Shown here: positions 1-64,000 of the stretch, piece after piece
Position numbering within the stretch: position 1 is the first letter of the stretch
Layout of the letters: each line of letters starts with the position of its first letter
NCBI GenBank assembly: GCA_020854065.1
Contig: JADZGF010000016.1
Span: forward strand, 20,784 to 84,783
Direction: 5' to 3'
From: Candidatus Nomurabacteria bacterium
Lineage (GTDB): Bacteria; Patescibacteriota; Minisyncoccia; Phycocordibacterales; SBAW01
Length of the DNA: 64,000 nucleotides
Made by a program: the position numbers and the translations under genes
Notes under the pieces: generated by a model
Seen by the model: the letters and a program-made list of their open reading frames with translations, nothing else
What the model was told of the DNA's origin: nothing
Databases searched by the model: none

Positions 1-88
1 GATAGGTCGGAAAAAGTTATCCACACCCCATCTTTTAAGCCTGTCAAATCAGGGTTGACTCCCCTCGCCTTGTGTATTGTGTGTATCT

Positions 89-406
89 CTACGCAAAGCG
101 GCGCGGAGAGTAAGAGAGTCGTGCAAGATCCCGCGAGACCCACGCACCCGCAATAACGAGCGCAGCAAAAGCGATTTGAACTGGCAATTCGGTATTCAGT
201 ACTGCTGACGCTATAAAGTTGTGCGCGTTCCCTACCCCACTTTGCATAAAATTCTCGACTACGCGCTCAACCCATACCAACCGGGCAAGTAAACCCAGGG
301 CGATAAGGCATACGTAGATACGCAGTGCCGTCCCGCTTACGAGTTGCCGAGCGATATATATAGTGCCGACACTCGCCATTACCTGTTGCTCAATCTTAGA
401 TGCCAT
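89..406 (-). CDS. small membrane protein with 2 predicted TM helices, immediately downstream of the ECF sigma factor (possible anti-sigma partner)
   Basis: 105-aa ORF; two hydrophobic helices; co-directional with and 15 nt downstream of sigma gene; no recognisable family. Confidence 0.3.
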   Translation of the reverse strand: MASKIEQQVMASVGTIYIARQLVSGTALRIYVCLIALGLLARLVWVERVVENFMQSGVGNAHNFIASAVLNTELPVQIAFAALVIAGAWVSRDLARLSYSPRRFA

Positions 407-420
407 ATATCAATACATAA

Positions 421-999
421 CTATCGACGAGGATTAATGGTTTCATAAATCTTCTTAAACTCCTGTTTCGCACGATGTACCCGGGTCTTTATCGCCCCTA
501 CACTCATATTCTCCTCTTGCGCAATCTCCTCTTGAGATTTTCCTTCCAAAAAGAAGCCTGAAAGAGCCTTCGCAAGAGTCTCCGGCATACGAGTAAGCAC
601 AGACGCCACAACGTCTTCAAGCTCTTTACGCTCGAATTGGCGCAGGTTCTTATCCGGAATAAGCGCCCAGATTTCATCATCAAGCTCAACGGTCATCTCT
701 CCCCTACGCTTACGCTTTGCATAGTGCGTAAGAGCAGTATTGATAAGGATGCGGTACCCCCATGAGGAAAAACTTGCACCTTCTTGTTTTTGAAACTTCC
801 TTGCGTTGAGGTATATCTTTGTAAAAGCTTCTTGAACGATATCTTCCGCCCCTTCCCGCTCGCGCACGATACTCATAGCCTTACGCAAAAAGGGCTCCTC
901 ATACTTTCGTACGAGTATCGCAAAAAGCGACGGGTGTTCGACTGAGAGCGCAAGCACCTCTTCGTCGCTTCGGTTGGAGTCTTCGTCTAAATAGCCCAT
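421..999 (-). CDS. ECF-type RNA polymerase sigma-70 family factor
   Basis: Region 2 (EDIVQEAFTKIYLNARKF...SSWGYRILIN) and region 4 HTH (SQEEIAQEENMSVGAIKTRVHRAKQEFKK); start moved to Met41 of the track ORF (MGYLDED) to remove overlap with divergent efp. Confidence 0.75.
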   Translation of the reverse strand: MGYLDEDSNRSDEEVLALSVEHPSLFAILVRKYEEPFLRKAMSIVREREGAEDIVQEAFTKIYLNARKFQKQEGASFSSWGYRILINTALTHYAKRKRRGEMTVELDDEIWALIPDKNLRQFERKELEDVVASVLTRMPETLAKALSGFFLEGKSQEEIAQEENMSVGAIKTRVHRAKQEFKKIYETINPRR

Positions 1000-1043
1000 G
1001 AGCTCATATTGATATAACTCGGGTTTTATGTAAAATGTCTCCA

Positions 1044-1613
1044 ATGCTTGAATATAATGAGATTTTGCCCAAGAAGGTAATCCTCTTGGATGGAGAGCCG
1101 TATGAGGTTCTAGATGCACACGTATTCCGTAAACAACAGCGTAAGCCCGTAAACCAGACCAAACTGCGCCATCTTATCACCGGTAAGGTGACTGAACAGG
1201 CCTTCCATGTGTCCGAGAAGGTCGCGGAAGCTGATCTTTCAACCAAGACTGTTAAGTTCCTCTTTAGCAACCGTGGTGAAAACTGGTTTTGTACTGAGAA
1301 TAACCCTGGGGACCGTTTCAAACTTTCAGACGAAACCCTCGGTAGTGGTCGAAGCTTTATGAAAGCAAACATGACGCTTGAGGCTCTGGTTTTTAACGAC
1401 GACATCATTGGCGTTAAACTCCCCATCAAAATGGACCTCATCGTGAAGGAGGCACCACCCGCAGTGAAAGGCAACACTGCACAAGGAGGCTCTAAACAGA
1501 TTACGCTCGAAACAGGTGCCACCATTAACGCTCCCCTCTTTATTAACGAAGGCGACGTAGTGCGTATCAATACCGAAACCGGCGAATACGTCGAACGGGC
1601 AGACAAGCGATAA
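1044..1613 (+). CDS. efp: elongation factor P
   Basis: Full-length EF-P-like sequence (KPVNQTKLRHLITGKV..., C-terminal OB domains); start at 4th codon Met. Confidence 0.9.
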   Translation: MLEYNEILPKKVILLDGEPYEVLDAHVFRKQQRKPVNQTKLRHLITGKVTEQAFHVSEKVAEADLSTKTVKFLFSNRGENWFCTENNPGDRFKLSDETLGSGRSFMKANMTLEALVFNDDIIGVKLPIKMDLIVKEAPPAVKGNTAQGGSKQITLETGATINAPLFINEGDVVRINTETGEYVERADKR

Positions 1614-1615
1614 TC

Positions 1616-1646
1616 AAAAATCCCCTCCGAATGGAGGGGATTTTTT
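1616..1646. terminator. bidirectional rho-independent terminator between efp and rpsR
   Basis: aaaaa-TCCCCTCC-gaat-GGAGGGGA-tttttt hairpin flanked by A and T runs. Confidence 0.6.
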
Positions 1647-1647
1647 G

Positions 1648-1845
1648 TTAACGGACGATGTATGGAACGAGTGCCATGAAGCGCGCACGCTTTACTGCTT
1701 CAGAGAGCGCTCGCTGGTTCGCAGCTGAGAGTCCTGTGCGACGACGTGCCATGATTTTGCCATGGGGGTTGAGAAATTTCTTGATCATCTCAACGTCCTT
1801 GTAGTCGATGCGACTGAACTGCGGAATGTAGTTATCTTTTGCCAT
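1648..1845 (-). CDS. rpsR: 30S ribosomal protein S18
   Basis: 65 aa, RRRTGLSAANQRALSEAVKRARFMALVPY signature; rpsF-ssb-rpsR order. Confidence 0.9.
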   Translation of the reverse strand: MAKDNYIPQFSRIDYKDVEMIKKFLNPHGKIMARRRTGLSAANQRALSEAVKRARFMALVPYIVR

Positions 1846-1854
1846 AGTATTGGT

Positions 1855-2292
1855 TTAAAACGGAATGTCGTCAGGGTTAATGTCCTCCTCAGGATAATCA
1901 ATTGCATCATCCTTTGGTGCTGCTTGAGGCGCCGCATCGCTATTACGAGCCGGCGCAGAAGCACCCCCTGCCCCACCAGCGCGGCCAAAGGTCACACGCT
2001 CGGCAACAATCTCAGTGCGGTACTGCTTACCCTTCTCTGGAGAATCCCATGAGCGGGTTTGAATGCGGCCTTCGATGAGAGCCTGGCTTCCCTTTTTAAG
2101 GTATTGCGCAGTCGTCTCAGCTTGGCGACCAAAGACCACCACGTTGTGGAACTCTGGCACGTCAGTCCATTGCTCATCCTTCTTAACCCGGCGATTAGTG
2201 GCCATGCCAAAACTTGTGACATTAAAACCACTAGGAAGCGCTTTAAGCTCAGGATCGCGGGTAAGATTGCCGAAGAGGATTACTTTGTTCAT
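1855..2292 (-). CDS. ssb: single-stranded DNA-binding protein
   Basis: OB fold, Gly-rich linker, acidic tail ending DDIPF. Confidence 0.9.
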   Translation of the reverse strand: MNKVILFGNLTRDPELKALPSGFNVTSFGMATNRRVKKDEQWTDVPEFHNVVVFGRQAETTAQYLKKGSQALIEGRIQTRSWDSPEKGKQYRTEIVAERVTFGRAGGAGGASAPARNSDAAPQAAPKDDAIDYPEEDINPDDIPF

Positions 2293-2306
2293 ACGCCTAG
2301 TATAGC

Positions 2307-2816
2307 CTAGCCAGTCAACGCATCGATCGACTTGTTGAGGTCAGTCTCAGAGACTTCACCCCCCTCCTCTTTCGCACGCGCAGGAGCTTTAATAGTCTCG
2401 CCTTCGAGACGATCTGAAGCAAATACTGCACGACGTGGCTGTGTCGAGATATCCTCACGAACAGTGTTAATAACGATTGAACGGAGTACCTCTTTCGTGT
2501 TGCGAAGCATTTCCTCAAGCGCAGCAATATTCTCGCGCTCGGTAGCAAACTTGATCCACCCGAAATAGGCTTCACTAAATTTCTCGCGCTTGCCTTGTGT
2601 GGCACGCTCGATAGTGTACGCGAGGCTCATTTTTGCTGGAACCCCTTCAGCGATTATCTCTGCATTACCAATAACTTTGCGGATCTTATCCACGACTGCT
2701 TGCACCCCGTCATCACCCACTGCAGGCACAATATGAAAACCCACCTCATAGATAGGGGTTTTAACTGCGGCTGGCGCTTGGGATGAGGGCTCGGTGCCCT
2801 GCGCTTTTTCTGCCAT
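2307..2816 (-). CDS. rpsF: 30S ribosomal protein S6 with long acidic C-terminal tail
   Basis: YEVGFHIVP...LAYTIE...FGWIKF core matches S6; position upstream of ssb-rpsR. Confidence 0.8.
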   Translation of the reverse strand: MAEKAQGTEPSSQAPAAVKTPIYEVGFHIVPAVGDDGVQAVVDKIRKVIGNAEIIAEGVPAKMSLAYTIERATQGKREKFSEAYFGWIKFATERENIAALEEMLRNTKEVLRSIVINTVREDISTQPRRAVFASDRLEGETIKAPARAKEEGGEVSETDLNKSIDALTG

Positions 2817-2839
2817 GTCAGTACCCTACCAGAGGTGTA

Positions 2840-3592
2840 CTAGTTTGGCAAGGTAAAGACTTTTTGGGCATTTTTAACCGTTGCCTCTGCCACTTCATTG
2901 GTCGATATTCCTTTTATCGCAGCAATCTTTGCCACTACATCTGCCACAAAGACCGGTTCGTTGCGCTTGCCACGGTTCGGTACCGGGGCTGCAAATGGTG
3001 CGTCTGTCTCAACCAACATCTTTTCGAGCGGACATACACGAATAGAATCGTCGTACATGTCGGTATAGGTAATGGGACCTGGAAACGACAGATAGCACCC
3101 TAAATCTAGATACTTCTCGGCCAACTCTCCTGATCCGGTAAAGAAATGGATGATAACGGGAACCGTTGGAGTATGCGCGCTTAGTATCGCAATCATGTCA
3201 TCATGTGCGTCTCTGCAATGTATGACAAGCGCTTTGCCTACACGCTCTGCCAGTTCTATCTGTGTCATGAGGCGTTCCTTTTGTCCTTCCTTGCTGCTGC
3301 GGAAGTAGTCGAGACCACACTCACCTATCGCAACGACCTTAGGATCCTGCGCAAGCACTTCGTACTGCGACATATCGCTCTGCTCCTCCTCATTGGGATG
3401 AAGTCCAACAGAAGCCCAAAGAAAGTCATGTTGTTTTGCCAAGGCAAGCGCCTGGTTGCTTTCGGCAAGGTTAGTACCAATGATTACCGCCCCAACCTTT
3501 TTTTCTTGCATACGCGCAAGCACCGCATCGCGGTCGGCATCAAACTGCGACATGTATAAGTGGCAATGTGAGTCGAACAAGGTGAACGCCAT
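2840..3592 (-). CDS. tatD: TatD family metal-dependent hydrolase/DNase
   Basis: FDSHCHL...GECGLDY...ETDAPF motifs; classic position downstream of metG. Confidence 0.8.
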   Translation of the reverse strand: MAFTLFDSHCHLYMSQFDADRDAVLARMQEKKVGAVIIGTNLAESNQALALAKQHDFLWASVGLHPNEEEQSDMSQYEVLAQDPKVVAIGECGLDYFRSSKEGQKERLMTQIELAERVGKALVIHCRDAHDDMIAILSAHTPTVPVIIHFFTGSGELAEKYLDLGCYLSFPGPITYTDMYDDSIRVCPLEKMLVETDAPFAAPVPNRGKRNEPVFVADVVAKIAAIKGISTNEVAEATVKNAQKVFTLPN

Positions 3593-3594
3593 AC

Positions 3595-5028
3595 CTAGTC
3601 TTTGCGTGGGAAGAGATTCTCAGGCTTTTTGTTTGCCATAATCGCCTCGATAATCTTCTTGCTCGTCTCGGGAATAATTGGCTCGAGCATAAGGTCGATA
3701 GCGGCAAGTTCTTTCACAAGCTCGGTGATGATTGCTTTCCCTCTCTCTGCATCGTCTTTAATCACTTTAAATGGTGCAGTCTCGGTAATCTTCTGGTCGA
3801 GCACTGCTATGCGCTGCCAGACATACTCAGCTGCTTTGTTGATCTCGAAACGATCGAGCGCGTCGGTAAACTCCTGAGGATACGGTACAAACTCGACCGC
3901 CACTGGCTCAGCAAGATGCGTCTGCGCGAGTTGCATAATACGCGACGCCAAGTTGCCAATACCGTTTGCTAAGTCAGCATTGTAGGCATCTTTCAAACGC
4001 TCCATAGTAAAATCGGAGTCCTCAAACGGATGTACATGTCGTGCTAAAAAGTATCGCAACGCGTCGGTGCCATATTCAGTCGCTAGAGCTATAGGCTCAA
4101 TGACGTTACCCAGCGACTTAGACATCTTTTGCCCACCACTCGTAATAAAGCCGTGGTACACCACCGTGTCAGTATTTTTTACCTCCCCCGACATGAGCAT
4201 TGCCTGCCACATGATGGATTGGAAGCGAACTTGATCCTTTCCTGCCATTTGTACCACCTCGCCCTTTTTCCAAAAGGTTTCGAAATTACCACCTTCGTTT
4301 GGCCAACCAGTGGTCGATATGTAATTTGTGAGTGCATCAAACCACACATACATCACCTGCGTGTCATCATCGGGCACGGGTACACCCCAACTCATGCGAG
4401 CCTTTTCGCGCGAGATACTAAAATCTTCCAAGCCTGACTCAACAAATTTAATTGCTTCTTCTCGACGCCAATCAGGCAAAATAGCTTTAGGACTTTTAAG
4501 ATAGGTAAGCAATTTATCTTGATATGCACTGAGGCGAAAGAAATAGTTTTCCTCCTCTATTTCTTGCGGCTGCATACTCGGATGGTTTGGACATTTTCCA
4601 TCCACCAAGTCCGTCTCTTTTATAAACGCTTCGTCACCCACGCAATACAGACCTTTGTACTTCTTTTTGTAAATGTCGCCTTTTGCTAAACATCGGCGCC
4701 ACAACTCTTGCGCAGCCGCCTTGTGCGCAGGGTCGGTAGTGCGGATAAACGCATCGTAGGAGAGACCGAGCCCTTCCTTTAATTTGCTAAATTGGCCAGC
4801 AAAATGATCGACGTATTCTTTCACATCTCTTCCCTCCTCTTGTGCCTTTTGGAATATTTTCTGTCCGTGCTCGTCGGTACCGGTGGTAAAAAATACCTCT
4901 CTACCCATAAGGCGCTGGTATCGGGCAATAATGTCGGCATGCACAATCTCTAACGCAAACCCAATATGGGGATCAGCGTTTACATACGGCAGGGTCGTCG
5001 TGAGGTAATATGGTTTCTTGTCAGACAT
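3595..5028 (-). CDS. metG: methionyl-tRNA synthetase
   Basis: HIGH region (PYVNADPHIGFA), KMSKSLGN, anticodon-binding domain. Confidence 0.9.
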   Translation of the reverse strand: MSDKKPYYLTTTLPYVNADPHIGFALEIVHADIIARYQRLMGREVFFTTGTDEHGQKIFQKAQEEGRDVKEYVDHFAGQFSKLKEGLGLSYDAFIRTTDPAHKAAAQELWRRCLAKGDIYKKKYKGLYCVGDEAFIKETDLVDGKCPNHPSMQPQEIEEENYFFRLSAYQDKLLTYLKSPKAILPDWRREEAIKFVESGLEDFSISREKARMSWGVPVPDDDTQVMYVWFDALTNYISTTGWPNEGGNFETFWKKGEVVQMAGKDQVRFQSIMWQAMLMSGEVKNTDTVVYHGFITSGGQKMSKSLGNVIEPIALATEYGTDALRYFLARHVHPFEDSDFTMERLKDAYNADLANGIGNLASRIMQLAQTHLAEPVAVEFVPYPQEFTDALDRFEINKAAEYVWQRIAVLDQKITETAPFKVIKDDAERGKAIITELVKELAAIDLMLEPIIPETSKKIIEAIMANKKPENLFPRKD

Positions 5029-5037
5029 TGCTCTAGC

Positions 5038-6114
5038 CTACTTGGGGTCACCCTCAGGAGTCAAACCCTCTTTTGCAAGCGCTTTGGTCTTTGCGCGATC
5101 AATGTCAGCCACGAGCTCTTGTATCGCAGCTGCAATAGGTACCGAAAGAAGGATACCCAAGAACCCTGCCACCTTAGCCCCCACCAGAAGCGCCAAGATA
5201 ACTAAGAGCGGAGGCACGCCCACCACCTTCTTCACCACCACCGGATAGATGAGATGTGCTTCAAACTGCTGCACCAACAGATAAAGTCCTAAGACCCAGA
5301 GGGATGCGGGGACGCCTCCATGAGCAAACGCGATAGCGATCGCAGGTATTGCTGCCAAAATCTGTCCAAAGACCGGGATAAGTTCAAATACGCCGGCCAA
5401 CACTGCAAGCAACAAGGCGTTTGGTACACCTAAAATAGTGAGACCTAAATAGAGCAATACGCCCACTATCACCCCTAGCACCACTTGGCCTTGCATCCAC
5501 TTCCCTATTTTGTCCTGTGAACGCTTCCAGAGCCCCAGGATGTATGCCTGATGCGACGTTGGAGTCACCACTCGCAGGAAGTCATCAACGCCAGTTTCTT
5601 GCACTGAAAAGTAGAAGGAAAACACGATGATAAGCACAAACGCAGTAATGCCACCAAAGATAGCTGAGAGGCCAGTAAAGATACCGCCGCCCGCCTGACC
5701 CAAGGTAAACGAAATGTCGTTTAAGAATGCTGCCGAATCTGCGGTATTAATGTTTGGAATAAGCCCATTGGTAGCCTCGGAGATATTAAACGATGCAAGT
5801 GTTGCGGGAAGCCTATCAAGGAAATTTGCTGCGTCATCGAGGACAGGTGGGATAAAAAGGATAAGGAGCCCTGCAAAAAGCGAACCAGCAAGAACATACA
5901 TGAGTATGACCGAGAGAACTCGGTGCAACCCATACCGCATAAAGAAGCGTATTGCTGGCTCCATGGCCGATGCAATAACCACTGCAGTAAGGAGAATAAG
6001 GACGAGGTCACGCAGGAACCAGAGTACTGCCACCAACAGCACCAGCAGTATGCCGGTCACCATTGAGCCCGCAGTGACATTAACTTGAACGTCCCGGAGT
6101 TTATCCATGCTCAC
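5038..6114 (-). CDS. AI-2E (PerM/YhhT) family transporter
   Basis: 8-TM architecture with conserved ELIPVFGQILAAIPAIAIAF segment. Confidence 0.6.
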   Translation of the reverse strand: MSMDKLRDVQVNVTAGSMVTGILLVLLVAVLWFLRDLVLILLTAVVIASAMEPAIRFFMRYGLHRVLSVILMYVLAGSLFAGLLILFIPPVLDDAANFLDRLPATLASFNISEATNGLIPNINTADSAAFLNDISFTLGQAGGGIFTGLSAIFGGITAFVLIIVFSFYFSVQETGVDDFLRVVTPTSHQAYILGLWKRSQDKIGKWMQGQVVLGVIVGVLLYLGLTILGVPNALLLAVLAGVFELIPVFGQILAAIPAIAIAFAHGGVPASLWVLGLYLLVQQFEAHLIYPVVVKKVVGVPPLLVILALLVGAKVAGFLGILLSVPIAAAIQELVADIDRAKTKALAKEGLTPEGDPK

Positions 6115-6141
6115 ACTCTAGCACATTGCCCTAGTTTGGGC

Positions 6142-7539
6142 CTACGCGCGGATTTTAGATTGGAGGAAGGTAACCAACTCCCCTATTGGCATGCGAGTCT
6201 GCTCACCAGTATCTCGATCACGCACCGTTACTGTGTCTTTGTGCTCAGGAGTCTCACCCAACGTATCGAAGTCGATTGTGATGCAGTACGGCGTACCCAC
6301 TTCGTCTTGGCGGCGGTAACGCTTCCCAATGTTGCCATTATCGTCCCATGCAACCTGAGGGATTTCTTTTTTAATCGTTGTGTACACTTCGCGCGCTTTT
6401 GCAACCAACTCTGGTTTGTTTTTAAGGAGTGGGAAGATTGCTGCCTTAAGGGGCGCAAGGTGTGGTGCAAGACGAAGAACAACACGCGTCTCGCCATCCA
6501 TTTCATCCTCGTAATAAGCGTCTGCGAGTACCGCGAGGAACACGCGGCCCATGCCCATTGATGTTTCGAGTATCCAAGGGATATATTTCTCCCCTGTCTC
6601 CGGATCTGTGTACCGCAAGTCAACACCAGAAAACTTTTGATGTTGCGACAAGTCGTAATCGGTTCGATCGTGAATACCCTCGACTTCATCAAACCCATGG
6701 GGAAACTCGTATTCAATATCCCACGCATCTTTTGCGTAAAAGACTAAATTTTCATGTTGTTTAAAACGCAGCTTTTTTTCGTTAATACCGAGAGATACAT
6801 ACCAATCCCATCGGTCTTTTTTAAGCGCCTCATATGCATCTTTGTTCTCGTTAGGACGAATAAAGAGCTGCGTATCGGCCTGCTCAAACTCTCGTGTGCG
6901 GAAGAGAAAGTTTCTTGGAGAAATCTCATTGCGGAACGCCTTACCTATTTGTGCAACACCAAAAGGAATTTTTGGCTGCATGGTGTCAACAATATTTTTG
7001 TAGTCAAGATAAATACCTTGGCATGCTTCCCCGGGCAAATAGACAGGTTCATTTCCCTCTGACGTAAAATCGCCAAGGTTTGTTTTTACCAACAAATTAA
7101 AAGCTTTTACTTGTGTAAATTCTTTTTTGCCGCATTTAGGACATTTAATCTTGTCACGATGCTGATCAAAAAGTTCATTAATAGCCTGTTCCGACATTTT
7201 CTCATCTGCAGTGATACCAATTGCCGCAAGTTCTTTATCAACACGAATGCGTGTGTTGCAGTTTTTACATTCAGCAAGCGGATCAGAAAAACCACCCACG
7301 TGGCCAGACGCCTCCCACGTGCGAGGATGTTTAAACATACCTGCATCAAGGCCATAGTAGTTTTCCTTATTGTAGACATTAGCCTTCCACCAAGAAGCCT
7401 TGATGTTATTGAGGAGCTCTACCCCTCGGGGACCAAAGTCATATACTCCTGAGAGGCCGCCATAAATTTCAGAACCTTGGTACACAAAACCGCGGCGTTT
7501 TGCGAGCGATACTAGTTTTTCCATCAAATCAGACGACAT
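6142..7539 (-). CDS. glyQS: glycyl-tRNA synthetase (dimeric class II type)
   Basis: Class II motifs and anticodon-binding domain; RGFVYQGSEIYGG N-terminus. Confidence 0.9.
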   Translation of the reverse strand: MSSDLMEKLVSLAKRRGFVYQGSEIYGGLSGVYDFGPRGVELLNNIKASWWKANVYNKENYYGLDAGMFKHPRTWEASGHVGGFSDPLAECKNCNTRIRVDKELAAIGITADEKMSEQAINELFDQHRDKIKCPKCGKKEFTQVKAFNLLVKTNLGDFTSEGNEPVYLPGEACQGIYLDYKNIVDTMQPKIPFGVAQIGKAFRNEISPRNFLFRTREFEQADTQLFIRPNENKDAYEALKKDRWDWYVSLGINEKKLRFKQHENLVFYAKDAWDIEYEFPHGFDEVEGIHDRTDYDLSQHQKFSGVDLRYTDPETGEKYIPWILETSMGMGRVFLAVLADAYYEDEMDGETRVVLRLAPHLAPLKAAIFPLLKNKPELVAKAREVYTTIKKEIPQVAWDDNGNIGKRYRRQDEVGTPYCITIDFDTLGETPEHKDTVTVRDRDTGEQTRMPIGELVTFLQSKIRA

Positions 7540-7574
7540 ACAGACGCCACTATATCGTAAATCACTACAACAGA

Positions 7575-9449
7575 CTAATCACGGACCTGGGTCCCCGTGG
7601 TCACGGGTTGTGCGGTCGCAGAGACCTGTATTTGTGCAAATCGATCAGTCCCCTGCAACACCGAAGAGCCGGTGAGTGTTGCAGCCCCACCTACATGTGT
7701 TGCTGATGCATTAAACCGAACTTCAAATGAGGTCCCGACCGATTCTTCGGTATACCCCGCACCTCCTGCAAGTTCCCCTATCGCCCACCGAACCGTGCGC
7801 GACCCTGCGTCATACGTGGTGCCCGTACCGCTTAAGTAGTCGACATACGGCGGCAAAATAGTCGAGACATTTGTATTTGCAACCGCGTTCGATGAATTGC
7901 GCGCAGTCCATGTTATCCGATACGTAGACTGCTCATTTGCCTCAGGTGGATTAGGGCCGCCTGTGTGGTTAACGGACGCCGAGAGTGCGAGTGCTGAAGC
8001 AAGTTGTACGTTAGTCGTTGCTGCGGCAACCACCTCTTCCGGCACCCCGACGCTATTTTGACGTGAACCACGTACGCTTAACGTAACGCCAACAGTAGGG
8101 TTCGAGTACACAACTCCACCTGTCCCTGGCACAAGCGTGGCAAAACTAAACTGCACAGAACTTTCAGCGCCAGGTGCAACAGACGCTAATGCCGGATCCT
8201 GTTGCTTGGTCCAAATGATAGTTGAGTTGGAGGATTGATAAAAACCACTACCGCTTGAGATACGGTTTTTATCGAGCATAGGACCGCTTAAGGTCACAAC
8301 GATCTCAACATCTTGAATAGGCTCAGAGAGATTGTTGCGCCAGGTGACCACACCCGCAAGCGGCTCCCCTGCTGGTGCCGCTACCGTGCTTCCGGTCTTG
8401 CCGTTGATACTGATGGTGCCGCCAATGAACGGCTTCTCTACCGTAAGAGAATGTGGAACAGATATAAACGGTACCGCTACCGCCGTGTCAGTATCATCAT
8501 CATTTTGCCCTGCCAAGAAGGTAAAGACTTTCTCATCACCATCGCTGCCTGTCATAACTCCCCGCAAGGTGAGCACGTACGTTTCGTTCGGGTCCATGTC
8601 TCCCACTTGCCAGAGCGCCCCTGCTGCCGGACGCGGATTTGCAGTGCGCACCGAGTAGCCAAATGGATATCGAGCTTCAAGCACTACATTATCAACCGGT
8701 GATGTTGAGTTGCTACGCAACGTTATCGTGGTCGTAAACTCCTCTCCCGTCACTGTCTCCGTTGGCATATCAACCTCGATCGAAATAGGCGAAGAACCGA
8801 GTGTGATCATCGAACTTGAACGTTTTTCAAACACCGCATTGGAGTTTGGCACACTATACTCGAGTCGAACCTCAATAGGTTGCGGCAATCCTTCTTGACC
8901 GAAGAATATTGCACTTGAGGTCCGCTTCACTTGTACTCCTGGCGCAACCGCACCAATAGACTGACGCTCATGAAGTTTCTCGCGCTCAGGATTCTCTGGG
9001 TCTCGGGTCCCTGGCGGATATTCAATAACAAGATCAGCGAGCAACAATGGTGACGCATTGCGGTTCGTAACGATGTATTGCATTTGCGTAACCGAACCAC
9101 TGTCGACAAGTGATGGCGCCACTATCTGTATATCGATATTTTGAGAAGATATAAAATTGCCTCCCCCAAAGAAGTAGTAGACCGAAAACGCAGCTGCGGC
9201 AACAAAGAAGATAAATGAGCCAAATAGAAATTTAGTTGCTATAGACATACCAGTTACTTGCGGTATACCAAAGCGCAGTGCCGACTGTGGAGTCTCGCGC
9301 GGCACCCCTGCCTGCCGTGGCTCCCATGCCACCGGCACTTCGCTATCTTCAGGGGTAAGTTTGGAGCGCTCGTGCTCCCCTATCTCTTCACCCCGTGAGT
9401 AGAGTTTTTTACGAAGTCCGTCGACTCCGCCCTTGTCATCCATCTGCAC
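7575..9449 (-). CDS. large membrane-anchored extracellular protein of unknown function
   Basis: 624 aa; ~70-aa cytoplasmic N-terminus, one TM, then long beta-rich Thr/Ser/Val-rich ectodomain; no catalytic motif seen. Confidence 0.4.
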   Translation of the reverse strand: MQMDDKGGVDGLRKKLYSRGEEIGEHERSKLTPEDSEVPVAWEPRQAGVPRETPQSALRFGIPQVTGMSIATKFLFGSFIFFVAAAAFSVYYFFGGGNFISSQNIDIQIVAPSLVDSGSVTQMQYIVTNRNASPLLLADLVIEYPPGTRDPENPEREKLHERQSIGAVAPGVQVKRTSSAIFFGQEGLPQPIEVRLEYSVPNSNAVFEKRSSSMITLGSSPISIEVDMPTETVTGEEFTTTITLRSNSTSPVDNVVLEARYPFGYSVRTANPRPAAGALWQVGDMDPNETYVLTLRGVMTGSDGDEKVFTFLAGQNDDDTDTAVAVPFISVPHSLTVEKPFIGGTISINGKTGSTVAAPAGEPLAGVVTWRNNLSEPIQDVEIVVTLSGPMLDKNRISSGSGFYQSSNSTIIWTKQQDPALASVAPGAESSVQFSFATLVPGTGGVVYSNPTVGVTLSVRGSRQNSVGVPEEVVAAATTNVQLASALALSASVNHTGGPNPPEANEQSTYRITWTARNSSNAVANTNVSTILPPYVDYLSGTGTTYDAGSRTVRWAIGELAGGAGYTEESVGTSFEVRFNASATHVGGAATLTGSSVLQGTDRFAQIQVSATAQPVTTGTQVRD

Positions 9450-9461
9450 AGTATACCAAGC

Positions 9462-10019
9462 TTACAGTCCAGTTGCAGAAAGAGATTCATTTATCGTCCT
9501 TATGAGCATGTTGCGAGACTGCAGCGCTTTGGCTGACAGCTCCAGAGAAATACCACCTTCTACAAACTGCGCGAGCGTGGGGGTCTCAGGAAGATAGCCG
9601 AGATGCGAGAGTATCCGCAGCACTAATACCGTCTCAAGTGCATCACTATGAACGGCATCTGCTTCTGCAAGAAGTGAAAAACCTTCCATGACGCTTTTAT
9701 ACAAATCCGGATGAGCCTCTTCACCGTTCACTAACCGCAACAAAAGTGCCGTCACCCGGCCAAGAGCTGCGGTAGGACGAAGTCGCTGGTAGGCCTCTGC
9801 CCCCGTGAGACGCCACTCATGTTTACCCTGTACAAGCGCGTACCGCCCTTCTGTAAGCGCCTCTATTCCATAGCGCAGCTTAGACTGCACTACTCGGGTG
9901 GAACGAGCCTGTGCACGTATCAACCCAAACTCTGGGGTGAGGATCCACACCAAGGTGTTTGCTTCGTTTACACCGCGTTTGCGCAATACGAGCCCCTCAG
10001 TGATATGGATCTTATGCAT
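9462..10019 (-). CDS. recO: DNA repair protein RecO (short form)
   Basis: ITEGLVLRKR...LVWILTPEFGLIRAQARS N-terminal OB and LRILSHLGYLPE helical domain; start at Met31 of track ORF. Confidence 0.7.
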   Translation of the reverse strand: MHKIHITEGLVLRKRGVNEANTLVWILTPEFGLIRAQARSTRVVQSKLRYGIEALTEGRYALVQGKHEWRLTGAEAYQRLRPTAALGRVTALLLRLVNGEEAHPDLYKSVMEGFSLLAEADAVHSDALETVLVLRILSHLGYLPETPTLAQFVEGGISLELSAKALQSRNMLIRTINESLSATGL

Positions 10020-13000
10020 CCTTCTTTTCTTTTCGAACGTCGAGCGACTTGAGTCCCGCTGCTGCCATAATCTCTTTCTGATATTTCTTAGCAACCTCCG
10101 CCAACTCATGAGGGACCACCAACTCGTATACTGGACGATCGGTAATGGTGAGTTTCATCGATTTACGCCATTCTTGTATGGCACGCACGAGCTCGCGCAC
10201 TTGTCCTTCTTCTTTTAACTCTTGGGTTAGCTCAGTATCGAGCACCACTTCGCTTCCCTCTTTTATTTCCTTTACATTGAGTTCTTCTGCCAAGATTGCG
10301 CGCAAATCAGGATCTGCAGGAATGTTTGGTGCACTAAAGCTCGCAAGCGGTTGGCGCACTTTAATATTTGCACGCTCACGCAGTTCAAGTCCTGCACTCG
10401 CAAGATCACGAATAGCTTGCATGTCAGTTAACAATTGCTCGTCAATAATGCCGCTCTCAGGCCACTCCGTAAGATGTACACTTTCTGCGTCATCGGCATT
10501 TTTAACTCGACGATATAGATCGTCAGCAAAGAATGGCATCACGGGCGCCATAGCTTTCGCTACGGTTATCAATACATGTCGCAAGGTTGCAACCGCATCG
10601 GTATTTTCTTTTTCTTTAAAACGATCACGTGAACGGCGCACATACCAGTTGGAAAGGTCTTCAATAAAGTCTAGAAGTGGTCGTGTTGCATTATCAAGTT
10701 CATACGCCTCATAGCCCAGAGTGGTGTCTTTAATAAATTGATTGAGTCGAGCGAGTATCCACCGATCAAGTGGGTGGACACTGTTCGTAGCAGCTTCGGT
10801 GCCATCGGCATAGAGATCATAAAAACTACGCACGTTATCAAGGCGCATCAGTACTTTTTTACTAACTTCATCCACTCCCTGCTCTTTGAAGCGAAGGTCC
10901 TCGCCTCGAATTACTGACGATGAAAGAAGGTAGTATCGCAATGCATCGGCACCATACTTATCAACCACATCCATAGGGTCGGGATAATTGCGTAAGCGTT
11001 TACTCATCTTTTGACCATCCGAGGCCAAGACCAGACCATTTACGATTACATTTTTATACGGTGTGCGATTAAAGAGCGCCGTTCCTAACACAATAAGTGA
11101 GTAGAACCACCCACGAGTTTGATCGAGTCCTTCGGCGATAAAGTCTGCGGGATACCCTTTGGCGCCAAATCCAAAGAAACGCTTCGGATTGAACGTATCT
11201 TTAACAAATGGGTAGTGGTTACTTGCAAACGGCATTGAGCCAGATTCGAACCAACAATCAAACACATCAGGAATGCGTTTCCACTCACCATCAAGCGAGT
11301 TGCCGGTGGGCACTTCATCAATGTATGGTCGATGCAGATCAAGATCATAGTCGCGATTATGCGGAAATAGCACAAATACCAATTCTTTTGGTTCGGCATT
11401 TCTGCGCAATACAAGTTTGTCTGCACTGCGATGTGGTATGCGCGCAGCAATTAAATCCATCATCCACAATGGATATCCATGACTTACGATCAAAATATTT
11501 TTACCCACATAACGACGCTCGATGTCGAACATAAACTCCCCTACTCGTCTGCGCACTTCAAGGCGGGCGCTGTCATCCTCTTTGTCGGTCTCACAAATAC
11601 GCTCATCCACCATTAGTGCCGAGTCGGATAACCCCAGTTCATTTTGGACAATACGCGCAGTTTCTTGGGCACGCACAAAAGGCGACGTGATGACAAGATC
11701 AATGTTTTCTTTTCTGAGATCTGCTGCTGCATGCGCCGCTTGTTTGCGCCCCCTTTCCGTCAAATGATTATCTGGGTCGCCCGTTAAATCGAGAACATTC
11801 GCAACATTATTTTGCGATTCTCCGTGCCGCATCACAAAGTAGCGATTGCCACTTCGGCGCACCATTGCGAGCAATTCGTTGACCGAGCCCACCACTCGCA
11901 CCTCTTTACTCTTGCTATGGCGCCATACTGGCAGTGGTGCACCCCAATAGCGACTGCGCGATATCGCCCAGTCGGGAGCAGATTCAAGTCCATTATTAAA
12001 ACGTCCTTTGCCTACATGCTCAGGCACCCATGTAATCGTGTTGTTTTGAGCAAGGAGTTTATCTTTAAGCGCAGAGACCTTCACAAACCAAGACGTTGCT
12101 GCCCAGTTGAGAAGCGGTGTATCGCACCGCCAACAATGCGGATAGCTGTGCGTGATTTTTTCTTTCTTAAACAAAAGACCACGCTCTTCAAGGTTTGCTG
12201 CGACCTTTTCATCAGTCTCGCGCGGATTACCTTTAGGCTTAACGGCAAGACCTTCAAAATCGGTAACGGTAGAGACAAACTTCCCCTCCTCATTTACATG
12301 ATGAACGAGTGGAATTTTGTGTGCCTGCGCAAGCGCAAGGTCATCAGCGCCAAAGGCCGGTGCAATATGCACGATGCCCGTGCCACTATCTAAAGTAACA
12401 AAGTCAGCCGCATAGATTTTCCATGCATGCGTCTTGTGCTTATGGAGTTCCCCTACAAAGTAATCAAAGGGTGGCAGATATTTTTTACCTACCAACTTTT
12501 TACCCTCAAACTCTTCAACTATCTCGCCATCGGGTGCAAGCGCCTTAGCGGCAATTACCATTCCTTGCGAGGTCTTAATTTTGACATACGTTGCATCAGC
12601 TTTTACTGCTGCAGCCGCGTTCCCTGGTAGGGTCCATGGTGTCGTGGTCCAGATAAGGAGCGATGTGTCAGGATCATCAACAAGCGGGAGTTTAACGGTG
12701 ACCGCTATATCATCGATATCTTTATAACCCTGAGCCACCTCAAAGTTTGAAAGTGTCGTGCCGCAGCGTGGACACAGATGCATAGCTTTGAAGCCTTCGT
12801 ATATAAGACTTTTCTCGTACAGACTCTTAAATGCCCACCATACGCTCTCGGTGTATGGCGTATCCATGGTCTTGTAGTCGTTATCCATGTCTGCCCAACG
12901 ACCAAGACGCGGAATGATGCGCTTCCAATCTGCGACATCTTTCATGATCGAGACACGGGCTGCCTCGTTAAACTTCTCTATGCCGTACTGCTCAATATCA

Positions 13001-13356
13001 CGTTTGCTCTTAAACCCAAGTTCTTTTTCAACCAAGTTTTCAACCGGAAGTCCGTGACAGTCCCATCCCCACTGTCGCGCAACATGATATCCCTGCATGG
13101 TTCGATACCGCGGAATCGCATCTTTAATAGTCGAAGCAAGAATGTGGCCGTAGTGTGGCAAACCGTTTGCAAACGGTGGGCCGTCATAAAAAACATACTC
13201 TCCTTTGGGTGATTCTTTCTGGAGAGACTTCTCAAAAATCCCCTCATTGTTCCAAAACGTTAAAATCCCCTCTTCGCGCTCTGCGAGGGGGCCTTTGGGC
13301 TTGTGTGTTTGAGCATGATGGAGCTCCTCTCCGCCCTGTTTCGGATCATCAACCAT
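10012..13356 (-). CDS. ileS: isoleucyl-tRNA synthetase, type 2, with an embedded histidine-phosphatase (PGAM-like) domain
   Basis: PPFANGLPHYGH HIGH motif (type-2 IleRS, not ValRS), CP1 editing domain, KMSKRL; about 150 aa RHGESQNN...TERGRKQA...ITSPFVRAQETA...IVSHGYPLW inserted between WGAPLPVW and RIPDVFDCWFESG. Confidence 0.85.
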   Translation of the reverse strand: MVDDPKQGGEELHHAQTHKPKGPLAEREEGILTFWNNEGIFEKSLQKESPKGEYVFYDGPPFANGLPHYGHILASTIKDAIPRYRTMQGYHVARQWGWDCHGLPVENLVEKELGFKSKRDIEQYGIEKFNEAARVSIMKDVADWKRIIPRLGRWADMDNDYKTMDTPYTESVWWAFKSLYEKSLIYEGFKAMHLCPRCGTTLSNFEVAQGYKDIDDIAVTVKLPLVDDPDTSLLIWTTTPWTLPGNAAAAVKADATYVKIKTSQGMVIAAKALAPDGEIVEEFEGKKLVGKKYLPPFDYFVGELHKHKTHAWKIYAADFVTLDSGTGIVHIAPAFGADDLALAQAHKIPLVHHVNEEGKFVSTVTDFEGLAVKPKGNPRETDEKVAANLEERGLLFKKEKITHSYPHCWRCDTPLLNWAATSWFVKVSALKDKLLAQNNTITWVPEHVGKGRFNNGLESAPDWAISRSRYWGAPLPVWRHSKSKEVRVVGSVNELLAMVRRSGNRYFVMRHGESQNNVANVLDLTGDPDNHLTERGRKQAAHAAADLRKENIDLVITSPFVRAQETARIVQNELGLSDSALMVDERICETDKEDDSARLEVRRRVGEFMFDIERRYVGKNILIVSHGYPLWMMDLIAARIPHRSADKLVLRRNAEPKELVFVLFPHNRDYDLDLHRPYIDEVPTGNSLDGEWKRIPDVFDCWFESGSMPFASNHYPFVKDTFNPKRFFGFGAKGYPADFIAEGLDQTRGWFYSLIVLGTALFNRTPYKNVIVNGLVLASDGQKMSKRLRNYPDPMDVVDKYGADALRYYLLSSSVIRGEDLRFKEQGVDEVSKKVLMRLDNVRSFYDLYADGTEAATNSVHPLDRWILARLNQFIKDTTLGYEAYELDNATRPLLDFIEDLSNWYVRRSRDRFKEKENTDAVATLRHVLITVAKAMAPVMPFFADDLYRRVKNADDAESVHLTEWPESGIIDEQLLTDMQAIRDLASAGLELRERANIKVRQPLASFSAPNIPADPDLRAILAEELNVKEIKEGSEVVLDTELTQELKEEGQVRELVRAIQEWRKSMKLTITDRPVYELVVPHELAEVAKKYQKEIMAAAGLKSLDVRKEKKDA

Positions 13357-13392
13357 ATTGAAAAACTATAACAAAATTAAGGCGATATTGCC

Positions 13393-13932
13393 TTATGGTC
13401 GTTCAGCTATAAATTGCGATACTTTTTCAAGCGCAATTTTGCGCATAGAAGTTGCGTGTTTATCATCGTCAGACATCTCGGCCCAGGTTTTTTCATACCC
13501 GTCCGGAATAAAAATCGGATCCCACCCAAAACCCATCTCACCACGAGGCGACGGAGCAATAGTGCCCTTTTTCGAGCCGCTAAACGTATGAACGCCTGTT
13601 TCATCACAGATAGCAAACATCACTTCAGCATGGGCCACTCGATTTTCTTTAACTAATTTACAAAGCCCTTCATTCCCAAGAGTCTCTAAAAACCATTTAA
13701 TAAGCGGTCCCGGTAGCGCTTTGAGTTCTTCAAAAACAAGCGAAACATCTTCCACCAACACAGGGGTCTTTACTATCTCATATGCTCGACGCGCTTTGTC
13801 TTCAACTACCTCCTTAAGATCGAGAGATTGAATTTCAATAAGATCGAGCTTTTTGTGCTCGACCGGCATATGAAAGTAGTCGCTTAAATATTTTGCCTTT
13901 CCCGCATTACCTGTAATGAAAGTTAATTTCAT
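13393..13932 (-). CDS. rdgB: non-canonical purine NTP pyrophosphatase (RdgB/HAM1)
   Basis: ITGNAGK...FGWDPIFIP motifs. Confidence 0.85.
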   Translation of the reverse strand: MKLTFITGNAGKAKYLSDYFHMPVEHKKLDLIEIQSLDLKEVVEDKARRAYEIVKTPVLVEDVSLVFEELKALPGPLIKWFLETLGNEGLCKLVKENRVAHAEVMFAICDETGVHTFSGSKKGTIAPSPRGEMGFGWDPIFIPDGYEKTWAEMSDDDKHATSMRKIALEKVSQFIAERP

Positions 13933-14345
13933 AACTCTTTTTTAATATTTATAAAAAAATCTTTATCCTTGTTATGCGTAAGTGGGCCTTCTACTTCTTC
14001 GACATTTACCCAACGGGCTTCTGGATTATGAACATCAACAGGCGCGAGCGTTTCCTCTTTTGTGCGAAAGAGAAACATCGTCATATTTTTTAGTTCTGTA
14101 AGATCGTCCTTTCCATCAAGACCAATCCGGTACCGCGAGTATGTGCCTAGATCTTTAACATACTCAAGATTACTGATTCCTGATTCTTCATATATCTCGC
14201 GTTTTGCCGCTGTTAACGCATCCTCTCCCTCGTCTATGTGTCCTTTTGGTAATGACCACGACCTTCCACCCTGACTCACAACCAACACTTCTCCTTGTTT
14301 GTTGAGAACTACTCCACCAGCACTGTTAGTCTTGCGAGTCTCCAT
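13929..14345 (-). CDS. NUDIX hydrolase
   Basis: Nudix box GHIDEGEDALTAAKREIYEESG; start at METRKT, which gives a 5-nt gap to the end of argS (14350). Confidence 0.7.
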   Translation of the reverse strand: METRKTNSAGGVVLNKQGEVLVVSQGGRSWSLPKGHIDEGEDALTAAKREIYEESGISNLEYVKDLGTYSRYRIGLDGKDDLTELKNMTMFLFRTKEETLAPVDVHNPEARWVNVEEVEGPLTHNKDKDFFINIKKEL

Positions 14346-14349
14346 TAGA

Positions 14350-15903
14350 TTACATCTCCTTGGGCACCGGAATACCCAAAACAGTGAGGCCATCGTGCAA
14401 GGTTTTGATAGTGGCGTATGCGAGCCACACGCCATAGCGCGGATTCGCCCCACCAATAACACGGTTGGCGGCATACCAGGAGTTAAATGCGCCTGCGAGC
14501 TCGGTTAAATAGGTGGTGATGTAGTGTGGTTCCATCTCACGAGCAGCACGCGCCACCACGTCAGGATAGTGAATAAGTACGCGCTCGAGTACACTGGCAT
14601 GTTCGGGTATATCATCGGTACTTGGCTCAATACCTGCCTCTTTTGCTGCCTGCACTAAAGAATGTGCGCGGGTATGTGCATATTGCAGATACGGACCAGA
14701 ATCACCTTCAAGTGAAAGAGATTTTTCTGGATCAAAGATAATATCTTTGCTACTCCCTTGTTTGAGTACCGCATACTTAATTGCACCAACTGCAATCATC
14801 TCGGCAGTTTTCTCTGCCTCCGCAAGTTCTCGACCCTGCATTTTTTCTTTTGCAGCAGCGATGAGGTCATTAAGCAATGACTCTCCGGTGATAACATTGC
14901 CGGTACGCGAGGACATTTTCCCTTCTGCAAACCGCATCATGCCGTGCGAGCGATGCGTCAGCTTACCCGAAAGCTCAGGAAATACTTTCTGTATCGCATC
15001 AAAGACCACATCGAAAAAGCCGTTTTGCTCGTTGGCGGTCACCGTGAGATAGATATCAGACGGTACTTTTTCTTTTTTCAGCTTGGCTAACCCGAGCTCT
15101 TTTGCCTCATATGTCGGCAACTTTTTCTGAGTTACAAACACACGAGTATGAGCACCGTGGTATACGAGCGCTCCTTCGCTCTCTTGGAAAAGCTCGGGAT
15201 GCGCGCTGACTATTTCAAGTCCAATGAGGCCCGATTCGCTTTCAAAAAAGTAATGGTCGAATGTGGTACCTAGTTTTTTGTAGATTTCCTCAAAATGCGC
15301 AAGTGATTCTGCCCGCCCTTGGTCATACAGTGTGTTAACGGCGACATCAGAGCGCTCATACACTTTTTTATTAATCTCGTCTATCTCATCTTTATGTGCA
15401 TCGTATTGTGCAGCACCGTACACATACGCTTCGCCCCAAGAGCTTTCTGGCTTTTGCATCTTCCCCCAGATAGCCTTTGCAACATGGGGGCCAACATCGC
15501 CTTGATAGTTAGCACGTACAACGGTAGCTCCTGACACCTCAAGAACACGAGCAATCGCCTCGCCCACCGCATTACTCATGAGGTGTCCAATATGGAATTC
15601 TTTAAACGGATTAGGGTCAGTGTACTCAGCAAGTATTTTCTTACCTGCGTACTGTGCGGGTATTTCTGCCGGTTGTGGCACCAAACTCTTACGCGACACG
15701 TGGAAGTTAATAAACTTCCCTACCACTTCTATCTTTTCAATCCCTTCAATGGAGAGTTTTGCGGCAAGTTCCTGTGCATCGAGTTTGTTCACGAGTGCAG
15801 CGTTGGTCGAATAGTCGCCATGACTTAAATCGCGTGGGCGCTCAACTACAAAGTTGGCTGCTCCTGCATCACGCAACGCCTGCTCTATCCTCTCTCGAAT
15901 CAT
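14350..15903 (-). CDS. argS: arginyl-tRNA synthetase
   Basis: HIGH (FHIGHLMSNAVGE), class I fold, DALR anticodon-binding domain. Confidence 0.9.
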   Translation of the reverse strand: MIRERIEQALRDAGAANFVVERPRDLSHGDYSTNAALVNKLDAQELAAKLSIEGIEKIEVVGKFINFHVSRKSLVPQPAEIPAQYAGKKILAEYTDPNPFKEFHIGHLMSNAVGEAIARVLEVSGATVVRANYQGDVGPHVAKAIWGKMQKPESSWGEAYVYGAAQYDAHKDEIDEINKKVYERSDVAVNTLYDQGRAESLAHFEEIYKKLGTTFDHYFFESESGLIGLEIVSAHPELFQESEGALVYHGAHTRVFVTQKKLPTYEAKELGLAKLKKEKVPSDIYLTVTANEQNGFFDVVFDAIQKVFPELSGKLTHRSHGMMRFAEGKMSSRTGNVITGESLLNDLIAAAKEKMQGRELAEAEKTAEMIAVGAIKYAVLKQGSSKDIIFDPEKSLSLEGDSGPYLQYAHTRAHSLVQAAKEAGIEPSTDDIPEHASVLERVLIHYPDVVARAAREMEPHYITTYLTELAGAFNSWYAANRVIGGANPRYGVWLAYATIKTLHDGLTVLGIPVPKEM

Positions 15904-15920
15904 GAATTTTAGACTACCAC

Positions 15921-17015
15921 TTAGAGCGTCTTCTGGCTAAGTGGCGCTGTGACTGAAGCAGGAGTGGCGGTAAAGCCAACACGGCCAATGAGTTGACCTT
16001 GTGCGGTCTCAACCGAGCAGCGCCACTCTCCTGGGGTAAGCAGAGAGACACGGCTAAAACCGCGGTACCCACCGTCACGCCCTCCTGCTATAGGGAACGA
16101 TATACGTGACTGGGTGCGCCACTCTCGTGTACTTTCGTCATACTTCTCCCACTTGTGATAAATAGGGGCTTCGAGATTAGTCGGTGCAAAGACCGAAGAG
16201 AAACAAAATGCTTCCCTCCCCCCTGCCCCATCACCAATGGTGTAGGTACTTGCAGAGCTTCGATAGAATTCCCACCACGGCTCTCTTTCATAGAGCACCA
16301 CATAATCTCCATCTGAACGTTTCAATACCGAATGATAGACACCGATCGTTTTAAGCGAGAGCGGTACCGGCGGAATAACGTTAATGAAATACAGTAAGTT
16401 AAAACAGATAAAGATAAGCCCCACGATACCGCTCACTATCTGGAGACCTTCAAAGTCTTTGCCGCGGAACACGAGGAAAAAAAGTGCGGTAAGGAAGATG
16501 GCGATAAACACCAAGCTTGTGAGCCCCGAGAGTATAAAGGGCCACAGTCCGATCGATTTGGTGATAAACGTCGGGACCGCAATAACGCAATACGATAAAA
16601 GCAAAAAGTAATACACGCCCACATTAAACCGAAGCAGTGAGTACCGATTGCGCAGATATTCATTTCCCAAAATAAGTGCGACCAGCATCGCGAGAAACAC
16701 TGCACTTCCCGCCAAGGTACCCGAGCGCCCATAGAGCACCAACAAGTTACTTGCCAGACCACCGAAACAGAATTGCAAAATAAGGAGCATAAAGAACGGC
16801 TCCACGTCTTGTCGGCGACGTTTTTGGATGTTGAGAAGAATGATGAACGCTCCTGCAACAATGAGATAAAAGAGGAGAAGGAGATTATTAAAAACGCTAT
16901 CAGGTCGGTCAGCAATTATAAGGTCAAAGAAAAAGCCGGCAGCTAATGCGCCAAGACCGATATGGTGCTCGTAGCGCTCCCAGAATTTGAAGAGCTTGGT
17001 GGAGCGGATATCCAT
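15921..17015 (-). CDS. polytopic membrane protein with C-terminal soluble domain, unknown function
   Basis: 364 aa; 6-7 TM helices then ~150-aa hydrophilic domain. Confidence 0.4.
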   Translation of the reverse strand: MDIRSTKLFKFWERYEHHIGLGALAAGFFFDLIIADRPDSVFNNLLLLFYLIVAGAFIILLNIQKRRRQDVEPFFMLLILQFCFGGLASNLLVLYGRSGTLAGSAVFLAMLVALILGNEYLRNRYSLLRFNVGVYYFLLLSYCVIAVPTFITKSIGLWPFILSGLTSLVFIAIFLTALFFLVFRGKDFEGLQIVSGIVGLIFICFNLLYFINVIPPVPLSLKTIGVYHSVLKRSDGDYVVLYEREPWWEFYRSSASTYTIGDGAGGREAFCFSSVFAPTNLEAPIYHKWEKYDESTREWRTQSRISFPIAGGRDGGYRGFSRVSLLTPGEWRCSVETAQGQLIGRVGFTATPASVTAPLSQKTL

Positions 17016-17022
17016 ACCTCTA

Positions 17023-18315
17023 TTATACGAAGCTCTCAGGGATAGGATGTGCTACAGCAATTTCCTTCACCTCTTTTGCAATAGCCTCGAGCCGACTGAG
17101 ATCTTGTCGATATTCAAGTGCATCGAGCATGAGTGTTGCAACACGCGCACATTCTGGCTCTTTGAGACCTCGTGTAGTCATCGCAGGCGTACCAAAACGG
17201 ATACCAGAGGGATCCATGGGAGAGCGCTCATCGTCAGCGATGACATTTTTATTGAGCGTAATCCCTACCCTATCCAAAATCTCCTCAGCCTCTTTACCAC
17301 TAACACCAAATTGCGTTACATCTGCAAGAATTAAGTGATTGCTTGTACCGCCACCGATCATGCGCACCTTGCGCTCTGCAAACACTTCTTCCATCGACTT
17401 TGCGTTTTTAAGTATCTGCGCCGCATAGGTTTTAAAGTTTGGATGGAGTGCTTCGCCAAACGCAACCGCTTTCGCAGCAATCGTATGCATTAAGGGGCCA
17501 CCCTGAAGTCCTGGGAACACACTTTTATCTATTTTCTTCGCAATTTCCTCACTCTCACGCACAAGAATCAGTCCCCCACGTGGACCGCGCAATGTCTTAT
17601 GCGTCGTGCTCGTCATCACATCAAAACCAACATCGAAAGGGTTTTTATGCACGCCACCTGCGATAAGGCCAGCAATGTGTGCAATATCGGCTACCGCGTA
17701 TGCCCCCACCTCTTTAGCAATCGCAACAAACTTTTCATAGTCGAGTTCGCGGCTGTACGCGGAGAAACCAGCAAGAATAATTTTTGGTTTGTGTTCTCGT
17801 GCTAAAGCAGCCAGGGCATCGTAGTCAATTTCGCCAGTAGCACTGTCTTTCATTTTGTAGCGAACAAAGTTAAACAACTTCGCAACATGCGTAACCGGGT
17901 GCCCGTGCGTTAAGTGCCCCCCATGAGAGAGATCCATTCCGAGCACCGTGTCGCCTGGATGGAGCAGTGCAAAGTAAAGTGCAACATTGGCATCTGCACC
18001 TGAGTGCGGCTGTACATTGGCATACTGGGCATTAAAAAGTTTCTTCGCACGCTCACGTGCCAACTCCTCCACTGCGTCGGTGTACTCTTGCCCGCCGTAG
18101 TAGCGGTTGCCGGGGTAGCCTTCGGCATACTTATTCGTAAGGACGCTGGATTGTGCTTCGCGCACCGCGTGACTTACATAGTTCTCGCTTGGAATAAGCT
18201 CAAGGCCTTGGGCCTGTCGTGCCTCCTCCCCTACGAGCGTGTCGTATACCTCTTTGTCTTGTCTTTGCACAAATTCGTACATATCAGTAGGATGGGCCAA
18301 GACTCGCACAAACAC
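17023..18315 (-). CDS. glyA: serine hydroxymethyltransferase
   Basis: LELIPSENYVS, TSTTHKTLRGPRGG PLP-lysine motif; true start may be an internal Met (MYEFVQ). Confidence 0.9.
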   Translation of the reverse strand: MFVRVLAHPTDMYEFVQRQDKEVYDTLVGEEARQAQGLELIPSENYVSHAVREAQSSVLTNKYAEGYPGNRYYGGQEYTDAVEELARERAKKLFNAQYANVQPHSGADANVALYFALLHPGDTVLGMDLSHGGHLTHGHPVTHVAKLFNFVRYKMKDSATGEIDYDALAALAREHKPKIILAGFSAYSRELDYEKFVAIAKEVGAYAVADIAHIAGLIAGGVHKNPFDVGFDVMTSTTHKTLRGPRGGLILVRESEEIAKKIDKSVFPGLQGGPLMHTIAAKAVAFGEALHPNFKTYAAQILKNAKSMEEVFAERKVRMIGGGTSNHLILADVTQFGVSGKEAEEILDRVGITLNKNVIADDERSPMDPSGIRFGTPAMTTRGLKEPECARVATLMLDALEYRQDLSRLEAIAKEVKEIAVAHPIPESFV

Positions 18316-18328
18316 AAGGGAGATACCC

Positions 18329-19213
18329 GTGCAGAATTTCTACAGACCGCTCTCCGAACGGACACCCGATACACAATACAGGGATAACCTGCAGCAAATT
18401 CTGACGAGCGGCAGGTTCATCAAGGAGACGCAACAAGGCAAAGGCGCTCTCACCTGTTTCGGCACCACACAGAGAATGGTCTTCGATCTGCGCAACGGCT
18501 TTCCTCTTATCACAAGTCGAAAGCTGGGGTTTCGGATGCCCATTCGCGAGATAACCGCATTCATGAACGGTGTGCGTGATATCGACGAACTGAGTAATGT
18601 TTGGGGCTGCAAGTTCTGGGACGACTACAAAGGCCGGGGCAAAGAGTTCGATATGGAACCGAACGATCTTGGCCCTGGTTCCTACGGAGCTGCATTCGCG
18701 GCATATCCTATGCCTGGCGGTGGTACCTGGAACCAGTTCGAGCATGTGGTGCGGCAAGTGCGCGAATTCCCATATTTGCGGACTATCCGTGTCACACCCT
18801 GGATCCCCTTCTACACTGCGCGCGGGCATCGCAAGGTAATCGTGGCTCCGTGCCACGGCGACCTGTTTTTCCGTGTGATCGACAACGAACTGCATATGGA
18901 GATGATTCAGCGGTCCTCCGACATGGCACTTGGCGTACCCAACAATACGGTGCAGTATGCAGCACTCCTTCTCATGCTCTGCCAAGTCACCGGACGAGAT
19001 CCTGGTTTGTTCATTCACACGCTCGTCGATGCTCATATCTACGAGGACCAGGTGCCGTACATGGAGGAGCTGGTGAAGCGCACGCCGCTGCCTTTCCCGA
19101 GCATGAAGGTCGATCCAAGTGTGACCGATCTTTTCAAGTTCCGGGCGGAACATTTTACTCTCTATGAGTATGAGGCCCATCCGGCGATGCCGGACATCCC
19201 TTACTCGCCCTAG
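18329..19213 (+). CDS. thyA: thymidylate synthase (ThyA) family enzyme, divergent
   Basis: PCH nucleophile motif (APCHGDLFF), QRSSDMALGVPNNTVQYAALL and DAHIY motifs; GTG start 7 nt after GGAGAT, chosen to avoid 77-nt overlap with glyA. Confidence 0.75.
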   Translation: MQNFYRPLSERTPDTQYRDNLQQILTSGRFIKETQQGKGALTCFGTTQRMVFDLRNGFPLITSRKLGFRMPIREITAFMNGVRDIDELSNVWGCKFWDDYKGRGKEFDMEPNDLGPGSYGAAFAAYPMPGGGTWNQFEHVVRQVREFPYLRTIRVTPWIPFYTARGHRKVIVAPCHGDLFFRVIDNELHMEMIQRSSDMALGVPNNTVQYAALLLMLCQVTGRDPGLFIHTLVDAHIYEDQVPYMEELVKRTPLPFPSMKVDPSVTDLFKFRAEHFTLYEYEAHPAMPDIPYSP

Positions 19214-19229
19214 CACTTCCTACACCTTC

Positions 19230-19260
19230 GAGCCGCCCCATAAGGGCGGCTCTTGTTTTT
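19230..19260. terminator. rho-independent terminator after thyA
   Basis: GAGCCGCCC-cataa-GGGCGGCTC followed by ttgttttt. Confidence 0.6.
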
Positions 19261-19306
19261 ATGCACAACTTTAAGATATGGTTTCTACGGAAAAGGAGCT
19301 TCAGAT

Positions 19307-19774
19307 ATGGCAGAGAAGAAAGTCGATACCGCGAACGCCGGTATGGTCGACCGAGATGGGTATAACAAGGTGCTGGAGAATATCGCAGAAGCTGGGTACT
19401 GCCCTTTCTGCGAAGAACACTTCCTCAAAAACCATACCCAACCGATCCTCCGTAAAGGAGAACATTGGCTGGTGACGGAAAACTTCCGACCATACGAAGG
19501 AAGTACCCACCACTTCCTGGTCGTGTGTCTCACTCATATCGAGCATATCGAAGACATGACCGCAGGGATGGTGCTCGAGGTATTCGAGCACTACAACTGG
19601 TTGTGCAAGGAGTACGGACTGACCGGAGCAACCTTACTCTTCCGTTCAGGAGACACCGATATGACTGGCGCCACTGTGAGACATCTGCACTATCAGGTCA
19701 TCGTCGGCATCAAGCGTCGCAGAAATGACAGCGAGGTTATTAAAGCAGTTGTTGGCTTTAAAGCCGACCGTTAA
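19307..19774 (+). CDS. HIT-superfamily protein of the GalT/Ap4A-phosphorylase branch (HxHxQ motif)
   Basis: CPFCEEH...VRHLHYQVIVG (H-x-H-x-Q); start at Met19 with AAAGGAG RBS, downstream of thyA terminator. Confidence 0.55.
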   Translation: MAEKKVDTANAGMVDRDGYNKVLENIAEAGYCPFCEEHFLKNHTQPILRKGEHWLVTENFRPYEGSTHHFLVVCLTHIEHIEDMTAGMVLEVFEHYNWLCKEYGLTGATLLFRSGDTDMTGATVRHLHYQVIVGIKRRRNDSEVIKAVVGFKADR

Positions 19775-19781
19775 TATAGGA

Positions 19782-19812
19782 ATCCCCCGGCCTCGTCATG
19801 AGGTCGGGGGAT
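19782..19812. terminator. bidirectional 13-bp hairpin between HIT-like gene and deaminase gene
   Basis: ATCCCCCGGCCTC-gtcat-GAGGTCGGGGGAT. Confidence 0.5.
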
Positions 19813-20650
19813 TATTCATTTGTACTCGTATCACTTCGACATTGAAGGCCTTGAGCGTCTCAAGAGCCGCAACAAGTGAGTACCCTTCTGCGAAGTAGAG
19901 CCGACGCAAGCCCGCGCTGATGCATGCACTCGCACACGGCGGACACGGAAAGGTGGTGACATAGAGGTCACAGCCCTCTGTCTTGATGCCACGACGAGCC
20001 GCCGCAGTGAGCACAGCGACTTCCGAATGCAATGCAAGCGAAAAGTCGATATGCTGTCCAGCATCAAAGTTGCTGCGTGGATCACCAAAGAGGTAGGCCG
20101 TCTGTTCGGAAGGAAGGTGTTGATTGAAGGAAACCAGCAACGGTTTCCCATCCCGCACAAGCACCGAACCAACCTGTCTCCACCAGTCAGGACTCCGCTG
20201 AGCCGTCTCGGACGCCGATCGCATGAAAGTGCGGTCGAACTCCGTAAACGACACCTCGGTGTCTACATCAGGCACTTGCTTGTTGAGCGTTGCAGTACGA
20301 TCGTACCGAAGTCGCCACCGACCATCAAACGTCACCTGCGCGTTGGGGAAATATGCATCCGCCAAAACTCGAGAGACATCTTCATCCGGCATCACGATAT
20401 CGGAATGAACCACGAAGGAGAGCTTATCCTTCGTCAGAACGCTCACCTGATCAAATATCCCAAGGGATCTGATCATGGTTGCAGTCTCTTCGGGTGTCGG
20501 CGCGGGTAAGTTTCTGGTAAGCGAGGAGAACTCGCTCACAAGATCCGCACCGAGCACCCAAAGCGTACCTCCTGGATACGCGCGGAAGAATTTGAGATAT
20601 CCTCCGTGCGGTGCCGCTACATACGCGACAAGGGTTTTACACCCTTCCAT
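19796..20650 (-). CDS. cytidine/deoxycytidylate deaminase-fold protein with ~190-aa N-terminal domain of unknown function
   Basis: C-terminal HSEVAVL...DLYVTTFPCPPCASACISAG zinc-deaminase motif (H[AS]E...PCxxC); N-terminal half unrecognised. Confidence 0.6.
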   Translation of the reverse strand: MEGCKTLVAYVAAPHGGYLKFFRAYPGGTLWVLGADLVSEFSSLTRNLPAPTPEETATMIRSLGIFDQVSVLTKDKLSFVVHSDIVMPDEDVSRVLADAYFPNAQVTFDGRWRLRYDRTATLNKQVPDVDTEVSFTEFDRTFMRSASETAQRSPDWWRQVGSVLVRDGKPLLVSFNQHLPSEQTAYLFGDPRSNFDAGQHIDFSLALHSEVAVLTAAARRGIKTEGCDLYVTTFPCPPCASACISAGLRRLYFAEGYSLVAALETLKAFNVEVIRVQMNNPPTS

Positions 20651-21326
20651 TTTTGATCTCCTTCAAAACCTTGAGCATCGCAGACTCGACCATGTCTGCA
20701 GCTTGAGCCATGCCCTCCAATGTGAGACGGCTAAGCCGTGCTGAAGAGTTGTCATTGAGTTGCTGCTGAAGGTTAACGATCTGCCCACAATATATTCCTT
20801 GGGCTTTGAGTTTCTTCTCGTCGTTGGTGGATTCCGATATGACGCGTACGTCATGCGGCAGAATTTTGGGCAGTTCCGCGAGCTTGCGTTCGATCGTAAC
20901 GATGTCGGTGCTCCGCGTATGCGCGATCTGTCTCGCCCGTTCCATTTCTGGAACAAAGGGACGTTTCGGTCCCTTGCGAGCACGAGTCAACTCATCGGAA
21001 TCGACTGCAACAACAGTGATCACATGCTCGGCTTTGGGAAATTTTTCTCCTGCCTTGTCCTTCCCAAGTTCGATGTAGTTTTCGTGACCAAGATGTTTGA
21101 GATCCCACGTGCCCATAATGAGCACGATCACGCATCCCATGGAGCGCAAGATATCGACGAGCTTAATCAGTTCGTCGTGATTTTCCATGAAGCGGTCGTC
21201 AAACCGAGCCGTCCCCGAAATGATCCGTTGAGCACGGAGCATCAGAGGATCGGGCTTTCGAGGACGATACTTGGAGCGCCCGGTACCATTGCCAGGTTTT
21301 CCATTCACGTGCCTTTTTACCATCAC
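20637..21326 (-). CDS. HxGH-type nucleotidyltransferase-fold protein (cytidylyl/adenylyl-transferase-like)
   Basis: GTWDLKHLGHENYIELGK resembles the (T/H)xGH signature of class I nucleotidyltransferases; rest unknown. Confidence 0.5.
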   Translation of the reverse strand: MMVKRHVNGKPGNGTGRSKYRPRKPDPLMLRAQRIISGTARFDDRFMENHDELIKLVDILRSMGCVIVLIMGTWDLKHLGHENYIELGKDKAGEKFPKAEHVITVVAVDSDELTRARKGPKRPFVPEMERARQIAHTRSTDIVTIERKLAELPKILPHDVRVISESTNDEKKLKAQGIYCGQIVNLQQQLNDNSSARLSRLTLEGMAQAADMVESAMLKVLKEIKNGRV

Positions 21327-21441
21327 TCACCTCTCAAAGGACAGAGTTATTCCGTAAAAACCTTACCAATACGCAGATGGGTTGTGCAAAGGGATTTTGA
21401 TAGGTATAGTTTTGCCGGAAATCATTCCAGAGGAGCGGCAT

Positions 21442-21978
21442 ATGACAGAGAAACCTGTCCGCCTTGATATCTGCATCATTGCCGCTATGACACCAAGCGG
21501 TGTTATTGGGAGATCCGGCACCTTGCCGTGGCGTATGCCAAGCGATCTGCAACGGTTTCGGCACCTCACACTGGGGCACAGTGTGGTTATGGGGTACAAG
21601 ACCTTTGCCGAGATTATTGCTCGCAGAGGCGCTCCACTTACGGAGCGCATAAACTATGTAGTGACAAACCACCATGTGGATCAAGTGCGTCAAAGTGGGG
21701 CTACGCCACTGCGCACTCTCTACGGAGGTGTTGCTGACACATGGCTCAACGCAAAGGAATATTACATTATTGGTGGCCGAAGTCTCTACGAAGAGGCATT
21801 AAGCCGAGCAGACCGGATGTTGCTGACCATAATCGAAGCTGATGTTGTAGGAGATGTCTACTTCCCCACCATCGATTACTCTCAATGGCATCTCGTTCGT
21901 GAGACAGAAATTACTCGTTTTGATCCACGAGACGAACATCCAAGCCGCTTCAAAGAATACGAGCGTATTAAGCGCTAG
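21442..21978 (+). CDS. folA: dihydrofolate reductase
   Basis: ICIIAAM...GVIGRSGTLPW...VVMGYKTF DHFR motifs; start at MTEKP. Confidence 0.85.
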   Translation: MTEKPVRLDICIIAAMTPSGVIGRSGTLPWRMPSDLQRFRHLTLGHSVVMGYKTFAEIIARRGAPLTERINYVVTNHHVDQVRQSGATPLRTLYGGVADTWLNAKEYYIIGGRSLYEEALSRADRMLLTIIEADVVGDVYFPTIDYSQWHLVRETEITRFDPRDEHPSRFKEYERIKR

Positions 21979-21985
21979 CAACAAA

Positions 21986-22022
21986 GACCCGTCCGGAATT
22001 TCCGGACGGGTCATTTCTTTTT
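21986..22022. terminator. bidirectional terminator after folA
   Basis: GACCCGTCCGGAA-a-TTCCGGACGGGTC then atttcttttt. Confidence 0.6.
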
Positions 22023-22028
22023 ACGCAC

Positions 22029-22325
22029 TCAAAGCGCATCTTCTTTCTGTCGCAGATGCACCGTGGCGCACTTGCGATCCATCTCATCGCGAAGTGCGGT
22101 GAGCACTTCTCCAACCGAATAGTCGCCATCATTGCACATCTGGAGAGCTGAAAACATTTTCCGCCCCACATCCTGCAAGCTTGGCTTGGGGAGTTCAACC
22201 CCTTCGATCCTAAGTGGCTTTGTCCGCTCCTTCACATGCGCGAGAAGCGCGCGAAGTTCCGCCGGCGGCACACGAGACATGAGTGGCACTCCTCTTTCTA
22301 TACTGGCCAAACGCCAGCCTACCAT
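22029..22325 (-). CDS. hypothetical protein
   Basis: 98-aa ORF between terminators; no family recognised. Confidence 0.3.
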   Translation of the reverse strand: MVGWRLASIERGVPLMSRVPPAELRALLAHVKERTKPLRIEGVELPKPSLQDVGRKMFSALQMCNDGDYSVGEVLTALRDEMDRKCATVHLRQKEDAL

Positions 22326-22360
22326 GAAAAACCGCCCGGAGGGCCGGGCGGTTTCAAAAC

Positions 22361-22783
22361 TTATTTAATCTCTACTCCCATCGAACGGGCAGAACCCGCG
22401 ATGATCTTGAATGCTGCCTCAGGATCATTTGCCGAGAGGTCAGGCATTTTCTTTGCTGCAATGTCAGCAACTTGTGCTTTGGTGAGAGTGCCGATTTTAG
22501 AGGTATTCGGCTTGCCGCTTCCCTTCTCTTTGCCGAGTGCTTTGAGGATCAAAGACGATGCAGGAGGAGTTTTGAGGACGAAATCATAGGTGCGGTCTTC
22601 ATAGACCGAGATTTCTGCAGGAACCAAGTCACCGCGCATGTCTTTCGAGGCGTCGTTGAACTTCTTCAGAAACTCGCCAATGTTAATACCAGCAGGGCCA
22701 AGCACCTGACCCATAGCAGGAGTCATAGCGGCTGCGCCACCCTGGGCAATAATTTTGATTTTTTTAACTACCTTTTTTGCCAT
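22361..22783 (-). CDS. rplK: 50S ribosomal protein L11
   Basis: AGINIGEFLKKFN...PPASSLILKA signature; followed by a CCGCCCGG/CCGGGCGG hairpin rather than rplA. Confidence 0.9.
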   Translation of the reverse strand: MAKKVVKKIKIIAQGGAAAMTPAMGQVLGPAGINIGEFLKKFNDASKDMRGDLVPAEISVYEDRTYDFVLKTPPASSLILKALGKEKGSGKPNTSKIGTLTKAQVADIAAKKMPDLSANDPEAAFKIIAGSARSMGVEIK

Positions 22784-22802
22784 AAAGCTTTAAGAGAATA
22801 CG

Positions 22803-23354
22803 TTAGATACGCTTGATTTGCAAGAAATCGAGTTCAACTGGGGTTTCGCGACCAAACATGGCAACCAGCACCTTTACCTTGCCACGGGCCTCATCAACCT
22901 CCCCTACTTTGCCATCAAGATCCTTAAATGGACCATCAACGATAACGACTGAGTCGCCAACCGTGACATCAATCGCGTGGCGGGTAGTACCTTCAGTTGC
23001 CTGCATGCGACCCAAAAGGGTGTTTACCTCATCTGGGCGGAGTGGAACTGGGTTTACACCACTTCCAACGAAGCCTGTTACGCGCGGCGTGTTGCGCACT
23101 ACATACCAAGACTGGTCATCCACGATCATATCGACGAGCACGTAGCCGGGATACACTTTCTCCTCTTCCTCAACACGGCGGCCACCTTTAATCTTGATTG
23201 TTTTCTCGGTAGGGACAATAACCTGGAAAATCTTTTCCGAGAGACCGAGAGACTCAATGCGCTGGCGCAAGTTACGCGCTACGGCATTTTCATAACCGGC
23301 ATATGTGTGAATGGCGTACCATGCGCGCCCAACGCTTGTATCTTGTTTAGACAT
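22803..23354 (-). CDS. nusG: transcription antitermination factor NusG
   Basis: NGN domain (WYAIHTYAGYE) and KOW (GDSVVIVDGPFKDLDGKV). Confidence 0.9.
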   Translation of the reverse strand: MSKQDTSVGRAWYAIHTYAGYENAVARNLRQRIESLGLSEKIFQVIVPTEKTIKIKGGRRVEEEEKVYPGYVLVDMIVDDQSWYVVRNTPRVTGFVGSGVNPVPLRPDEVNTLLGRMQATEGTTRHAIDVTVGDSVVIVDGPFKDLDGKVGEVDEARGKVKVLVAMFGRETPVELDFLQIKRI

Positions 23355-23359
23355 GGCAG

Positions 23360-23530
23360 TTAGACAATACGGGTAATGAGGGTGGAAAATATATAGTCGA
23401 GCGCACCCAAATAGAGTGCGGTTGCAATAGAGACCGCCAACACCACAATGGTGTACATAATAGTAGTCCGGCGTGATGGCCAGCTGACGTGATTGAGCTC
23501 TGCACGAACGTCTTTAAAGTAGGTAAACAT
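23360..23530 (-). CDS. secE: preprotein translocase subunit SecE (56 aa, absent from ORF track)
   Basis: Hand translation: MFTYFKDVRAELNHVSWPSRRTTIMYTIVVLAVSIATALYLGALDYIFSTLITRIV; matches SecE (E.RAEL.KV.WP...TT..T..V) and lies directly upstream of nusG. Confidence 0.6.
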   Translation of the reverse strand: MFTYFKDVRAELNHVSWPSRRTTIMYTIVVLAVSIATALYLGALDYIFSTLITRIV

Positions 23531-23614
23531 AGTGTCTATAAGAGATTCTCTTAAGAAAAAACCCCCTGCTGGGGTCTTTTCTGAAGAGTACTCCTTTTAC
23601 GCCCTCTCGTCAAG

Positions 23615-24421
23615 TTAGCGAATTTCGTAGGTAACTGAGACGTTTGAGACGACTTTATTCTCCCCGGTTGAGATCTCTGGCGCCTTGTTAGAGGCATCCT
23701 GAGCCATGGTTTCCATGCCGCCGCGACCATATGCCACTGGGTACGGATAGCCGCCGTTTGATTCAGTAAAGGAGACTACACGGACCAGAGATACACCGAG
23801 CTCTCGTGCGAGCTTCTCTGCCTGAGATTTTGCATCAGCAATAGCTGCTCCACGTGCCTCATCCTCGCCCTGATGTGGATCATCAAAGGTAAAGTTAAGA
23901 CCCGAGACCTCGGTTGCACCGCGGGTCCCTACCCCTGCGAGAAGATCCCCTGCCTGGGCAATGTCACGCACCTTAACTGTGGTTGATTGACGTACCTCAT
24001 AGCCGCGCAACACCTGGCGACCTGATGGGCAGCTGCCATTGAGGCAGGCCTCTTGCACCCAGTCATATTGCGGGTAGATCGAGTAATTGCTGGTCTGAAT
24101 ATCACGTTCAGCGACACCCACCTCTTTGAGGTACGCGACCGTAGCGTTGCTCTTAGTAGTAGCTTCTGTTTGTGCGGCTTCGACAGTCGGTTTTAGAGAA
24201 ACGACTGAGTACGTAAAAGTTGCAAGGTCAGGCACACCACTTGCCTCTCCATATCCAGAGACGGTGATTGTGTTAGCGGGCATAACTCCGGCGCCGATGT
24301 AGCGCATAGCCATAACCTCGCTAAATGCCTTAAGACCCAAAAAGACCGCTAACAGAATCACGACAACAAATACCGCTGTACGTGTTCGATCGCCCAAAGG
24401 ACCGTTAAATAATGCGTCCAT
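23615..24421 (-). CDS. SIMPL (DUF541) domain protein
   Basis: N-terminal TM, LRGYEVRQSTTVKVRD...ARGAAIADAKSQAEKLARELG. Confidence 0.7.
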   Translation of the reverse strand: MDALFNGPLGDRTRTAVFVVVILLAVFLGLKAFSEVMAMRYIGAGVMPANTITVSGYGEASGVPDLATFTYSVVSLKPTVEAAQTEATTKSNATVAYLKEVGVAERDIQTSNYSIYPQYDWVQEACLNGSCPSGRQVLRGYEVRQSTTVKVRDIAQAGDLLAGVGTRGATEVSGLNFTFDDPHQGEDEARGAAIADAKSQAEKLARELGVSLVRVVSFTESNGGYPYPVAYGRGGMETMAQDASNKAPEISTGENKVVSNVSVTYEIR

Positions 24422-24452
24422 GAAATTAGGATAAACGAATAATGCTTCGTAC

Positions 24453-25139
24453 CTATTGACGAGCCCCGAGCGCAGTTATTACCGCCTTAAATTGCTCGTA
24501 TGGCAGCGCACCCGAAACGGGCACTTGCGCACCGTAGCCATACACCACAGTATACGGCGTCCCGGTACCGCCCGATGCATATGCTTCACCAGCGTGGCGA
24601 TCAATCAATTCATCATATACACCAGACGCAACACATGTGTTGTACGTTATCGGATTAACACCCAGACTGTTTCCAACCGATGCATACAACCCTGCGCCCA
24701 TAGCCTGCTGATTGGCAAACACTTCGTCGAGGAAGGTCCAAAAACCACTATCACCTAACTGTGCAGCAATACACTCGCTCGCAATCGCTGCAGGGCGCGC
24801 CTCAGGATGAATACTCTCAAGTGGGAAATGTCTGTAGATCCACGCAATCTCTCCGTCACTTTCATCAACTAACCGTTTCAGTGTTGGATTTACCCGGTCA
24901 CAAAATGGGCACTGGAAGTCCGAATACTCAATTAAAAATACACTTGCTGTGCGGGAACCATATACATGGTCTTCCGTAGTCGGCGCAGGAACGTTCGCTT
25001 GTGCATAGCCACTATTCTCTTGCGGCACCGCAGCAGCGGCAGGACCAGGATAGCGGTTCACAAATACAATAGCTGCAGCAATAATGACGCCGCAGATGAT
25101 GATCGCGACGGGTGGTGTTATCTCTATCTTTTTAGGCAT
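24453..25139 (-). CDS. DsbA-like thioredoxin-fold thiol:disulfide oxidoreductase, membrane-anchored
   Basis: CPFC active site (YSDFQCPFCDR); start at MPKKIEI to abut mscL. Confidence 0.7.
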   Translation of the reverse strand: MPKKIEITPPVAIIICGVIIAAAIVFVNRYPGPAAAAVPQENSGYAQANVPAPTTEDHVYGSRTASVFLIEYSDFQCPFCDRVNPTLKRLVDESDGEIAWIYRHFPLESIHPEARPAAIASECIAAQLGDSGFWTFLDEVFANQQAMGAGLYASVGNSLGVNPITYNTCVASGVYDELIDRHAGEAYASGGTGTPYTVVYGYGAQVPVSGALPYEQFKAVITALGARQ

Positions 25140-25146
25140 GAAGGTA

Positions 25147-25539
25147 CTATACCACCTCCCCCTTCTCTTTTTTAAGTAAATCGCGGATTTCCTCGAGCAA
25201 ACGCACGTCATCCGGCTTGGCCGAAGGCGGTATGTCATCATTTCGGAAGAGTCTCTCGCGTGCTGCAGCAAGCAGTTTAAAGACGGCGAAGATCGCAAGC
25301 GATATAACGATAAAGTTAAAGATCACTTGGAGAAACGCACCGTAGCGGACCACTACATCGGGACGTACTGCCACAGAAAGCGTTTTGAAATCGACATTGT
25401 TCGTGAGCAAGCCAAGGAGCGGCGTGATAATGTCGCCCACTAACGAGTTAACCACTGCGGTAAACGCGTTGCCCACGACGACTGCAATCGCAAGCTCAAA
25501 TGCATTGCCTTTAATGGCAAAACGTTTGAACTCACTCAT
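25147..25539 (-). CDS. mscL: large-conductance mechanosensitive channel
   Basis: FKRFAIKGNAFELAIAVVVGNAF...GDIITPLLG signature. Confidence 0.85.
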   Translation of the reverse strand: MSEFKRFAIKGNAFELAIAVVVGNAFTAVVNSLVGDIITPLLGLLTNNVDFKTLSVAVRPDVVVRYGAFLQVIFNFIVISLAIFAVFKLLAAARERLFRNDDIPPSAKPDDVRLLEEIRDLLKKEKGEVV

Positions 25540-25570
25540 AAAACCTCCTGCTTTTTTTAGAATCACCATA

Positions 25571-26011
25571 TTACTTTTGTTGGAGCTTTTCTACGCGCTC
25601 TATAAGTTGTGTAAGGCCTGCACGAAGTTCCTCAAGCGTTTTATGCTCCGCGGCATCACGTGCAACCTCCTCTTCCTCGCTTTCGAGAACCTCCTCAACG
25701 TCTTCCTGCATTTCCTCGACATCCTCCTGAATTTCATCGATATCCTCCTGGATTTCGTCGATGTCCTGCTCAACCTCTTCAATTGCCATCGTTTGCGCGT
25801 TCACGCTCATCTGGATAAAGATCGCCAAGTAGATAGCCTCAAGCGAAACAATGGTAGTGAGGATAAGCAGCATGCGATCGATAGGCAAAAAATGGAGCCA
25901 CACTGCAGCAAAGCTTGCCCCAAACACAAGCGTGTGCACGACAATAGATTGCGGGCTACCAACCCACCGCGTGACTTTAAGTGCAGTCTTTTCGATACGA
26001 TCTTTTTTCAT
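25571..26011 (-). CDS. membrane protein (DUF1003-like) with acidic EDIDEIQEDVEE repeat tail
   Basis: two TM helices then acidic coiled-coil tail. Confidence 0.45.
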   Translation of the reverse strand: MKKDRIEKTALKVTRWVGSPQSIVVHTLVFGASFAAVWLHFLPIDRMLLILTTIVSLEAIYLAIFIQMSVNAQTMAIEEVEQDIDEIQEDIDEIQEDVEEMQEDVEEVLESEEEEVARDAAEHKTLEELRAGLTQLIERVEKLQQK

Positions 26012-26018
26012 TTGAAAT

Positions 26019-26093
26019 TGGGGTGCCTACAGGGAATTGAACCCTGATCACCGCTGCCACAGAGCGGAGCTTTACCATTAAGCTATAGGCACC
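26019..26093 (-). tRNA. tRNA-His (GTG) with encoded G-1 and CCA
   Basis: Hand-folded cloverleaf: G-1 GTGCCTA..anticodon loop CTGTGGC..T-arm CAGGG TTCAATT CCCTG..TAGGCAC C CCA. Confidence 0.85.
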
Positions 26094-26611
26094 ATGAGCT
26101 TATCCCGCTCCACGGGGTAGCGATGGACAAGATGGTGGCAATTATGGCAGAGATACACGAGGTTTTCAACCTTATTATTCTTACGATTTTTATCAATATG
26201 ATGAACTGCGATAACACGCCTATCTTCAGTTTTGCAAAGTCGACAATATTTTTTCATTCCCGCCCTACTCAACACGCTTCTATAGGAAGATTTTCCATCC
26301 ACATAGTTGGAGTGTTTTTCTCCTATATACAATTGATTTCTCCAACGAGTCTGGCAACTTTTTGAACAGAAGTACTTTCCACTTTTTGAACGCTCAATCA
26401 TCCGAGGAGCGCGGTATATTTCCTTGTCGCACTCATGACACTGCCTGCTCTCTCCTTTCTTTACCCCTTGATACTGACACTTTTTAGAACAATAGCGCCC
26501 CCACCCTTGTCGCACAAAGAAAGGCTTCGTCTTGAATTGCGTGCTGCATACTTCACACGCGCGGACCATGCCTATATTTTCCCCCACACGAGAGAAAGAG
26601 TAAATACACAA
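26078..26611 (-). CDS. HNH endonuclease with tandem N-terminal zinc ribbons
   Basis: AVHHIDKNRKNNKVENLVYLCHNCHHLVH HNH motif; repeated C..C...YCSKKCQ units; AT-richer than surroundings; 3' end overlaps first 16 nt of tRNA-His. Confidence 0.7.
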   Translation of the reverse strand: MCIYSFSRVGENIGMVRACEVCSTQFKTKPFFVRQGWGRYCSKKCQYQGVKKGESRQCHECDKEIYRAPRMIERSKSGKYFCSKSCQTRWRNQLYIGEKHSNYVDGKSSYRSVLSRAGMKKYCRLCKTEDRRVIAVHHIDKNRKNNKVENLVYLCHNCHHLVHRYPVERDKLMVPIA

Positions 26612-26643
26612 GTTTGTGGATATACAGAAGCCTCTCTAAAACC

Positions 26644-27630
26644 CTATATTTTTGCGCGCACCATTTCACGGCGCGAGGATACGTACGCAAAGAGCACAAA
26701 CACTAATCCGATAAGGCCGGTGATAATTTCTGGCACATGGTACACGAGTCCAACTAACATCGATAAGGAAAGGCCGAGTATTGCCCAGTGTGCACCGTGT
26801 TCAAGGTACGGTAGATGCTCAAGTGTGCGCTTGCGAACCAGGTAGAGCGTAATGGCACGGACAAAGTAAGCGCCAATACCAAGACCGATAAAGATAATAA
26901 TGATCTGCGTGGTGATAGCGAAGGCTCCCACTACCCCATCGAGTGAGAATGCTGCGTCGAGTACGTTTAAGTACACGAACAGTGCTGCGGAACTGCGCGC
27001 AATATCGCCTCGATGCTGCCCGAGTGAGTTTGCCAACCCTTGTATGGCAATGAAAAGGACAATACCCACGACACCTGCAGCAAGTACAAGACCTTGCGGC
27101 GCGTGCGCAACATAGGAGAGTGCGAGTATGGCCATAAGCGCAAGTGCTATCTCAATAGCTTCGATACGTCCCCAGCGCTTCATGTGGCGCTCAACCGAGG
27201 CTATCCAGTCAACTTCTTTGGCAGTGTCGAAAAAATACTGGAGCGACACCATCAAAAGAAACACACCACCAAAAGCAAGAATTGCTGGCGATGCATGTTT
27301 AAGGAGTTCGCCATACGCAACGGGATCGTTAAACGCCAACAGTGTTGCGGCCCATGGAGACACCCATGCAGCGATAGCAACGATCAACACCGGCAAGACT
27401 AAGCGCGTACCAAACACTGCAACCAAGATTCCCCACGTCAAAAAGCGGCGACGCCACTTCTCTTCCATGTTTGCGAGCACTTTTGCATTCACCACTGCGT
27501 TATCGAAAGAAAGTGTCACCTCAAGTACCGACAATAATGCCGCAAGCCATAGTGCTGCAAAGCCTCCCCACAGATACGCACCAATAAGTGCTACGATCGA
27601 ACCCACTATCGGACCAATAAAAATATGCAT
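26644..27630 (-). CDS. TerC/DUF475-family integral membrane protein
   Basis: LSFDNAVVNA and SLDGVVGAFAIT paired motifs in polytopic protein. Confidence 0.5.
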   Translation of the reverse strand: MHIFIGPIVGSIVALIGAYLWGGFAALWLAALLSVLEVTLSFDNAVVNAKVLANMEEKWRRRFLTWGILVAVFGTRLVLPVLIVAIAAWVSPWAATLLAFNDPVAYGELLKHASPAILAFGGVFLLMVSLQYFFDTAKEVDWIASVERHMKRWGRIEAIEIALALMAILALSYVAHAPQGLVLAAGVVGIVLFIAIQGLANSLGQHRGDIARSSAALFVYLNVLDAAFSLDGVVGAFAITTQIIIIFIGLGIGAYFVRAITLYLVRKRTLEHLPYLEHGAHWAILGLSLSMLVGLVYHVPEIITGLIGLVFVLFAYVSSRREMVRAKI

Positions 27631-27693
27631 CGCATCATTGTATCAGTGCTGGTAAATTTCCCTAAAATCTCTATACTGAAGCGTGTTCGAAAT

Positions 27694-27778
27694 GCCCAGG
27701 TGGCGGAATTGGTATACGCGTATGCTTGAGGTGCATATGCCGCAAGGCTTGGAGGTTCGAGTCCTCTCCTGGGCACCA
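27694..27778 (+). tRNA. tRNA-Leu (GAG), class II long variable arm, CCA encoded
   Basis: GCCCAGG acceptor, anticodon loop TTGAGGT, variable arm TGCCGCAAGGCT, GGTTCGAGTCC T-loop; followed by GACGTCCCCG/CGGGGACGT hairpin. Confidence 0.85.
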
Positions 27779-27830
27779 CGGAAATAAAGACGTCCCCGCA
27801 CATGCGGGGACGTTTGCGTATATGCAAAGA

Positions 27831-28127
27831 TCACGGATATTTACTTATCTTTCTGTGATGCGCAAGCTTGCGAAGTCCGGCTCGCCGCTGGAGCATATGT
27901 ACAAAAGCTTCTGACTTCCCAAGCTCAGCGGCAAGGATCGCCGAATCGATCATATTGTTTTCGCGCAAAAACTGATCTCGTTCGGGATTCTTGTGACGAG
28001 ACTTTTTCTCATAGTCAAACAACTGCGGTGCATGCACTTTTGCCCGAGGAACACGGGTAATGACGTCATCTGTCATGACTCTCCCCATACTCACTTCACC
28101 AGCGCGCACAATACTCCAGGCATACAA
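27831..28127 (-). CDS. hypothetical small protein, possible HTH
   Basis: 98-aa ORF downstream of rplS; helix-turn-helix-like IDSAILAAELGKSEAFVHMLQRRAG. Confidence 0.3.
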   Translation of the reverse strand: MYAWSIVRAGEVSMGRVMTDDVITRVPRAKVHAPQLFDYEKKSRHKNPERDQFLRENNMIDSAILAAELGKSEAFVHMLQRRAGLRKLAHHRKISKYP

Positions 28128-28140
28128 ACGTTTGCAACTA

Positions 28141-28166
28141 AAAAAACCGGCGAGTGCCGGTTTTTA
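28141..28166. terminator. bidirectional terminator after rplS
   Basis: aaaaAACCGGC-gagt-GCCGGTTttt. Confidence 0.5.
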
Positions 28167-28167
28167 A

Positions 28168-28626
28168 TTACTCCTGGGTTGCTTCTGCTGCAACTTCTTC
28201 TGGAGTCTCTTCGACTGCAGCTGCACGTGGCTCGACTGCAAGCTGGCGACGCATTGCACGCTTCTGATCGCGGGCTGCTTTGTCGCGGATAAAGTAAAGT
28301 TTTGCACGGCGGGTGCGAGTGCGGCGCAACACTTCGACAGAGTCGATGTTTGGCGAGTAGAGAGGGAAAATCTTTTCTACTCCAACACCCGAGGAGACTT
28401 TGCGGACGGTAAAAGTACCACCTGACTCATTGCCGTGCTTAACGGCCAACACAAGTCCCTCAAACGCCTGCTTGCGGACGTTCTTGGTAGTAACCTCTTT
28501 TTTGTTTGCAGCCTTGCCCTTCTTAAGCTCAACAATGTTTTGCCAGACACGAACAACATCGCCCGCGCGCAAACCAAGTGCTGCGCGGTCTTTCATGTTG
28601 ACTGGAGTGATGGTGACCTTGGATTC
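28168..28626 (-). CDS. rplS: 50S ribosomal protein L19 with C-terminal extension
   Basis: [12 protein letters not shown]...GLVLAVKHG...[19 protein letters not shown]. Confidence 0.9.
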
Positions 28627-28652
28627 CATGACCAAAAGAATGTACCACACCC

Positions 28653-29315
28653 CTACCCTTTTCGCAATTCCCCTTCAGCGGCCACAAAATCGGCAGGGAG
28701 TGGGGCCTCAAACCGCATAAGCTTGCCCGACGGGTGGGTTAATTCGAGCGAAAGCGCATGGAGTGCAAGGCGCGTAAACCCTAACAAAAGAGGCCTCCCT
28801 GGCGCATAGAGTACATCCCCGATAATAGGGTGCTGCACTGAGGCCATATGCACGCGTATTTGGTGTGTGCGGCCTGTTTTAGGAAACACCTCAAGGTAAC
28901 TTGCACCTGCTCCTTGTGCTTCTACGCGGTAGTGCGTCAGTGCATCGCGCTGGGTCCCGTACGGAGCACGAGCGGAGCGGGGTCCCCGTCCGCCACGAGA
29001 GGAACCTATGGGCCTGTCGATAATTCCTCGTTCGTCTTTAAATCCACCATGCACAAACGTGCGGTATACCTTTTTGATTTCCCGATTCTTAAACTGCTCT
29101 TTCAAAAATGCCTGCGCTGCTTCAGTACGCGCAATCGCAAGTACGCCACTCGTCTCTCGGTCAATACGGTGCACAAAATAACACTCGCCGTATTTTGCTT
29201 TCAGCCAGCTTTCAAGATCCGGGTAGTCGTGTTTACCGTCTGGGTAGACAATCATACCCGACGGTTTATCAACAACGAGTATATCGTTGTCTTCGTGCAA
29301 AATAGTCGGCTCCAT
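28653..29315 (-). CDS. RluA-family pseudouridine synthase (catalytic domain only)
   Basis: [14 protein letters not shown] catalytic Asp motif; start codon 2 nt after tRNA-Val 3' end. Confidence 0.8.
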
Positions 29316-29316
29316 G

Positions 29317-29389
29317 TGCAGGCTGTAGGGCTCGAACCTACGACCATCCCGGTGTAAACGGGGCGCTCTACCAACTGAGCTAAGCCTGC
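29317..29389 (-). tRNA. tRNA-Val (TAC), CCA not encoded
   Basis: GCAGGCT acceptor, anticodon loop TTTACAC, GGTTCGAGCCC T-arm. Confidence 0.85.
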
Positions 29390-29419
29390 ATACTCTCTTA
29401 CTCTATCAAACCTCCGTAC

Positions 29420-29494
29420 TGGTGCCCCCGCGAGGAATCGAACCTCGAATAGCGGCTTAGAAGTCCGCAGTTATATCCATTTAACTACAGGGGC
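29420..29494 (-). tRNA. tRNA-Arg (TCT), CCA encoded
   Basis: GCCCCTG acceptor, D-arm GTTAAATGGATATAAC, anticodon loop CTTCTAA (A31-G39 mismatch), T-arm CGAGG TTCGATT CCTCG. Confidence 0.7.
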
Positions 29495-29506
29495 GATGCC
29501 CCTATC

Positions 29507-30124
29507 TTACCAAGGCCAGAGGTCAAAGCGTACGATAGCATACCCGGCAAAAACAGTCAGTATCAGCACACTTGCCCATACTGCGTACTTATCAACCGCT
29601 TCTAACACCTGTTCGCCAAACGCCCACACGATATACGTGACGATAGACATGCGAATACCGCGTCCCAACACAAATCCTGCGACAAACGGAGCAAAGGGCG
29701 ACCCTAAAATACCCGCGGCATAAATAAGTGCCTTGTCCGGAATGGGAGTAACTGATGCTAAAAGCATTGCCCAGAAAATACTGCCGGCAAGAACTGCTTG
29801 TGCGGTCGCATATGCATCGGTATAGCCCCATGATGCAAGTAGCGCCTCGCCATAGGCACGGTAAAGCCAAAACAAAATCCAATACCCTGCAATGGTGCCG
29901 AGCGTGGAAAAGGTTAACGCGACTGCTAAGTAGCGTTTCCAGCGGTCGCGATGCGCAAGCACCAACGCTGCCAAAAATGGTTCAGCGGTAATTGGTGAGA
30001 AGAGTGTGTCAGTAAACGCAATGAGTGCAAGCCACACGAGCGCAAAGCGACTCTTGGCGTGCTCAAGAAACCACTGCCATAGTCGGCCCTTGGTCGTAAT
30101 ATCGTCGAGCACTGGTGCATCCAT
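29507..30124 (-). CDS. DedA/YqaA-like (VTT-domain-like) membrane protein
   Basis: 4-5 TM helices with Gly-rich re-entrant segment; family assignment tentative. Confidence 0.4.
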   Translation of the reverse strand: MDAPVLDDITTKGRLWQWFLEHAKSRFALVWLALIAFTDTLFSPITAEPFLAALVLAHRDRWKRYLAVALTFSTLGTIAGYWILFWLYRAYGEALLASWGYTDAYATAQAVLAGSIFWAMLLASVTPIPDKALIYAAGILGSPFAPFVAGFVLGRGIRMSIVTYIVWAFGEQVLEAVDKYAVWASVLILTVFAGYAIVRFDLWPW

Positions 30125-30127
30125 ATA

Positions 30128-30451
30128 TTATTTAACGCGCTCTCCGGGATTCCCTTTCGTCTCAAAGAGTGCAAACGGTGTCTCTCCCCCTCCCACTGCA
30201 AGGATCATGGCCTGGCTCTCTAAACCCATCATGGTGCGCGGCGCTAAGTTTGTGACAAACGGAAATCGCTTCCCGACAATATCAGCCGGTGCAACATATG
30301 CTTTTATGCCCGAGAGTACTTGGCGTTCGTGATCACCAAAGTTGACCTTGAGTTTAAGGAGTTTATCGCTGCCTTCTATCTCCTCCGCGCTTACTACCTC
30401 ACCCACGCGGATCTCAACCTTTTTAAAATCATCAATACTAATTGGCTCCAT
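30128..30451 (-). CDS. csaA: tRNA-binding protein (CsaA/Trbp111 EMAP-like OB domain)
   Basis: DFKKVEIRVGEVVSAEEIEGSDKLLKLKVNFGDHERQVLSG pattern. Confidence 0.75.
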   Translation of the reverse strand: MEPISIDDFKKVEIRVGEVVSAEEIEGSDKLLKLKVNFGDHERQVLSGIKAYVAPADIVGKRFPFVTNLAPRTMMGLESQAMILAVGGGETPFALFETKGNPGERVK

Positions 30452-30863
30452 GGTTTTTCATTCTATCAAGATAACTTTGTAAAATAAGTGCTGCTGCGGA
30501 TGCGTCGAGATTCTCTTGTCCTGGATTTGCTTTGCGTGATTTTTCTTCGGGCGCAAATTGGCGTGCTGCCAATGCGCTCGTAAAAAACTCACGTTCGTAT
30601 GCCACCGAGAGACCCGTTAACTCTTCGATATCTTTTTTAAACTGCTCGATATCCTCCATGACGGGATTTGGTTTACCTGCAAAGTCGCGGGACTCACCCA
30701 TCACAACCCCTTCAACACTGTTCTCTTTCGCCAGTGCGGCGATCTCATCAAGTGCTTTAGGTCCTGCCTCTACCACTCCCAAAGGAAAAGCCACCCGACC
30801 ATCTTCGTCGCTTACCGCAATGCCAATGCGTCTGGTTCCATAATCAATACCAAGTAATCTCAT
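30438..30863 (-). CDS. ruvX: Holliday junction resolvase-like RuvX/YqgF
   Basis: MRLLGIDYGTRRIGIAVSD N-terminus and conserved acidic residues. Confidence 0.8.
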   Translation of the reverse strand: MRLLGIDYGTRRIGIAVSDEDGRVAFPLGVVEAGPKALDEIAALAKENSVEGVVMGESRDFAGKPNPVMEDIEQFKKDIEELTGLSVAYEREFFTSALAARQFAPEEKSRKANPGQENLDASAAALILQSYLDRMKNHGAN

Positions 30864-30879
30864 TGTGATCCAAAAATCT

Positions 30880-31206
30880 CTAATATTTATTAAGGAAATC
30901 AGAAAGAAGAGCCGAACCAAAAAATAATATAAAGGGCGATGCTACTAATAAAATTCCAATGAGCACCGTATCTCCAACTTTCCCCCAACGTACATTTTGA
31001 GATTGGGCTGGAGAGACATCGTTTGGTTTAAGAAAACGTCCTGTCAGATATGATACGAATGCAAAAATTATTGCTAGTTCCAACCCACCCAACAATAATT
31101 CTGTAAGTGCGTCAGCTTTTATAAACTCTTCAGTAAAAGCCCATGCCGCCCAACTAAGAAAAAGGAACAACCCTACCTGGATTATTTTTATTCCTATATC
31201 TTTCAT
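30880..31206 (-). CDS. hypothetical small membrane protein
   Basis: 108 aa, 3 hydrophobic helices. Confidence 0.35.
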   Translation of the reverse strand: MKDIGIKIIQVGLFLFLSWAAWAFTEEFIKADALTELLLGGLELAIIFAFVSYLTGRFLKPNDVSPAQSQNVRWGKVGDTVLIGILLVASPFILFFGSALLSDFLNKY

Positions 31207-31263
31207 AACTGTACTTTACAACACTCAGACTCTTCTTAGACAGAACAGCTGTACTTAATCTAG

Positions 31264-31348
31264 CGGTGGGGAGAGGATTCGAACCTCTGGTACCTTGCGG
31301 CACTCCTGTTTTCAAGACAGGTGCAATAGACCACTCTGCCACCCCACC
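31264..31348 (-). tRNA. tRNA-Ser (TGA), long variable arm, CCA not encoded
   Basis: GGTGGGG acceptor, anticodon loop CTTGAAA, variable arm AGTGCCGCAAGGTACC, GGTTCGAATCC T-loop. Confidence 0.85.
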
Positions 31349-31389
31349 CCAATGGACACACTATACTATTTTTCTTACCATTACAGCAG

Positions 31390-31932
31390 ATGAAGGAGTC
31401 TGTCATGGAACCCGAAAAAATTCTACTGCGTGCAACGCTCGCACTATTGTGTAAGGGAGCAACGGTAATTTTACCCATAAAAAAGCATAAAATTGGCGCT
31501 GGTCTGCGCAATGGGTATGGTGGTGGGATTGAAGCGGATGAAGATCCCACTACCGCCACAGCACGTGAACTATATGAAGAGTGTGGAGTAAATATTGGTC
31601 TCCGCGACATTACGCCTGCAGCAGTGATCGACTTTCATAACATGACGGCAGAGGGTAAAGAATTCACCTGCCGTGTCTATGTATCACTCGTCGATCTTTG
31701 GTTAGGTACACCGTATGAGAGCGAAGAGATGGGCCCGCCCGAACACTTCGCTCTCGATGAACCTCCTTTAGACGAGATGATGCTTGCAGACCGCGACTGG
31801 TTGCCACCGGTACTTGCCGGGAAACATATATACGCACAAGCGTGGTACACCTCACGACAAGCAGCACTACGACAACCAACGGTCGTTACAGAAATATCTC
31901 GGGATGAACTCGACCGCTTATGGAGTGCATAA
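31390..31932 (+). CDS. NUDIX-like hydrolase
   Basis: Nudix box GGGIEADEDPTTATARELYEECG. Confidence 0.6.
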   Translation: MKESVMEPEKILLRATLALLCKGATVILPIKKHKIGAGLRNGYGGGIEADEDPTTATARELYEECGVNIGLRDITPAAVIDFHNMTAEGKEFTCRVYVSLVDLWLGTPYESEEMGPPEHFALDEPPLDEMMLADRDWLPPVLAGKHIYAQAWYTSRQAALRQPTVVTEISRDELDRLWSA

Positions 31933-31962
31933 GCGGTCTTTTCCTTATCGTATACTTACACC

Positions 31963-32430
31963 ATGGCGCAAGATGGCATCGCGTGGATCGTGCATACACA
32001 CGAGCACCAAGACCGCTCGGTTGATTGGTACTGGACACTTGGTGGGCTGGCAATTGCCGGCGCAGTACTCTCGATTATCTTTAGCAACTTTCTGCTTGCG
32101 GTCATCATTCTTATCGGTGCAGGTTCTATTGGTACTCTTGCCGCGCGCGGACCCCGCACGCACTGGGTACGAGTTGATGGAAACGGCGTAACTATGGACG
32201 GCACCCTCTACCGCCACGATGCACTGCACTCTTTTTGGGTCGACGAAACAGATAAAGACGATCCCCTTCTCTTAGTGAGCACTCGCTCGATGCTTCATCC
32301 ACAGCTTGTCGTGCCCCTTATCGAGAGTTCGCGCGCAAGTGCCGTGCGTAGCTACTTAAAACGCTATCTTGAGGAAGAAGAACAGCACCCGCACTTGGGT
32401 GAACAGGTAGCACGGCTTATTGGTTTATAG
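31963..32430 (+). CDS. hypothetical membrane protein
   Basis: 155 aa, two TM helices. Confidence 0.35.
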   Translation: MAQDGIAWIVHTHEHQDRSVDWYWTLGGLAIAGAVLSIIFSNFLLAVIILIGAGSIGTLAARGPRTHWVRVDGNGVTMDGTLYRHDALHSFWVDETDKDDPLLLVSTRSMLHPQLVVPLIESSRASAVRSYLKRYLEEEEQHPHLGEQVARLIGL

Positions 32431-32482
32431 AATATAAACATAGGTACTTGTTTCTAGTTTTGAGTTTCTATATAATGAACTC

Positions 32483-33172
32483 ATGGCTGGGGTGCGTCAT
32501 GATTCATCCGTAAAATCTAAGGTCATGCGACTCCGACGTGCGGGTAAAACCTACGCCGAAATTCAAAAACGCTTCCCTATCCCCAAAAGTACTCTATCGG
32601 TCTGGCTAAACAAAAAGTTTCCAAGAACACGCACGGTACAATTAGAACACTTAAAACGAGCCCGAATACTCGCAGCCGCATCTATCACAAAAGCACGATT
32701 GGCCCGAGAAGCAATCATTGATTCAAAAAGTGCTTTAACGGCAATAGATTTACCTTTGCACAACATAGCACTCCGTAAAGCTCTGCTTGCTATGTTGTAT
32801 TGGGCAGAAGGTTCAAAACACAAAGGAGTAGGTGGCCTTATTTTTGTAAATACAGATCCGAAACTTGCAGAATTATATATTTCCCTCCTTCGTTCAAGTT
32901 TTACTGTAGAAGAAACCCGATTTCGTATACGGCTTCATTTGCATTATTATCACAAATCGAAAGAAGCGATCGACTTCTGGTCAAAACTGCTTGATGTGCC
33001 TAAAGCACAATTTGGAAAAATTTATTGGAAGGAGCGCAGTAAAACCAAAAAATTTAGACAAAATTTTATGGGAATTTGTTTTATCTATTACCCATCAGGT
33101 GATATCAGAAAAGAAATTCTCTCGCTTGGCCAAGCTATTCATGCTATACTGCCAAACCAATTGCTCCCGTAG
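32483..33172 (+). CDS. putative HTH + LAGLIDADG-like homing-endonuclease-family protein in an AT-rich islet
   Basis: N-terminal HTH (RLRRAGKTYAEIQKRFPIPKSTLSVWL); LLAMLYWAEGSKHK resembles LAGLIDADG (LAGFVDGDGS) with acidic E at the catalytic position; later helix SKEAIDFWSKLLD resembles I-CreI-type helix; TTGTTT-N17-TATAAT promoter upstream; last 10 nt overlap tRNA-Arg. Confidence 0.4.
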   Translation: MAGVRHDSSVKSKVMRLRRAGKTYAEIQKRFPIPKSTLSVWLNKKFPRTRTVQLEHLKRARILAAASITKARLAREAIIDSKSALTAIDLPLHNIALRKALLAMLYWAEGSKHKGVGGLIFVNTDPKLAELYISLLRSSFTVEETRFRIRLHLHYYHKSKEAIDFWSKLLDVPKAQFGKIYWKERSKTKKFRQNFMGICFIYYPSGDIRKEILSLGQAIHAILPNQLLP

Positions 33173-33237
33173 TTAAATGGATATAACGCGAGGTTGCGGA
33201 CTTCGTATTCTAGGTTCGATTCCTAGCGGGAGCACCA
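33163..33237 (+). tRNA. tRNA-Arg, anticodon read as GCG (loop TTGCGGA), CCA encoded
   Basis: GCTCCCG acceptor, D-arm identical to the other two Arg tRNAs, T-arm CTAGG TTCGATT CCTAG. Confidence 0.7.
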
Positions 33238-33264
33238 CATAGGAAATTACCACGAGTATTCAGA

Positions 33265-33339
33265 GCTCTCGTAGTTAAATGGATATAACACCTCCCTCCG
33301 AAGGAGGAAATCCAGGTTCGATTCCTGGCGAGAGCACCA
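33265..33339 (+). tRNA. tRNA-Arg (CCG), CCA encoded
   Basis: GCTCTCG acceptor, anticodon stem-loop CCTCC CTCCGAA GGAGG, T-arm CCAGG TTCGATT CCTGG. Confidence 0.8.
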
Positions 33340-33367
33340 GAAAGAAAAAGTTCGACTTCTGGCAGAC

Positions 33368-33610
33368 TTATGCCTTAAGAAGTTTTGCGACCGATGCCTT
33401 ACGGCGAGCTGCCGTGTTTTTGTGCATAAGGCCACGCTTAAGCGCCTTATCAATTGCTTGGTACGCTGCTGAGAGAGCTGCCGCATCACCCCCTTTTGCC
33501 AAACGAGCACCCTTAAGAGCACCGCGAAGTGCTTTACGGCGGACGTCGTTAAAAGCCTTCTTGCGGAGGCTTTGGCGGTGGGCTTTCTTGGCAGACTTGG
33601 TAATTGCCAT
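33368..33610 (-). CDS. rpsT: 30S ribosomal protein S20
   Basis: MAITKSAKKAHRQSLRKKAFNDVRRKAL... Confidence 0.9.
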   Translation of the reverse strand: MAITKSAKKAHRQSLRKKAFNDVRRKALRGALKGARLAKGGDAAALSAAYQAIDKALKRGLMHKNTAARRKASVAKLLKA

Positions 33611-33634
33611 GCGCGGAGTGTACTCTATATAGGC

Positions 33635-34189
33635 ATGATAGGCAAGCTCACAGGGGTAGTTGAGCTCGGATCTCCCGGGGAGGTCCTTATTGATGTAAAC
33701 GGGGTTGGGTACAGTGTCCGCGTGCCTCTTTCCGTTATACTCTCCCCAACTGAGCGTATTACCCTCTTTATTTACACAGCCGTGCGCGACGATGCGATCG
33801 ATCTATATGGCTTTACCTCTACTGCAGACATCGCTTTTTTCAAACAACTTATGACCGTCTCTTCTATTGGTCCGAAGACAGCACTTTCCATTATGGGCGT
33901 GTCTGACATTACAACGCTCAAGCGCCATATTGCTGCAGGTGATGCAGTGGCGCTCACCAAATTGTTTGGTATCGGCAAAAAGAGTGCTGAGCGTATTGTG
34001 GTTGAACTGAAAGACAAAGTTATACCTGACGCAACTGCGAACATGGGTGGCAGCGAAATTATGGATGCACTTATGTCGCTTGGCTACAGTGCTGAAGAAT
34101 CACGTCGCGCACTGAAACAACTTCCAGGTGGAGATACCAAAGAGCAATTGCAAGCTGCACTTAAATATTTAGGTGGCGCAAAAGTATGA
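33635..34189 (+). CDS. ruvA: Holliday junction DNA helicase RuvA
   Basis: MIGKLTGVVE...VNGVGYSV OB domain, two HhH motifs, C-terminal RuvB-binding domain; start at Met22. Confidence 0.85.
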   Translation: MIGKLTGVVELGSPGEVLIDVNGVGYSVRVPLSVILSPTERITLFIYTAVRDDAIDLYGFTSTADIAFFKQLMTVSSIGPKTALSIMGVSDITTLKRHIAAGDAVALTKLFGIGKKSAERIVVELKDKVIPDATANMGGSEIMDALMSLGYSAEESRRALKQLPGGDTKEQLQAALKYLGGAKV

Positions 34190-35430
34190 AAAACTTCTTT
34201 CGCACACTAATCCCCTCCTCTGTGCTCGACCTCTATCATGGCGCTTGGGCACATGGGAGTGCATGGTGGTTTGGATATCCATCCAAACAACTTGTGGTCA
34301 TTGGAGTCACGGGCACCAAGGGTAAATCGAGTGTAGCTGAAATGATGGCAACCATCTTGCGTGGTGCGGGTAAAAAAGTTGCACTCGCATCTACGATTCA
34401 TTTTGTGGTGAACGAGGACGAACGTCCCAACCTCTACAAAATGTCCATGCCGGGTCGTGGACGACTACAAAAGTTTTTGCGTGACGCACACGATGCAGGC
34501 TGTACACATGTAGTACTTGAGATGACCTCTGAAGGTGTATTGCAACATCGTCATGTTGGTATTGAACTTGATGCACTTATATTCACCAACCTCGCCCCTG
34601 AACACATTGAGCGACACGGCAGTTTTGAAAAGTATGCCGATGCAAAACTGGAGATTGCACGTTCGCTTGCACGCTCATCCAAACGTCCACGCATTATCGT
34701 TGCGAATACTGACGATGCATACGGAGAAAAGTTTTTGTCAGTTGGTGTCGATACAGCCTTGCCGTATAGCGCACATGACGCCGAGCCGTATAGCACCGAC
34801 GAAGCAAGCGCTCGGTTTGTCTGGCATGGCACTACCTTTGTGGTCCCCCTCCCCGGCATGTTTAACCTCTACAACGCACTTGCTGCACTCACCGCAGGAA
34901 AAGCACTCGGTATCGATATCGATGTCATGAAGCGCGCGCTTGAGCATATGCCGACCATCGCAGGTCGCGCTGAGCGTGTGGAAGCAGGTCAACCATTTAG
35001 CGTTGTAGTGGATTACGCGCACACTCCTGATTCACTCAAAGCATTGTATGAGACGTACAAAAATCACCGACTCATTTGTGTGTTGGGTGCAACTGGTGGC
35101 GGACGCGACATATGGAAGCGTCCCGAGATGGGTAAAGTTGCCGATGCATACTGTTCAGTTGCCATACTGACCGATGATGATCCATACAATGAGGATAGCG
35201 AATCGATTATTGCTGACATTGCAAAAGGATTTAGCACTCATACACCACTGCGTATTGTTGATCGTCGTGCTGCCATTGCTGCTGCGTTTTCCGAAGCAAA
35301 ACCAGGTGATGCAGTTCTTATCACCGGCAAAGGGACTGATCCCTATTTAATGCTCGCACATGGGAAGAAAATGCCGTGGAGTGACAAAAAAGTAGCTACC
35401 GAAGAGCTCGCGAAGTTGGGGTACAATTAA
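34186..35430 (+). CDS. murE: Mur ligase family protein (MurE-like), short N-terminus
   Basis: GVTGTKGKSS P-loop, DxxE, C-terminal Mur ligase domain. Confidence 0.65.
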   Translation: MKNFFRTLIPSSVLDLYHGAWAHGSAWWFGYPSKQLVVIGVTGTKGKSSVAEMMATILRGAGKKVALASTIHFVVNEDERPNLYKMSMPGRGRLQKFLRDAHDAGCTHVVLEMTSEGVLQHRHVGIELDALIFTNLAPEHIERHGSFEKYADAKLEIARSLARSSKRPRIIVANTDDAYGEKFLSVGVDTALPYSAHDAEPYSTDEASARFVWHGTTFVVPLPGMFNLYNALAALTAGKALGIDIDVMKRALEHMPTIAGRAERVEAGQPFSVVVDYAHTPDSLKALYETYKNHRLICVLGATGGGRDIWKRPEMGKVADAYCSVAILTDDDPYNEDSESIIADIAKGFSTHTPLRIVDRRAAIAAAFSEAKPGDAVLITGKGTDPYLMLAHGKKMPWSDKKVATEELAKLGYN

Positions 35431-35433
35431 TTT

Positions 35434-35667
35434 ATGGCCGACGAAAAAGGCGGAGAAGAAGGTCCTATGACGACCGTTTGGATTCTCGGTGCACTGCTTG
35501 GCGGACTCATTGTGCTCTGGTATGTAAATGGTGGTCCTGATCGTGCAGATTTGCGTGGTATCTTTTTAGCACCACCCGCACCCCTTGGTACCGGTGAAGC
35601 ATACGGTCCGCAAATTAATGCGCCGACCGAAACTGTGCCGCAAACCATTGATCAACCTGACTACTAA
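35434..35667 (+). CDS. hypothetical small membrane protein
   Basis: 77 aa, one TM. Confidence 0.3.
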   Translation: MADEKGGEEGPMTTVWILGALLGGLIVLWYVNGGPDRADLRGIFLAPPAPLGTGEAYGPQINAPTETVPQTIDQPDY

Positions 35668-35670
35668 CCT

Positions 35671-36069
35671 ATGCTTAATCCTTTCCCCGATCTTTTAACG
35701 TATTCGTTTTTTGCACCGACACTCTTACGTTTTGCCGCTGCATGTGCATTTGCATACGGCGCATACTTTTTGTGGCAGAATCAAAAACAAATTGGGCAGA
35801 AGCGCTTCCCTATCATTGGTCACGCTCCATGGCTTGGTGGTGCGGCAGCAGTTGCACACGGAATACTTGCTGCTGCACTCGCGTTTGGATACCACACACA
35901 AATTAGCGCGCTTGCCGGTGCACTTGGTGCATTGAAAGGAATATTCTTTGCTGAGCAATATCGCGAAGTCTTCCCTTTCTCAAAAAGCACTTACTTCCTC
36001 CTCCTTTTTGTACTCCTTTCACTCTTGCTCACTGGCGCTGGTGCGCTTGCAAAAGATCTCCCACTCTAG
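35671..36069 (+). CDS. hypothetical DoxX-like membrane protein
   Basis: 132 aa, 4 TM helices. Confidence 0.35.
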   Translation: MLNPFPDLLTYSFFAPTLLRFAAACAFAYGAYFLWQNQKQIGQKRFPIIGHAPWLGGAAAVAHGILAAALAFGYHTQISALAGALGALKGIFFAEQYREVFPFSKSTYFLLLFVLLSLLLTGAGALAKDLPL

Positions 36070-36082
36070 CTAGAGTGGTTCT

Positions 36083-36544
36083 GTGATACTCGTGCTCCAC
36101 AATATACGCAGCGCCCACAACGTGGGTAGCATGTTTCGTACCGCTGACGCAGCGGGTGTGAAGCGTATTATCCTTTCTGGATACACACCGGGACCCACTG
36201 ATCCACGCGGAGTGCCACGGAGGGATTTTATAAAAGTGTCGCTTGGTGCGGAGCATTTTATTCCTTGGGATCGAAGTTCTACACTTGCGACAGCGCTTAA
36301 GAAATTAAAGAAGGAAGGATACACCATCGTCGCGGTTGAGCAGACGAAAACTTCGATAAATCTTTTTGACTACAAGCCGAAGAATAAAAAGTTGGCAGTG
36401 GTGATGGGCAATGAAGTACGCGGCATTAATACCCAAAACCTTAAGTATTGCGATGCGGCAGTGGAGATACCCATGCAGGGAAAGAAAGAGTCTCTCAACG
36501 TAGCGGTCGCCTGTGGTATAGCCCTATTTACGCTTTTGCGCTAA
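36083..36544 (+). CDS. SpoU/TrmH-family RNA 2'-O-methyltransferase
   Basis: LVLHNIRSAHNVGSMFRTADAAG...GNEVRGI...ESLNVAVACGIALF SPOUT motifs. Confidence 0.8.
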   Translation: MILVLHNIRSAHNVGSMFRTADAAGVKRIILSGYTPGPTDPRGVPRRDFIKVSLGAEHFIPWDRSSTLATALKKLKKEGYTIVAVEQTKTSINLFDYKPKNKKLAVVMGNEVRGINTQNLKYCDAAVEIPMQGKKESLNVAVACGIALFTLLR

Positions 36545-36558
36545 AATGGTGCCGTATT

Positions 36559-36631
36559 GCGCCCATAGCTCAGTTGGTAGAGCGGCTCCCTTTTAAGGAG
36601 ATGGTCCTTGGTTCGAATCCAAGTGGGCGCA
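36559..36631 (+). tRNA. tRNA-Lys (TTT), CCA not encoded
   Basis: GCGCCCA acceptor, GCTCAGTTGGTAGAGC D-arm, anticodon loop CTTTTAA, GGTTCGAATCC T-loop. Confidence 0.75.
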
Positions 36632-37978
36632 CTAAGATTCAATGTTCCGCAAAAGCTTTCTAATGTTAGGAATATTGGGAATATAAATTTTCTTCCCTTT
36701 TGCTTGTTCTGTCTCAACAAGAAATCCTTTTTTGGTTAGCTGCATGAGATCTTGGCGAGCAGTTTCGTATACCACCCTGTGTTTAACTTGGTGATTCCGA
36801 ATATCTGTTATCTGGTCCCTCTTGTTTTTGAAGTGTCTCAATAATGCAAGCTGTCTATCATTTAGACCTGGCAATTCCTTAGCTGCCTTTTTTAGCTCCT
36901 CTGCCTCCTTAAGCTTTCTTTCGTAATACTGTTTCATCTCGTCTATTGCCTTGCAGGTAACCTCGGCAATATACAAAATGAAATATGTCAGATCGTTATC
37001 ATCTGTCTCCGTATTTAAGAAAGACTGATCGTAGCGTCTCTTGGAAGTTTTTATAATACGAGAAACAGAAAGATACTGGAAAAGCCAGTATCCTTTCTTT
37101 AGGAGGAACCAGTAGAATACTGCCCGCGCAGTACGCCCGTTACCATCCACGAAAGGGTGAAGATATGCAATCCAAAAATGCAGCATGGCGGCCTTAATAA
37201 AAGGATGTAGGAAGTACCCATCACTGTCATTATCTTTGTTGGCAAATTCAATCAGTCGCTTGAGCTCCCTTTTCATTTGTTCTTCTTTTGGAGGAATAAA
37301 AACTACCTCTCCAGTCGCATGGTCAACAACCGCAATTTCGTCTGCGTCGGTGCGGAAACGGCCACCGCCGTCTTTATTTTCTTCATCCAGGGTCTTACTC
37401 GTTATCTTTTTTTGAATATCAAGTAATATCTCCTCGGTAAGATCCAAGTCTTTTAGCTCGTCGAGCAGTTGCATAACCTGATAGTTATTTATGATCATTT
37501 GCTCGCTCTTAGTACGAGGTCTACGACCCGAGTAAAGCATCTCTTTTGCCACCTTCCTCGAGGTATTTGCACCTTCAATCTGACTTGAAGCAATTGCCTC
37601 TTCAATAAGACCGCTCATAATGAGCTGGTCTCTTTGGGCGGGAGTGGCTTCAGTAGAAAGAGTTTTTACCAAACCCGCTGTATGCGTATCAATGATAGAG
37701 AGGCGCCGGGAGAATCCGTTGGTCATGTTATAAGTGAACACTTCCCCATCAATATCCTTAATTGGACTCGATTCAGTGCCAGACCGTGCTCTTAATTTCA
37801 GATATGCCCAAGCTTCCTCAGGTTTAAAGTCCTTAGGAATTTTGTAGTGCCTAAACACATCATAAGTAACGTATTTTTCTTGGGCGTGCTGAATAAGCCC
37901 CTGGAGCTCAGTGGAAACTAAGAGCCTACTTAGGAGGTCTGCATTTAACTTACTTATCCATCTAGTCGGATGCTTCAT
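36632..37978 (-). CDS. fic: Fic/DOC family protein (AMPylator-type) with N-terminal inhibitory motif
   Basis: HPFVDGNGRTARAV Fic motif; SSQIEGANTS matches the [ST]xxxE[GN] inhibitory helix; AT-rich; stop codon abuts the 3' end of tRNA-Lys (convergent). Confidence 0.85.
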   Translation of the reverse strand: MKHPTRWISKLNADLLSRLLVSTELQGLIQHAQEKYVTYDVFRHYKIPKDFKPEEAWAYLKLRARSGTESSPIKDIDGEVFTYNMTNGFSRRLSIIDTHTAGLVKTLSTEATPAQRDQLIMSGLIEEAIASSQIEGANTSRKVAKEMLYSGRRPRTKSEQMIINNYQVMQLLDELKDLDLTEEILLDIQKKITSKTLDEENKDGGGRFRTDADEIAVVDHATGEVVFIPPKEEQMKRELKRLIEFANKDNDSDGYFLHPFIKAAMLHFWIAYLHPFVDGNGRTARAVFYWFLLKKGYWLFQYLSVSRIIKTSKRRYDQSFLNTETDDNDLTYFILYIAEVTCKAIDEMKQYYERKLKEAEELKKAAKELPGLNDRQLALLRHFKNKRDQITDIRNHQVKHRVVYETARQDLMQLTKKGFLVETEQAKGKKIYIPNIPNIRKLLRNIES

Positions 37979-37997
37979 AAAATAGGCTACTACCAGC

Positions 37998-38097
37998 CTT
38001 ACTACTAATTTACCATAAATTAGTAGGTATGCAAGTACTTACTAAATACACCTTAAATAGTAGGTAAAATGGTAGTTTACTTAAAACACTACCTACA
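37998..38097. promoter_or_regulatory. iterated TAGTAGGTA / TACTACTAA direct and inverted repeats in the fic 5' region
   Basis: palindrome TACTACTAATTTA-ccat-AAATTAGTAGGTA (38000-38029); further TAGTAGGTA (38058-38066) and CACTACCTACA (38087-38097) copies. Confidence 0.4.
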
Positions 38098-38626
38098 ATT
38101 TTAAAACAAAACGCTCCAAGAGAAGCTCGAGGTTACCCGCACCCCGATGCGAATCATGGTAGAGCCATGTAAGTTGTCTGGATAGTTTTACATCACGCAT
38201 CTGCCGCGCCTTCCAGCACATAAGACCGGCAACCGCCTCCTCCTTCTCCCCTGCAGCAAAAGACTGTATAAGCCCTAACCACAGTTTTTTACGATCCTTA
38301 GCACCAAGCGCCGCAGCAACACCAAAGTTATCAAACTTCCACTCTTTCTTAACCACCTTTGATTCTTCAATCTTGCCGCCAAGTTTCTCTACCTTGGCAC
38401 GCTCGGCCTTTAACAATTTCTCTTCTTCAAAAATAAAGGTGTGCGGTGATTCCGCGAGCGCATCGAGCATGTCACTGAGCGCCACCAGTGCCCCTGCAAG
38501 CACATACGTTTGATTGCCACCAAAGAGTGCTGGTGTTGATGCCATCGAGACTATTTCGTCATGACTAAGATCTTGCCACTTAAACTCCTCCCCTTTTCCT
38601 TTTTTATTTACAAGAACCTTAATCAT
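38093..38626 (-). CDS. hypothetical protein (weak resemblance to DNA polymerase III delta C-terminal region)
   Basis: 184-aa helical protein directly downstream of polA; assignment speculative. Confidence 0.3.
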   Translation of the reverse strand: MIKVLVNKKGKGEEFKWQDLSHDEIVSMASTPALFGGNQTYVLAGALVALSDMLDALAESPHTFIFEEEKLLKAERAKVEKLGGKIEESKVVKKEWKFDNFGVAAALGAKDRKKLWLGLIQSFAAGEKEEAVAGLMCWKARQMRDVKLSRQLTWLYHDSHRGAGNLELLLERFVLKL

Positions 38627-40980
38627 AGTTTTTGCATATCGCCCCAATCGTCTCCCACCTTACCCTCTACTGTTACTGGCACACCACGACTCTCTTTTTC
38701 AGGCATCACACTCTCCATGATTTTTTTAATACGTGGTGCATATTCGGAAACCTTGTCTTCAGGCATCTCAAACACCAAATCGTCGTGTACTTGCAACAGC
38801 AATATCCCTGGCATTTCTTTATCAACCTCAATCATCGCAAGCTTAATGATATCGGCCGAAGTGCCTTGTAGTGGTGCATTGATTGCCATACGCTCAGCTG
38901 CTGCGCGCACGTATGGTATCGGTGATTTAATGCCATCCATGTAGCGGCGGCGACCGAAGAGCGTTTGCGTATAACCTGTTCGTGCCGCATCTGCTTTTAC
39001 CTCATCGAGAAATGCGGCAAGCCGAGGAAAGGCTGCAAAATATTGGTTATAAAATTCTTGGGCTTCTTTGCGGTTCGTACCCAATGACTGCTGCAGTGAG
39101 GTAACTCCCATGCCATAGAGGATTCCGAAGTTAATAACTTTGGCACGACGACGCTGCTCGTACTCAGGAAGCGATGAGTCTTTCCCAAACACACGCGCCG
39201 CAACTTCGGTATGTACGTCACGACCATCTTTAAAAATCTGCACTAACGCTGGGTCATCTGAAAGTATTGCGGCTAAGCGCAGTTCAATCTGGCTATAGTC
39301 AAACGACACCAACTTATTCCCCTTCTCTGCCACAAACCCATGGCGGATCGCACGACCTAGTTCACTTTTGATAGGAATATTTTGGAGGTTTGGATCGACT
39401 GACGCCATACGCCCAGTTGCTGCACCGATTTGTACATAGCGTGTATGAATACGATCCTTGTTATCCGCAAGCGAAGGAAGTGCATCAATGTAGGTAGAGA
39501 GTAGTTTAGAGAGCTCACGATATGACAACACATCTTCAATGATGGGATGCTCGTCTTTAAGCTTCTGTAGTTCAGACTCCCGAGTTGAGCGCTGACCACC
39601 TGCGGTTTTCTTCTTCGTATCAAGCCCTAATTTGTCGAACAGTACTTCCCCAAGCTGTTTCGGTGATCCAATATTAAATTCCGTACCTGCATGTGCATAG
39701 ATACGTTTCGCTATTTTCTCGAGTTCTGTCGAATATTCTTTTGAGAGTTTCTTCAAAAACTCTTTATCAATCTTGATGCCGCGTGCTTCCATGCCACGCA
39801 ATACCGGAGAAAGTGGCAACTCAACCTTTTCATACACAAAGGTCATTCCCTCTGCTTCAATCTGCTTCTCGAGATTACTGAATGCTTCGGCAAAATCATC
39901 CGACTTACCCATACGCAACACATCTTCAAGCCCTGCTTCAGAAATAGTGCTGTCGAGTACAGACACTGCAACCTGCGCACGTAGAAACTGCTCTTGTGGG
40001 ACCGTGCTCGCAAAGAGCCCCTCCTTACTCTCAATTGCCGGTTCTGGAATATCAGTTGCACCGAGAATAGTTTTTACACGCGGCACCAGTGCTCGAAATT
40101 CAAACTCTGCCAACATATCCAGTGCGCGGCGTGCATCAGATCCTTCGCGCCATGTTTGTGTAGGGATTTCAAAATCAATCGGCACATCGCGGCGAATAGT
40201 CGCGAGCAATTTACTAAACTCAGCTTCTTCTTTGTGTTTGGCAACCAACTCTACAAAACGTTTTTGTACACCAGTCGCTGCGGACACACCCTCAACGCCT
40301 TCTTTTTTAATCGCTGCATACACCGCCTTCAGCGATCCATACTTTTGCAAAAGTTTTAACGCACTTCCCTCACCCACTCCTGGTACTCCTTTTATGTTGT
40401 CTGAAGGATCACCTGCAATACCTTTGAGGTCAGGTACACAGAGTGGACCGAAACCGTATCGCTCTTGTACACGCTCTTCGTCGTACATAACGGTGTCGTT
40501 AAGACCTTTGCCCATAGTGAAGACGCGCACCCGTGCTCCTTCAACCAACTGGAGCGCATCTTTATCGCCTGAGGCGATAATCATCTCGAGATCTTTTTTC
40601 TTTTTTACTTTCTCAACAACAGTGCCGATGACGTCGTCAGCTTCAAAAGTCTCTGCCGAGTACACCGGTACCCCAAACGCCCGAAGTACATCTGGCGCGC
40701 GTTTAAGCTGCTCTACGAGTGCATCATCAGTCTCAGCACGAGTACCTTTATAGTCTTTGTACACTGCATCGCGGAATGTCTCTCCCGGCAAATCTACCGC
40801 AGCCACAATATAGTCAGGGCGTAGATCATTAATGATTTTGATAAGCATTGAGAGAAGCCCATAGAGTCCGCCCGTCGGCATACCTTTACTCGAACTAAAA
40901 TCTGGCAACGCGTGATACGCCCGATGCAAAATGGCATGGGTATCTAAAATGACGAGCCGTTTTTTATCTTCCTTCGCCAT
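38623..40980 (-). CDS. polA: DNA polymerase I (5'-3' exonuclease + polymerase; 3'-5' exonuclease region reduced)
   Basis: N-terminal FEN domain (LVILDTHAILHRAYHA), polymerase motifs A/B/C (DYSQIELR, RRRAKVINFGILYG, VHDDLVFE); only 785 aa. Confidence 0.9.
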   Translation of the reverse strand: MAKEDKKRLVILDTHAILHRAYHALPDFSSSKGMPTGGLYGLLSMLIKIINDLRPDYIVAAVDLPGETFRDAVYKDYKGTRAETDDALVEQLKRAPDVLRAFGVPVYSAETFEADDVIGTVVEKVKKKKDLEMIIASGDKDALQLVEGARVRVFTMGKGLNDTVMYDEERVQERYGFGPLCVPDLKGIAGDPSDNIKGVPGVGEGSALKLLQKYGSLKAVYAAIKKEGVEGVSAATGVQKRFVELVAKHKEEAEFSKLLATIRRDVPIDFEIPTQTWREGSDARRALDMLAEFEFRALVPRVKTILGATDIPEPAIESKEGLFASTVPQEQFLRAQVAVSVLDSTISEAGLEDVLRMGKSDDFAEAFSNLEKQIEAEGMTFVYEKVELPLSPVLRGMEARGIKIDKEFLKKLSKEYSTELEKIAKRIYAHAGTEFNIGSPKQLGEVLFDKLGLDTKKKTAGGQRSTRESELQKLKDEHPIIEDVLSYRELSKLLSTYIDALPSLADNKDRIHTRYVQIGAATGRMASVDPNLQNIPIKSELGRAIRHGFVAEKGNKLVSFDYSQIELRLAAILSDDPALVQIFKDGRDVHTEVAARVFGKDSSLPEYEQRRRAKVINFGILYGMGVTSLQQSLGTNRKEAQEFYNQYFAAFPRLAAFLDEVKADAARTGYTQTLFGRRRYMDGIKSPIPYVRAAAERMAINAPLQGTSADIIKLAMIEVDKEMPGILLLQVHDDLVFEMPEDKVSEYAPRIKKIMESVMPEKESRGVPVTVEGKVGDDWGDMQKL

Positions 40981-40984
40981 ATAT

Positions 40985-41470
40985 CTATTGTTTCATATCG
41001 TCCCCCGTCTCCATATGTATCTCTCGCTCCATCTCCCCCACCCCTTCACCACTAAAGCGAAGAGTGATGTCTGCAGGCGGAAGCAATGTACCTGCCTTCT
41101 CTGGCCACTCTATCAACACCAACGCCTTAGGGTCGTTTAGAAACTCTTCGGGTCGAAGGGTCTTAAACTCCTCTGGAGTCTCAAGCCGGTATGCATCGAT
41201 ATGAATAAGTCGGTTATAGCGGCGTGGTCTGCCAAAGGAGGTTCGGTCCCCTTCAAATGGATAGGACTTCATCAGTACATAGGTCGGACTTTGCACCACA
41301 TCGTTAATCCCGAGCTTGCGTGCAAACTCCTGCACAAACGTTGTTTTGCCTGAGCCCAAGTCGCCAGAGAGCGTCACCAGCGTGGCCGAATCCTTCTCAG
41401 GGAGCAACGAAAGCGCCGCCAGGACATTCCCGACAAAGTACGATAGCTCATATATCGGTACGACAGTCAT
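40985..41470 (-). CDS. tsaE: tRNA t6A biosynthesis ATPase TsaE
   Basis: LSGDLGSGKTTFVQ Walker A, YjeE family length. Confidence 0.85.
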   Translation of the reverse strand: MTVVPIYELSYFVGNVLAALSLLPEKDSATLVTLSGDLGSGKTTFVQEFARKLGINDVVQSPTYVLMKSYPFEGDRTSFGRPRRYNRLIHIDAYRLETPEEFKTLRPEEFLNDPKALVLIEWPEKAGTLLPPADITLRFSGEGVGEMEREIHMETGDDMKQ

Positions 41471-41496
41471 GCCGGGCAGTATACAATATATACATT

Positions 41497-43176
41497 ATGG
41501 TGGTCTTTAATGACGCTGAACAGCAGAAGCGGATCGATTTTCTTAGACGACGCGAAGAGGAGGAGCTGGCACAAATGCTCTCGGTTAAATACGGCGTCGA
41601 ATATGTCGACCTCTCTTTGGTTGCCGTGAATACCGATGCCTTACGTGTTATTACCGAAGCCGAGGCAAAAGATGCCGAAGCGGCAGCGTTTGGCCGGGTT
41701 GCAAAACGTCTCAGTGTTGCCGTGCGTGCACCGGAGAATCCAAAAGTAAAAGCGTTGGTAGAAAAACTCACTGAGCAAGGATACGAAGTACAGCTCTATA
41801 TGTGCTCACAAGAAAGTTTGCGGCGTGCATACCAGCGCTACGCAGATCTCTCGTACGCTACCGAAACGAAAGCAGGTGTCTTTGAACTCTCCCCTCAAGA
41901 ATTGGAGCAGCTCATCGCAACCGTGCACAGCCTCGGCGACATCGGCAAACAAATTAGCGAAGCGATTGAACTGAAGCGTGCATACCGCATCACCCGCATA
42001 CTCGAAGTAGTACTTGCAGGCGGCATGGCAACCGGCGCTTCCGACATCCACATGGAGCCTGAAGAAACGAGTGTGCGGTTGCGATACCGTCTCGACGGCG
42101 TATTAACCGATGTCATCACACTAGATCACGAAACATATCGATTAATGCTCTCGCGCATTAAGCTCCTCTCGGGACTGAAACTCAACATCACTGACGAAGC
42201 ACAAGACGGCCGCTTCTCTATCAAAGTAAAAGGTGATGATATTGAAATTCGTACTTCTATACTGCCGGGCAACTATGCAGAGACGGTTGTAATGCGCTTA
42301 CTTAATCCTAAGTCAATTGGTGTACCACTTGAAGAACTCGGTATCGAGCCGAAACTCCTTGCACAAATTCTGAAACAGATCGAAAAACCAAACGGCATGA
42401 TACTTACCACCGGCCCTACCGGCTCGGGTAAGACCACGACACTGTATGCATTTTTACGAAAAGTAAATTCTTCCGGCAGTAAAATCATCACCATCGAAGA
42501 TCCAATCGAGTATCACCTGCCCGGTATCGTACAAACACAGATCGACAAAAAGACGTATACCTTCGCGAGCGGACTCCGTTCTGCGCTCCGGCAAGACCCA
42601 GACATCATTATGGTCGGCGAGATCCGTGACGGTGAAGTGGCGGAAGTCGCCATCAATGCCGCACTCACCGGTCACTTGGTATTTTCAACACTCCACACTA
42701 ACAACGCTCCCGGCTCCTTCCCTCGCCTCATTGATCTTGGTGTCGATGAGAAAGTTATCAGCTCGGCAGTATCAGTTGCACTTGCACAACGTTTGGTACG
42801 CAAACTCTGCCAACACTGCAAAGTCGAACGTGACCCTACCCCAGAAGAAAAAGCAGTAATCGACAAACATGTGGCGGCTATAACTGACAAATCGCTCGTC
42901 CCCACAGATGCTCACAAGGTATTTGATGCAAAAAAAGAAGGATGCCCTGAGTGTGGCAACCGTGGATACCGCGGACGCATCGGTGTATTCGAAGCAGTCT
43001 TCATGGATAGCGCCATTGAGACCGTATTGCGTAATAAACCTTCAGAACGTGAGATTGCAGCTGCAGCGCTTTCCCAGAACATCCCCACCATGCCTCAAGA
43101 CGGAATCCTAAAAGTATTGCGTGGTATCACTTCCCTAGAGGAATTGACTCGCGTTGTCGACTTGGACACGCAATAA
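41497..43176 (+). CDS. pilB: type IV pilus / type II secretion assembly ATPase (PilB/GspE family)
   Basis: N-terminal GspII_E domain, Walker A LTTGPTGSGKTT, Asp box, His box, C-terminal CxxC...CxxC zinc motif; start at Met60 of track ORF. Confidence 0.85.
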   Translation: MVVFNDAEQQKRIDFLRRREEEELAQMLSVKYGVEYVDLSLVAVNTDALRVITEAEAKDAEAAAFGRVAKRLSVAVRAPENPKVKALVEKLTEQGYEVQLYMCSQESLRRAYQRYADLSYATETKAGVFELSPQELEQLIATVHSLGDIGKQISEAIELKRAYRITRILEVVLAGGMATGASDIHMEPEETSVRLRYRLDGVLTDVITLDHETYRLMLSRIKLLSGLKLNITDEAQDGRFSIKVKGDDIEIRTSILPGNYAETVVMRLLNPKSIGVPLEELGIEPKLLAQILKQIEKPNGMILTTGPTGSGKTTTLYAFLRKVNSSGSKIITIEDPIEYHLPGIVQTQIDKKTYTFASGLRSALRQDPDIIMVGEIRDGEVAEVAINAALTGHLVFSTLHTNNAPGSFPRLIDLGVDEKVISSAVSVALAQRLVRKLCQHCKVERDPTPEEKAVIDKHVAAITDKSLVPTDAHKVFDAKKEGCPECGNRGYRGRIGVFEAVFMDSAIETVLRNKPSEREIAAAALSQNIPTMPQDGILKVLRGITSLEELTRVVDLDTQ

Positions 43177-43447
43177 GAAAATCCGCAACGTTGCGTTGCG
43201 GATTCTCCGGTGTAGAGTTGAAAAAGTTAGAGGGAGTATACCACCAAGCAATACGCACTATCGCAAGCGATAGAGTGGAGACGAAACCTAAGGATAGGAC
43301 CCGCGGATTTGCATAAAACAAACGCCAGTTCGTCCTCGACAAAGCTCCGACCGGTAAGGGTTGTATTGCTTGAGGGTATACTCTCCCCAACAAAAAGGCT
43401 CCCCTCAATGGGAGCAGCTAACAGTAGCCTAGCACAGCATTATTTAC
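43177..43447 (+). other. 270-nt hairpin-rich intergenic region (candidate structured RNA or terminator + ruvB leader)
   Basis: 10-bp perfect hairpin ATCCGCAACG/CGTTGCGGAT at 43181-43203; CACTATCG..CGATAGAGTG and GCTCCC..GGGAGC hairpins; 43232-43246 nearly complementary to 43371-43389. Confidence 0.25.
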
Positions 43448-44461
43448 ATGTCAAGCGACGCAGAAGCCCCTGGAGTAGAGCCCATCTTTTTAGATGTAAC
43501 CCTCCGCCCTGCGTCGTGGGATGAATATGTCGGGCAAGAAGCGGTTAAAAACAACCTCCATATCCTTATTAGCGCTGCAAAAGAGCGCTCTACCCCACCG
43601 GAACACATCCTCTTTTACGGCCCACCAGGTCTTGGTAAGACCACACTCGCTCATCTCATCGCACGAGAACTCGGAGGCGCTCTGCGTTCCACTTCAGGCC
43701 CTGCAATAGAACGCGTGGGCGATCTCGCAGCACTCCTTACCAACATGAGCGCGGGTGATATTTTGTTTATCGACGAAATTCATCGCCTCCCCCGCTCAAT
43801 AGAGGAAGTACTCTACCCCGCCATGGAGTCTGGGGTCCTTAACATCATCATCGGCAAAGGACCATCTGCACGCACCATCGAACTTCCTTTACCGCCGTTC
43901 ACCCTTGTTGCCGCAACTACTCGTGTCGCGGATCTCTCTGCCCCATTACGGAGTCGCTTTTCGGGCGGTGTATTTCGCCTCGAGTTTTATAGCGAAGATG
44001 ACATTGCAAAGATCGTAGATCGCTCTGCGAAGATTCTTGGTGTGGAAGTAGATAGCGGCGGTGTCCGCGAAATTGCAAAACGTTCACGCGCAACACCACG
44101 TACTGCAAACTATCTTCTTAAACGTGCGCGCGACTACGCGCAATTGAAGCGTGAGAAACTCTCAAGCAAAACAGTGAGCGAGTCCCTCGGCATGCTTGAG
44201 GTGGATGAGTTAGGACTTACGCCACTTGATCGCAAACTTCTTGCTGCGCTTATTGATCGCTTTAACGGTGGTCCTGCCGGCGTACAAGCACTTGCTGCGG
44301 CGCTCTCTGAAGAGCCTTCAACTGTCTCAGAAGTACATGAACCATTCCTTTTACAGCTCGGCCTTATCGAACGCACCCCTCGTGGCCGTATTGCCACCAA
44401 GAAAGCATACGAACATTTGGGCAAAACCCCACCAAAAGATTTGAACGAGCGGCTCCTTTAA
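43448..44461 (+). CDS. ruvB: Holliday junction DNA helicase RuvB
   Basis: GPPGLGKTTLAHLIA Walker A, DEIHRL, sensor motifs, winged-helix C-terminus. Confidence 0.9.
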   Translation: MSSDAEAPGVEPIFLDVTLRPASWDEYVGQEAVKNNLHILISAAKERSTPPEHILFYGPPGLGKTTLAHLIARELGGALRSTSGPAIERVGDLAALLTNMSAGDILFIDEIHRLPRSIEEVLYPAMESGVLNIIIGKGPSARTIELPLPPFTLVAATTRVADLSAPLRSRFSGGVFRLEFYSEDDIAKIVDRSAKILGVEVDSGGVREIAKRSRATPRTANYLLKRARDYAQLKREKLSSKTVSESLGMLEVDELGLTPLDRKLLAALIDRFNGGPAGVQALAAALSEEPSTVSEVHEPFLLQLGLIERTPRGRIATKKAYEHLGKTPPKDLNERLL

Positions 44462-44475
44462 GGTACAAAAGACAC

Positions 44476-45000
44476 ATGGCAGGACATAGCAAGTGGGCAA
44501 AACTTAAACACACCAAGGGCAAGACTGATGCACAAAAAGCAAAGCTTTTTAGTAAGTTGGTAAAGATAATTGGGATCGAGCTAAAAAAAGCCAAGGGAGA
44601 TAAGACTGCTCCTGGTGTACGCACGGCGATAGAAAAGGCTGCGGCAGCGAACATGCCGAAAGACAATATCGAGCGTGCACTTGCTAAGTCTGATGAAAAA
44701 GAACTCGAACATGTCGTGTACGAAGCATACGGCCCTGGCGGCTGCGCCCTCATCATCGAAGGCTACACCGACTCTCGTAACCGCACCTCTGCAGAACTGA
44801 AACATCTCTTGAGCGAATATGGTGGCTCACTCGCGACTCCTGGCGCTGCTATGTGGGCGTTTCAAAAAAATGCTGAAGGAGTACTTGAACCTATTTCCCC
44901 TCTCGAACTCTCGGATGAGGATGCACAGAAAATGGCGGAACTCTCTGACGCGCTTGAAGAACATGATGATGTGAGCGAGGTGTATACTTCTGCTGCATGA
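44476..45000 (+). CDS. yebC: YebC/PmpR family protein (short form)
   Basis: MAGHSKWAKLKHTKGKTDAQKAKLFSKL N-terminus. Confidence 0.8.
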   Translation: MAGHSKWAKLKHTKGKTDAQKAKLFSKLVKIIGIELKKAKGDKTAPGVRTAIEKAAAANMPKDNIERALAKSDEKELEHVVYEAYGPGGCALIIEGYTDSRNRTSAELKHLLSEYGGSLATPGAAMWAFQKNAEGVLEPISPLELSDEDAQKMAELSDALEEHDDVSEVYTSAA

Positions 45001-45467
45001 GAATACTGGCCTTCGATCCCGGCTACGAACGTCTTGGTGTAGCGGTGCTAGAAAAAGAAAACGGCAAAGAAATTCTTCTCCATTCAGCCTGCATACAAAC
45101 CTCGGCAAAACTCGACTTTCCTACACGCCTTAGTGAACTTGGTGCTGCAACCCTGCATCTCATCAAAGAATGGAGCCCTAATGGGGTTGCGCTTGAGAAA
45201 GTGTTCTTCACCAACAATAGTAAAACTGCTATGCAGATCGCTGAGGTGCGCGGCATGCTTATCTATCTCGCCGCAACACATCAACTCACGATCCACCAAT
45301 ACACCCCAAACGAGGTCAAAGTTGCGGTGACCGGCAGTGGCCGTGCGGACAAAACAGCAATCGCGCTCATGGTGCCCAAATTAGTGGCAATTTCTAGAGG
45401 GAAGCGCCTTGACGACGAGCTCGATGCTATTGCCGTGGGGATTACTTGTCTTGCAAGCGTGCGTTAA
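44997..45467 (+). CDS. ruvC: crossover junction endodeoxyribonuclease RuvC
   Basis: MRILAFDPGYERLGVAV and downstream catalytic acidic residues. Confidence 0.85.
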   Translation: MRILAFDPGYERLGVAVLEKENGKEILLHSACIQTSAKLDFPTRLSELGAATLHLIKEWSPNGVALEKVFFTNNSKTAMQIAEVRGMLIYLAATHQLTIHQYTPNEVKVAVTGSGRADKTAIALMVPKLVAISRGKRLDDELDAIAVGITCLASVR

Positions 45468-45514
45468 TTTGATACAAATCGGGGGTACGTTTTTACCAAA
45501 TAAAAAATTGACGT

Positions 45515-45643
45515 ATGAACGAAGAGTTCAAAGAAGAGTTCTTGCTCGATGATCCGGAGGCAGAGGGTATTGATGTTCCCGCAGACGACGAGTCGGATGA
45601 CGAGGACGAAGAGGCAGATCCTGCCGCCGACGAGACTATATAA
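45515..45643 (+). CDS. small highly acidic protein (42 aa), hypothetical
   Basis: MNEEFKEEFLLDDPEAEGIDVPADDESDDEDEEADPAADETI; followed immediately by a strong terminator; no clear RBS. Confidence 0.3.
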   Translation: MNEEFKEEFLLDDPEAEGIDVPADDESDDEDEEADPAADETI

Positions 45644-45645
45644 CT

Positions 45646-45674
45646 AAAAACCCCCGCCAACCGGCGGGGTTTTA
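45646..45674. terminator. bidirectional terminator shared by small acidic ORF and tyrS
   Basis: aaaaa-CCCCGCC-aacc-GGCGGGG-tttt. Confidence 0.6.
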
Positions 45675-46850
45675 GTTTGCCTTATAGAATTTACTGCGCC
45701 CAATGCGTACCGTGTCGCCTGAGGCAATTTCAGTATCAATACTTTCAATCTTTCCTAATTTTTCTGAAGATACCCCACCCTGCTCCACTAGCCGTCGCAG
45801 TTCACTGGTTGAAATATCTTTAATGATGTCGCGAATCTTGCCGGACGCTACTTCAGGAACACTCTTGAAGTCGCGCGCACTGTCAGCCTCTGTGCTGCCA
45901 TGCACTAACGTTGTTACTTCGTATGCAAGTTTCTTTTGTGCAGCACGTGCTGCTGGATTTTGTTTTTGTTCATCCATCACTGCATCAATCTCTTCTTTCG
46001 GCACGAGAGTCATTTTAAGCAAATACTCTTCAACATCTGCATCATCGGTGTTGAGCCAGAATTGATAAAACTCAAACGGCGATGTCTTTGCTGCATCAAG
46101 CCACACTGCGCCACCCTCACTCTTCCCAAACTTTTTCTTGGTCGACTTATTAATCAGAAGCGGCCAGCAAAATGCATGTGCCACCGATCCTGTTTTGCGA
46201 CGAATGAGATCTACTCCCGAGACAATGTTGCCCCACTGATCTGACGCTCCCACCTGGAGCGTGCAATCGTTGTGTTCGTGTAAATGGAGGTAGTCGTATG
46301 CTTGGAGGAGCATGTAGGAGAACTCGGTAAATGAAATACTTTGTTCAGGAGTCTCAATACGAGGGCGTACCGAATCACGTCTGATCATCTCATTGACGGT
46401 GAAGTGTTTGCCGACATCACGCAAAAACTCCATGAGATTCGCACGGCGAAGCCAATCTGCATTGTTGACCATCTCAAAACTCTCATCACTGAGGAGACGA
46501 GAAAATTGTGTCCGTAGTGCTTTTAGATTGGAATCGATCGTTTCGTCAGAGAGTAAATTACGCTCTTCGCTTTTGCCCGATGGATCACCCACCATGCCGG
46601 TGCCACCACCCACAATCACGATAAGTTTGTGACCCTGCTCAAGAAAGCGGCGAAGCACGAGTACTCCCATAAGCTGTCCGACGTGCAGTGAATCTGCACT
46701 TGGATCAACGCCCCAGTACAACGTACGCGGCGTATTTACCACCTCTTCAAGTTCTCCAGTGTGCTGATGAATGTATCCACGCTCTTTGAGTACGTCCGAG
46801 AGTGGTCGATCGCTCCGAGGAGCAGGTTTGGAGCGGCTAAAAAATCCCAT
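45672..46850 (-). CDS. tyrS: tyrosyl-tRNA synthetase
   Basis: HVGQLMG HIGH-type motif, KFGKSEGG KMSKS-type motif, C-terminal S4 domain. Confidence 0.9.
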   Translation of the reverse strand: MGFFSRSKPAPRSDRPLSDVLKERGYIHQHTGELEEVVNTPRTLYWGVDPSADSLHVGQLMGVLVLRRFLEQGHKLIVIVGGGTGMVGDPSGKSEERNLLSDETIDSNLKALRTQFSRLLSDESFEMVNNADWLRRANLMEFLRDVGKHFTVNEMIRRDSVRPRIETPEQSISFTEFSYMLLQAYDYLHLHEHNDCTLQVGASDQWGNIVSGVDLIRRKTGSVAHAFCWPLLINKSTKKKFGKSEGGAVWLDAAKTSPFEFYQFWLNTDDADVEEYLLKMTLVPKEEIDAVMDEQKQNPAARAAQKKLAYEVTTLVHGSTEADSARDFKSVPEVASGKIRDIIKDISTSELRRLVEQGGVSSEKLGKIESIDTEIASGDTVRIGRSKFYKAN

Positions 46851-46894
46851 ATCAAGACTCTATCACAATCCTAAATCGATGGTAGAATACACAC

Positions 46895-49186
46895 ATGCGC
46901 GAGTGGCGGAACGCCCGCAAAAAACTCGACCCCCTCTTCCGTAAGGCAGACGATCATTTTGACCGCGGTGTTTCTTATACCCGGCGTCATTGGCGTGAGA
47001 TCTTGGTATATGGCACTGGTGCAGGCTTCTTTCTCGGCGGCGTGCTTTTTTTATGGGCAGGAACACTCCAGCTTCCTGACCTCTCAACACTTCAGGAAAT
47101 AAAGACCGAGCAGTCGGTTAAGCTCTACGATCGCACGGGCGAGGTCTTACTCTTTGATCTTAATAGCGACGCACGCCGAACCCTTATTCCCCTCTCAGCT
47201 GTTTCGCCCTACGTTCAACAAGCAGTTGTTGCAATTGAAGATCCAGAATTCTATACACACAAAGGTATTAAACCAACCGCAATCTTGCGCGCAGTCTTCA
47301 CCAACCTCATCCAAAGCGAGTTGTTAAGCGGCCAAGGTGGTTCCACCATCACACAGCAGGTCATTAAACTTTCCGTACTTACTTCGGACAAAACAATTAC
47401 CCGCAAACTCAAAGAGTGGGTGTTGGCAATGAAACTTGAGGGTGCGATGGAGAAAGACCAAATACTCGAGCTCTATCTCAATCAGGCACCCTATGGCGGT
47501 GTGATCTACGGCGTCGAAGAGGCGTCTATGGTCTTTTTTGGTAAACACGCCTCTGACGCTACTTTGCTCGAGGCGGCATACCTCGCAGCAGTACTCCCTG
47601 CCCCAAGCCGCCTTTCCCCATACAAAACCGATGCAGAGACGGGACGCAATCAACGGCTTGAAGCACGCAAAAATCTCGTGCTCGACAAAATGTATGAGCA
47701 TGGATACATCACCGTTGAACAGCGTGATGAAGCGAAAGCGGCACAAATAGAGTTTCTTCCCCCACGTGACACCTCAATCATTGCTGCCCACTTCGTCTTT
47801 TACGTAGAAGAATACTTGGAAGAAAAATACGGCGAAGAGGCACTGCAGCGTGGCGGGTGGCGCGTCATCACTACACTCGATGCCGAACTCCAGGCTGAGG
47901 CGGAAAAGATTGTATTCAAGCACGCCATGAATAACGTGGAATCCTTTAATGCAACAAACATGGCGTTAGTGGGTGTTGATCCACAAAATGGCCAAATTCT
48001 CACCATGGTTGGATCGCGTAACTATTTCGACGATGTAATACCGGGGGCGTATAACGTTGCGGCTGCAAGTCCTGGACGACAACCAGGTTCCGCATTTAAA
48101 CCATTTGCATATGCCGAAGCATTGCGTAAAGGCTACACTCCTGAAACGGTTGTGTTTGACGTACGTACCCAGTTCTCTACTGCGTGCGAGCCTACCAACA
48201 TGACGAGTGAGGGTAACTGCTACTCCCCTGGCAACTATGATGACAACTTCCGCGGCCCCATGACACTGCGTAACGCACTCGCACAATCAATCAACGTACC
48301 TGCGGTAAAAGTACTGTATCTTGCAGGTCTCTCTGATGTGCTGCGGCTTGCAAAGGCAATGGGTATCACTACCCTCGCTGACCCTGCACGATACGGCCTC
48401 ACGTTGGTACTCGGCGGTGGCGAAGTAACTCCCCTTGATCTCACGAGTGCATATGGTGTCTTTGCGAACAACGGTGTGCGATATGAACCAAGCGCTATCT
48501 TGCGCGTTGAAGACCCAACAGGTCGTGTGATCGAGGATAATAGCCAGCCAGTGGGCTCCCAGGTACTTGATCAGCATGTGGCCGAGCAGATTAACGACAT
48601 GCTCTCCGATACAGTAGCTTCAGCACCATTAGGTCTGGGTAATTTCCGTACTTTTTCTCAAGACGTTGCCCTAAAAACTGGTACCACCAACGACTATAGG
48701 GATGCCTGGATCGTAGGCTACACTCCGAACATTGCAGTTGGCGTATGGGCAGGTAATAACGACAACTCTGCAATGGAACGTCGCACTGGTGGATTAATTG
48801 TTGCTCCGGCATGGAGTGAATTCATGCGTTTTGCACTGTCTAAACGCCCCGTCAGCGCGTTTACACGTTCGGAATGGCCCAACCCCAACAAACCAGTATT
48901 ACAAGGCAACTGGAGCAATCCAGGCCGTGATGGATTGGTGCACGAAATTCTCTATTGGGTAGATAAAAACAATCCAACAGGTCCAGAACCATTTAATCCT
49001 GCGAGTGATCCACAGTTTGAATACTGGGATCTCCCGGTACGGAATGTATATGGCGCTGCAGTTGGTTCTGGTTCCTCATCAGGAGGTTCAAATCAATCAG
49101 AGGGTCCCCTTCAGGAAATAATTCCACCAGAGTATTTCGAATCTCAAAATCAGGCACCGTCAGGAACGCCGATTATAGAAAACTAG
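46895..49186 (+). CDS. class A penicillin-binding protein (glycosyltransferase + transpeptidase)
   Basis: GT51 motifs (AVVAIEDPEFYTHKGI, GGSTITQQ); transpeptidase SxxK, SxN (SINV), KTGT. Confidence 0.85.
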   Translation: MREWRNARKKLDPLFRKADDHFDRGVSYTRRHWREILVYGTGAGFFLGGVLFLWAGTLQLPDLSTLQEIKTEQSVKLYDRTGEVLLFDLNSDARRTLIPLSAVSPYVQQAVVAIEDPEFYTHKGIKPTAILRAVFTNLIQSELLSGQGGSTITQQVIKLSVLTSDKTITRKLKEWVLAMKLEGAMEKDQILELYLNQAPYGGVIYGVEEASMVFFGKHASDATLLEAAYLAAVLPAPSRLSPYKTDAETGRNQRLEARKNLVLDKMYEHGYITVEQRDEAKAAQIEFLPPRDTSIIAAHFVFYVEEYLEEKYGEEALQRGGWRVITTLDAELQAEAEKIVFKHAMNNVESFNATNMALVGVDPQNGQILTMVGSRNYFDDVIPGAYNVAAASPGRQPGSAFKPFAYAEALRKGYTPETVVFDVRTQFSTACEPTNMTSEGNCYSPGNYDDNFRGPMTLRNALAQSINVPAVKVLYLAGLSDVLRLAKAMGITTLADPARYGLTLVLGGGEVTPLDLTSAYGVFANNGVRYEPSAILRVEDPTGRVIEDNSQPVGSQVLDQHVAEQINDMLSDTVASAPLGLGNFRTFSQDVALKTGTTNDYRDAWIVGYTPNIAVGVWAGNNDNSAMERRTGGLIVAPAWSEFMRFALSKRPVSAFTRSEWPNPNKPVLQGNWSNPGRDGLVHEILYWVDKNNPTGPEPFNPASDPQFEYWDLPVRNVYGAAVGSGSSSGGSNQSEGPLQEIIPPEYFESQNQAPSGTPIIEN

Positions 49187-50277
49187 CGATTCATTGGCAT
49201 CGCCAAATAGAGGAATGACGAATCCGATGCATCTTTTATGAGCATCGCTTTTCCAGGACCATTCGAAGAAAGCCGTACTGAATCTCCACCAATAGACTGG
49301 AGGCTATCCATGAGGTAGCGGCCATTGAACGACATAGTGACTGGCTCCCCTTCTATCGTCGCTTTGATAGTTGATACTTGCTCACCTACATCAGGATTAC
49401 GCGAAGAAAGCACCACTGCTTTTTTAGATGGTTCGATTGAGAGTGATACTTGCGCAAACTTATCTGCAAACACTGAGAGTCCTTTGAGGATATTTGCAAA
49501 CTCTTCTCGAAGCACTACTGCTTCAGTACTAAAAGATTTTGGAATAATTTGTTTGTAGTTTGGAAACGTTCCGTCCAAGAGTCGGCTGGTGTAATACAAC
49601 CCGTCAGTTTGAAGAGAAATCTGATGATCATTGTAGTAGACCTCAATGTCGCCTTTTGCCGATTCAATCACTCGAAGAAGTTCTGATGCATTTCGTGCAG
49701 GAATAAGTATTTGTGGAACTCCCCCACCTTTCAGTGGTACCACCTTCTCTGCAAGACGGAATGAGTCAGTAGCTGCGGTTGTTAACATACCACCCTCAGC
49801 GCTAATCATTACACTCTGAAGTTCTGGTTTTACTGCAGATACTGAGGCGCAATAGACCACTGATTGAATTGCTTTTATAAACTCATCTACTTTTACGGTA
49901 AAAGATTTCTCTGCAGATACCCGAGGAAGAATTGGAAAATCCTCATGTGGAATTGTTTTTATAGACGCACTTACTTGCTCAGTCTCAACCTTTAACACTT
50001 CTCCGACTATGTGCGCACTAAAATTCTTTCCTTTCGTATTCTGGAGAAAACCTGCCAATACACCTCCAGGCACTGCAACCGTTCCTGCAACTGATACTTT
50101 TGCTGGTACCACTACCTCCACACCACACTCAAGGTTAGTTGCACGTAAGGTGACTCGACTCCCCTCTGCAACAATTAAGATTGCTGCTAACACCGGAAGG
50201 TTCGGTCTCTTCTCAGTAAAACGAGCAACAACTGAAACCGCGGTGATCAGTTCTGTGAGTGTGGTTTCAAATTTCAT
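49183..50277 (-). CDS. dnaN: DNA polymerase III beta sliding clamp
   Basis: three-domain clamp of ~364 aa directly downstream of dnaA. Confidence 0.85.
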   Translation of the reverse strand: MKFETTLTELITAVSVVARFTEKRPNLPVLAAILIVAEGSRVTLRATNLECGVEVVVPAKVSVAGTVAVPGGVLAGFLQNTKGKNFSAHIVGEVLKVETEQVSASIKTIPHEDFPILPRVSAEKSFTVKVDEFIKAIQSVVYCASVSAVKPELQSVMISAEGGMLTTAATDSFRLAEKVVPLKGGGVPQILIPARNASELLRVIESAKGDIEVYYNDHQISLQTDGLYYTSRLLDGTFPNYKQIIPKSFSTEAVVLREEFANILKGLSVFADKFAQVSLSIEPSKKAVVLSSRNPDVGEQVSTIKATIEGEPVTMSFNGRYLMDSLQSIGGDSVRLSSNGPGKAMLIKDASDSSFLYLAMPMNR

Positions 50278-50398
50278 AACTTGTTATATATAAACCTATT
50301 ACTACTATTAGCGCTGTGGATAGTGGAGAAGTCGATTTTATCTTTACCAAATAACGTATTTTTATACAACCGATATCCACAAGTGTTCTAACAACAAT
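50278..50398. promoter_or_regulatory. oriC segment with DnaA boxes and AT-rich unwinding element between dnaA and dnaN
   Basis: TGTGGATAG (50315-50323) and ATATCCACA (50373-50381), each one mismatch from the TTATCCACA consensus; flanking AT-rich runs. Confidence 0.5.
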
Positions 50399-51733
50399 TC
50401 ATTTCAACATCATGCGGATCTGATTGAGCTCGTTATTCAACACGCTATCCACACGAAGATCATTCTTTATTTTCTCGCAAGAATGTATCACAGTGGTGTG
50501 GTCACGACCACCTAGTTTTTCTCCAATAGTTGGAAATGAGATACGAAAATCTTCTCGCAAAAGGAACATAATGACTTGTCGGGGACGAACCACTTCCTTC
50601 CGACGAGTCTTTTCGTAGATACTCCCCTCCTCTACTCCATAGAAGCTCGCAATAGTCTTTACTACATCCTGCACAGAGATAGCCTTTTTAACCGTCCCAG
50701 CGCCTCGTAGAAGAAGTTTTGCGTCATTAATGGTCAGTGGGTCCTGACGCATCTCAAGTTGGATAAGAAGCGTGTTTAGGGCGCCTTCCAGCTCACGTAC
50801 ATTTCCCTCTATTGCGGTTGCTAAGTAGTCGAGTACTTCGTCAGGGAGAATAACGTTATGCGCGACTGCTTTAGAGCGCACAATAGCGAGGCGTGATTGA
50901 TGATCTGGTGGAGTAACAGAGACCACCATACCTGCAGAGAGTCGTGATTTAAGACGATCTTCGAGATTTTGGATGATATTAGGGTGTTGATCTGATGAAA
51001 ACACTAATTGTTTGTTTCCATCATGGAGGTAGTTAAAAAGATGGAAGAATTCCTCTTTAATTTTGTCTCTTCCTGCAAGAAACTGGATGTCGTCCATGAT
51101 TAAGAGATCATATTGGCGGTATTTCTCCTTAAAACTCTGTACCTTGCCCGCTTGGAGTGAAGATACGTAATCCATAGAAAAACGCTCAGAGGTTACGTAG
51201 TAGACCTTCCGCTCTGGCGCCTGCATACGGAAGTGGTTCCCTACAGCCTGGATAAGGTGGGTTTTTCCTAAACCAGTCGGTCCATAGACCAGAAGTGGGT
51301 TATACGCTATGCCTGGCTTACGAATAACTGCCTGGGCAGCAGCATGGGCAAGCTCGTTAAAGGGCCCAACCACAAAGGAATTAAAGGTAAACCGAGGGTT
51401 AAGGTTGGTCTTTTGGTGCACTGCCTCGAGAGGGAGTTCTGAGGGAGCAGGTGTCATTCGTACCTCTTCAGGTACCTTTTTAGGTCCACGAGATATAACG
51501 TACTCAACTGAACGTACGCTTTCCTCGAGTGAGCGGAGGCTCCGAAGGATATCTTTGTGGAACTTAGTTGAAAGCCAGTCACGAGCGAACTGTGAGGGAA
51601 CGCCAAGGTATACGACACCCTCTTCAACGCGAACAATATGGGTATCTTTAAACCACGTATTAAAATTAGGTTTCGATATTGTGAGCTCAAGCTCGACCAA
51701 AGCGTTTTCCCATAGTTCTTTCGTCGTTGTCAT
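50399..51733 (-). CDS. dnaA: chromosomal replication initiator protein DnaA
   Basis: domain I starts MTTTKELWENALVELEL; Walker A GPTGLGKTHL; C-terminal DNA-binding domain (HTTVIHSCEKI); upstream in-frame extension to 52126 rejected because it runs antisense through rpmH. Confidence 0.9.
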   Translation of the reverse strand: MTTTKELWENALVELELTISKPNFNTWFKDTHIVRVEEGVVYLGVPSQFARDWLSTKFHKDILRSLRSLEESVRSVEYVISRGPKKVPEEVRMTPAPSELPLEAVHQKTNLNPRFTFNSFVVGPFNELAHAAAQAVIRKPGIAYNPLLVYGPTGLGKTHLIQAVGNHFRMQAPERKVYYVTSERFSMDYVSSLQAGKVQSFKEKYRQYDLLIMDDIQFLAGRDKIKEEFFHLFNYLHDGNKQLVFSSDQHPNIIQNLEDRLKSRLSAGMVVSVTPPDHQSRLAIVRSKAVAHNVILPDEVLDYLATAIEGNVRELEGALNTLLIQLEMRQDPLTINDAKLLLRGAGTVKKAISVQDVVKTIASFYGVEEGSIYEKTRRKEVVRPRQVIMFLLREDFRISFPTIGEKLGGRDHTTVIHSCEKIKNDLRVDSVLNNELNQIRMMLK

Positions 51734-51838
51734 GAGCAAAAAAGTAATATCAGGATACGCGAGCAATCCAGATGCGTCAAAATGGTCAGGCTTGTGTATA
51801 TGTTGTGGATTATTTGTGTATAGGGTAGTATTGACCTC
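51734..51838. promoter_or_regulatory. dnaA/rpmH divergent promoter region with DnaA-box-like sites
   Basis: TGTGGATTA at 51804-51812 and nearby TGTGTATAT/TGTGTATAG. Confidence 0.4.
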
Positions 51839-51973
51839 ATGTCGCAAACGTACCAACCAAAAAAGCGCAAACGCGCTCGCGCCCACGGCTTCCTTTCGCG
51901 TAAAGCGTCGCCTGGTGGTCGCAAGACGGTGCTTCGCCGCCGCCGCAAAGGACGCAGCCGCCTCAGCGCCTAA
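51839..51973 (+). CDS. rpmH: 50S ribosomal protein L34 (44 aa, absent from ORF track)
   Basis: Hand translation MSQTYQPKKRKRARAHGFLSRKASPGGRKTVLRRRRKGRSRLSA matches L34 (TFQPS..KR.R.HGFR.RM.T..GR.VL..RR.KGR..L). Confidence 0.8.
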   Translation: MSQTYQPKKRKRARAHGFLSRKASPGGRKTVLRRRRKGRSRLSA

Positions 51974-51986
51974 CGCGTAGGTATCC

Positions 51987-52283
51987 ATGTTGCCTAAAAA
52001 GAACCGCCTCACCGCTCGTGAGGTCCGTGCAACCCTTAAAGAGGGTAAAAGTGTTCGAAAAAGCAGTGTTTCTGCTCGTTTTGTGTCTACAGCAAAGGCA
52101 GGCAAGGCTGCCATAGTGGTTTCCACTAAAGTTGCCCGTAAGGCTACGGATCGTAACCGCTTGCGTCGTATGGGCTACGCCGCCCTCCCTACTCCCCTCC
52201 CGAAAGGAAACCTGGTGCTTTTTATTCAAACGCCTGAATTTAAAACTGCGGATATACTGTCCCTATGTTCAACACTTTCTTAG
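51987..52283 (+). CDS. rnpA: ribonuclease P protein component
   Basis: KKNRLTAREVRATLKEGKSV...ATDRNRLRRMG; rpmH-rnpA-yidC-jag order. Confidence 0.8.
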   Translation: MLPKKNRLTAREVRATLKEGKSVRKSSVSARFVSTAKAGKAAIVVSTKVARKATDRNRLRRMGYAALPTPLPKGNLVLFIQTPEFKTADILSLCSTLS

Positions 52284-52972
52284 TCCAGCCGATCTATAAC
52301 GCGTTCATTTTCTTAACCGGTGTTATGCCAGGCGCTGATGCAGGCCTTGCAATTATCGCCATAACCATTGTCATGCGGGTACTGCTCTATCCGCTCTATA
52401 CCTCCCAGATCCGCACACAGATCGGTATGTCGGCACTGCAGCCAGAACTTGAGGTACTGAAGGAGAAGCATAAAAACGATCGGGAGAAGATGGCCCGAGA
52501 GCAAATGGCGCTGTTTAAGAAGTACAAAGTAAACCCACTTGCTACTATTTTTGTGCTTATTATCCAGTTGGTGGTTATGCTCGCGCTCTATTTTGCGCTC
52601 TTCCATGAACAACTCCCTACAGTAGACACAGACTTCCTCTACTCGTTTGTCGAAGCACCAGCGCACATATCGACCTCATTCTTTGGTCTCCTCAATCTCC
52701 TTACCCCGCACCACATTATCCTGGCTGCACTCGTAGCGCTCTCCCAATACATCGCTATTTCCCTTACCTTGCGCCGTACCCCCGTTCCTGCCAATCTCCC
52801 TCCTGAGAAGGCGCAGGTTCAGCGGATGCAGCAAGGTCTCATGCTCTACTTCATGCCTGCCCTTATGGGTATATTCTCGTATTTCTTCCCAGGAGGCGTC
52901 GGTCTCTACTTCCTTGCAGGAAATGTGCTCTCTATAGGTCAGGAGTGGCTTATAAAACATAAATTCGCCTAA
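52265..52972 (+). CDS. yidC: membrane protein insertase YidC (short Oxa1-type)
   Basis: 5-TM core, conserved helices, C-terminal basic tail. Confidence 0.85.
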   Translation: MFNTFLVQPIYNAFIFLTGVMPGADAGLAIIAITIVMRVLLYPLYTSQIRTQIGMSALQPELEVLKEKHKNDREKMAREQMALFKKYKVNPLATIFVLIIQLVVMLALYFALFHEQLPTVDTDFLYSFVEAPAHISTSFFGLLNLLTPHHIILAALVALSQYIAISLTLRRTPVPANLPPEKAQVQRMQQGLMLYFMPALMGIFSYFFPGGVGLYFLAGNVLSIGQEWLIKHKFA

Positions 52973-52997
52973 CGGAACTTGTCTCCCCTCACCCCTT

Positions 52998-53468
52998 TTG
53001 TGTATCGTGGGGTGTATGGATACTGCAGCTCTCTCAGCATTCTCCCGGAAACTTATTGAGCAGCTCGGGTGCACCATAGAGGCGCTTGAAGTTGAGACGG
53101 GGCATCGAACTACCGTCCGCGTTACCACTCCTGATTCTAAAGAACTTATCGGTCCTGGTGGTGAACATTTGCGCGCATTAAATGCGATTGCAAAGCGCAT
53201 GGTCGAGCATGCTCATGGAGAAGAGGCTTCCTCCTTTTTTATCGACGTAAATAACTATCGAGAGCAGGAGCTTGAGGGTGTGCGTCAAAATGCACGTATG
53301 TTTGCACAGCGTGCGCGTCTTTTTAAACACGATGTTGAATTACCTCCACAAAGTGCATACGAGCGTTTAGTGGTTCACGAACTGTTTGCTGAGGATCCTG
53401 AGATAGCAACAGAATCTGCTGGCGAGGGTAAGTTTCGCCATATCGTACTTAAGTACAAAACAAACTAG
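52998..53468 (+). CDS. Jag/KhpB-like RNA-binding protein (KH + R3H domains)
   Basis: IGPGGEHLRALNAIAKRM KH-like segment and R3H (PPQSAYERLVVHELFAE). Confidence 0.7.
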   Translation: MCIVGCMDTAALSAFSRKLIEQLGCTIEALEVETGHRTTVRVTTPDSKELIGPGGEHLRALNAIAKRMVEHAHGEEASSFFIDVNNYREQELEGVRQNARMFAQRARLFKHDVELPPQSAYERLVVHELFAEDPEIATESAGEGKFRHIVLKYKTN

Positions 53469-54676
53469 AAGAGTCGTACGCCCCAGAGGCTGCGTTCACC
53501 TTTTTTAATGTAGAGGAGATATCGCTCGTCAGGTGAGAGCGCCATGTCATCTATTTCTGAGGTAATACCACCATCAGCGCTTCCAGGAATAGCGATGAGT
53601 GTCGCGTAGTTGTTGCTGTCATATGAGACGATCTGTTGCCCTACTCCCCCAGTGCCGAGATGGTATAGGTCGATGTAGTTCTCCGGAACGTATGTAGCAG
53701 CGGTGGCGCAATACGAGACGATAAATGTTCGGCTCCATATACACTGCTCAGGGAGTGGATCAAAAGAGATTGCCGCATTGGTACCACTTTGCATATTTCG
53801 TGCGTAGGTGATGCGGCCTGCGGTGCCGCCGGTCGTGTGATATACCACCCGATCTAGTCCCCAACTTGCGCTCAGTGATAGTCCTGCAGCTGAGAGGAGT
53901 GGTGTTACTACTCCACTTTCCACTTCGATAGTGAATGCCATACCCATAACCCCGTATGCAGGAGCGGTGTAGGCAAGGACGGTGTTCTGTGTGGGCCATA
54001 CAAGCTGTATTTGTGCGAATGGAAGGCTAAAAGCTTTGCGTGCCTGGGTTCCGTCGGGGTTAGCGATGTACCCGTCACTTCCTGTGGTTGTTTGCAGAAG
54101 GTATACGACCTTTGTCGCATCAGGTGAAACTGCAATGCTCTTTATATCGTTTGCCAAAAATTGGATACGTACCGGAGCTGATTGTGTTGAAGTGGTTGCT
54201 GCAGGCAGGTTAAGTAAGAGTGTTTTGAGGGCATTTTGGTTTACATACTGCAGAATTCCAGCAGGACCAACCCAGGTTACTTCTGCGACGCCAGGGATGG
54301 TGGTGTTAGAAACAACACGAGGCACCGCTCCTGGTACATCTACGGGAAGATCAAATGAGCGACCGTTATCTGCCATGACAAAGCGCGCAATGGTTGTGGT
54401 GGGGTTTAAGGTCTGTACAAACGTTGCCCCTGCAACCGGTCCGTCAGATATTTTAAATATGCGTAAGTTGCTGCCATTTTGAGCATTATTAGTGTTTGTG
54501 TTTTGGGATTGCTCTTCCCCGCTGCTGAGACTTACATCGGTTTGAGTGTTTAAGCTTCCAAAATTTTCTGGTGGGGTTTGTGGTGTTTCTTGTCTGCCAA
54601 ACAAAAACCATGACACAAGCACCAACAGTGCTGTTGTGCCGATGAGGATACCGATGAGTTTCCAGTTGAGGTTCAT
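53465..54676 (-). CDS. secreted beta-propeller (TolB/PD40-like) protein
   Basis: N-terminal signal/TM; repeated SPD..K/YL..YI blade motifs (SPDATKVVYLL, SPDERYLLYIKK). Confidence 0.4.
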   Translation of the reverse strand: MNLNWKLIGILIGTTALLVLVSWFLFGRQETPQTPPENFGSLNTQTDVSLSSGEEQSQNTNTNNAQNGSNLRIFKISDGPVAGATFVQTLNPTTTIARFVMADNGRSFDLPVDVPGAVPRVVSNTTIPGVAEVTWVGPAGILQYVNQNALKTLLLNLPAATTSTQSAPVRIQFLANDIKSIAVSPDATKVVYLLQTTTGSDGYIANPDGTQARKAFSLPFAQIQLVWPTQNTVLAYTAPAYGVMGMAFTIEVESGVVTPLLSAAGLSLSASWGLDRVVYHTTGGTAGRITYARNMQSGTNAAISFDPLPEQCIWSRTFIVSYCATAATYVPENYIDLYHLGTGGVGQQIVSYDSNNYATLIAIPGSADGGITSEIDDMALSPDERYLLYIKKGERSLWGVRLF

Positions 54677-54679
54677 ATG

Positions 54680-55249
54680 TTATCGAGGTACGCACTGCCA
54701 ACCACCTGGTACGTAGTTTATTCGTCCAGGCGGTTGACCTGACTGGCATGCGCGGATTTCATCTCCGGCGGGTTGACTATTTTGGACAGATACTCCCGAT
54801 ACAGGAGCACTGGTAGAGGTTCCTCTACTTAGTTGTTCGAGAGCGGTGTCGAATCGATCCAAACTTATCAACTGGGGGTTTATGGTGTACAGGAGTACGT
54901 ATGAACCGAGTAGTACAACAAGGCCGTACACTGCCCGTTGCATCTGCTTTCTTCCTAAATCCTTTGATTTGGCAACATCCGATACCATATACATAATGCC
55001 GCCCCATACAAATGTTGCTACGGCAAACATGCCACCAATGACGATAAAGAGTGTAAAGGCATAGTTGAGGTACGATCCAAAATCAACACCTTGTGATCCA
55101 ATTTGTTGTCCAGGGAGTGGCTCAAGTGGTATGTAACTACATCGAGTTCCTGTGCAAAACTCCGTCTGGGTTGTGGGAGTTGTTTGCGCCTGCAGAGAAA
55201 GCGGCAAGAATACAAACAGCAGAGCGATGGTAAGGATTAGTCTTTTCAT
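54680..55249 (-). CDS. candidate VirB2/TrbC-like pilin (signal peptide + TM hairpin)
   Basis: Signal peptide ending SLQA/QT; two TM helices separated by basic loop KSKDLGRKQMQRA; position in T4SS-like cluster. Confidence 0.35.
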   Translation of the reverse strand: MKRLILTIALLFVFLPLSLQAQTTPTTQTEFCTGTRCSYIPLEPLPGQQIGSQGVDFGSYLNYAFTLFIVIGGMFAVATFVWGGIMYMVSDVAKSKDLGRKQMQRAVYGLVVLLGSYVLLYTINPQLISLDRFDTALEQLSRGTSTSAPVSGVSVQNSQPAGDEIRACQSGQPPGRINYVPGGWQCVPR

Positions 55250-56289
55250 AGATTAAATAAATTGAAAGGCGATCCGGATCCTTGGCCAAAGAGTATACGT
55301 ACTGCATTTTCTGCAGCTTGCACAAACTCTGCAGGGTTATTGTTTTGAAGAGAGACACTCAATAAAGATTCACCTTCCCCTGTTCCTGTTTGTCGCAGTG
55401 TAAGGATACCCTGCGCGGCATCAGGGCCGGTTGCTTCGGCGCCATCCAACCGCCATGCATAACTTAGTGCCCCACCTTTTTTACTCGGATTGGAATAATA
55501 AAATGGTTCGGCTTTTATTGAAATCTCGCTATCGATGAGTGAAATACCGTTAGTGAGTGCCTGATCGTATATAGGGCCCCGTAATGCATCGTGTTGGTAA
55601 AGAATGACAAGTGGTTCGGTTGTAGGAATAGAGACATACCCCACCCCTACTTTTACAGTACCTGCATATACGTCAACTTGTATATCTTCTGACGTCTTAA
55701 GTTGGTCACCGGAAAAGCGGAATGTGGTACGGCCCAAGCCTGATGCGGCTGGTACAGGTTCACCACCACGCTGCCACTGATAGGACAGGACATTAGGAGA
55801 TACACGCGATGTTCCTTGGTACACCGTTGGGAGCGCAACGACAGTGAGGGGTGAACCAGCACTATAAAGTGCTTTCCCGCGGTAAAGGGGCGGTATTGAG
55901 GTGTCCGCTTCCCACAAAAGGGTAACAGTCGAGGGACTGAAGTTAAACGTTTTATTGAAATTGCCCGCAGTTGACTCAATTGTTACTCGTATAGTTGTCG
56001 TTTTGCCAAATGCTCCGGTTGTAAAAGAGTACTGTCTCTCCCCAACCCCGCTTTTTACTACACTTCCGTCCTGGGACCAGGTTATCTTTGATTCCCCAAT
56101 AAAGCTCCCAGTCCCTTCTATGTCGATAGTTACCACCTGGTTTGCTCCTGGTGTATCGGGAGAGACAACGTAGCGCACAGGGTCTGGTACCGCTGTTTGC
56201 GCAAACAGTATCGCTGGGGCAAAGAGCCCAAGTGTTATAGCTATGTTACGCAGCTGTCGCATATGATTGATTGTTAACCCGTACTCCAT
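55246..56289 (-). CDS. secreted protein of unknown function in T4SS-like cluster
   Basis: Signal peptide, beta-rich 347-aa protein. Confidence 0.35.
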   Translation of the reverse strand: MEYGLTINHMRQLRNIAITLGLFAPAILFAQTAVPDPVRYVVSPDTPGANQVVTIDIEGTGSFIGESKITWSQDGSVVKSGVGERQYSFTTGAFGKTTTIRVTIESTAGNFNKTFNFSPSTVTLLWEADTSIPPLYRGKALYSAGSPLTVVALPTVYQGTSRVSPNVLSYQWQRGGEPVPAASGLGRTTFRFSGDQLKTSEDIQVDVYAGTVKVGVGYVSIPTTEPLVILYQHDALRGPIYDQALTNGISLIDSEISIKAEPFYYSNPSKKGGALSYAWRLDGAEATGPDAAQGILTLRQTGTGEGESLLSVSLQNNNPAEFVQAAENAVRILFGQGSGSPFNLFNL

Positions 56290-56749
56290 CGATATTTACC
56301 CGTGAGTTTTCTGCAGGTTGAGTTTCGGCACGCTCCTCGGCCTCGTCGGCCGCTTTTCGCTCCTCTTTATGGATGCTTCGAATAGTGAGTATTGTGGCAA
56401 TAGTCCACCATGGAAGGTTATTTACGCCAGGGATTATTTCTCCAAAAAGTGCAATAAAAATGCGGCGCAAGATAATAGCCTCGATTCTCGTTTTTAAGCG
56501 GTGAGAATTGCTGTTAAAGGTTATGTACATACCAAACATGTGTCCTACGCCAGCCGTAAGGCTTATTGAACCGTTTATAGCCACCCCCATAGCAATACCA
56601 AGTGGCATACTCGCCGCACTGGTGATTTGCCCCAAAATTGGAATTGCATTAACTCCTGCGAGTAACCCAATGATTGAGAGGGAGATTCCTGCCTGGAGTA
56701 TGTCTATAAATAGGGCAAAAACTATAAACGGCATGCCTTTAAGCCACAT
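56246..56749 (-). CDS. 4-TM membrane protein of unknown function in T4SS-like cluster
   Basis: 167 aa, hydrophobic core, charged C-terminal tail. Confidence 0.35.
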   Translation of the reverse strand: MWLKGMPFIVFALFIDILQAGISLSIIGLLAGVNAIPILGQITSAASMPLGIAMGVAINGSISLTAGVGHMFGMYITFNSNSHRLKTRIEAIILRRIFIALFGEIIPGVNNLPWWTIATILTIRSIHKEERKAADEAEERAETQPAENSRVNIDGVRVNNQSYATAA

Positions 56750-56753
56750 GGCT

Positions 56754-58565
56754 TTATTGTACCGCCACTTCAGCGCGCTTCTTGCGCAATGCCAACACCT
56801 GGCTTGGGTCCGAAGTAATGATCTGATCTTCGGTATATGAGGCGATCACCTTAATAGCAACGTGTTTTAAGCCTGCAAAGAAGATTCCCTCCCCTACATC
56901 TGACTCTAGGAGCAAGAATTTCTCCTCGTCCGAGAGGTTAAATGTCTTTTGCAGGGTATCAATAGTGGTCGGTGACTGTTTTAGCAGTATTTGGATGGAT
57001 GAGTTGGTGATCATCGGCAATCCATACGGTGACTTCAAGAAGTCATCAACGTCTTGGGTGATGGTGGCAAGGCCCAAGTAGTATTTACGGCCGCGCTTTG
57101 CCATACCGTAGAGGAAGCTCGCGGTGTCATCACTCTTCATCATCCACCATGCCTCATCGATAACAAGTAGGCGCTTTTTTAGGTTTTTACGCACTGCATT
57201 CCAAATGTAGTGGGTAATGAGGTACATGGCGACGGGTTTAAGGTCATCTTCCATGTCTCGAACTGAGAACACTACAAAACGCTTGTTAAGGTCGACGTTG
57301 GTTGGTTGGTTGATAAACCCTGACCACGTACCTTTGGTGTATTTAGAAAGTCTTTGCACCAAAGACTCTGACCCTTCCATTCCCGCTAACACCAATTCAA
57401 AGTCGGAAAGGAGCGGTGGCTCTATTTCTGCGAAGTTACTATCGACGGTGATGTCTTTCAGAGCGTAGGTTTCAGTAATTGCTTTATCGATGATTGCATC
57501 TTCTTCAGGGGTAAGACCGCCGAGCATGATGCGGAACATGCCGACTAGCGCCACAATGTTGCTGCGCAAAACATCTGCGGGTGACTCATCCTCACGTGGA
57601 GGTGCCAAGTCGAACGGATTGATGTGGTGCTCGGAGTTAAGCGAGATGTTGAAGTAACGTCCCCCTACTGCTTGGGAGAGGAACTCATATTCACGCTCAG
57701 GGTCGATAACAATAACTTCGGTATCAAACATGAGTGTACGCAAAATCTCAAGTTTGGTTGCATAACTTTTACCTGAACCTGATTTTGCGAAAATAACTGA
57801 GTTGTAGTTTTCAAGACTAAAACGGTCGAAGAGGACTAACGAAGCGTTGTGTCGGTTAACTCCGTAGAGAATACCTTTGTCGGAAGTAAGGTCAAACGAT
57901 ACGAATGGGAATATTGAAGAGAGAGGGCTTGAGTTGAGTTTAGAGTGGACTCCCAATTCGTCGCGTCCAAGTGGAATTACCGATTTAAATCCCTGCTCTT
58001 GTTGGAATAGTGCCGGTTTTACATATACCAAACGGCTCTCGAGCATAGACTTAATCTCGCTCTCAGACTTATCAAGTTCTTCCGCTGTGGTTCCGTATAT
58101 GGTGATGTATACGCCTACATCAAAGAGTTTCTCTTGCGCCTGCTGCAATTGATCACGGAGGGATTCAAGGTCTTGATATGCGGTGTCTAAGACTGGGTCG
58201 CGAACCAAGCCTTTCTCCTCGCGGGACATAATCTGGCTTTGCACTTCAGCCACTTTCTTTTGGAACTTCTTCAGTATCTCCCCCGAGTCGATGGGATGAA
58301 TATAAATAGATATATCGAGTACTTTGTCGAGGTTGATGATGGGAGCAAACCATGAGTCCGTAAGTGTGCGCGGGTATGACATGACAAAGAAGGTTCGAGC
58401 AATTTTGTCTCCGAGGTTTATTTCGCGCGGCGTAATCTTCAGTGCAGAAGGGGCAATAACGTCTTGAAGCTCAAGGACACCCTCCTTGTATATCTGCTCG
58501 GGCAAGATCGGCGCAATAGGCGCTTGCGAATCTCTTTGTTTTTTTAAGAAGTCAAGAAATGCCAT
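56754..58565 (-). CDS. VirB4/TrbE/CagE-family type IV secretion ATPase (C-terminal ATPase portion)
   Basis: Walker A IFAKSGSGKSYATK, Walker B LLVIDEAWWMM, motif C-like GLATITQ; start at MAFLDF. Confidence 0.8.
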   Translation of the reverse strand: MAFLDFLKKQRDSQAPIAPILPEQIYKEGVLELQDVIAPSALKITPREINLGDKIARTFFVMSYPRTLTDSWFAPIINLDKVLDISIYIHPIDSGEILKKFQKKVAEVQSQIMSREEKGLVRDPVLDTAYQDLESLRDQLQQAQEKLFDVGVYITIYGTTAEELDKSESEIKSMLESRLVYVKPALFQQEQGFKSVIPLGRDELGVHSKLNSSPLSSIFPFVSFDLTSDKGILYGVNRHNASLVLFDRFSLENYNSVIFAKSGSGKSYATKLEILRTLMFDTEVIVIDPEREYEFLSQAVGGRYFNISLNSEHHINPFDLAPPREDESPADVLRSNIVALVGMFRIMLGGLTPEEDAIIDKAITETYALKDITVDSNFAEIEPPLLSDFELVLAGMEGSESLVQRLSKYTKGTWSGFINQPTNVDLNKRFVVFSVRDMEDDLKPVAMYLITHYIWNAVRKNLKKRLLVIDEAWWMMKSDDTASFLYGMAKRGRKYYLGLATITQDVDDFLKSPYGLPMITNSSIQILLKQSPTTIDTLQKTFNLSDEEKFLLLESDVGEGIFFAGLKHVAIKVIASYTEDQIITSDPSQVLALRKKRAEVAVQ

Positions 58566-58566
58566 A

Positions 58567-59226
58567 TTATTTAACGAGTTGAATTGGTTTTTCGAGCTCG
58601 CCAGGATTGAAAAGCTTATAGAAGAGTTCGATAACCTCTTCAGTGCCAAGTGTTACCACCCGTACACCGGTGCGCACTAAGCCTTGCTCGATAACACTGA
58701 TGCGCTGTTCAATCTGGGTTCGGTATTGTTCGAACTGCTCATCGGTAAGTATGGCAGAAGTGCTCGGGCCAGTTGAAAGAAGATTTGAAAGTGCGCCACC
58801 CACTCCCCCGCCTCGCGCAACAAGTGCAGGATCATACGGCACCACGATAAAGAAGTTTTTACTCATGATGTTCGCGCGCTCGGTGAAGTCTTTGATGAAA
58901 GCAATATATTCACGGATCTGTATTTTCATAAGATCGTCGAGTTCTTTAACGTAGCGGTCTTCCAGGAGTGCAATGTATGGGCGGATATCGAGTTCTCTAC
59001 TCTCGACAAAAAACTGTACGCTAAATTCTAGTGAGTTAAGAAAGTTTTGAAATTGTCCAATAACTGCCTGTTGTTCATCTTGCGATTTAAGCGCGAGGTT
59101 AATGGAGGATGCCATAAGTACCGCACGCAGACTTCCGTCCTTGAGCACCACAATACCGTCGCGTACCTCTTTAAGTGGTACGAAATCCTGCGTTGCTTGT
59201 GATTTAACTTTAGTGTTGGTAGGCAT
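58567..59226 (-). CDS. VirB4 N-terminal-domain-like protein (separate ORF; possible split VirB4)
   Basis: DGIVVLKDGSLRAVLMASSINL...IRPYIALLEDRY resembles the VirB4 N-terminal region; its stop codon is 1 nt from the ATG of the VirB4 ATPase ORF, in a different frame. Confidence 0.45.
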   Translation of the reverse strand: MPTNTKVKSQATQDFVPLKEVRDGIVVLKDGSLRAVLMASSINLALKSQDEQQAVIGQFQNFLNSLEFSVQFFVESRELDIRPYIALLEDRYVKELDDLMKIQIREYIAFIKDFTERANIMSKNFFIVVPYDPALVARGGGVGGALSNLLSTGPSTSAILTDEQFEQYRTQIEQRISVIEQGLVRTGVRVVTLGTEEVIELFYKLFNPGELEKPIQLVK

Positions 59227-59231
59227 GGGTA

Positions 59232-59684
59232 TTAAATTTGGAAACCTGCTCTGGGCTGTTGAGGCTCTTCTTGTGCCCTGTCTTTGATATTAAGCGACCA
59301 AGAGAGGTCTCGGAGTTTGCTTTCGGAGAGTTTGGGGACAGGGAGCGCCTCGGTTGGTTTCTGGCCAGGAGCCACCGCCTCTGTTGGTGCAGATTTTTGG
59401 GGAGTGCGCGGTGCCCAAAGGTAGAGCTTGCTCCCTATGTAATAGCTAAATGCGTGTTCCATAGCGACGATGAAAGGTCTGTCGTTGATTTCGTAAAATG
59501 CGAGCGCGAGAGAAAGTGCAAGAGGCGGAAGCATAAGCGGTATAGAGAGCCATAGTGGTAATACCGTAAAGAGCGCCAAGCATATACCTCCACCTCCTGC
59601 GACATAAATAAACTGCTTGAGCGTGAGTGGCCCAAAGATCTTGTCCTCGACCTCAATGAATTGGGGCACCTGGTACTGCGCCAT
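59232..59684 (-). CDS. PrgI/TcpE/VirB3-like small membrane protein
   Basis: FGPLTLKQFIYVAGGGGICLALFTVLP two-TM signature, immediately upstream of VirB4 ORFs. Confidence 0.45.
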   Translation of the reverse strand: MAQYQVPQFIEVEDKIFGPLTLKQFIYVAGGGGICLALFTVLPLWLSIPLMLPPLALSLALAFYEINDRPFIVAMEHAFSYYIGSKLYLWAPRTPQKSAPTEAVAPGQKPTEALPVPKLSESKLRDLSWSLNIKDRAQEEPQQPRAGFQI

Positions 59685-59700
59685 TACCCTTAGTATAGCG

Positions 59701-60240
59701 CTATTCTGCTGGCTCTCGGTATGGGTCGACCTTAACAATAGGTTTTTCTTGCGGTTTTGGTGCAGGAGCTACACTTGCAGTGGGTTGTGTCAGTATAGTT
59801 TCGGCGTGTACGTCGACTGGTTTTTCAACTCTCTGTACTGCTGAAGGTTGAATTGGGGTCGTTTCTGGTGGTTGAGGAGCGGAAACATCAGGGGTAACTG
59901 CAGGTTGTTCAGGATGTCGCTCTTCCATGAAGCGCTTCATAGACTCACGGATAGGTAAAAAGATTTCAGTATTTACTTCGGCTGCAAGTACTTGAGCTTT
60001 CTCGGGTGGGATATGCAATTGCTCGGCAATTTGCGGCGCAAATTCGTCTGTTCCTGCAAAACCGAGCATGACGAGGAGTGTCTCGTCTTCGAGCAAACCC
60101 ATTTGATCAATATGGAGCGCGTGTCGCTGCCCTATCTCACGGATCTTAGGTTCCCATGAGGCCGACTCTATGGCGTGCCGAACATCTGGAGGGAGTTCGG
60201 CGAGTCGCTGAGCTATTTTTGCTTGAATATCTTGTTCCAT
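59701..60240 (-). CDS. hypothetical protein with Pro-rich C-terminus
   Basis: 179 aa, helical N-half, PQPPETTPIQP tail. Confidence 0.3.
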   Translation of the reverse strand: MEQDIQAKIAQRLAELPPDVRHAIESASWEPKIREIGQRHALHIDQMGLLEDETLLVMLGFAGTDEFAPQIAEQLHIPPEKAQVLAAEVNTEIFLPIRESMKRFMEERHPEQPAVTPDVSAPQPPETTPIQPSAVQRVEKPVDVHAETILTQPTASVAPAPKPQEKPIVKVDPYREPAE

Positions 60241-60257
60241 ATCATTCTCTATTGTAC

Positions 60258-62993
60258 CTAAGCAACATTCCGATCTTCACTTGGCGGGACATTGTCGTTA
60301 GCTGCGTTGTTTAACTGATTTTGGTCGACTCCTATATTTCCCTGTTCTGGGAGTTTTTGAGCTTTCGGTATCGTTTGTTGAGGAGTTGAAGCTAAATGCT
60401 GTGCCGTCTTTTCAGTACTTTTTACCACCTCTTTTAGTCCGCTTTGAAGTCCACGAAGTGTGTCGAGCGATTTATCATCAAGCGCAACCTTCGGCGTATC
60501 GGTCAGGCCCGGAGTGCTTGGTTTGTTATCTACATAGGATTTAACCTCAGGAGTACTTGGACGTGATACGACTTCGTTAAGGGGTAGCGGTGCTGAACGA
60601 TCGGATGATGTCACTTCTGTGCGCATTTCATCAAGTACTCGACGCACGGCCGTTTCTCCACTTATAGTGCTAGCGGCATGAGTAGTGGCGCCACTTGGGG
60701 TACTAGAAGGGACTGCGGTTCCAGCTATTGCTGGAGTTGGTGTGGTGGGGGGTGTTGGGGGCGCAGAAGCAGGAGATCCAGAGGGAGATGGTCCGCCGCC
60801 TGGGCCTCTACCCGGGCCTCCACCACCGCCTGGGCCTCCACCACCACCTCCTGGCCCACCGCTTGGTCCCCCGCCAGATAGGGGTGGGGTGGTGGCATTT
60901 TTTATGAGGCTTCTCAAACGATCCGCCTCTTCTTTAGGTGCACGAAGTTGTGCAGCGGCTTCAGCGTCCGCTGCAGATATCCAACCAGGGACTGGAAAAT
61001 GGCCTGTTGCGCCGTAGAGATTCTGCTTCGACATTATGTCAATTGAGTTTGCATAATTGCTGACGTTTCCGGAACCAGCGAGTTTTTTAGCATTATCGAG
61101 CAGAGGTTTTAGCTCGTCATCGTAGCGTTTCTTGGCTTTTTTGAGGTCACGTTCGGATATTTCACCTGAATCAAAACGAGCTTGGTCACGAGCGTAATTT
61201 TCTTCAGCAGCTTGGAGATGCATTTTGTCCACCGGCGCCATCTGTTTCAACGCTTCTTCTTGCGCTTTTTGTGTTTGTCGGTCAGTTGGCTTGAGTTTGT
61301 TTGCTTCACTAACACGTTTTGTTATACGGTCGCTGTATGATTTGACGTAACCACCAGTTGCGCCTGCGGTAGTATCAACACCAATCTTTCCAAGTCCTTT
61401 GCGAGCGCTTTCAATATTACGTACATCGAAACTCTTTTTACTCAAAGCGCCAGCCCCTCGCCACAAGCCGCCACCAATAAAACGATTTCTTGAAGCTAAT
61501 TCTTTAAGTCCTCTGCTGTTGTAGGCTGAGTTTGCAGCTGCCCCAATACTGTTGCGCATAGCCCATGCGCTGCCGCCAAAGAAAGCGCCGGTGCCTTTGC
61601 GGCTGACCCAATTGGTAAAGGTGCCTGCTGCTGTTGCACCCATTACTCCTACTTTGTCGGCGGCGCGCATACCAATATAGAGCATGGCAACCACAAAGCC
61701 GAGACGTATAGCAACGTTGGCGATACTAGCAGCGATGATTGATATAGCTGACGCAGTGTTTCCTGTATTTAAATCGCTTAAATCGCTAATAATGGACTGT
61801 GTTAGACCTCCTGCTGCTCCGGTAGGATTGAGATCCTTCATCACGAGTGAGATGAAGAGAAAGATAAAGAGGAATATGACTGGATAAAAGGTGTGGGTAA
61901 TAAGATATCTCTGCCACAAATCATAGTATTTACTCGACAAGGAAGTTGTTTTTGCGAGGAATGCCAGTGGTGATGCAACGATAAGGAACCACAGCACCAC
62001 GATGCGTGCTAAGAATTTAATTCCCGCTGCCAAAAACATTACAGCCAGGATAAAGTACATTGCGCCAACAGCAATATAAATAAACGAGAGTGTAAGAAAT
62101 ACATTGATTCCACCACCCACTCCTCTGTTTTGGTCCTTGTACCACTTGTCGAAAATGGCCGTACTAAAGAGTCCTTGCATGTTGAGTCCGTTCATAATCG
62201 GATGCGTAAGGTCTTTGGTGCGCTCGAAAGTTTTATTATTGCTTGTGAGAAATTGGGATGTGCTATTTATCGTACTTCCACCACGCGTATCTCCTAAAGT
62301 GTCCGCCAATGTCCTGCCGTCTGTTGGTACGGCGTTATAAAACTGCACCGCCAAAATGTTTCCCGCATCAATTACGAGACGAGTGAAGAAGAAGGAGAAA
62401 TTAATAATGAGCGCCATTACGATAACCCATGCAAGCATGCGCATGGTGCCACCTGACTCAGCTCTAAGTAATACGGTGTAGGCGATATAGACTAGCGCCA
62501 AAATAAAACCCATATTGGCAAGGTCGCGTGCCATAGTCCACCCTTGTGAGATAAAGCCCTGTGCATACGCTAAGCTGTTTAGTGCAAGACTCACTGCAAT
62601 ATTGAAGAAGTAGGCACCAATAAAAGCGAAAGTTGAACCTATGCCAACGGTAAATACGTAAATAACATTAGAGAGACAGAGGTCCCATGTTGAAGGACTG
62701 AATGAACAGCCGGTAGTGCCGTTTCGAGTAGCGGATACCGCGTCTCGTGTTCTCTGGGCAACCGCTTCTCTTAAGGCGGTTTGTGATTCAACGGTATCCA
62801 ACGAACTCAGGTAAGCGTTTTCTTCTGCGGTGCACGCCGACCCGCCTGAAGAGTTAACACACGCATCTGAGAGCTGCGATGAGCTTGTGATAGCAGCTAA
62901 AGTCGAGGATGGAGAACTTAATAGGATTATAAATCCCAACACAAATCCACCCACAAGGCTTATTATGAGTTTTTTTGTTACAAAGTTTGGCAT
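60258..62993 (-). CDS. VirB6/TrbL-like polytopic membrane protein with long C-terminal extension
   Basis: 911 aa; signal/TM, extracellular segment, at least 8 TM helices, then ~450-aa hydrophilic tail with Gly/Pro-rich tract. Confidence 0.45.
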   Translation of the reverse strand: MPNFVTKKLIISLVGGFVLGFIILLSSPSSTLAAITSSSQLSDACVNSSGGSACTAEENAYLSSLDTVESQTALREAVAQRTRDAVSATRNGTTGCSFSPSTWDLCLSNVIYVFTVGIGSTFAFIGAYFFNIAVSLALNSLAYAQGFISQGWTMARDLANMGFILALVYIAYTVLLRAESGGTMRMLAWVIVMALIINFSFFFTRLVIDAGNILAVQFYNAVPTDGRTLADTLGDTRGGSTINSTSQFLTSNNKTFERTKDLTHPIMNGLNMQGLFSTAIFDKWYKDQNRGVGGGINVFLTLSFIYIAVGAMYFILAVMFLAAGIKFLARIVVLWFLIVASPLAFLAKTTSLSSKYYDLWQRYLITHTFYPVIFLFIFLFISLVMKDLNPTGAAGGLTQSIISDLSDLNTGNTASAISIIAASIANVAIRLGFVVAMLYIGMRAADKVGVMGATAAGTFTNWVSRKGTGAFFGGSAWAMRNSIGAAANSAYNSRGLKELASRNRFIGGGLWRGAGALSKKSFDVRNIESARKGLGKIGVDTTAGATGGYVKSYSDRITKRVSEANKLKPTDRQTQKAQEEALKQMAPVDKMHLQAAEENYARDQARFDSGEISERDLKKAKKRYDDELKPLLDNAKKLAGSGNVSNYANSIDIMSKQNLYGATGHFPVPGWISAADAEAAAQLRAPKEEADRLRSLIKNATTPPLSGGGPSGGPGGGGGGPGGGGGPGRGPGGGPSPSGSPASAPPTPPTTPTPAIAGTAVPSSTPSGATTHAASTISGETAVRRVLDEMRTEVTSSDRSAPLPLNEVVSRPSTPEVKSYVDNKPSTPGLTDTPKVALDDKSLDTLRGLQSGLKEVVKSTEKTAQHLASTPQQTIPKAQKLPEQGNIGVDQNQLNNAANDNVPPSEDRNVA
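60770..60900. repeat. Gly/Pro-rich low-complexity tandem repeat inside the VirB6-like gene
   Basis: cctgggcctccaccacc repeated; encodes GGGPSGGPGGGGGGPGGGGGPG. Confidence 0.5.
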
Positions 62994-63994
62994 TGTTGTA
63001 GTGCGGTCTGTGTTTGTTGGTTTTGTGCGGCAAGCTCTGCCTGAAGGGTGGTACGGTCTTGTTGTGCGGTAGTGACCTGAGCTGCTGAAATAAGGGTGCC
63101 GTTAGCAACAGCTGCGTCTAGATCGTTTTTTACTGACGTTATTTGGTTTGGCGAGGTCGCTTGCAATAGACGACTCTGAAAGGCTTGAAGTGTTGCGATG
63201 ACTGTATTTGCTTCCGTAATTCGGCTGTTATAAAACGCCACACGCTGCTCGAGTGCTGTAATGCGGGCTGTTGTTGCGGCTGCTTGTGTGCTGTCATTTT
63301 TAAACTCATGACAGTTAACCAACTCTTGTATACGCTGTTGCGTTAATTGTATGTCGGTAATGGCACCTTGCGCCACGGCGCCATACTGGCTTGCGGTGTT
63401 TGATATGCCGCTGAGTGTAGTGAGAAGAGTGTTGCCTTGTGCTTGTGCCTGCTGCTGCTCCGGGGTAAGAAAATTTCCTTCGTACCCACCCAAGCCCCCG
63501 CTACCCGAAAGATTGGCAACACCACCTTGAAGTGCACGTAGCATTAATTGCTGTAGAAGCGCCGAGATTATGGTGTCGAAACTGCCAGCGACACCTGCTA
63601 ACTCAAGTGTTTTTTGCGAAACACCCAAGTTTTGCTCGAGTGCAGTTTCTATTGTTTTACCAGGCGTTACTATTTTACAGACCCGCACTGGATATGGGGT
63701 GCACTCCTCCATACTTAAAAATCCGCCAGGTGATATCTTTCGCTGCGCATCTAATTGCGCTCGGGCTTGTGTGTTACTTAACTCTACTTGGGCAAATGTG
63801 TAGGCGCCAAATGGGTTATTGGTGGGTACGGTCGTAAACTGTAATAAACCCGCCCACCCACCGCTGTTAAAGTTTCCATCCATAAAGTTTTGGATGTTGG
63901 AAGATACGCGCGACAGTGTGCATGATGCGGCATTACGTTTGGCATAACTCTGCGCAAGCGCAATACGTACTTTTAGCTGTATAGGGCTGCACAA
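62978..63994 (-). CDS. Gln-rich coiled-coil protein, 5' end probably beyond window edge
   Basis: 338+ aa, QQ-rich heptad-like repeats; ORF open to the window boundary. Confidence 0.3.
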   Translation of the reverse strand: MCSPIQLKVRIALAQSYAKRNAASCTLSRVSSNIQNFMDGNFNSGGWAGLLQFTTVPTNNPFGAYTFAQVELSNTQARAQLDAQRKISPGGFLSMEECTPYPVRVCKIVTPGKTIETALEQNLGVSQKTLELAGVAGSFDTIISALLQQLMLRALQGGVANLSGSGGLGGYEGNFLTPEQQQAQAQGNTLLTTLSGISNTASQYGAVAQGAITDIQLTQQRIQELVNCHEFKNDSTQAAATTARITALEQRVAFYNSRITEANTVIATLQAFQSRLLQATSPNQITSVKNDLDAAVANGTLISAAQVTTAQQDRTTLQAELAAQNQQTQTALQQCQTL

Positions 63995-64000
63995 AAATGA

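What the first reader, a model, noticed from the sequence alone, without database searches (positions are those of the whole stretch)
10012..13356. Isoleucyl-tRNA synthetase carrying an embedded histidine-phosphatase (phosphoglycerate-mutase-like) domain
The 1114-aa ORF is a type-2 IleRS (PPFANGLPHYGH HIGH motif, KMSKRL). Between the conserved WGAPLPVW and RIPDVFDCWFESG elements, the usual ~55-aa zinc-knuckle/CP2 spacer is replaced by ~215 aa (about nt 11400-11860). This insert contains a complete branch-1 histidine-phosphatase domain: catalytic RHGESQNN, TERGRKQA, ITSPFVRAQETA, and the second His in IVSHGYPLW. The flanking DLDLHRPYIDEV element is retained, so this is a clean in-frame domain insertion, not a gene fusion or frameshift. 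I do not recall a phosphatase domain inside an aaRS catalytic core. Plausible roles are speculative: hydrolysis of aminoacyl-adenylate or nucleotide, dephosphorylation of a tRNA or protein, or a moonlighting signalling function.
Basis: partly seen in the sequence, partly recalled or inferred. Interest (0 to 1): 0.72.

Follow-up and report, generated by a model that had tools for sequence, protein, structure and literature searches.

The report
Isoleucyl-tRNA synthetase with built-in phosphatase
This gene encodes a complete isoleucyl-tRNA synthetase with an apparently active histidine-phosphatase domain nested in a surface loop of its catalytic core; the arrangement is real, conserved across hundreds of ultra-small (Patescibacteria) bacteria, also found in their valyl-tRNA synthetases, and was not found in any paper searched.

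Summary

The insert lies inside the CP3 subdomain. It splits CP3 rather than replacing a zinc knuckle or CP2.

It is not an assembly artefact. All 120 nearest homologues and at least 106 species-level genomes share the architecture in conserved synteny (ArgRS-IleRS-RecO). Catalytic residues R510, H511, N517, R562, E589 and H626 are 95-100% conserved while the rest of the domain diverges to about 32% identity.

The window's protein belongs to a "short" subgroup lacking about 30 aa of the substrate cap.

New here: Peregrinibacteria IleRS carries two HP domains, and Gracilibacteria/Peregrinibacteria ValRS carries one to three in the homologous CP3 site.

Function is unknown. My best reading is a bifunctional synthetase plus PhoE-type phosphomonoesterase. 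A role coupled to tRNA or protein dephosphorylation is not excluded. No paper describes it, although automatic annotations already label some members "IleRS/phosphoglycerate mutase".

The parts
10012..13356 (-). ileS: complete type-2 (eukaryote-like) isoleucyl-tRNA synthetase with a nested phosphatase domain, 1114 aa
   Evidence: ORF. TIGR00392 scores 881.8 bits against a cut-off of 621.4. Best PDB matches are human, yeast, Candida, Thermus and P. megaterium IleRS2 at E about 1e-208 to 1e-214, against 1e-97 for the S. aureus type 1 enzyme. The identical protein is P0001, named by NCBI 'class I tRNA ligase family protein [Candidatus Nomurabacteria bacterium]'.
13144..13155 (-). HIGH signature (H68-Y-G-H71) of the class I catalytic site
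   Evidence: Sequence. P67, H68, G70 and H71 are invariant in 97 homologues.
12127..12714 (-). CP1 editing domain (about aa 215-410) with an intact Thr-rich peptide W236-TTTPWTLPGN and G325-TGIVHIAPAFGADD339
   Evidence: Sequence. W236, T237-T239, N246, H330 and D339 are invariant. Matches isolated IleRS editing-domain structures 1WK8 and 1WNY.
11869..11946 (-). CP2-CP3 linker and first half of CP3 (WGAPLPVW, beta-hairpin, short helix VNELL), aa 471-496
   Evidence: Aligns to the equivalent segment of human IleRS 9W01. CP3 is defined in yeast and Candida IleRS papers. The AF2 model shows strands 477-480 and 486-488 and helix 492-496.
11341..11868 (-). Inserted histidine-phosphatase (branch 1, PhoE-like) domain, aa 497-672, short-cap form
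11821..11829 (-). R510-H511-G512: phosphate-binding Arg and nucleophilic His
   Evidence: R510 and H511 are present in 120 of 120 homologues found through the whole protein.
11671..11673 (-). R562, second phosphate-binding Arg
   Evidence: Present in 120/120 and 80/80.
11554..11592 (-). E589 (predicted proton donor) followed by the shortened loop (TDKEDDSARLE) that replaces the cap segment of about 40 aa found in most relatives
   Evidence: E589 is present in 115/120 and 79/80. The RHG-to-DLHRP distance is bimodal at 156-161 and 186-195 aa; the short form makes up 52 of 173 sequences.
11479..11481 (-). H626, second catalytic His (SHG motif)
   Evidence: Present in 119/120 and 80/80.
11278..11340 (-). 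Second half of CP3 (DLHRPYIDEV...), aa 673-693; native IleRS sequence resumes here
   Evidence: Aligns to human IleRS residues 498 onward. D673, L674, H675, R676, P677 and D680 are invariant.
10996..11010 (-). KMSKR signature loop (aa 783-787)
   Evidence: Sequence. K783, M784, S785 and K786 are invariant.
10345..10767 (-). Anticodon-binding domain (aa 864-1004)
   Evidence: Pfam Anticodon_1 scores 109 bits.
10033..10257 (-). C-terminal DUF5915 domain typical of type-2 IleRS (aa 1034-1108)
   Evidence: Pfam PF19302 scores 51 bits.

Best explanation
The gene encodes one polypeptide with two enzymes.

(1) A complete, editing-competent type-2 IleRS that charges tRNA-Ile in the normal way.

(2) A catalytically competent PhoE-type histidine phosphatase nested in CP3, a peripheral and structurally variable subdomain of the Rossmann fold.

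The phosphatase would work as all branch-1 enzymes do. R510, R562 and H626 hold a terminal phosphate. H511 attacks it to form a phospho-histidine intermediate. E589 protonates the leaving group and then activates water.

My preferred reading is that it hydrolyses a diffusible phosphomonoester (phosphometabolite or nucleotide) with low specificity. CP3 would serve as a permissive display site, giving the phosphatase constitutive, stoichiometric expression in a streamlined genome, and the phosphatase would not take part in the aminoacylation chemistry itself.

Shown: the architecture, the insertion site, the fold, conservation of the catalytic residues, vertical inheritance and wide distribution.

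Inferred: that the domain is active, the class of substrate, and the lack of mechanistic coupling to the synthetase.

Confidence by part: that this is a real bifunctional architecture with an active-looking phosphatase, about 0.9. That the substrate is a small soluble phosphomonoester and the function is uncoupled from aminoacylation, about 0.4. The overall figure reflects the second part.
For: Real and inherited:
- All 120 closest homologues (60-80% identity, many independent assemblies) carry PF00300 plus the IleRS domains.
- At least 106 GTDB species representatives encode it, and 79 of 79 recovered ORFs show the order WGxPxP, then RHG, then DxWFxSG, then KMSK.
- ArgRS-IleRS-RecO-DUF11 synteny is present in 51-62 of 80 loci.

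Active-looking:
- R510, H511, N517, R562, E589 and H626 are 95-100% conserved, while the domain as a whole averages 54% identity and falls to 32%.
- The fold is confident.

Small-molecule type:
- Most family members keep a conserved cap segment.
- The closest true stand-alone relative is named 'broad specificity phosphatase PhoE'.

No sign of RNA binding: the embedded domains have net charge about -2 and pI about 6.4, like stand-alone relatives.

Peripheral site: CP3 differs in topology between IleRSs and is a protein-docking surface in human IARS1.

Loose geometry: copy number varies from 0 to 4 in related ValRS and IleRS proteins.

The IleRS part is intact.
Against: - HP domains were recruited more than once into the same CP2/CP3 region of IleRS and ValRS. 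The IleRS-type and ValRS-type domains are only about 31% identical, and Peregrinibacteria IleRS has two copies at two sub-sites. That is hard to credit as chance and suggests a link with these particular synthetases.
- The linkers on both sides are highly conserved (R500, S502-G503-N504; F661, P665-H666-N667), which suggests rigid docking rather than a loose tether.
- In the window's own subgroup the specificity cap is deleted, yet every catalytic residue is kept. That fits a substrate recognised by something other than the cap, either an open SixA-like site for a macromolecule or a substrate presented by the synthetase.
Confidence: 0.42

Rival explanations
1. Coupled macromolecular phosphatase. 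The HP domain acts on a phosphate carried by the synthetase's own substrate or by the synthetase itself. Examples are a 2'/3'-terminal (pyro)phosphate on tRNA A76, or a phospho-Ser/Thr/His on the enzyme (such as the KMSKR loop) or on a partner protein. It would restore or regulate charging of tRNA-Ile.
For: - Independent HP insertions recur in the CP3 site of two paralogous class Ia editing synthetases, with stacking of extra copies.
- The junctions are conserved.
- Cap-less forms with intact catalytic residues leave an open SixA-like site.
- The superfamily includes protein phosphatases such as SixA and the MutT1 C-terminal domain.
- Kinase toxins that inactivate class I synthetases exist: HipA on GltX Ser239 and HipT on TrpS (PMC6581861).
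- CP3 is flanked by the strands that line the amino-acid and adenylate pocket (describes the CP2-CP3 linker as part of a ligand pocket).
Against: - The closest structures are small-molecule phosphatases.
- The domains are acidic to neutral, not basic.
- Most members keep a cap.
- Tandem copies cannot all sit in one productive geometry.
- ValRS relatives with and without HP are interleaved, so the domain is dispensable there.
- There is no hit in the defence-system library.
- No toxin that phosphorylates IleRS or ValRS is known to me.
Confidence: 0.3
2. The domain is the organism's cofactor-dependent phosphoglycerate mutase (dPGM), or another specific pathway enzyme (phosphoserine phosphatase, alpha-ribazole phosphatase), parked inside IleRS, as some automatic names imply.
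For: JGI names such as 'isoleucyl-tRNA synthetase/bisphosphoglycerate-dependent phosphoglycerate mutase'. The best NCBIfam partial hit is dPGM_arch. The best PDB sequence hit is phosphoserine phosphatase 4IJ5.
Against: - Every equivalog model falls far below its cut-off: dPGM_arch 64-69 against 225, pgm_1 34 against 81.7, PspA 51-57 against 350, CobC 41-46 against 163.
- HMM matches cover mainly the N-terminal half.
- The window's protein lacks the cap region that builds the substrate pocket in these enzymes.
- A described Parcubacterium is drawn with a cofactor-independent PGM.
Confidence: 0.08
3. Non-catalytic module. The HP fold serves only as a structural buttress, oligomerisation surface or ligand sensor, substituting for the lost Zn knuckle of CP3.
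For: The window protein has lost the CP3 Zn ligands. About 15% of ValRS HP copies carry H to N at the second His.
Against: The complete catalytic set is nearly invariant across Paceibacteria and in both copies of Peregrinibacteria IleRS (117-118 of 118), while the surrounding sequence diverges to about 28-32% identity. Relatives that keep the Zn knuckle also carry the insert.
Confidence: 0.07
4. Assembly chimera, frameshift or mis-called ORF.
For: None found. Occasional split ORF calls exist in other assemblies (P0121, P0250).
Against: There is a single uninterrupted ORF. The architecture is identical in hundreds of independent assemblies, including contigs up to megabase size (for example P0453, 1.25 Mb). 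Synteny is conserved. Composition is unremarkable.
Confidence: 0.01

Closest known systems
Type-2 (eukaryote-like) bacterial IleRS, e.g. Thermus thermophilus IleRS (1ILE) and Priestia megaterium IleRS2 (8C8U)
   Same: Whole synthetase body: HIGH, KMSKR, CP1 editing motifs, CP2, CP3 scaffold, anticodon-binding domain and DUF5915 C-terminal domain. E-values are about 1e-208 to 1e-212.
   Different: A 176-aa enzyme domain splits CP3. The references have 8-18 residues at that point. The Zn ligands of Thermus CP3 are absent.
PhoE broad-specificity phosphatase (Geobacillus stearothermophilus, 1H2E) and relatives PSP1 (4IJ5) and CobC (6E4B)
   Different: These are free-standing proteins of about 200-210 aa with a cap. 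The window domain is nested in another enzyme, lacks about 30 aa of the cap, and reaches no equivalog threshold.
SixA phosphohistidine phosphatase (1UJC)
   Different: The hit is below the SixA cut-off of 74.5. Structurally and by sequence the domain is closer to the PhoE group. Long-form orthologues have a cap, so the cap-less state is secondary.
NCBIfam NF040702 'isoleucine--tRNA ligase, N-acetyltransferase domain-containing'
   Same: A curated precedent for an IleRS that carries an extra enzymatic domain.
   Different: The domain is different (GNAT). The window protein scores 348 bits against a cut-off of 1999, so it is not a member. I could not determine where the GNAT domain sits.
Hydrolytic domains nested in synthetase catalytic cores: CP1 editing domain of Ile/Val/LeuRS and the INS domain of bacterial ProRS (textbook knowledge)
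   Same: A hydrolase fold inserted into a loop of the aminoacylation domain and inherited as one polypeptide.
   Different: Those domains hydrolyse mis-acylated tRNA esters. A histidine phosphatase cleaves phosphomonoesters, a chemistry with no established role in aminoacylation.
Other bifunctional HP fusions: mycobacterial MutT1 (NUDIX + HP; 9CXX, 3FJY) and RNase H/acid phosphatase (NF005567)
   Different: Those are end-to-end fusions, not nested insertions, and they involve a different HP subfamily.
HP-bearing ValRS of Gracilibacteria/Peregrinibacteria and two-HP IleRS of Peregrinibacteria
   Same: HP domain(s) inserted between the WG-x-P-x-P and D-x-WF-x-S motifs, which is CP3. Peregrinibacteria HP1 shares the insertion site and the D584-x-R586 signature with the window protein.
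   Different: A different synthetase (ValRS), a different HP subfamily (about 31% identity, W-x-E signature), one to three tandem copies plus occasional CP2-region copies, and patchy presence.

Membership tests
Isoleucyl-tRNA synthetase (TIGR00392 equivalog, class Ia) | Profile score above the curated cut-off | tested here: met
   881.8 bits against 621.4. The valS model scores 445 against 612, which is not met.
Isoleucyl-tRNA synthetase (TIGR00392 equivalog, class Ia) | HIGH and KMSKS signature motifs | tested here: met
   HYGH at 68-71 and KMSKR at 783-787, invariant in 97 homologues.
Isoleucyl-tRNA synthetase (TIGR00392 equivalog, class Ia) | CP1 editing domain with Thr-rich peptide and conserved His/Asp | tested here: met
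   W236-TTTPWTLPGN and G325-TGIVH330...D339 are invariant. Matches to 1WK8 and 1WNY.
Isoleucyl-tRNA synthetase (TIGR00392 equivalog, class Ia) | Isoleucine-specific aminoacylation of tRNA-Ile | not testable with these tools
   Needs biochemistry.
Type-2 (eukaryote-like) IleRS | Closer to eukaryotic, archaeal and Thermus IleRS than to type-1 bacterial IleRS; C-terminal DUF5915 instead of a Zn-binding domain | tested here: met
   E about 1e-208 to 1e-214 for human, yeast, Candida, Thermus and IleRS2, against 1e-97 for S. aureus. PF19302 hit.
Mupirocin-resistance IleRS MupA/MupB (NF000257/NF000258) | Score above the exception-model cut-off of 1900 bits | tested here: not met
   664 and 724 bits.
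IleRS with GNAT domain (NF040702) | Score above the cut-off of 1999 bits | tested here: not met
   348 bits.
Histidine phosphatase superfamily, branch 1 (PF00300) | Profile score above the gathering threshold | tested here: met
   83.2 and 89.5 bits against 21.7.
Histidine phosphatase superfamily, branch 1 (PF00300) | Catalytic core: RHG His nucleophile, two Arg, a second His and an acidic proton donor | tested here: met
   R510, H511, R562, E589 and H626 are present and 95-100% conserved.
Histidine phosphatase superfamily, branch 1 (PF00300) | Alpha/beta phosphoglycerate-mutase-like fold | tested here: met
Histidine phosphatase superfamily, branch 1 (PF00300) | Phosphomonoesterase or mutase activity through a phospho-His intermediate | not testable with these tools
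   Needs an enzyme assay and an H511A control.
Cofactor-dependent phosphoglycerate mutase (NF038349, TIGR01258) | Equivalog or subfamily score above the cut-off | tested here: not met
   64-69 against 225, and 34 against 81.7.
SixA phosphohistidine phosphatase (TIGR00249) | Equivalog score above the cut-off of 74.5 | tested here: not met
PspA phosphoserine phosphatase (NF045917) / CobC alpha-ribazole phosphatase (TIGR03162) | Equivalog score above the cut-off | tested here: not met
   51-57 against 350, and 41-46 against 163.
Known anti-phage defence proteins (PADLOC-DB) | Any profile match of the HP domain | tested here: not met
   0 families at E<=0.01.

The most novel reading that the evidence does not exclude
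The phosphatase is functionally wired to the synthetase. One version is a built-in 'self-repair' activity that strips an inhibitory phosphate from the enzyme's own KMSKR loop or from the 3' end of its tRNA, countering kinase or pyrophosphokinase toxins of the HipA or toxSAS kind. The other version is an amino-acid-gated signalling phosphatase, in which occupancy of the Ile or Val pocket (lined by the strands that flank CP3) switches the HP domain on or off. Either would be a new class of synthetase-embedded activity. It would also explain why HP domains were recruited repeatedly, and stacked, in IleRS and ValRS of Patescibacteria.
Probability: 0.25. Interest if true: 0.9.

Novelty: new variant of a known kind. 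Interest (0 to 1): 0.68.

Why it matters
- Aminoacyl-tRNA synthetase catalytic cores are among the most conserved protein architectures known. The hydrolytic domains nested in them so far are the ester-cleaving editing domains. A phosphatase with intact catalytic residues, nested in CP3 and kept under purifying selection across large Patescibacteria lineages, adds a new chemistry to this enzyme class. The independent recruitment into ValRS, with up to three or four copies, strengthens the point.
- If the activity is coupled to charging, it would reveal an unknown layer of tRNA or synthetase quality control or regulation. If it is uncoupled, it is a striking case of a nested 'Rosetta-stone' fusion in streamlined genomes.
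- There are practical consequences. NCBI's pipeline downgrades these essential enzymes to 'class I tRNA ligase family protein'. JGI names them '.../phosphoglycerate mutase', which can create false glycolysis calls in metabolic reconstructions of candidate-phyla bacteria.
- The insert is a clean lineage marker.

Tried and rejected
- **Assembly artefact or frameshift:** rejected.
- **'Stand-alone' copies of the insert:** P0121 (62% identical, 26-kb contig), P0141 and P0250 turned out to be ORF fragments of split ileS calls, because they contain the DLHRPYIDE junction.
- **dPGM, PspA, CobC or SixA identity:** all below the curated cut-offs.
- **Link to NUDIX/Ham1 'house-cleaning' enzymes:** the window has NUDIX and Ham1 directly upstream, and one IleRS (P0259) has an internal NUDIX domain. 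But Ham1 and NUDIX are not conserved neighbours (0-1 of 80 loci), and a NUDIX box occurs in only 1 of 394 long synthetases. The link is anecdotal.
- **Gene neighbourhood as a functional clue:** only housekeeping synteny was found.
- **RNA-binding charge signature:** absent.
- **Defence-system libraries:** no PADLOC hit, and one PHROG of unknown function.
- **Single or multiple cap loss:** an NJ tree with parsimony gave 23 state changes and several distinct replacement loops. The tree is poorly resolved, so this is left open.
- **Structural orientation of the HP pocket relative to the synthetic and editing sites:** could not be done, because the tools return no coordinates.
- **AFDB Foldseek search:** the library was unavailable.
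- **First representative-search call:** failed through my own frame error and was corrected.
- **Literature:** four searches pairing synthetase terms or these lineages with phosphatase or mutase terms found nothing relevant.

Full report
**1. The observation**

The 1114-aa ORF is real.
- Pfam splits tRNA-synt_1 into two stretches and places His_Phos_1 (PF00300) between them. His_Phos_1 scores 83 bits in context and 89.5 bits on the excised segment, against a threshold of 21.7.
- NCBIfam's ileS equivalog scores 882 bits against a cut-off of 621.
- The best solved relatives are eukaryote-like and type-2 IleRSs (human 9W01, yeast 7D5C, Candida 6LDK, Thermus 1ILE, P. megaterium IleRS2 8C8U) at E about 1e-208 to 1e-214. 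The type-1 S. aureus enzyme scores 1e-97. With the DUF5915 C-terminal domain, this supports 'type 2'.
- GC content across the insert is unremarkable.

**2. Where the insert sits**

Against human IleRS, query 27-496 aligns to 15-489 and query 673-1031 aligns to 498-880. So aa 497-672 (nt 11341-11868) are inserted where the reference has about 8 residues.

Structural papers on Candida and yeast IleRS define this region as the CP3 subdomain: yeast residues 459-526, beta-beta-alpha-alpha topology, zinc-bearing in Thermus, and 'on the opposite side of CP2'. In human IARS1, CP3 together with the catalytic domain forms the docking surface for LARS1.

The native CP3 elements survive on both sides of the insert: the beta-hairpin and 'VNELL' helix before it, and 'DLHRPYIDEV' after it. 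Some relatives (L075, L079) keep the CxxC...CxC zinc ligands around the same insert.

**3. Not an artefact, and a clade-wide character**

- The identical protein is in NCBI as 'class I tRNA ligase family protein [Candidatus Nomurabacteria bacterium]'. All 120 best homologues (60-80% identity, 969-1211 aa, from NCBI, JGI, ENA and Logan assemblies) carry PF00300 plus the IleRS domains.
- A scan of one genome per GTDB species found at least 106 species with the insert. The records are labelled Adler-, Kaiser-, Nomura-, Vogel- and Zambryskii-bacteria, Paceibacterota and Minisyncoccia. Several TPA records carry the label 'uncultured Candidatus Saccharibacteria', which I could not verify.
- In 79 of 79 recovered ORFs the order is WGxPxP, then RHG (about 39 aa later), then DxWFxSG, then KMSK.
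- ArgRS lies upstream in 53 of 80 loci. RecO lies downstream in 62 and a DUF11-like protein in 51-52. This is one vertically inherited orthologous locus.

**4. The phosphatase looks active**

Among the 120 homologues found through the whole protein (so without bias toward the insert):

| Residue | Conserved |
|---|---|
| R510, H511 | 120/120 |
| N517 | 118/120 |
| R562 | 120/120 |
| E589 | 115/120 (the rest D) |
| H626 | 119/120 |

In the wider species set the HP region is only 32-62% identical to the query, yet N517, R562, E589 and H626 are 79-80 of 80. The invariant NRYFVMRH there is partly an ascertainment effect of the search pattern.

The domain evolves faster than the Rossmann halves (54% against 81% mean identity to the query) and at a rate similar to the C-terminal domains.

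AlphaFold gives pLDDT 87-96 for the insert inside the full-length model (overall pLDDT 81, pTM 0.68). For the domain alone it gives pLDDT 88.9 and pTM 0.86.

No equivalog-level model is satisfied. dPGM, pgm_1, PspA, CobC and SixA all fall below their cut-offs.

**5. Short and long forms**

The distance from RHG to DLHRP is bimodal. It is 186-195 aa in 120 of 173 sequences and 156-161 aa in 52 of 173. The window's protein is a short form.

It lacks about 30 aa of the segment after the catalytic Glu (consensus E-x-x-FG-x-F/Y-x-G...W...P-x-GGE-S/T). In this superfamily that segment builds the substrate-specificity cap.

Short forms carry several different replacement loops and are scattered on a rough tree. 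All keep the catalytic residues. The site in the window's protein should therefore be open, as in SixA.

**6. The IleRS part is intact**

HIGH, KMSKR, the Thr-rich editing peptide and the editing His and Asp are invariant. Three other synthetase genes in the same region (MetRS, a class II enzyme and ArgRS) are of ordinary size. The 64-kb window contains no second histidine phosphatase.

**7. The phenomenon is wider than the finding**

- **Representative search.** A search of 1.84 billion representative proteins with the insert gave 4826 hits at E<1e-3 and 275 at E<1e-10. Of the best 150, 100 have IleRS-like flanks.
- **Stand-alone hits.** Several apparent 'stand-alone' hits are fragments of split ileS calls. 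True stand-alone relatives (38-40% identity) include one named 'broad specificity phosphatase PhoE'.
- **ValRS outliers.** Two outliers are ValRS. P0252 passes the valS equivalog (849 bits against 704) and has two HP domains. P0122 is a ValRS fragment with four. Against Thermus ValRS, one HP of P0252 lies between residues 418 and 442, which is the CP3-equivalent site. The other lies between 362 and 378.
- **ValRS distribution.** About 70 of the top 120 ValRS homologues (records labelled Gracilibacteria or Peregrinibacteria) carry PF00300. RHG sits exactly 27 aa after WWGHxIP. The WWGH-to-DxWFSS gap is 34-58 aa without HP, about 205-238 aa with one, about 400-434 aa with two and 614 aa with three. 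HP-less and HP-bearing ValRS are interleaved. A Nomurabacteria ValRS has none.
- **Peregrinibacteria IleRS.** It is about 1430-1500 aa (P0186 and 119 homologues, including 'Ca. Peribacter riflensis') and has two HP domains at two sub-sites of CP3. Both have complete catalytic sets (117-118 of 118).
- **Relationships between copies.** HP1 shares the window protein's site and its D584-x-R586 signature. HP2 and the ValRS domains share a W-x-E-type signature. They are only about 28-31% identical to the Paceibacteria insert, no closer than stand-alone phosphatases are. This implies at least two recruitments of HP domains into the CP3 region of Ile and Val synthetases.
- **NUDIX.** One IleRS (P0259) also carries an internal NUDIX domain. 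This is unique among 394 long proteins examined.

**8. What it most likely does**

Shown:
- a nested, folded domain with intact catalytic residues, under purifying selection;
- an intact synthetase around it;
- a peripheral insertion site.

Inferred from the established mechanism of the family: H511 forms a phospho-enzyme, R510, R562 and H626 bind phosphate, and E589 acts as the acid/base.

For a small-molecule, uncoupled phosphatase:
- the structural neighbours are small-molecule enzymes;
- most members retain a conserved cap;
- the domain charge is acidic to neutral;
- CP3 is variable and peripheral;
- copy number is variable.

For coupling to the synthetase:
- recruitment recurs at the same site in two paralogous editing synthetases;
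- the linkers are conserved;
- the catalytic set is retained after cap loss.

I rate the uncoupled bifunctional reading at about 0.4, a coupled macromolecular or regulatory phosphatase at about 0.3, a specific pathway enzyme (dPGM or similar) at about 0.08, a non-catalytic module at about 0.07 and an artefact at about 0.01.

Precedents for phosphate-based attack on class I synthetases exist: HipA on GltX Ser239 and HipT on TrpS (PMC6581861). Protein-directed HP domains also exist: SixA and the MutT1 C-terminal domain (PMC12407098). These are leads, not tests.

**9. Novelty**

No paper in the searchable library links a histidine phosphatase or phosphoglycerate-mutase domain to an aminoacyl-tRNA synthetase. 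Two Patescibacteria genome papers that mention phosphoglycerate mutase do not mention the fusion.

Databases already hold hundreds of examples. JGI's pipeline names some of them 'isoleucyl-tRNA synthetase/bisphosphoglycerate-dependent phosphoglycerate mutase', '/broad specificity phosphatase PhoE' or '/phosphohistidine phosphatase SixA'. NCBIfam has a curated model for a different domain-bearing IleRS, with GNAT.

I classify the finding as a new variant of a known kind: a known enzyme with a previously undescribed nested catalytic domain.

**10. Limits**

- No coordinates were available, so the orientation of the HP pocket relative to the synthetic site, the editing site, the KMSKR loop and the tRNA path is unknown.
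- Whole-genome co-occurrence tests could not be run.
- LeuRS and other synthetases were not surveyed.
- Taxon labels come from the submitters.
- The NJ tree is only rough.

Noticed in passing
P0252, P0122, P0274-P0391; no window coordinates: ValRS of Gracilibacteria/Peregrinibacteria carries one to three tandem histidine-phosphatase domains in the CP3-equivalent site (RHG exactly 27 aa after WWGHxIP), and sometimes another upstream in the CP2 region. HP-less ValRS proteins are interleaved among them.
   Followed up: yes
P0186, P0392-P0510, including 'Ca. Peribacter riflensis' P0453: Peregrinibacteria IleRS (about 1430-1500 aa) has two HP domains at two sub-sites of CP3, both with complete catalytic residues. 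A few members have three.
   Followed up: yes
P0259: One IleRS (1382 aa) carries a NUDIX domain at aa 226-343 near the start of CP1, in addition to the CP3 HP domain. It is unique among 394 long synthetases checked.
   Followed up: partly
window 13393-13932 (-) and 13929-14474 (-): A Ham1/ITPase gene and a NUDIX hydrolase gene sit between ArgRS and ileS. In related genomes ArgRS is directly adjacent to ileS, so this pair of nucleotide 'house-cleaning' genes is a genome-specific insertion.
   Followed up: yes
window 3595-15903 (-): Four synthetase genes lie on one strand within 12 kb: MetRS 3595-5028, a class II enzyme 6142-7539, IleRS, and ArgRS 14350-15903. The ArgRS-IleRS-RecO-DUF11-like membrane protein order is conserved in 51-62 of 80 related loci.
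   Followed up: partly
window 9462-10109 (-) and 13929-14474 (-): The longest-ORF starts of RecO and of the NUDIX gene overlap the upstream genes by about 98 and 125 nt. Their Pfam domains begin at aa 34 and aa 49, so the true starts are probably internal Met codons.
   Followed up: no
P0121 (186 aa, 26-kb contig), P0250, P0141: Some assemblies have the HP segment called as a separate short ORF that still contains the IleRS junction (DLHRPYIDE). These are probably frameshifts or sequencing errors, and conceivably split ileS genes.
   Followed up: partly
names: NCBI's pipeline names these essential enzymes 'class I tRNA ligase family protein', and JGI names some '.../bisphosphoglycerate-dependent phosphoglycerate mutase'. 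The latter could produce false PGM calls in metabolic reconstructions of candidate-phyla bacteria.
   Followed up: no
window 26019-36632: Eight tRNA genes (His, Leu, Val, Arg x3, Ser, Lys) are scattered over about 10 kb. No tRNA-Ile gene is in the window.
   Followed up: no
window 11341-11868 (-): The HP domain matches phage protein family phrog_12933 (unknown function, 62 bits), so related histidine phosphatases occur in phage genomes.
   Followed up: no
P0251 (771 aa): A protein made of three tandem dPGM-like histidine-phosphatase repeats with no synthetase part. It appears unrelated to the finding.
   Followed up: no

What the first reader, a model, noticed from the sequence alone, without database searches (positions are those of the whole stretch)
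17023..21978. Thymidylate-cycle cassette (glyA-thyA-folA) with three non-canonical inserted genes
SHMT (glyA), a ThyA-family enzyme and DHFR (folA) are clustered, which is the classical dTMP loop. Three unusual genes are interleaved between them. One is a GalT-branch HIT protein (HxHxQ motif, nucleotidyl phosphorylase/transferase type). One is a cytidine/dCMP-deaminase-fold protein with an unrecognised ~190-aa N-terminal domain. One is an HxGH class-I nucleotidyltransferase-like protein. A dCMP deaminase feeding dUMP to ThyA is expected. The added nucleotidyltransferase and HIT-phosphorylase are not expected. They hint at a salvage or nucleotide-modification side pathway, or unusual regulation of dNTP precursors.
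Basis: partly seen in the sequence, partly recalled or inferred. Interest (0 to 1): 0.55.

Follow-up and report, generated by a model that had tools for sequence, protein, structure and literature searches.

The report
Extended thymidylate-synthesis gene module
Next to the ordinary genes for making the DNA letter T, this bacterium has three uncharacterised nucleotide enzymes that stay locked to those genes in hundreds of species, which points to an undescribed way of feeding or controlling thymidylate synthesis.

Summary
Window 17023-21978 (a Candidatus Nomurabacteria contig) encodes glyA, thyA, a HIT protein, a two-domain dCMP-type deaminase, a cytidylyltransferase-family enzyme (NTase) and folA.

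- The deaminase's extra N-terminal domain is about 135 aa, not 190. It has no Pfam or PDB sequence match, but its model has a cytidylyltransferase-like fold with an invariant PHxGY motif.
- The HIT protein is a generic single-domain HIT, not specifically GalT-branch. The Q of HxHxQ varies (Q/H/N).

Main result: the three odd genes are an obligate part of the module.
- In 88 loci, NTase lies directly upstream of the deaminase in 88/88, usually overlapping it.
- HIT is present in 86/88 and ThyA in 84/88.
- Three genomes carry DHFR-HIT fusion proteins.
- The same five genes occur in an unrelated 72 %-GC soil lineage, in identical order in 24/24 loci.
- A phage-like contig carries the NTase-deaminase pair alone.

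The module's ThyA always lacks phosphate-binding Arg127'. The deaminase lacks the canonical allosteric motif.

Function is inferred, not shown. Most likely NTase plus deaminase bring deoxycytidine nucleotides (probably dCTP) to the deoxyuridine level by nucleotidyl transfer, and HIT releases dUMP for ThyA. I found no paper describing this.

The parts
17023..18282 (-). glyA, serine hydroxymethyltransferase. A variable member of the module, adjacent in 36/88 loci.
   Evidence: Pfam SHMT 3.2e-154 and NCBIfam NF000586 576 bits. The ATG at 18282 fits the profile start. Neighbourhood count.
18329..19213 (+). thyA, a divergent thymidylate synthase. All catalytic residues are kept. Phosphate-binding Arg127' is replaced by Thr and Arg21 by Gln.
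   Evidence: Pfam 201.8 bits; TIGR03284 153.1 above its 108.35 cut-off. 32 % identity to E. coli ThyA. Residue census over 84 orthologues. GTG start with AAGGGAGA upstream.
19230..19252 (+). GC-rich hairpin followed by a T-run, between thyA and the HIT gene. It looks like a terminator or attenuator.
   Evidence: Pattern scan only: 9-bp stem with 8 GC pairs.
19307..19774 (+). Single-domain HIT-superfamily protein, 155 aa. Motifs: CPFC...W..T.N..PY...H...R.G....TG..V.HLHYQ. A core member of the module.
   Evidence: Family profile against PDB: HIT proteins at 2.4e-9 (5uvm), Fhit 1.4e-5, Ap4A phosphorylase 4.5e-4, GalT 1e-3. Invariant C32, F34, C35, Y63, H77, R113, G115, H126, H128. Next to thyA or folA in 86/88 loci and fused to DHFR in 3.
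19781..19813 (.). 15-bp-stem hairpin between the convergent HIT and deaminase genes. It overlaps the deaminase stop codon and is a likely bidirectional terminator.
19796..20245 (-). C-terminal dCMP-deaminase-type zinc deaminase domain (residues about 136-284). HAE and PCPPC are intact. The allosteric G(Y/W)N(A/G) motif is replaced by (A/S)(F/Y)NxH. A family-specific loop reads YxxGDPRSxF.
   Evidence: Pfam PF00383 59.9 bits. Foldseek best hits are dCMP deaminases 4p9e/4p9c, 2hvv/2hvw, 1vq2, 2w4l and 7fh4, E about 1e-9 to 1e-10. Invariant residues. Motif census.
20246..20650 (-). N-terminal domain of the deaminase (residues 1-135). It has a cytidylyltransferase-like alpha/beta fold with invariant PHxGY after strand 1, an MPDEDV motif and a WRLRW motif. 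It matches no Pfam family.
   Evidence: AF2 model: pLDDT 84, pTM 0.76. Foldseek top hits: HldC 5xf2, Fom1 cytidylyltransferase domain 5x3d, 3glv, FAD synthetase, TagD (E 2e-3 to 0.16, TM 0.5-0.6). No sequence hit in PDB. 522 cluster representatives; every hit longer than about 260 aa among the best 150 is 262-309 aa, the length of the fusion, and the shorter ones look like fragments.
20637..21323 (-). Cytidylyltransferase-family nucleotidyltransferase (NTase). Its catalytic motifs are intact: GxxDxxHxGH, VDSD, RKGxxRP, ExER, TSTSARIR. It is translationally coupled to the deaminase.
   Evidence: Profile against PDB: ECT 3elb 1.1e-21, HldC 5x9q 7e-19, CCT, TagD. Invariant residues. Directly upstream of the deaminase in 88/88 loci; median gap -4 nt.
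21442..21978 (+). folA, dihydrofolate reductase. Within 8 kb in 59/88 loci; always present in the high-GC lineage.
   Evidence: Pfam DHFR_1 5.2e-40. ATG preceded by GAGGAG. Counts.
21986..22012 (.). Perfect 12-bp-stem hairpin after folA. It looks like a terminator on both strands.

Best explanation
This is a self-contained, vertically and horizontally conserved thymidylate-synthesis module made of two convergent units.

Unit 1:
- It is a translationally coupled pair: a catalytically intact cytidylyltransferase-family enzyme (NTase), and a dCMP-type zinc deaminase carrying a second, degenerate cytidylyltransferase-like domain at its N-terminus.
- I infer that the two cytidylyltransferase-like parts associate, in the way the tandem domains of ethanolamine-phosphate cytidylyltransferase do.
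- I infer that the pair takes deoxycytidine nucleotides at the triphosphate level. NTase would transfer the dCMP moiety of dCTP to a phosphate acceptor and release PPi. The deaminase would convert the cytosine to uracil.

Unit 2:
- It is thyA, often with folA, followed by a HIT enzyme.
- I infer that the HIT enzyme, through its His nucleophile, cleaves the nucleotidyl conjugate or another dU nucleotide and releases dUMP.
- The divergent ThyA then methylates dUMP, while DHFR and SHMT recycle the folate.

Net reaction proposed: dCTP -> dUMP + PPi + NH3 without free dUTP. This is the same outcome as the unrelated bifunctional dCTP deaminase-dUTPase.

Shown: the gene content, the motifs, the fold assignments, the obligate linkage and the fusions.

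Inferred: complex formation, the substrates, the order of steps and the acceptor molecule.
For: Linkage:
- NTase is directly upstream of the fusion deaminase on the same strand in 88/88 loci. HIT is present in 86/88 and ThyA in 84/88.
- The gap from NTase stop to deaminase start has a median of -4 nt; 50 of 71 pairs overlap.
- About a quarter of the loci lack the NusG/L11/ArgRS context, yet the module is kept there.
- In a 72 %-GC soil lineage the order is NTase> deaminase> <HIT <DHFR <ThyA in 24/24 loci. Every gene is present wherever enough DNA is available.
- A phage-like contig carries NTase plus the fusion deaminase alone.
- DHFR-HIT fusion proteins occur in three genomes and are only 26-34 % identical to one another.

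Chemistry:
- NTase keeps HxGH, RKGxxRP and the TSTSARIR motif invariant. Its best matches are CTP/ATP:phospho-alcohol transferases.
- The N-domain has the same fold, but its motif has decayed to PHxGY.
- The deaminase keeps HAE and PCxxC and is nearest to dCMP deaminases.
- The deaminase lacks the G(Y/W)N(A/G) allosteric motif.
- Its catalytic core scores better against anti-phage dCTP deaminase models than against ComEB.
- Two precedents show DCTD-type deaminases with an extra N-terminal domain acting on dCTP: DcdV and CDADC1.
- HIT keeps the nucleophile histidine. IMG annotates the soil-lineage orthologues as ATP adenylyltransferase or Ap4A hydrolase.
Against: - There is no biochemical evidence of any kind, and the acceptor molecule is unknown.
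- The N-domain fold match is weak (Foldseek E 2e-3, TM 0.54-0.59). Profile-profile comparison with NTase is not significant.
- A canonical dUTPase lies next to the module in 24/88 loci, so avoiding dUTP cannot be the whole rationale.
- A two-enzyme relay is more complicated than a single pyrophosphatase.
- The phage contig and locus L070 carry NTase plus deaminase with no HIT within 6-8 kb. HIT may therefore not be needed to finish the reaction.
- Loss of ThyA Arg127' has a precedent in a normal, active dUMP-dependent enzyme. It does not by itself indicate an unusual substrate.
Confidence: 0.4

Rival explanations
1. Regulatory reading. The deaminase is an ordinary dCMP deaminase. Its lost allosteric site has been replaced by cytidylyltransferase-fold sensor parts: the fused N-domain, plus NTase as a partner subunit. 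These bind dCTP or dTTP and tune flux into dUMP. The HIT protein is a general nucleotide house-cleaning enzyme that merely rides in the thyA operon.
For: - The canonical G(Y/W)N(A/G) allosteric motif is absent.
- The cytidylyltransferase fold is a (d)CTP-binding fold.
- The N-domain has a decayed catalytic motif, PHxGY, as expected for a binding-only domain.
- Translational coupling suggests a complex.
Against: - NTase keeps every catalytic motif invariant down to about 30 % identity and across three lineages. That argues for catalysis rather than mere binding.
- HIT is as tightly linked as ThyA itself and is fused to DHFR in three genomes. This is hard to explain for a bystander.
Confidence: 0.25
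2. Fully carrier-bound pathway. NTase loads dCMP from dCTP onto a carrier phosphate. The deaminase and also the Arg127'-less ThyA then work on the carrier-linked nucleotide. A phosphorylase-type HIT enzyme, or reversal of NTase, releases dTDP or dTTP, bypassing dUTP and thymidylate kinase.
For: - ThyA lacks Arg127' in 84/84 orthologues and Arg21 in 82/84. This thins the phosphate pocket.
- HIT resembles Ap4A-phosphorylase-type enzymes in its N..PY motif and in IMG's naming.
- All four core genes travel together.
Against: - A thymidylate synthase lacking Arg127' is a normal dUMP enzyme in Vibrio.
- Arg21 is retained in the high-GC lineage.
- No evidence exists that thymidylate kinase is missing.
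- The scheme is costly and has no precedent.
Confidence: 0.1
3. No functional connection. NTase makes an envelope or cofactor precursor such as ADP-heptose, CDP-glycerol or FAD. HIT is a generic HINT. Both sit here only because the genomes are collinear.
For: - Databases name NTase as rfaE domain II, heptose-1-phosphate adenylyltransferase or cytidyltransferase-like.
- Many Parcubacteria loci share the NusG/L11/ArgRS flanks.
Against: - The linkage is 88/88 and includes overlapping reading frames.
- It is retained in loci with other flanks, in a 72 %-GC lineage with entirely different neighbours, and in a phage-like contig.
- DHFR-HIT fusions exist.
- The window protein scores 33.9 against the rfaE domain II model, whose cut-off is 181.5.
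Confidence: 0.07
4. Anti-phage dC-depletion system of the DcdV/AvcD or dCTP-deaminase type.
For: The deaminase core matches the PADLOC dCTPase model (E 7e-20) and the NCBIfam anti-phage dCTP deaminase model (E 1e-18). It has a two-domain architecture like DcdV.
Against: - The score of 67 is far below the 400-bit cut-off.
- The N-domain is not a P-loop kinase.
- The genes sit at a fixed housekeeping position beside thyA/folA in very small genomes, not in defence islands.
- A phage carries the pair itself.
Confidence: 0.03

Closest known systems
Classical thymidylate cycle clusters (thyA-folA operons, glyA; bifunctional DHFR-TS of protozoa and plants)
   Same: ThyA, DHFR and SHMT are present with intact catalytic residues. 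thyA and folA are adjacent or overlapping in many loci.
   Different: Three further enzymes (NTase, two-domain deaminase, HIT) are obligate members. Here the fusion partner of DHFR is HIT, not ThyA. ThyA lacks Arg127'.
DcdV/AvcD, the bacterial two-domain dCTP/dCMP deaminase (P-loop kinase domain plus DCD domain)
   Same: An N-terminal nucleotide-handling domain is fused to a dCMP-deaminase-type domain. The allosteric motif is divergent. In lysates it funnels dCTP to dUMP. The deaminase cores are similar in sequence.
   Different: The N-domain here has a cytidylyltransferase fold, not a P-loop. A separate catalytic NTase partner exists. The context is housekeeping thymidylate synthesis, not defence. 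The score is far below the family cut-off.
Vertebrate CDADC1 (d)CTP deaminase
   Same: A DCTD-derived catalytic domain and an inactive N-terminal architectural domain. The substrate has shifted from dCMP to dCTP, and canonical allostery is lost.
   Different: The extra domain of CDADC1 is a dead deaminase domain. There is no NTase or HIT partner.
Bifunctional dCTP deaminase-dUTPase (DCD-DUT) of archaea and mycobacteria
   Same: It has the same net reaction as proposed here: dCTP -> dUMP + PPi + NH3 without free dUTP. That reaction is established knowledge; its application to this module is my inference.
   Different: A completely different fold (dUTPase-like trimer), a single polypeptide, and no nucleotidyl-transfer intermediate.
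Cytidylyltransferase family: ECT (two tandem domains), HldC/RfaE domain II, CCT, TagD, Fom1 cytidylyltransferase domain
   Same: NTase shares the HxGH and C-terminal (I/T)STS..R motifs and matches these structures. The fused N-domain model matches the same folds. The pairing of one canonical and one divergent domain recalls ECT.
   Different: It is below every specific equivalog cut-off. It has family-specific N- and C-terminal extensions. The acceptor substrate is unknown. The partner domain is fused to a deaminase.
HIT superfamily: HINT, Fhit, Ap4A phosphorylase Rv2613c, GalT
   Same: It has the CxxC...H...HxHx(H/Q) pattern with the nucleophile histidine, and profile matches to solved HIT proteins.
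   Different: It cannot be assigned to one branch. The third motif position varies. It is linked or fused to thymidylate-cycle enzymes, a context I found in no paper in the searched library.
VAAP-clade thymidylate synthase (Vibrio parahaemolyticus)
   Same: It lacks the fourth phosphate-binding arginine (Arg127' replaced by Gly), is still an active dUMP-dependent enzyme, and has a raised Km.
   Different: Here the replacement is Thr/Ser/Val. Arg21 is also lost in the Patescibacteria members. The change co-travels with NTase, deaminase and HIT.

Membership tests
Thymidylate synthase ThyA (EC 2.1.1.45) | Score above the curated family thresholds | tested here: met
   Pfam PF00303 201.8 bits (cut-off 24.3). 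NCBIfam TIGR03284 153.1 (cut-off 108.35).
Thymidylate synthase ThyA (EC 2.1.1.45) | Catalytic and base- or sugar-binding residues, E. coli numbering: C146, H147, E58, W80, Y94, Q165, R166, S167, D169, N177, H207, Y209 | tested here: met
   Conserved in 80-84 of 84 module ThyA sequences, including the window protein.
Thymidylate synthase ThyA (EC 2.1.1.45) | Four arginines binding the dUMP phosphate (R21, R126', R127', R166) | tested here: not met
   R127' is T/S/V in 84/84. R21 is absent in 82/84. R126' is kept in 79/84 and R166 in 84/84. An active enzyme without R127' is known.
Thymidylate synthase ThyA (EC 2.1.1.45) | Reductive methylation of dUMP that produces dihydrofolate | not testable with these tools
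   Supported only indirectly by the co-conserved DHFR.
dCMP deaminase (DCTD/ComEB type) | Zinc and proton-shuttle motifs HxE and PCxxC | tested here: met
   H208, E210, C236 and C239 are invariant in 42 sequences.
dCMP deaminase (DCTD/ComEB type) | Fold closest to solved dCMP deaminases | tested here: met
   Foldseek top 15 hits are all dCMP or dCMP/dCTP deaminases, E 3.7e-10 to 3e-8.
dCMP deaminase (DCTD/ComEB type) | Allosteric dCTP/dTTP site motif G(Y/W)N(A/G) | tested here: not met
   The family has (A/S)(F/Y/H)N(R/T/Q/K..)H. G is at position 1 in 2/42 and A at position 4 in 2/42.
dCMP deaminase (DCTD/ComEB type) | Single-domain protomer of about 150-190 aa; equivalog score | tested here: not met
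   284 aa with an extra 135-aa domain. ComEB TIGR02571 51.7 bits against a cut-off of 219.45.
dCMP deaminase (DCTD/ComEB type) | Substrate is dCMP | not testable with these tools
Anti-phage dCTP deaminase (NF041025; PADLOC dCTPase; DcdV/AvcD) | Curated score cut-off and an N-terminal P-loop kinase-like domain | tested here: not met
   67.2 bits against a cut-off of 400, covering only residues 181-268. The N-domain model is a cytidylyltransferase fold.
Cytidylyltransferase family (PF01467/TIGR00125) | HxGH motif and the C-terminal (R)TxGISTT / ISSTxxR-type motif | tested here: met
   Invariant H78, G80, H81; TSTSARIR conserved.
Cytidylyltransferase family (PF01467/TIGR00125) | Score above the family thresholds and a match to solved members | tested here: met
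   PF01467 21.8 (cut-off 21) and TIGR00125 29.7 (cut-off 27.7). Profile against PDB: 3elb 1.1e-21, 5x9q 7e-19.
Heptose-1-phosphate adenylyltransferase (RfaE domain II / HldC) | Equivalog score | tested here: not met
   TIGR02199 33.9 bits against a cut-off of 181.5. The database names given by sources are therefore unsupported.
HIT superfamily | Histidine triad with the nucleophile His; profile match to HIT proteins | tested here: met
   H126 and H128 invariant. Family profile against PDB 2.4e-9. 25/31 members match Pfam HIT. The window protein alone is below the Pfam cut-off (17.4 against 21.5).
GalT branch of the HIT superfamily | Two tandem HIT-like half-domains (about 350 aa) and a conserved HxHxQ | tested here: not met
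   A single 155-aa domain. The Q position is Q/H/N across orthologues. GalT matches are partial at E about 1e-3.
Dihydrofolate reductase / serine hydroxymethyltransferase | Score above the family thresholds | tested here: met
   DHFR_1 137.2 bits. SHMT 513.8 bits, NF000586 576.3 (cut-off 335).

The most novel reading that the evidence does not exclude
The module encodes a previously unknown nucleotide-handle route to thymidine nucleotides. A cytidylyltransferase loads the dCMP moiety of dCTP onto a carrier phosphate. A deaminase with a carrier-binding pseudo-transferase domain converts it to the dU form. The Arg127'-less ThyA may methylate it while it is still bound. A HIT transferase or phosphorylase, or reversal of the transferase, then releases dUMP, dTDP or dTTP. 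This would be a dUTP-free and possibly kinase-independent path from dCTP to thymidine nucleotides, shared by Patescibacteria, a soil lineage and a phage.
Probability: 0.12. Interest if true: 0.9.

Novelty: new variant of a known kind. Interest (0 to 1): 0.62.

Why it matters
dTMP synthesis is one of the best-studied and most drug-targeted pathways, and its gene set is considered complete. Here three further enzymes are as tightly bound to thyA as folA is:
- an uncharacterised cytidylyltransferase-family clade;
- a dCMP-type deaminase with an undescribed domain architecture;
- a HIT enzyme that is sometimes fused to DHFR.

They occur together in at least 484 species-level genomes of the Candidate Phyla Radiation, in an abundant high-GC soil lineage, and partly in a phage.

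If the inferred function holds, the module answers a practical gap. Organisms that rely on a dCMP-type deaminase need some way to bring ribonucleotide-reductase products (dCDP or dCTP) down to the monophosphate level without flooding the cell with dUTP.

The work also gives a fold and a context to a domain that currently has no family. It flags database names such as 'ADP-heptose synthase' and 'ATP adenylyltransferase' as probably wrong for these proteins.

Tried and rejected
- Homology of the N-domain by sequence was not found. There is no PDB hit (best E 0.92) and no Pfam hit. hhalign against the NTase profile gave probability 0.3 %. The relationship therefore rests on a weak fold match plus the position of one motif.
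- Phage collections: there is no tblastn match for NTase or the N-domain in INPHARED, and no match for the N-domain pattern in IMG/VR. Only one IMG/VR contig carries the pair.
- I looked for a further conserved gene between the deaminase and HIT. The inserts there are unrelated to each other.
- I looked for a riboswitch or other Rfam element in the region. There is none; only tRNAs elsewhere in the window.
- Literature: no paper combines dCMP deaminase with Patescibacteria, or Parcubacteria with thymidylate and deaminase. Nothing relevant came up for HIT together with DHFR and thymidylate synthase.
I used the NTase of the high-GC lineage instead.
- I tried to name the high-GC lineage by exact protein look-ups. 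The sources give no organism names.
- I first read ThyA Arg21 as absent in all orthologues. A recount showed it is kept in the two high-GC loci. With the Vibrio precedent, I do not use the arginine losses as strong evidence for an unusual ThyA substrate.
- A hypermodified-base pathway (hydroxymethylase) was rejected. N177, the C-terminal segment and the co-conserved DHFR all fit reductive methylation.

Full report
**What is in the window**

The region 17023-21978 holds six genes on alternating strands. The window comes from a Candidatus Nomurabacteria (Patescibacteria) contig: the deaminase is 100 % identical to 'hypothetical protein IT396_03385'.

Profile searches give:
- SHMT: 513.8 bits.
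- A ThyA-family protein: Pfam 201.8 bits; NCBIfam thymidylate synthase TIGR03284 153.1, above its cut-off of 108.35.
- DHFR: 137.2 bits.
- A 284-aa protein whose residues 137-254 match dCMP_cyt_deam_1: 59.9 bits.
- A 228-aa cytidylyltransferase-like protein: PF01467 21.8 against a cut-off of 21; TIGR00125 29.7 against 27.7.
- A 155-aa protein with only a sub-threshold HIT match: 17.4 against 21.5.

Start codons with Shine-Dalgarno-like sequences refine the limits:
- glyA 17023-18282 (-)
- thyA 18329-19213 (+)
- HIT 19307-19774 (+)
- deaminase 19796-20650 (-)
- nucleotidyltransferase (NTase) 20637-21323 (-), overlapping the deaminase start by 14 nt
- folA 21442-21978 (+)

Strong hairpins lie after thyA, between the convergent HIT and deaminase genes, and after folA. 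No Rfam element lies in the region.

**The three unusual proteins**

NTase:
- An alignment of 31 homologues keeps GxxDxxHxGH, VDSD, RKGxxRP, ExER and TSTSARIR invariant or nearly so.
- Its profile matches solved cytidylyl- and adenylyltransferases: ECT 3elb 1.1e-21, HldC 5x9q 7e-19, then 3glv, CCT and TagD.
- It is therefore a catalytically intact member of the cytidylyltransferase family.
- It falls far below every specific equivalog cut-off, for example rfaE domain II at 33.9 against 181.5.

Deaminase, C-terminal half:
- HAE and PCPPC are invariant.
- The AlphaFold model (pLDDT 77) is closest to dCMP deaminases of cyanophage S-TIM5, Streptococcus mutans, T4, human and PBCV-1.
- The allosteric-site motif that defines regulated dCMP deaminases is G(Y/W)N(A/G). 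Here it is (A/S)(F/Y/H)NxH.
- The loop that follows carries a family-specific YxxGDPRSxF motif, modelled with low confidence.
- The catalytic core scores higher against anti-phage dCTP deaminase models (67-69 bits over about 70-90 residues) than against ComEB (51.7 bits). All of these are below their cut-offs.

Deaminase, N-terminal 135 residues:
- There is no Pfam hit and no PDB sequence hit.
- Modelled alone (pLDDT 84, pTM 0.76), the domain is a five-stranded alpha/beta fold.
- Its best Foldseek matches are HldC, the Fom1 cytidylyltransferase domain, 3glv, FAD synthetase, pantothenate synthetase and TagD, with E 2e-3 upward and TM 0.5-0.6.
- Its invariant PHxGY lies at the junction of strand 1 and helix A, where that fold carries HxGH.
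- Sequence-level homology to the neighbouring NTase is not detectable.
- A profile of this domain finds 522 cluster representatives among 1.8 billion. Among the best 150, every hit longer than about 260 aa is 262-309 aa, the length of this fusion. The shorter ones look like fragments, and no other architecture appears.

HIT protein:
- Orthologues keep CxFC, W..T.N..PY, H77, R113.G115 and H126.H128. The residue after the triad varies as Q/H/N.
- The family profile matches bacterial HINT-type proteins best (2.4e-9). Fhit follows at 1.4e-5, Ap4A phosphorylase at 4.5e-4 and GalT at 1e-3, partial.
- It is a bona fide HIT enzyme, but it cannot be placed in the GalT branch.

**Is the clustering meaningful?**

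First survey:
- A scan of one genome per species found 484 species encoding the fusion deaminase. The best 80 are all Patescibacteria.
- I searched these 80 loci, seven loci fetched earlier and the window with HMMs built here.
- NTase lies immediately upstream of the deaminase on the same strand in 88/88.
- HIT is present in 86/88 and ThyA in 84/88. Most misses are contig ends; L070 is a true exception.
- DHFR is within 8 kb in 59, SHMT in 36 and dUTPase in 24.
- The gap from NTase stop to deaminase start has a median of -4 nt, and 50 of 71 pairs overlap.
- ThyA is followed by HIT within 100 nt in 62 of 77 pairs. In most of the remaining pairs DHFR lies in between.
- Many loci share the secE-nusG-rplK / argS surroundings (L11 in 64/88, ArgRS in 43/88). 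Part of the conservation is therefore collinearity, but the four-gene core persists in the loci without those flanks.

Three further observations go beyond collinearity:
- DHFR and HIT are one polypeptide in L056, L080 and L082. These fusion proteins are only 26-34 % identical to each other.
- A 72 %-GC lineage common in soil metagenomes has quite different neighbours: tricorn protease, MFS transporter, MarR, PabB. Wherever the contig is long enough it carries the deaminase (49/49), HIT (41/41), DHFR (33/33) and ThyA (28/28). The order is NTase> deaminase> <HIT <DHFR <ThyA in 24/24 loci, with 4-nt overlaps between thyA, folA and HIT in the 93.7-kb contig of that lineage whose gene calls were read.
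- A 158-kb IMG/VR contig with phage-type genes (Tad3 anti-Thoeris, Rv2179c-like exonuclease) carries NTase followed by the fusion deaminase, with all motifs kept. It has no ThyA or HIT within 6 kb.

Taken together, NTase plus deaminase behave as an autonomous pair, and HIT behaves as a partner of ThyA and DHFR.

**ThyA**

- All catalytic, base-binding and sugar-binding residues are conserved.
- Of the four arginines that hold the dUMP phosphate, Arg127' is T/S/V in 84/84.
- Arg21 is absent in the 82 Patescibacteria sequences and present in the two high-GC ones.
- A thymidylate synthase with Gly at Arg127' is active on dUMP with a raised Km (PMC6005164).
- I therefore treat this as a signature of the module, not as proof of a different substrate.

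**How it most likely works**

Shown:
- The families, motifs and folds.
- The obligate pairings, the fusions, and the spread over three kinds of genome.

Inferred:
- The canonical chemistries of the three enzymes can be chained, and the chain ends in ThyA's substrate.
- Cytidylyltransferase-family enzymes make NMP-O-P-X from NTP plus a phosphate ester, releasing PPi. dCMP-type deaminases convert C to U on the nucleotide. HIT enzymes cleave NMP-X through an NMP-histidine intermediate.
- I propose that NTase docks onto the pseudo-transferase N-domain of the deaminase, much as the two tandem domains of ECT pair.
- The pair would then process deoxycytidine nucleotides at the triphosphate level, and HIT would release dUMP next to ThyA and DHFR.
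- The net reaction would be dCTP -> dUMP + PPi + NH3.

Two characterised proteins show that adding an N-terminal domain to a DCTD-type deaminase goes with use of dCTP and loss of classical allostery:
- DcdV: P-loop kinase domain plus deaminase, both required, funnels dCTP to dUMP in lysates.
- CDADC1.

The main rival is regulatory: the cytidylyltransferase-fold parts would sense dCTP or dTTP in place of the lost allosteric site. The strict conservation of the NTase catalytic motifs and the tight linkage and fusion of HIT argue against a purely regulatory reading, but they do not exclude it.

Weaknesses of my proposal:
- The fold match is weak.
- The acceptor is unknown.
- dUTPase is often present nearby.
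- The phage contig and L070 lack a nearby HIT.

**Comparison with what is known, and novelty**

- The thymidylate cycle itself is textbook.
- I found no description of this NTase-deaminase-HIT association.
- The proteins carry generic or probably wrong names in databases: 'dCMP deaminase', 'rfaE ... nucleotidyltransferase', 'ATP adenylyltransferase', 'hypothetical'.
- I class the finding as a new variant of a known kind: a known pathway with an undescribed, conserved set of accessory enzymes and a new domain architecture.
- If a carrier-bound nucleotide route were demonstrated, it would be a new pathway.

Noticed in passing
window 10012-13356 (-); also L001 11935-12858 onward: A 1114-aa class I aminoacyl-tRNA synthetase of the Ile/Val/Leu type carries an inserted histidine-phosphatase domain (His_Phos_1) at residues 507-591. 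A related Paceibacterota genome has the same architecture.
   Followed up: no
window 13393-13932 (-) and 13929-14474 (-): A Ham1/RdgB-type non-canonical NTP pyrophosphatase and a NUDIX hydrolase overlap by 4 nt, about 3 kb from the thymidylate module. These are further nucleotide house-cleaning genes in the neighbourhood.
   Followed up: no
L056 8918-9898 (-), L080 2530-3702 (-), L082 8863-9816 (-): These are DHFR-HIT fusion proteins, with DHFR at the N-terminus and HIT at the C-terminus. They share only 26-34 % identity and come from genomes of 40-53 % GC. I found no paper describing this domain combination in the searched library.
   Followed up: partly
L088 5143-7421 (IMG/VR UViG_3300037483_001116, 158 kb): On a phage-like contig the NTase-deaminase pair sits directly after a Tad3 (anti-Thoeris) homologue, with no ThyA or HIT within 6 kb. 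Whether the phage uses the pair for nucleotide supply or for counter-defence is open.
   Followed up: partly
L007, L113-L192 (soil metagenome contigs, median GC 72 %): An abundant, unnamed high-GC soil lineage carries the complete five-gene module in a fixed order. The source databases gave no organism names.
   Followed up: partly
window 23615-24421 (-): A SIMPL/DUF541 protein lies near the module in 39/88 Patescibacteria loci. It also lies 3.6 kb from thyA in the high-GC contig. This may be coincidence.
   Followed up: no
window 34186-35430 (+): A 414-aa Mur-ligase-family protein could be a folylpolyglutamate synthase (FolC) rather than a cell-wall ligase. That would be relevant to folate use, but I did not check it.
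   Followed up: no
window 26019-36632: Eight tRNA genes (His, Leu, Val, Arg x3, Ser, Lys) are scattered over 10 kb among ribosomal and recombination genes.
   Followed up: no
window 15921-17015 (-): A DUF2914 membrane protein sits between argS and glyA. It recurs beside the module in other Paceibacterota loci.
   Followed up: no

Follow-up and report, generated by a model that had tools for sequence, protein, structure and literature searches.

[quoted passage not shown] The ORF list and the translations show all ten frames intact. With the best-supported start codons, neighbouring genes either overlap or are separated by no more than 17 nt, and this tight spacing makes the cluster an operon-like block. 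Its products include a VirB4 motor, a TrsD-like N-domain, a PrgI anchor, a VirB6-like channel/platform protein and one VirB2-like pilin, and five conserved envelope/accessory proteins (g01, g03, g04, g08 and g10) complete the block. Scanning the cluster for promoters and terminators gave counts at the level expected by chance.

The cluster stands beside the replication origin of this ultra-small Patescibacteria (Paceibacteria) genome and is directly adjoined by dnaN, dnaA, rpmH, rnpA, yidC and jag. DnaA-box-like sites occur at 50315, 50373, 50445 and 51804, in and beside the dnaN/dnaA spacer, and the GC skew switches sign near 53 kb. The first-pass annotation had described ten minus-strand genes standing together, which the ORF reading across the region bears out, but it placed the start of the cluster about 1 kb from jag. 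This distance is wrong, since the last cluster gene, g01, overlaps the stop codon of the convergent jag gene by 4 nt (53465-53468).

Table 1. Genes of the T4SS cluster and of the adjoining origin-side region, in window coordinates.
Feature	Description	Coordinates	Strand	Length	Basis
dnaN	context gene	49183-50277	-		
dnaA	context gene; starts at 51733	50399-51733	-		
rpmH	operon convergent with the T4SS cluster	51839-51973	+		ORF and translation
rnpA		51987-52283	+		ORF and translation
yidC		52265-52972	+		ORF and translation
jag		52998-53468	+		ORF and translation
g01	last cluster gene, N-terminal membrane anchor	53465-54676	-	403 aa	single N-terminal hydrophobic helix
g02	VirB2-like T4SS pilin	54680-55249	-	189 aa	PF18895
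g03	secreted or anchored protein	55246-56289	-	338-347 aa	ORF and conservation
g04	small polytopic membrane protein	56246-56749	-	167 aa	hydrophobic helices
VirB4	ATPase body, from ATG at 58565	56754-58565	-	603 aa	NCBIfam and Pfam
TrsD-like	free-standing VirB4 N-terminal domain	58567-59226	-	219 aa	NCBIfam
PrgI/VirB3-like	membrane protein; probable ATG at 59684	59232-59738	-	150 aa from the probable ATG	PF12666
g08	soluble protein	59701-60240	-	179 aa	no hydrophobic segment
VirB6-like	extended polytopic channel protein	60258-62993	-	911 aa	transitive PF04610 and fold
g10	C-terminal part only	62978-64000	-	341 codons	frame open to the window edge at 64000

The VirB4 body scores 393.5 bits with the NCBIfam CD1110 family (cut-off 325), over positions 145-733 of the 752 in the model, and also matches the Pfam P-loop_TraG family (E = 3.9e-27). 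Its Walker A motif reads AKSGSGKS in the translation, and a motif scan gives LLVIDE as Walker B. The closest plasmid homologues come from the monoderms Streptomyces, Pontibacillus, Priestia and Clostridium (32-36% identity), and together with the CD1110 family match they point to an affinity of this VirB4 with the monoderm MPF-FATA class. The N-terminal domain is encoded by the separate TrsD-like gene, whose stop codon lies 1 nt ahead of the VirB4 ATG. The TrsD-like protein matches NCBIfam TrsD with E = 1.3e-10 and 41.5 bits, below the curated cut-off of 200, and aligns with the CD1110 and Mbov_0397 VirB4 models at positions 2-116 and 98-233, respectively; its orthologues in relatives match PF26593 (TraC-like). 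When VirB4 was called split in the first-pass annotation, the identity of the protein was correct, as the CD1110 family match indicates, but the sense of disruption does not hold. More than 60 related genomes have the same two-gene form, the TrsD-like protein having its own ORF of about 221 aa in 64 related loci, and this conservation, with both parts intact, rules out a frameshift or pseudogene. Furthermore, VirB4 is under strong constraint: relative to one related locus (L001), dN/dS is 0.005 for VirB4 and 0.019 for TrsD, and across 30 species pN is 0.075 and 0.13, respectively, while pS is saturated (0.80 for VirB4).

The pilin and the PrgI/VirB3-like protein are both recognised above family cut-offs. 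The pilin g02 scores 33.4 bits against T4SS_pilin (PF18895; cut-off 26.6), a family that its orthologue in a related locus (L002) likewise matches, and contains a signal peptide and two hydrophobic helices (segments 4-22, 64-82 and 106-124) as well as a C-terminal extension with Cys. The PrgI/VirB3-like protein, with one strong hydrophobic segment, scores 38.3 bits against PF12666 (cut-off 27), and its orthologues are annotated with the same family.

The 911-aa protein is predicted to be VirB6-like on the basis of transitive Pfam matches and a fold match with weak E-values. It has at least seven hydrophobic helices, with a transmembrane domain at about residues 100-470 followed by a helical cytoplasmic region, and from about residue 700 a tail rich in Gly, Pro, Ser and Thr. 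The window's own protein has no Pfam match, PF04610 included, and an exact-sequence look-up returned no identical record; PF04610 (TrbL/VirB6) was found in 7 of the 48 members of its family, with a best E-value of 8.8e-08. When its AlphaFold2 model (pLDDT 73.9) was searched against the PDB with Foldseek, ranks 1-6 were all TrwI/VirB6 of R388 (8rt9, 8rtd, 7o3v), with probabilities of 0.84-1.00, target TM-scores of 0.45-0.50, weak E-values of 0.035-0.42 and a sequence identity of only 12-16%. The profile of the VirB6-like family, searched against PDB sequences, returned coiled-coil noise only and no VirB6. Profile searches thus uphold directly the VirB4 and PrgI/VirB3 assignments of the first-pass annotation and its pilin-like protein with a hairpin of transmembrane helices, and its VirB6-like protein with a Gly/Pro-rich tail is supported transitively and by fold.

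The accessory genes g01, g03, g04, g08 and g10, together with u1, which precedes g10 in relatives, and their orthologues, were assigned to no family in Pfam or NCBIfam and gave nothing significant in profile searches against PDB sequences; the only coherent signal was a sub-threshold one to TolB for g01. TolB chains head the list in the PDB search with E-values of 0.12-0.68; in addition, PD40 matches occur in 6 of 30 family members, and the orthologue in locus L002 has a weak Tricorn_N match, so that the part of g01 outside the cell is a probable TolB/PD40-like beta-propeller. The g03 protein, which appears beta-rich from its sequence alone, has a mean column identity of 55% over 31 genomes, and its Met at residue 10, which is invariant, points to 56262 as the start. 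In one related locus (L030), g04 and g03 are fused into a single 509-aa ORF, and ORF calls suggest the same fusion in about four further loci; g04 may be regarded as the membrane half of a g04-g03 unit that is fused in some relatives. An alignment of 30 orthologues divides g08 into three parts: a helical N-domain of about 105 aa that is conserved, a Pro-rich linker that varies, and at the C-terminus the near-invariant motif Y-K-x-D-P-Y-R-E-P (ending in DPYREP), which has a docking-like appearance.

The remaining accessory gene, g10, had been noted as encoding a Gln-rich coiled-coil protein running off the window; its frame is indeed open to 64000, with 12% Gln and 13% Ala in the part inside the window. 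Full-length orthologues of 607-693 aa combine a transmembrane helix and a Gly/Ser linker with a Cys-rich domain that is conserved and a helical bundle rich in Gln and Ala, and the protein is presumably membrane-anchored and extracytoplasmic. In the AlphaFold2 model of a full-length orthologue, the transmembrane helix and the C-terminal helical bundle are confident (pLDDT >95 for the bundle), and the conserved Cys-rich domain stays below a pLDDT of 50. A fold search with this model retrieved generic helical bundles only. With this low-confidence domain and these generic matches, readings of g10 as VirB5-like, VirB1-like or VirB10-like are therefore unsupported. Three g10 homologues carry PF01471 (PG_binding_1).

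The cluster lies at the same chromosomal site, between ksgA and jag and beside dnaA, in about 80 related species-level Paceibacteria genomes. The records of these 80 loci are labelled Paceibacterota, Adlerbacteria, Nomurabacteria, Wolfebacteria, Minisyncoccia or generically Patescibacteria, and several are labelled 'uncultured Candidatus Saccharibacteria'. The gene order in relatives is LysM-M23, UvrD, KsgA, u1, g10, VirB6, g08, PrgI, TrsD and VirB4, after which come four envelope genes and then the convergent jag-yidC-rnpA and dnaA, with orthologous R3H and 60KD_IMP genes at the corresponding position. Where enough downstream sequence is available, 42 of 47 loci have the run VirB6, PrgI, TrsD, VirB4, g03, pilin, g01 and convergent jag; the upstream run LysM-M23, UvrD, KsgA, u1, g10 and VirB6 is found in 50 of the 59 loci with enough sequence on that side. 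In relatives, the cluster extends past the position corresponding to 64000 by the rest of g10 and one gene of about 290 aa.

Within this fixed arrangement, the components differ greatly in conservation. The median identity of VirB4 is 91% over 56 species with synonymous sites saturated, whereas VirB6 reaches only about 40% in the same cross-species contrast. In species with a 91%-identical VirB4, YidC shares only about 50% identity with the protein of the window; by these identities, the VirB4 motor is far more conserved than its housekeeping neighbours. In addition, one genome matches the window at 94% DNA identity in the neighbouring genes, but its virB6 shares 55% identity with the window's (dS 2.3); the virB6 of a more distant genome is nearer, at 72%. 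The gene thus looks to have been replaced by recombination. A tentative extension, which we think possible but unlikely, is that the Paceibacteria T4SS consists of two evolutionary layers, a near-frozen VirB4 motor and a fast-turnover outer module (VirB6, g10 and pilin) whose alleles are swapped between lineages by recombination and set which host cell is tapped. Were this to apply generally, host range would be determined by virB6 and g10, as parts of an essential conduit for feeding or attachment.

Does this machinery belong to a conjugative element? In agreement with the first-pass statement that the window lacks a relaxase and VirD4, Pfam searches detected no relaxase, VirD4/coupling protein or integrase in twenty window ORFs outside the cluster (all those of at least 414 aa and ten of 250-392 aa), which belong to housekeeping or unrelated families only. 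VirD4, relaxase and integrase were also not found in the 10-kb flanks of relatives, which carry u1, KsgA, UvrD and LysM-M23 on the side beyond the window. Because VirB4 is the sole FtsK/HerA-type P-loop protein in the cluster and all genes lying between ksgA and jag are accounted for in relatives, there is no space for a coupling protein or relaxase. VirD4-like genes do occur in many Patescibacteria, usually far from virB4 (PMC12102498), and one may lie elsewhere in this genome. VirB8-like and VirB1-like proteins were not recognised inside the cluster with Pfam, NCBIfam or PDB profiles, and the nearest candidate hydrolase is the LysM-M23 peptidase, which is encoded four genes upstream in relatives, outside the window. 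An integrated conjugative or mobilisable element, with its relaxase, coupling protein and integrase beyond 64000 or elsewhere, would be in keeping with the origin of VirB4, TrsD, PrgI and VirB6 in monoderm conjugation systems and with a window that ends within the cluster. However, the flanks described above are shared by about 80 species, the scanned ORFs hold no integrase, neither a tRNA gene at the cluster border nor a compositional break is present, and the saturated synonymous sites of VirB4 between species indicate long vertical descent. Vertical inheritance of this kind, with the chromosomal position unchanged, speaks against an integrated element, which is rejected on flanks and synteny as highly improbable, and the earlier preference for a chromosomal system over a conjugative one is retained. 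Likewise, a decaying remnant with a frameshifted VirB4 and no present function might be suspected from the two VirB4 reading frames 1 nt apart and from the unrecognisable VirB8, VirB1 and VirD4, but the two-gene form conserved in other genomes, the ten intact ORFs, the very low dN/dS values and the low pN against saturated pS leave this explanation with almost no credibility.

The cluster is instead most likely a non-conjugative, pilus-forming host-contact machine, with the pilus predicted from the pilin gene. We consider it probable that it derives from monoderm conjugation machinery of the MPF-FATA class, has lost the DNA-processing parts and is used in contact-dependent exchange with a host. 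In such a machine, PrgI and the VirB6-like protein would form a membrane platform on which VirB4 hexamers with TrsD dock and extract the pilin from the membrane, and the pilin would then polymerise into a short pilus or conduit. In R388, VirB4, VirB6 and VirB2 play this pilus-building role. Proteins anchored outside the cell (g01 with its probable propeller, g04-g03 and g10) could extend the structure across the cell wall and up to the host, and the most likely use would be contact-dependent exchange between a reduced-genome epibiont and its host. We judge protein export or a physical conduit to be more likely than DNA transfer. The functional part of the first-pass reading, a putative effector or host-interaction T4SS, is in line with what has been proposed in the literature.

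The direction of such exchange may also be considered the other way round. Helicobacter ComB and the archaeal Ced system import DNA, and the same machine could similarly import host DNA, nucleotides or other macromolecules. This hypothesis is favoured by the authors of PMC12102498, and the organism presumably relies on host-derived building blocks (PMC12102498); moreover, the cluster has no relaxase or coupling protein nearby, just as ComB has no nearby VirD4, and VirB4 gives weak partial matches to two Ced ATPases, CedB with E = 1.3e-09 and CedD with E = 0.0015, both falling far short of the NCBIfam cut-offs. The Ced matches, however, represent ordinary P-loop similarity, and none of the cluster's products was recognised as DNA-binding with Pfam or NCBIfam. 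In Candidatus Southlakia epibionticum, natural transformation needs comEC, which is dispensable for growth although the T4SS is essential (PMC12857230), and therefore DNA uptake as such is not the essential role. Taken together, import is possible but unlikely, and contact-dependent exchange through a pilus-forming machine is the reading we prefer.

Patescibacteria account for a large share of uncultivated bacteria and apparently live attached to other microbes. Few machines have been shown to be essential for this lifestyle; their T4SS is one of them, on evidence from one cultivated species. The locus described here is not a new kind of system but illustrates the Paceibacteria arrangement cleanly and completely, and it provides testable leads in the conservation of VirB4, the exchangeable-cassette-like VirB6, the g04-g03 unit and the docking-like motif of g08.

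The known monoderm MPF-FATA systems include pGO1/pSK41 (TrsC, TrsD, TrsE), pCF10 (PrgH, PrgI, PrgJ) and the Clostridioides CTn with a CD1110-type VirB4. They share with the window cluster the VirB4 family (CD1110), PrgI, a polytopic protein predicted here to be of PrgH/VirB6 type and the absence of outer-membrane core proteins, and pGO1 also has a separate TrsD-like N-domain. In contrast to these mobile-element conjugation systems, the window cluster resides at a fixed chromosomal site and has no relaxase or coupling protein and no recognisable VirB8-like protein (PrgL) or VirB1-like hydrolase. It also has a VirB2-like pilin, whereas monoderm conjugation systems do not (PMC12857230). The VirB-type diderm T4SS of R388 (TrwI/VirB6, TrwM/VirB3, TrwK/VirB4, TrwL/VirB2) provides the fold matches for the VirB6-like protein and has the VirB2-type pilin family and the VirB3-VirB4 pairing in common with the window cluster, but VirB5, VirB7, VirB9, VirB10 and VirB11 are absent here, and the window's VirB6 is much longer than TrwI, with a large C-terminal extension.

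Among patescibacterial systems, the sole member with experimental evidence is the T4SS of Candidatus Southlakia epibionticum ML1 (SEML1_0006-0019), which Tn-seq showed to be essential for epibiotic growth and which has pilins but no recognisable coupling protein or relaxase (PMC10633639). Like the window cluster, it is of monoderm type and, to judge from the low numbers of its locus tags, probably also located close to the chromosome start. Southlakia belongs to another class, Saccharimonadia, and differs in having an array of six divergent pilins instead of one and peptidase and lysozyme genes directly downstream of virB4. The closest counterpart is the Paceibacteria arrangement in the phylum-wide survey, which reported VirB4, TrsD, PrgI, VirB6 and VirB2-like genes, rare relaxases and a position near dnaA, dnaN, rnpA, rpmH and ksgA (PMC12102498); a review covers the same points (PMC12857230). 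By a term search, the survey does not mention the VirB4/VirB6 conservation contrast, the mosaic virB6, the g04-g03 fusion, the g08 C-terminal motif or the orientation convergent with jag (PMC12102498). Nevertheless, the component set (VirB4, TrsD, PrgI/VirB3, VirB6 and VirB2-like pilin) is the same, neither arrangement has a relaxase or a nearby coupling protein, the five origin-side neighbours correspond, the LysM/M23 peptidase is linked in relatives, and there is no essential difference between the two. Publications of 2023-2025 already described the system, its lack of conjugation genes and its location beside the origin, and the cluster is a real, ordinary member of the published Patescibacteria T4SS (Wang 2023; Quinonero-Coronel 2025).

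[quoted passage not shown] A first-pass annotation had described ten co-directional genes of a T4SS-like cluster beside the replication origin, and the ORF calls and family profile matches confirm that the genes form such a cluster. With the best-supported start codons, neighbouring genes overlap or lie at most 17 nt apart: 1 nt separates the TrsD stop from the VirB4 ATG, and overlaps join g03 to the pilin gene (4 nt) and g10 to the VirB6-like gene (16 nt). Scans against Pfam and NCBIfam, scored against curated cut-offs, place the pilin, PrgI/VirB3 and VirB4 above threshold, as had been proposed from the sequence. The pilin has a signal peptide and two hydrophobic helices. VirB4 spans positions 145-733 of the 752 in the CD1110 model; its Walker A motif is seen in the translation, and a motif scan located Walker B.

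Genes of the T4SS cluster and its surroundings, with median amino-acid identity across related loci (reference: the window protein, or the L002 protein for UvrD and KsgA)
Feature	Position	Strand	Basis or description	Median identity
T4SS cluster	53465-64000	-	ten consecutive ORFs
dnaN	49183-50277	-	left of cluster
dnaA	50399-51733	-	left of cluster
rpmH	51839-51973	+	left of cluster
rnpA	51987-52283	+	left of cluster
yidC	52265-52972	+	left of cluster	50%
jag	52998-53468		convergent with cluster	61%
g01	53465-54676	-	accessory	43%
VirB2-like pilin	54680-55249	-	T4SS_pilin PF18895, 33.4 bits (cut-off 26.6)	38%
g03	55246-56289	-	accessory	48%
g04	56246-56749	-	accessory	28%
VirB4	56754-58565	-	CD1110 family, 393.5 bits (cut-off 325)	91% (minimum 70%; 56 loci, species-level genomes, L001-L083 compared)
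TrsD-like	58567-59226	-	TrsD, E 1.3e-10, 41.5 bits (under curated cut-off 200)	80%
PrgI/VirB3	59232-59738	-	PF12666, 38.3 bits (cut-off 27)	59%
g08	59701-60240	-	accessory	39%
VirB6-like, 911 aa	60258-62993	-	PF04610 in relatives; fold match to TrwI/VirB6	about 38-40%
g10	62978-64000	-	accessory, C-terminal 341 codons	41%
UvrD, KsgA			beyond 64000, from relatives	about 61-62%
g04-g03 fusion	L030 7463-8992		509-aa ORF in a related locus
LysM-LysM-Peptidase_M23	L002 2882-3682		related locus, beyond window region
LysM-LysM-Peptidase_M23	L004 3345-4448		related locus, beyond window region
DUF11-repeat protein	7575-9449	-	624 aa
Class I tRNA synthetase	10012-13356	-	1114 aa, isoleucyl-type by domains
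Fic/DOC domain protein	36632-37978	-	448 aa
PilB-type T2SSE ATPase	41320-43176	+	with MshEN domain

The 911-aa protein is likely VirB6-like, an assignment less firm than those of the pilin, PrgI, VirB4 and TrsD. It has no Pfam match of its own, and belongs to a family of 263 proteins (E <=0.001) whose named members come from Paceibacterota, Adlerbacteria or Patescibacteria group records; 7 of 48 aligned members match PF04610 (TrbL/VirB6; best E 8.8e-08). An AlphaFold2 model of residues 1-600 (pLDDT 73.9), searched against the PDB with Foldseek, returned TrwI/VirB6 chains of the R388 system at all of ranks 1-6, with probabilities of 0.84-1.00 and target TM-scores of 0.45-0.50 but E-values of only 0.035-0.42.

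VirB4 had been called "split" in the first-pass annotation. Two genes do encode it: the TrsD-like protein also matches the first ~120 positions of VirB4 models, and the pair jointly spans a whole VirB4. The sequence comparisons nevertheless identify this as the native arrangement rather than a broken gene, since all related loci extending this far have, ahead of a VirB4 gene of ~600 aa, one of ~220 aa that the protein collection annotates as PF26593 (TraC-like), and dN/dS against the closest relative, L001, is 0.019 for TrsD and 0.005 for VirB4.

The remaining genes of the cluster (g01, g03, g04, g08 and g10), together with u1, a gene of about 290 aa found in relatives between ksgA and g10, have no Pfam, NCBIfam or PDB-sequence match. 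The g01 protein has a single N-terminal helix and coherent but sub-threshold TolB/PD40 propeller signals. In the window g04, encoding a polytopic membrane protein, overlaps but is distinct from g03, whose secreted product is of unknown fold; they are nonetheless halves of one unit, because a single ORF in locus L030 fuses them; ORF calls suggest the same fusion in about four further loci. The soluble g08 protein has a helical N-domain that is conserved, then a proline-rich linker that varies, and ends in a C-terminal motif, Y-K-x-D-P-Y-R-E-P, near-invariant in the orthologue alignment, which we read as a putative docking peptide. In g10, a transmembrane helix and Gly/Ser linker are followed by a domain of strong conservation, its cysteines invariant, and by a helical bundle at the C-terminus; the AlphaFold2 model was confident for the bundle only, and the fold search was uninformative. 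Three g10 homologues carry a PF01471 peptidoglycan-binding domain, which hints at a role associated with the cell wall.

The position beside the origin is also upheld. DnaA-box-like nonamers with one mismatch occur in or beside the dnaN-dnaA spacer (50315, 50373 and 50445) and at 51804, and the GC skew of the plus strand, negative over 1-53 kb, turns positive at about 53 kb and stays so; the cluster's origin-proximal position is therefore real, and boxes and skew suggest that oriC lies in the dnaA region. If so, transcription of the cluster runs towards the origin and meets the rightward fork head-on. The jag stop codon overlaps the last gene of the cluster by 4 nt, and the tblastn map repeats this convergent orientation in relatives. 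As called mechanically, the dnaA ORF (50399-52126) runs on for 131 codons upstream of MTTTKELW, the likely start at 51733, into sequence that carries rpmH on the opposite strand; this extension is almost certainly untranslated.

The region beyond 64000 was examined through relatives, there being no exact-sequence record of the 911-aa protein. A scan of GTDB species representatives yielded 80 related loci, and mapping by tblastn with the window proteins gave a conserved order: LysM-M23 peptidase (opposite strand), UvrD, KsgA, u1 and g10 (607-693 aa); VirB6-like, g08, PrgI, TrsD and VirB4; then g04, g03, pilin, g01, convergent jag, yidC, rnpA and dnaA. The full upstream order is kept in 50 of 59 loci with enough sequence, and the full downstream order, convergent jag included, in 42 of 47. 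Because of this conservation, the missing right flank is almost certainly the remainder of g10 followed by u1, ksgA and uvrD, none of which, in relatives, encodes a relaxase, coupling protein or integrase. Pfam scans outside the cluster, covering twenty ORFs of the window (all of at least 414 aa and ten of 250-392 aa), gave only housekeeping or unrelated families (tRNA synthetases, PolA, SHMT, Mur ligase, RuvB, TatD, PilB-type ATPase and Fic protein), in agreement with the earlier remark that relaxase and VirD4 are missing from the window. An integrated conjugative element is effectively excluded, contradicted by the conserved site and order, by the selection data and by the lack of these genes, of a tRNA gene at the cluster borders and of a compositional break. 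That the cluster is a decaying remnant is scarcely credible against the same synteny and the selection data. In about 60 relatives the LysM-LysM-Peptidase_M23 gene is kept at a distance of four genes upstream of that for the VirB6-like protein, and its product may take the place of the VirB1-type wall hydrolase that the cluster lacks.

Divergence within the cluster is uneven, with VirB4 far more conserved than YidC, Jag, UvrD and KsgA encoded nearby. Its synonymous sites are saturated (median pS 0.80) and pN is low (0.075), so its conservation reflects old, intense purifying selection, not recent transfer. Over g08, PrgI, TrsD and VirB4 the DNA of the window is 94% identical to that of L001 (dS 0.21-0.47), against 55% identity and dS 2.3 for the VirB6-like protein and dS 0.86 for the g10 C-terminus. 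The more distant L085 has 79% DNA identity over PrgI-TrsD-VirB4, yet its VirB6 is closer (72%). This incongruence points to replacement of the virB6 allele, and suggests partial replacement of g10, by recombination. Neither the conservation contrast nor the mosaic virB6 was found by term search in a 2025 survey (PMC12102498); these and the other side observations are modest leads, not discoveries.

Elsewhere in the window, a histidine phosphatase domain (His_Phos_1, E 2.5e-23) interrupts the class I tRNA synthetase at residues 507-591. The PilB-type ATPase implies that the organism has, apart from the T4SS, a type IV pilus or a type II secretion-like system. The Fic/DOC and DUF11-repeat proteins, which lie among housekeeping genes, may act at the cell surface or in contact with the host.

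What the analysis shows is which genes are present, the order in which they lie, their fixed place on the chromosome and the selective constraint on them. By analogy with the R388 structure and with what is established for VirB-type systems, a membrane platform would be formed by PrgI and the VirB6-like protein, VirB4 and TrsD would power removal of the pilin from the membrane and its polymerisation, and anchored extracellular proteins would cross the wall. Taken whole, the reading of the cluster as the known Patescibacteria T4SS acting as a non-conjugative, pilus-forming host-contact apparatus is probable; for its use, DNA transfer is less likely than export or a conduit. The main rival, that the same machine serves import, we consider rather unlikely, and sequence data cannot separate import from export.

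This T4SS has already been described, and the first-pass observation and interpretation, correct as they are, coincide with published work. Using Tn-seq, Wang et al. (2023) showed that Southlakia epibionticum cannot grow as an epibiont without an "apparent T4SS" (SEML1_0006-0019); this system is similar to those for conjugation in Gram-positive bacteria, its pilins are essential, and it is without a recognisable coupling protein or relaxase (PMC10633639). In the phylum survey of Quinonero-Coronel et al. (2025), most VirB4 proteins form one clade related to MPF-FATA, virB4 usually neighbours TrsD, PrgI/VirB3, VirB6 and VirB2-like pilins, few relaxases occur, and VirB8 and VirB1 mostly escape detection; the Paceibacteria cluster lies near dnaA, dnaN, rnpA, rpmH and ksgA, a position whose advantage, in the authors' interpretation, is one of gene dosage (PMC12102498). 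A 2025 review restates these points (PMC12857230). The closest plasmid-borne VirB4 proteins are monoderm (32-36% identity), consistent with the published phylogenetic placement. Among monoderm conjugation systems, those of the pGO1 subclass have separate TrsD and TrsE (PMC12102498), and the TrsD and VirB4 gene pair described here shows that TrsD-TrsE arrangement.
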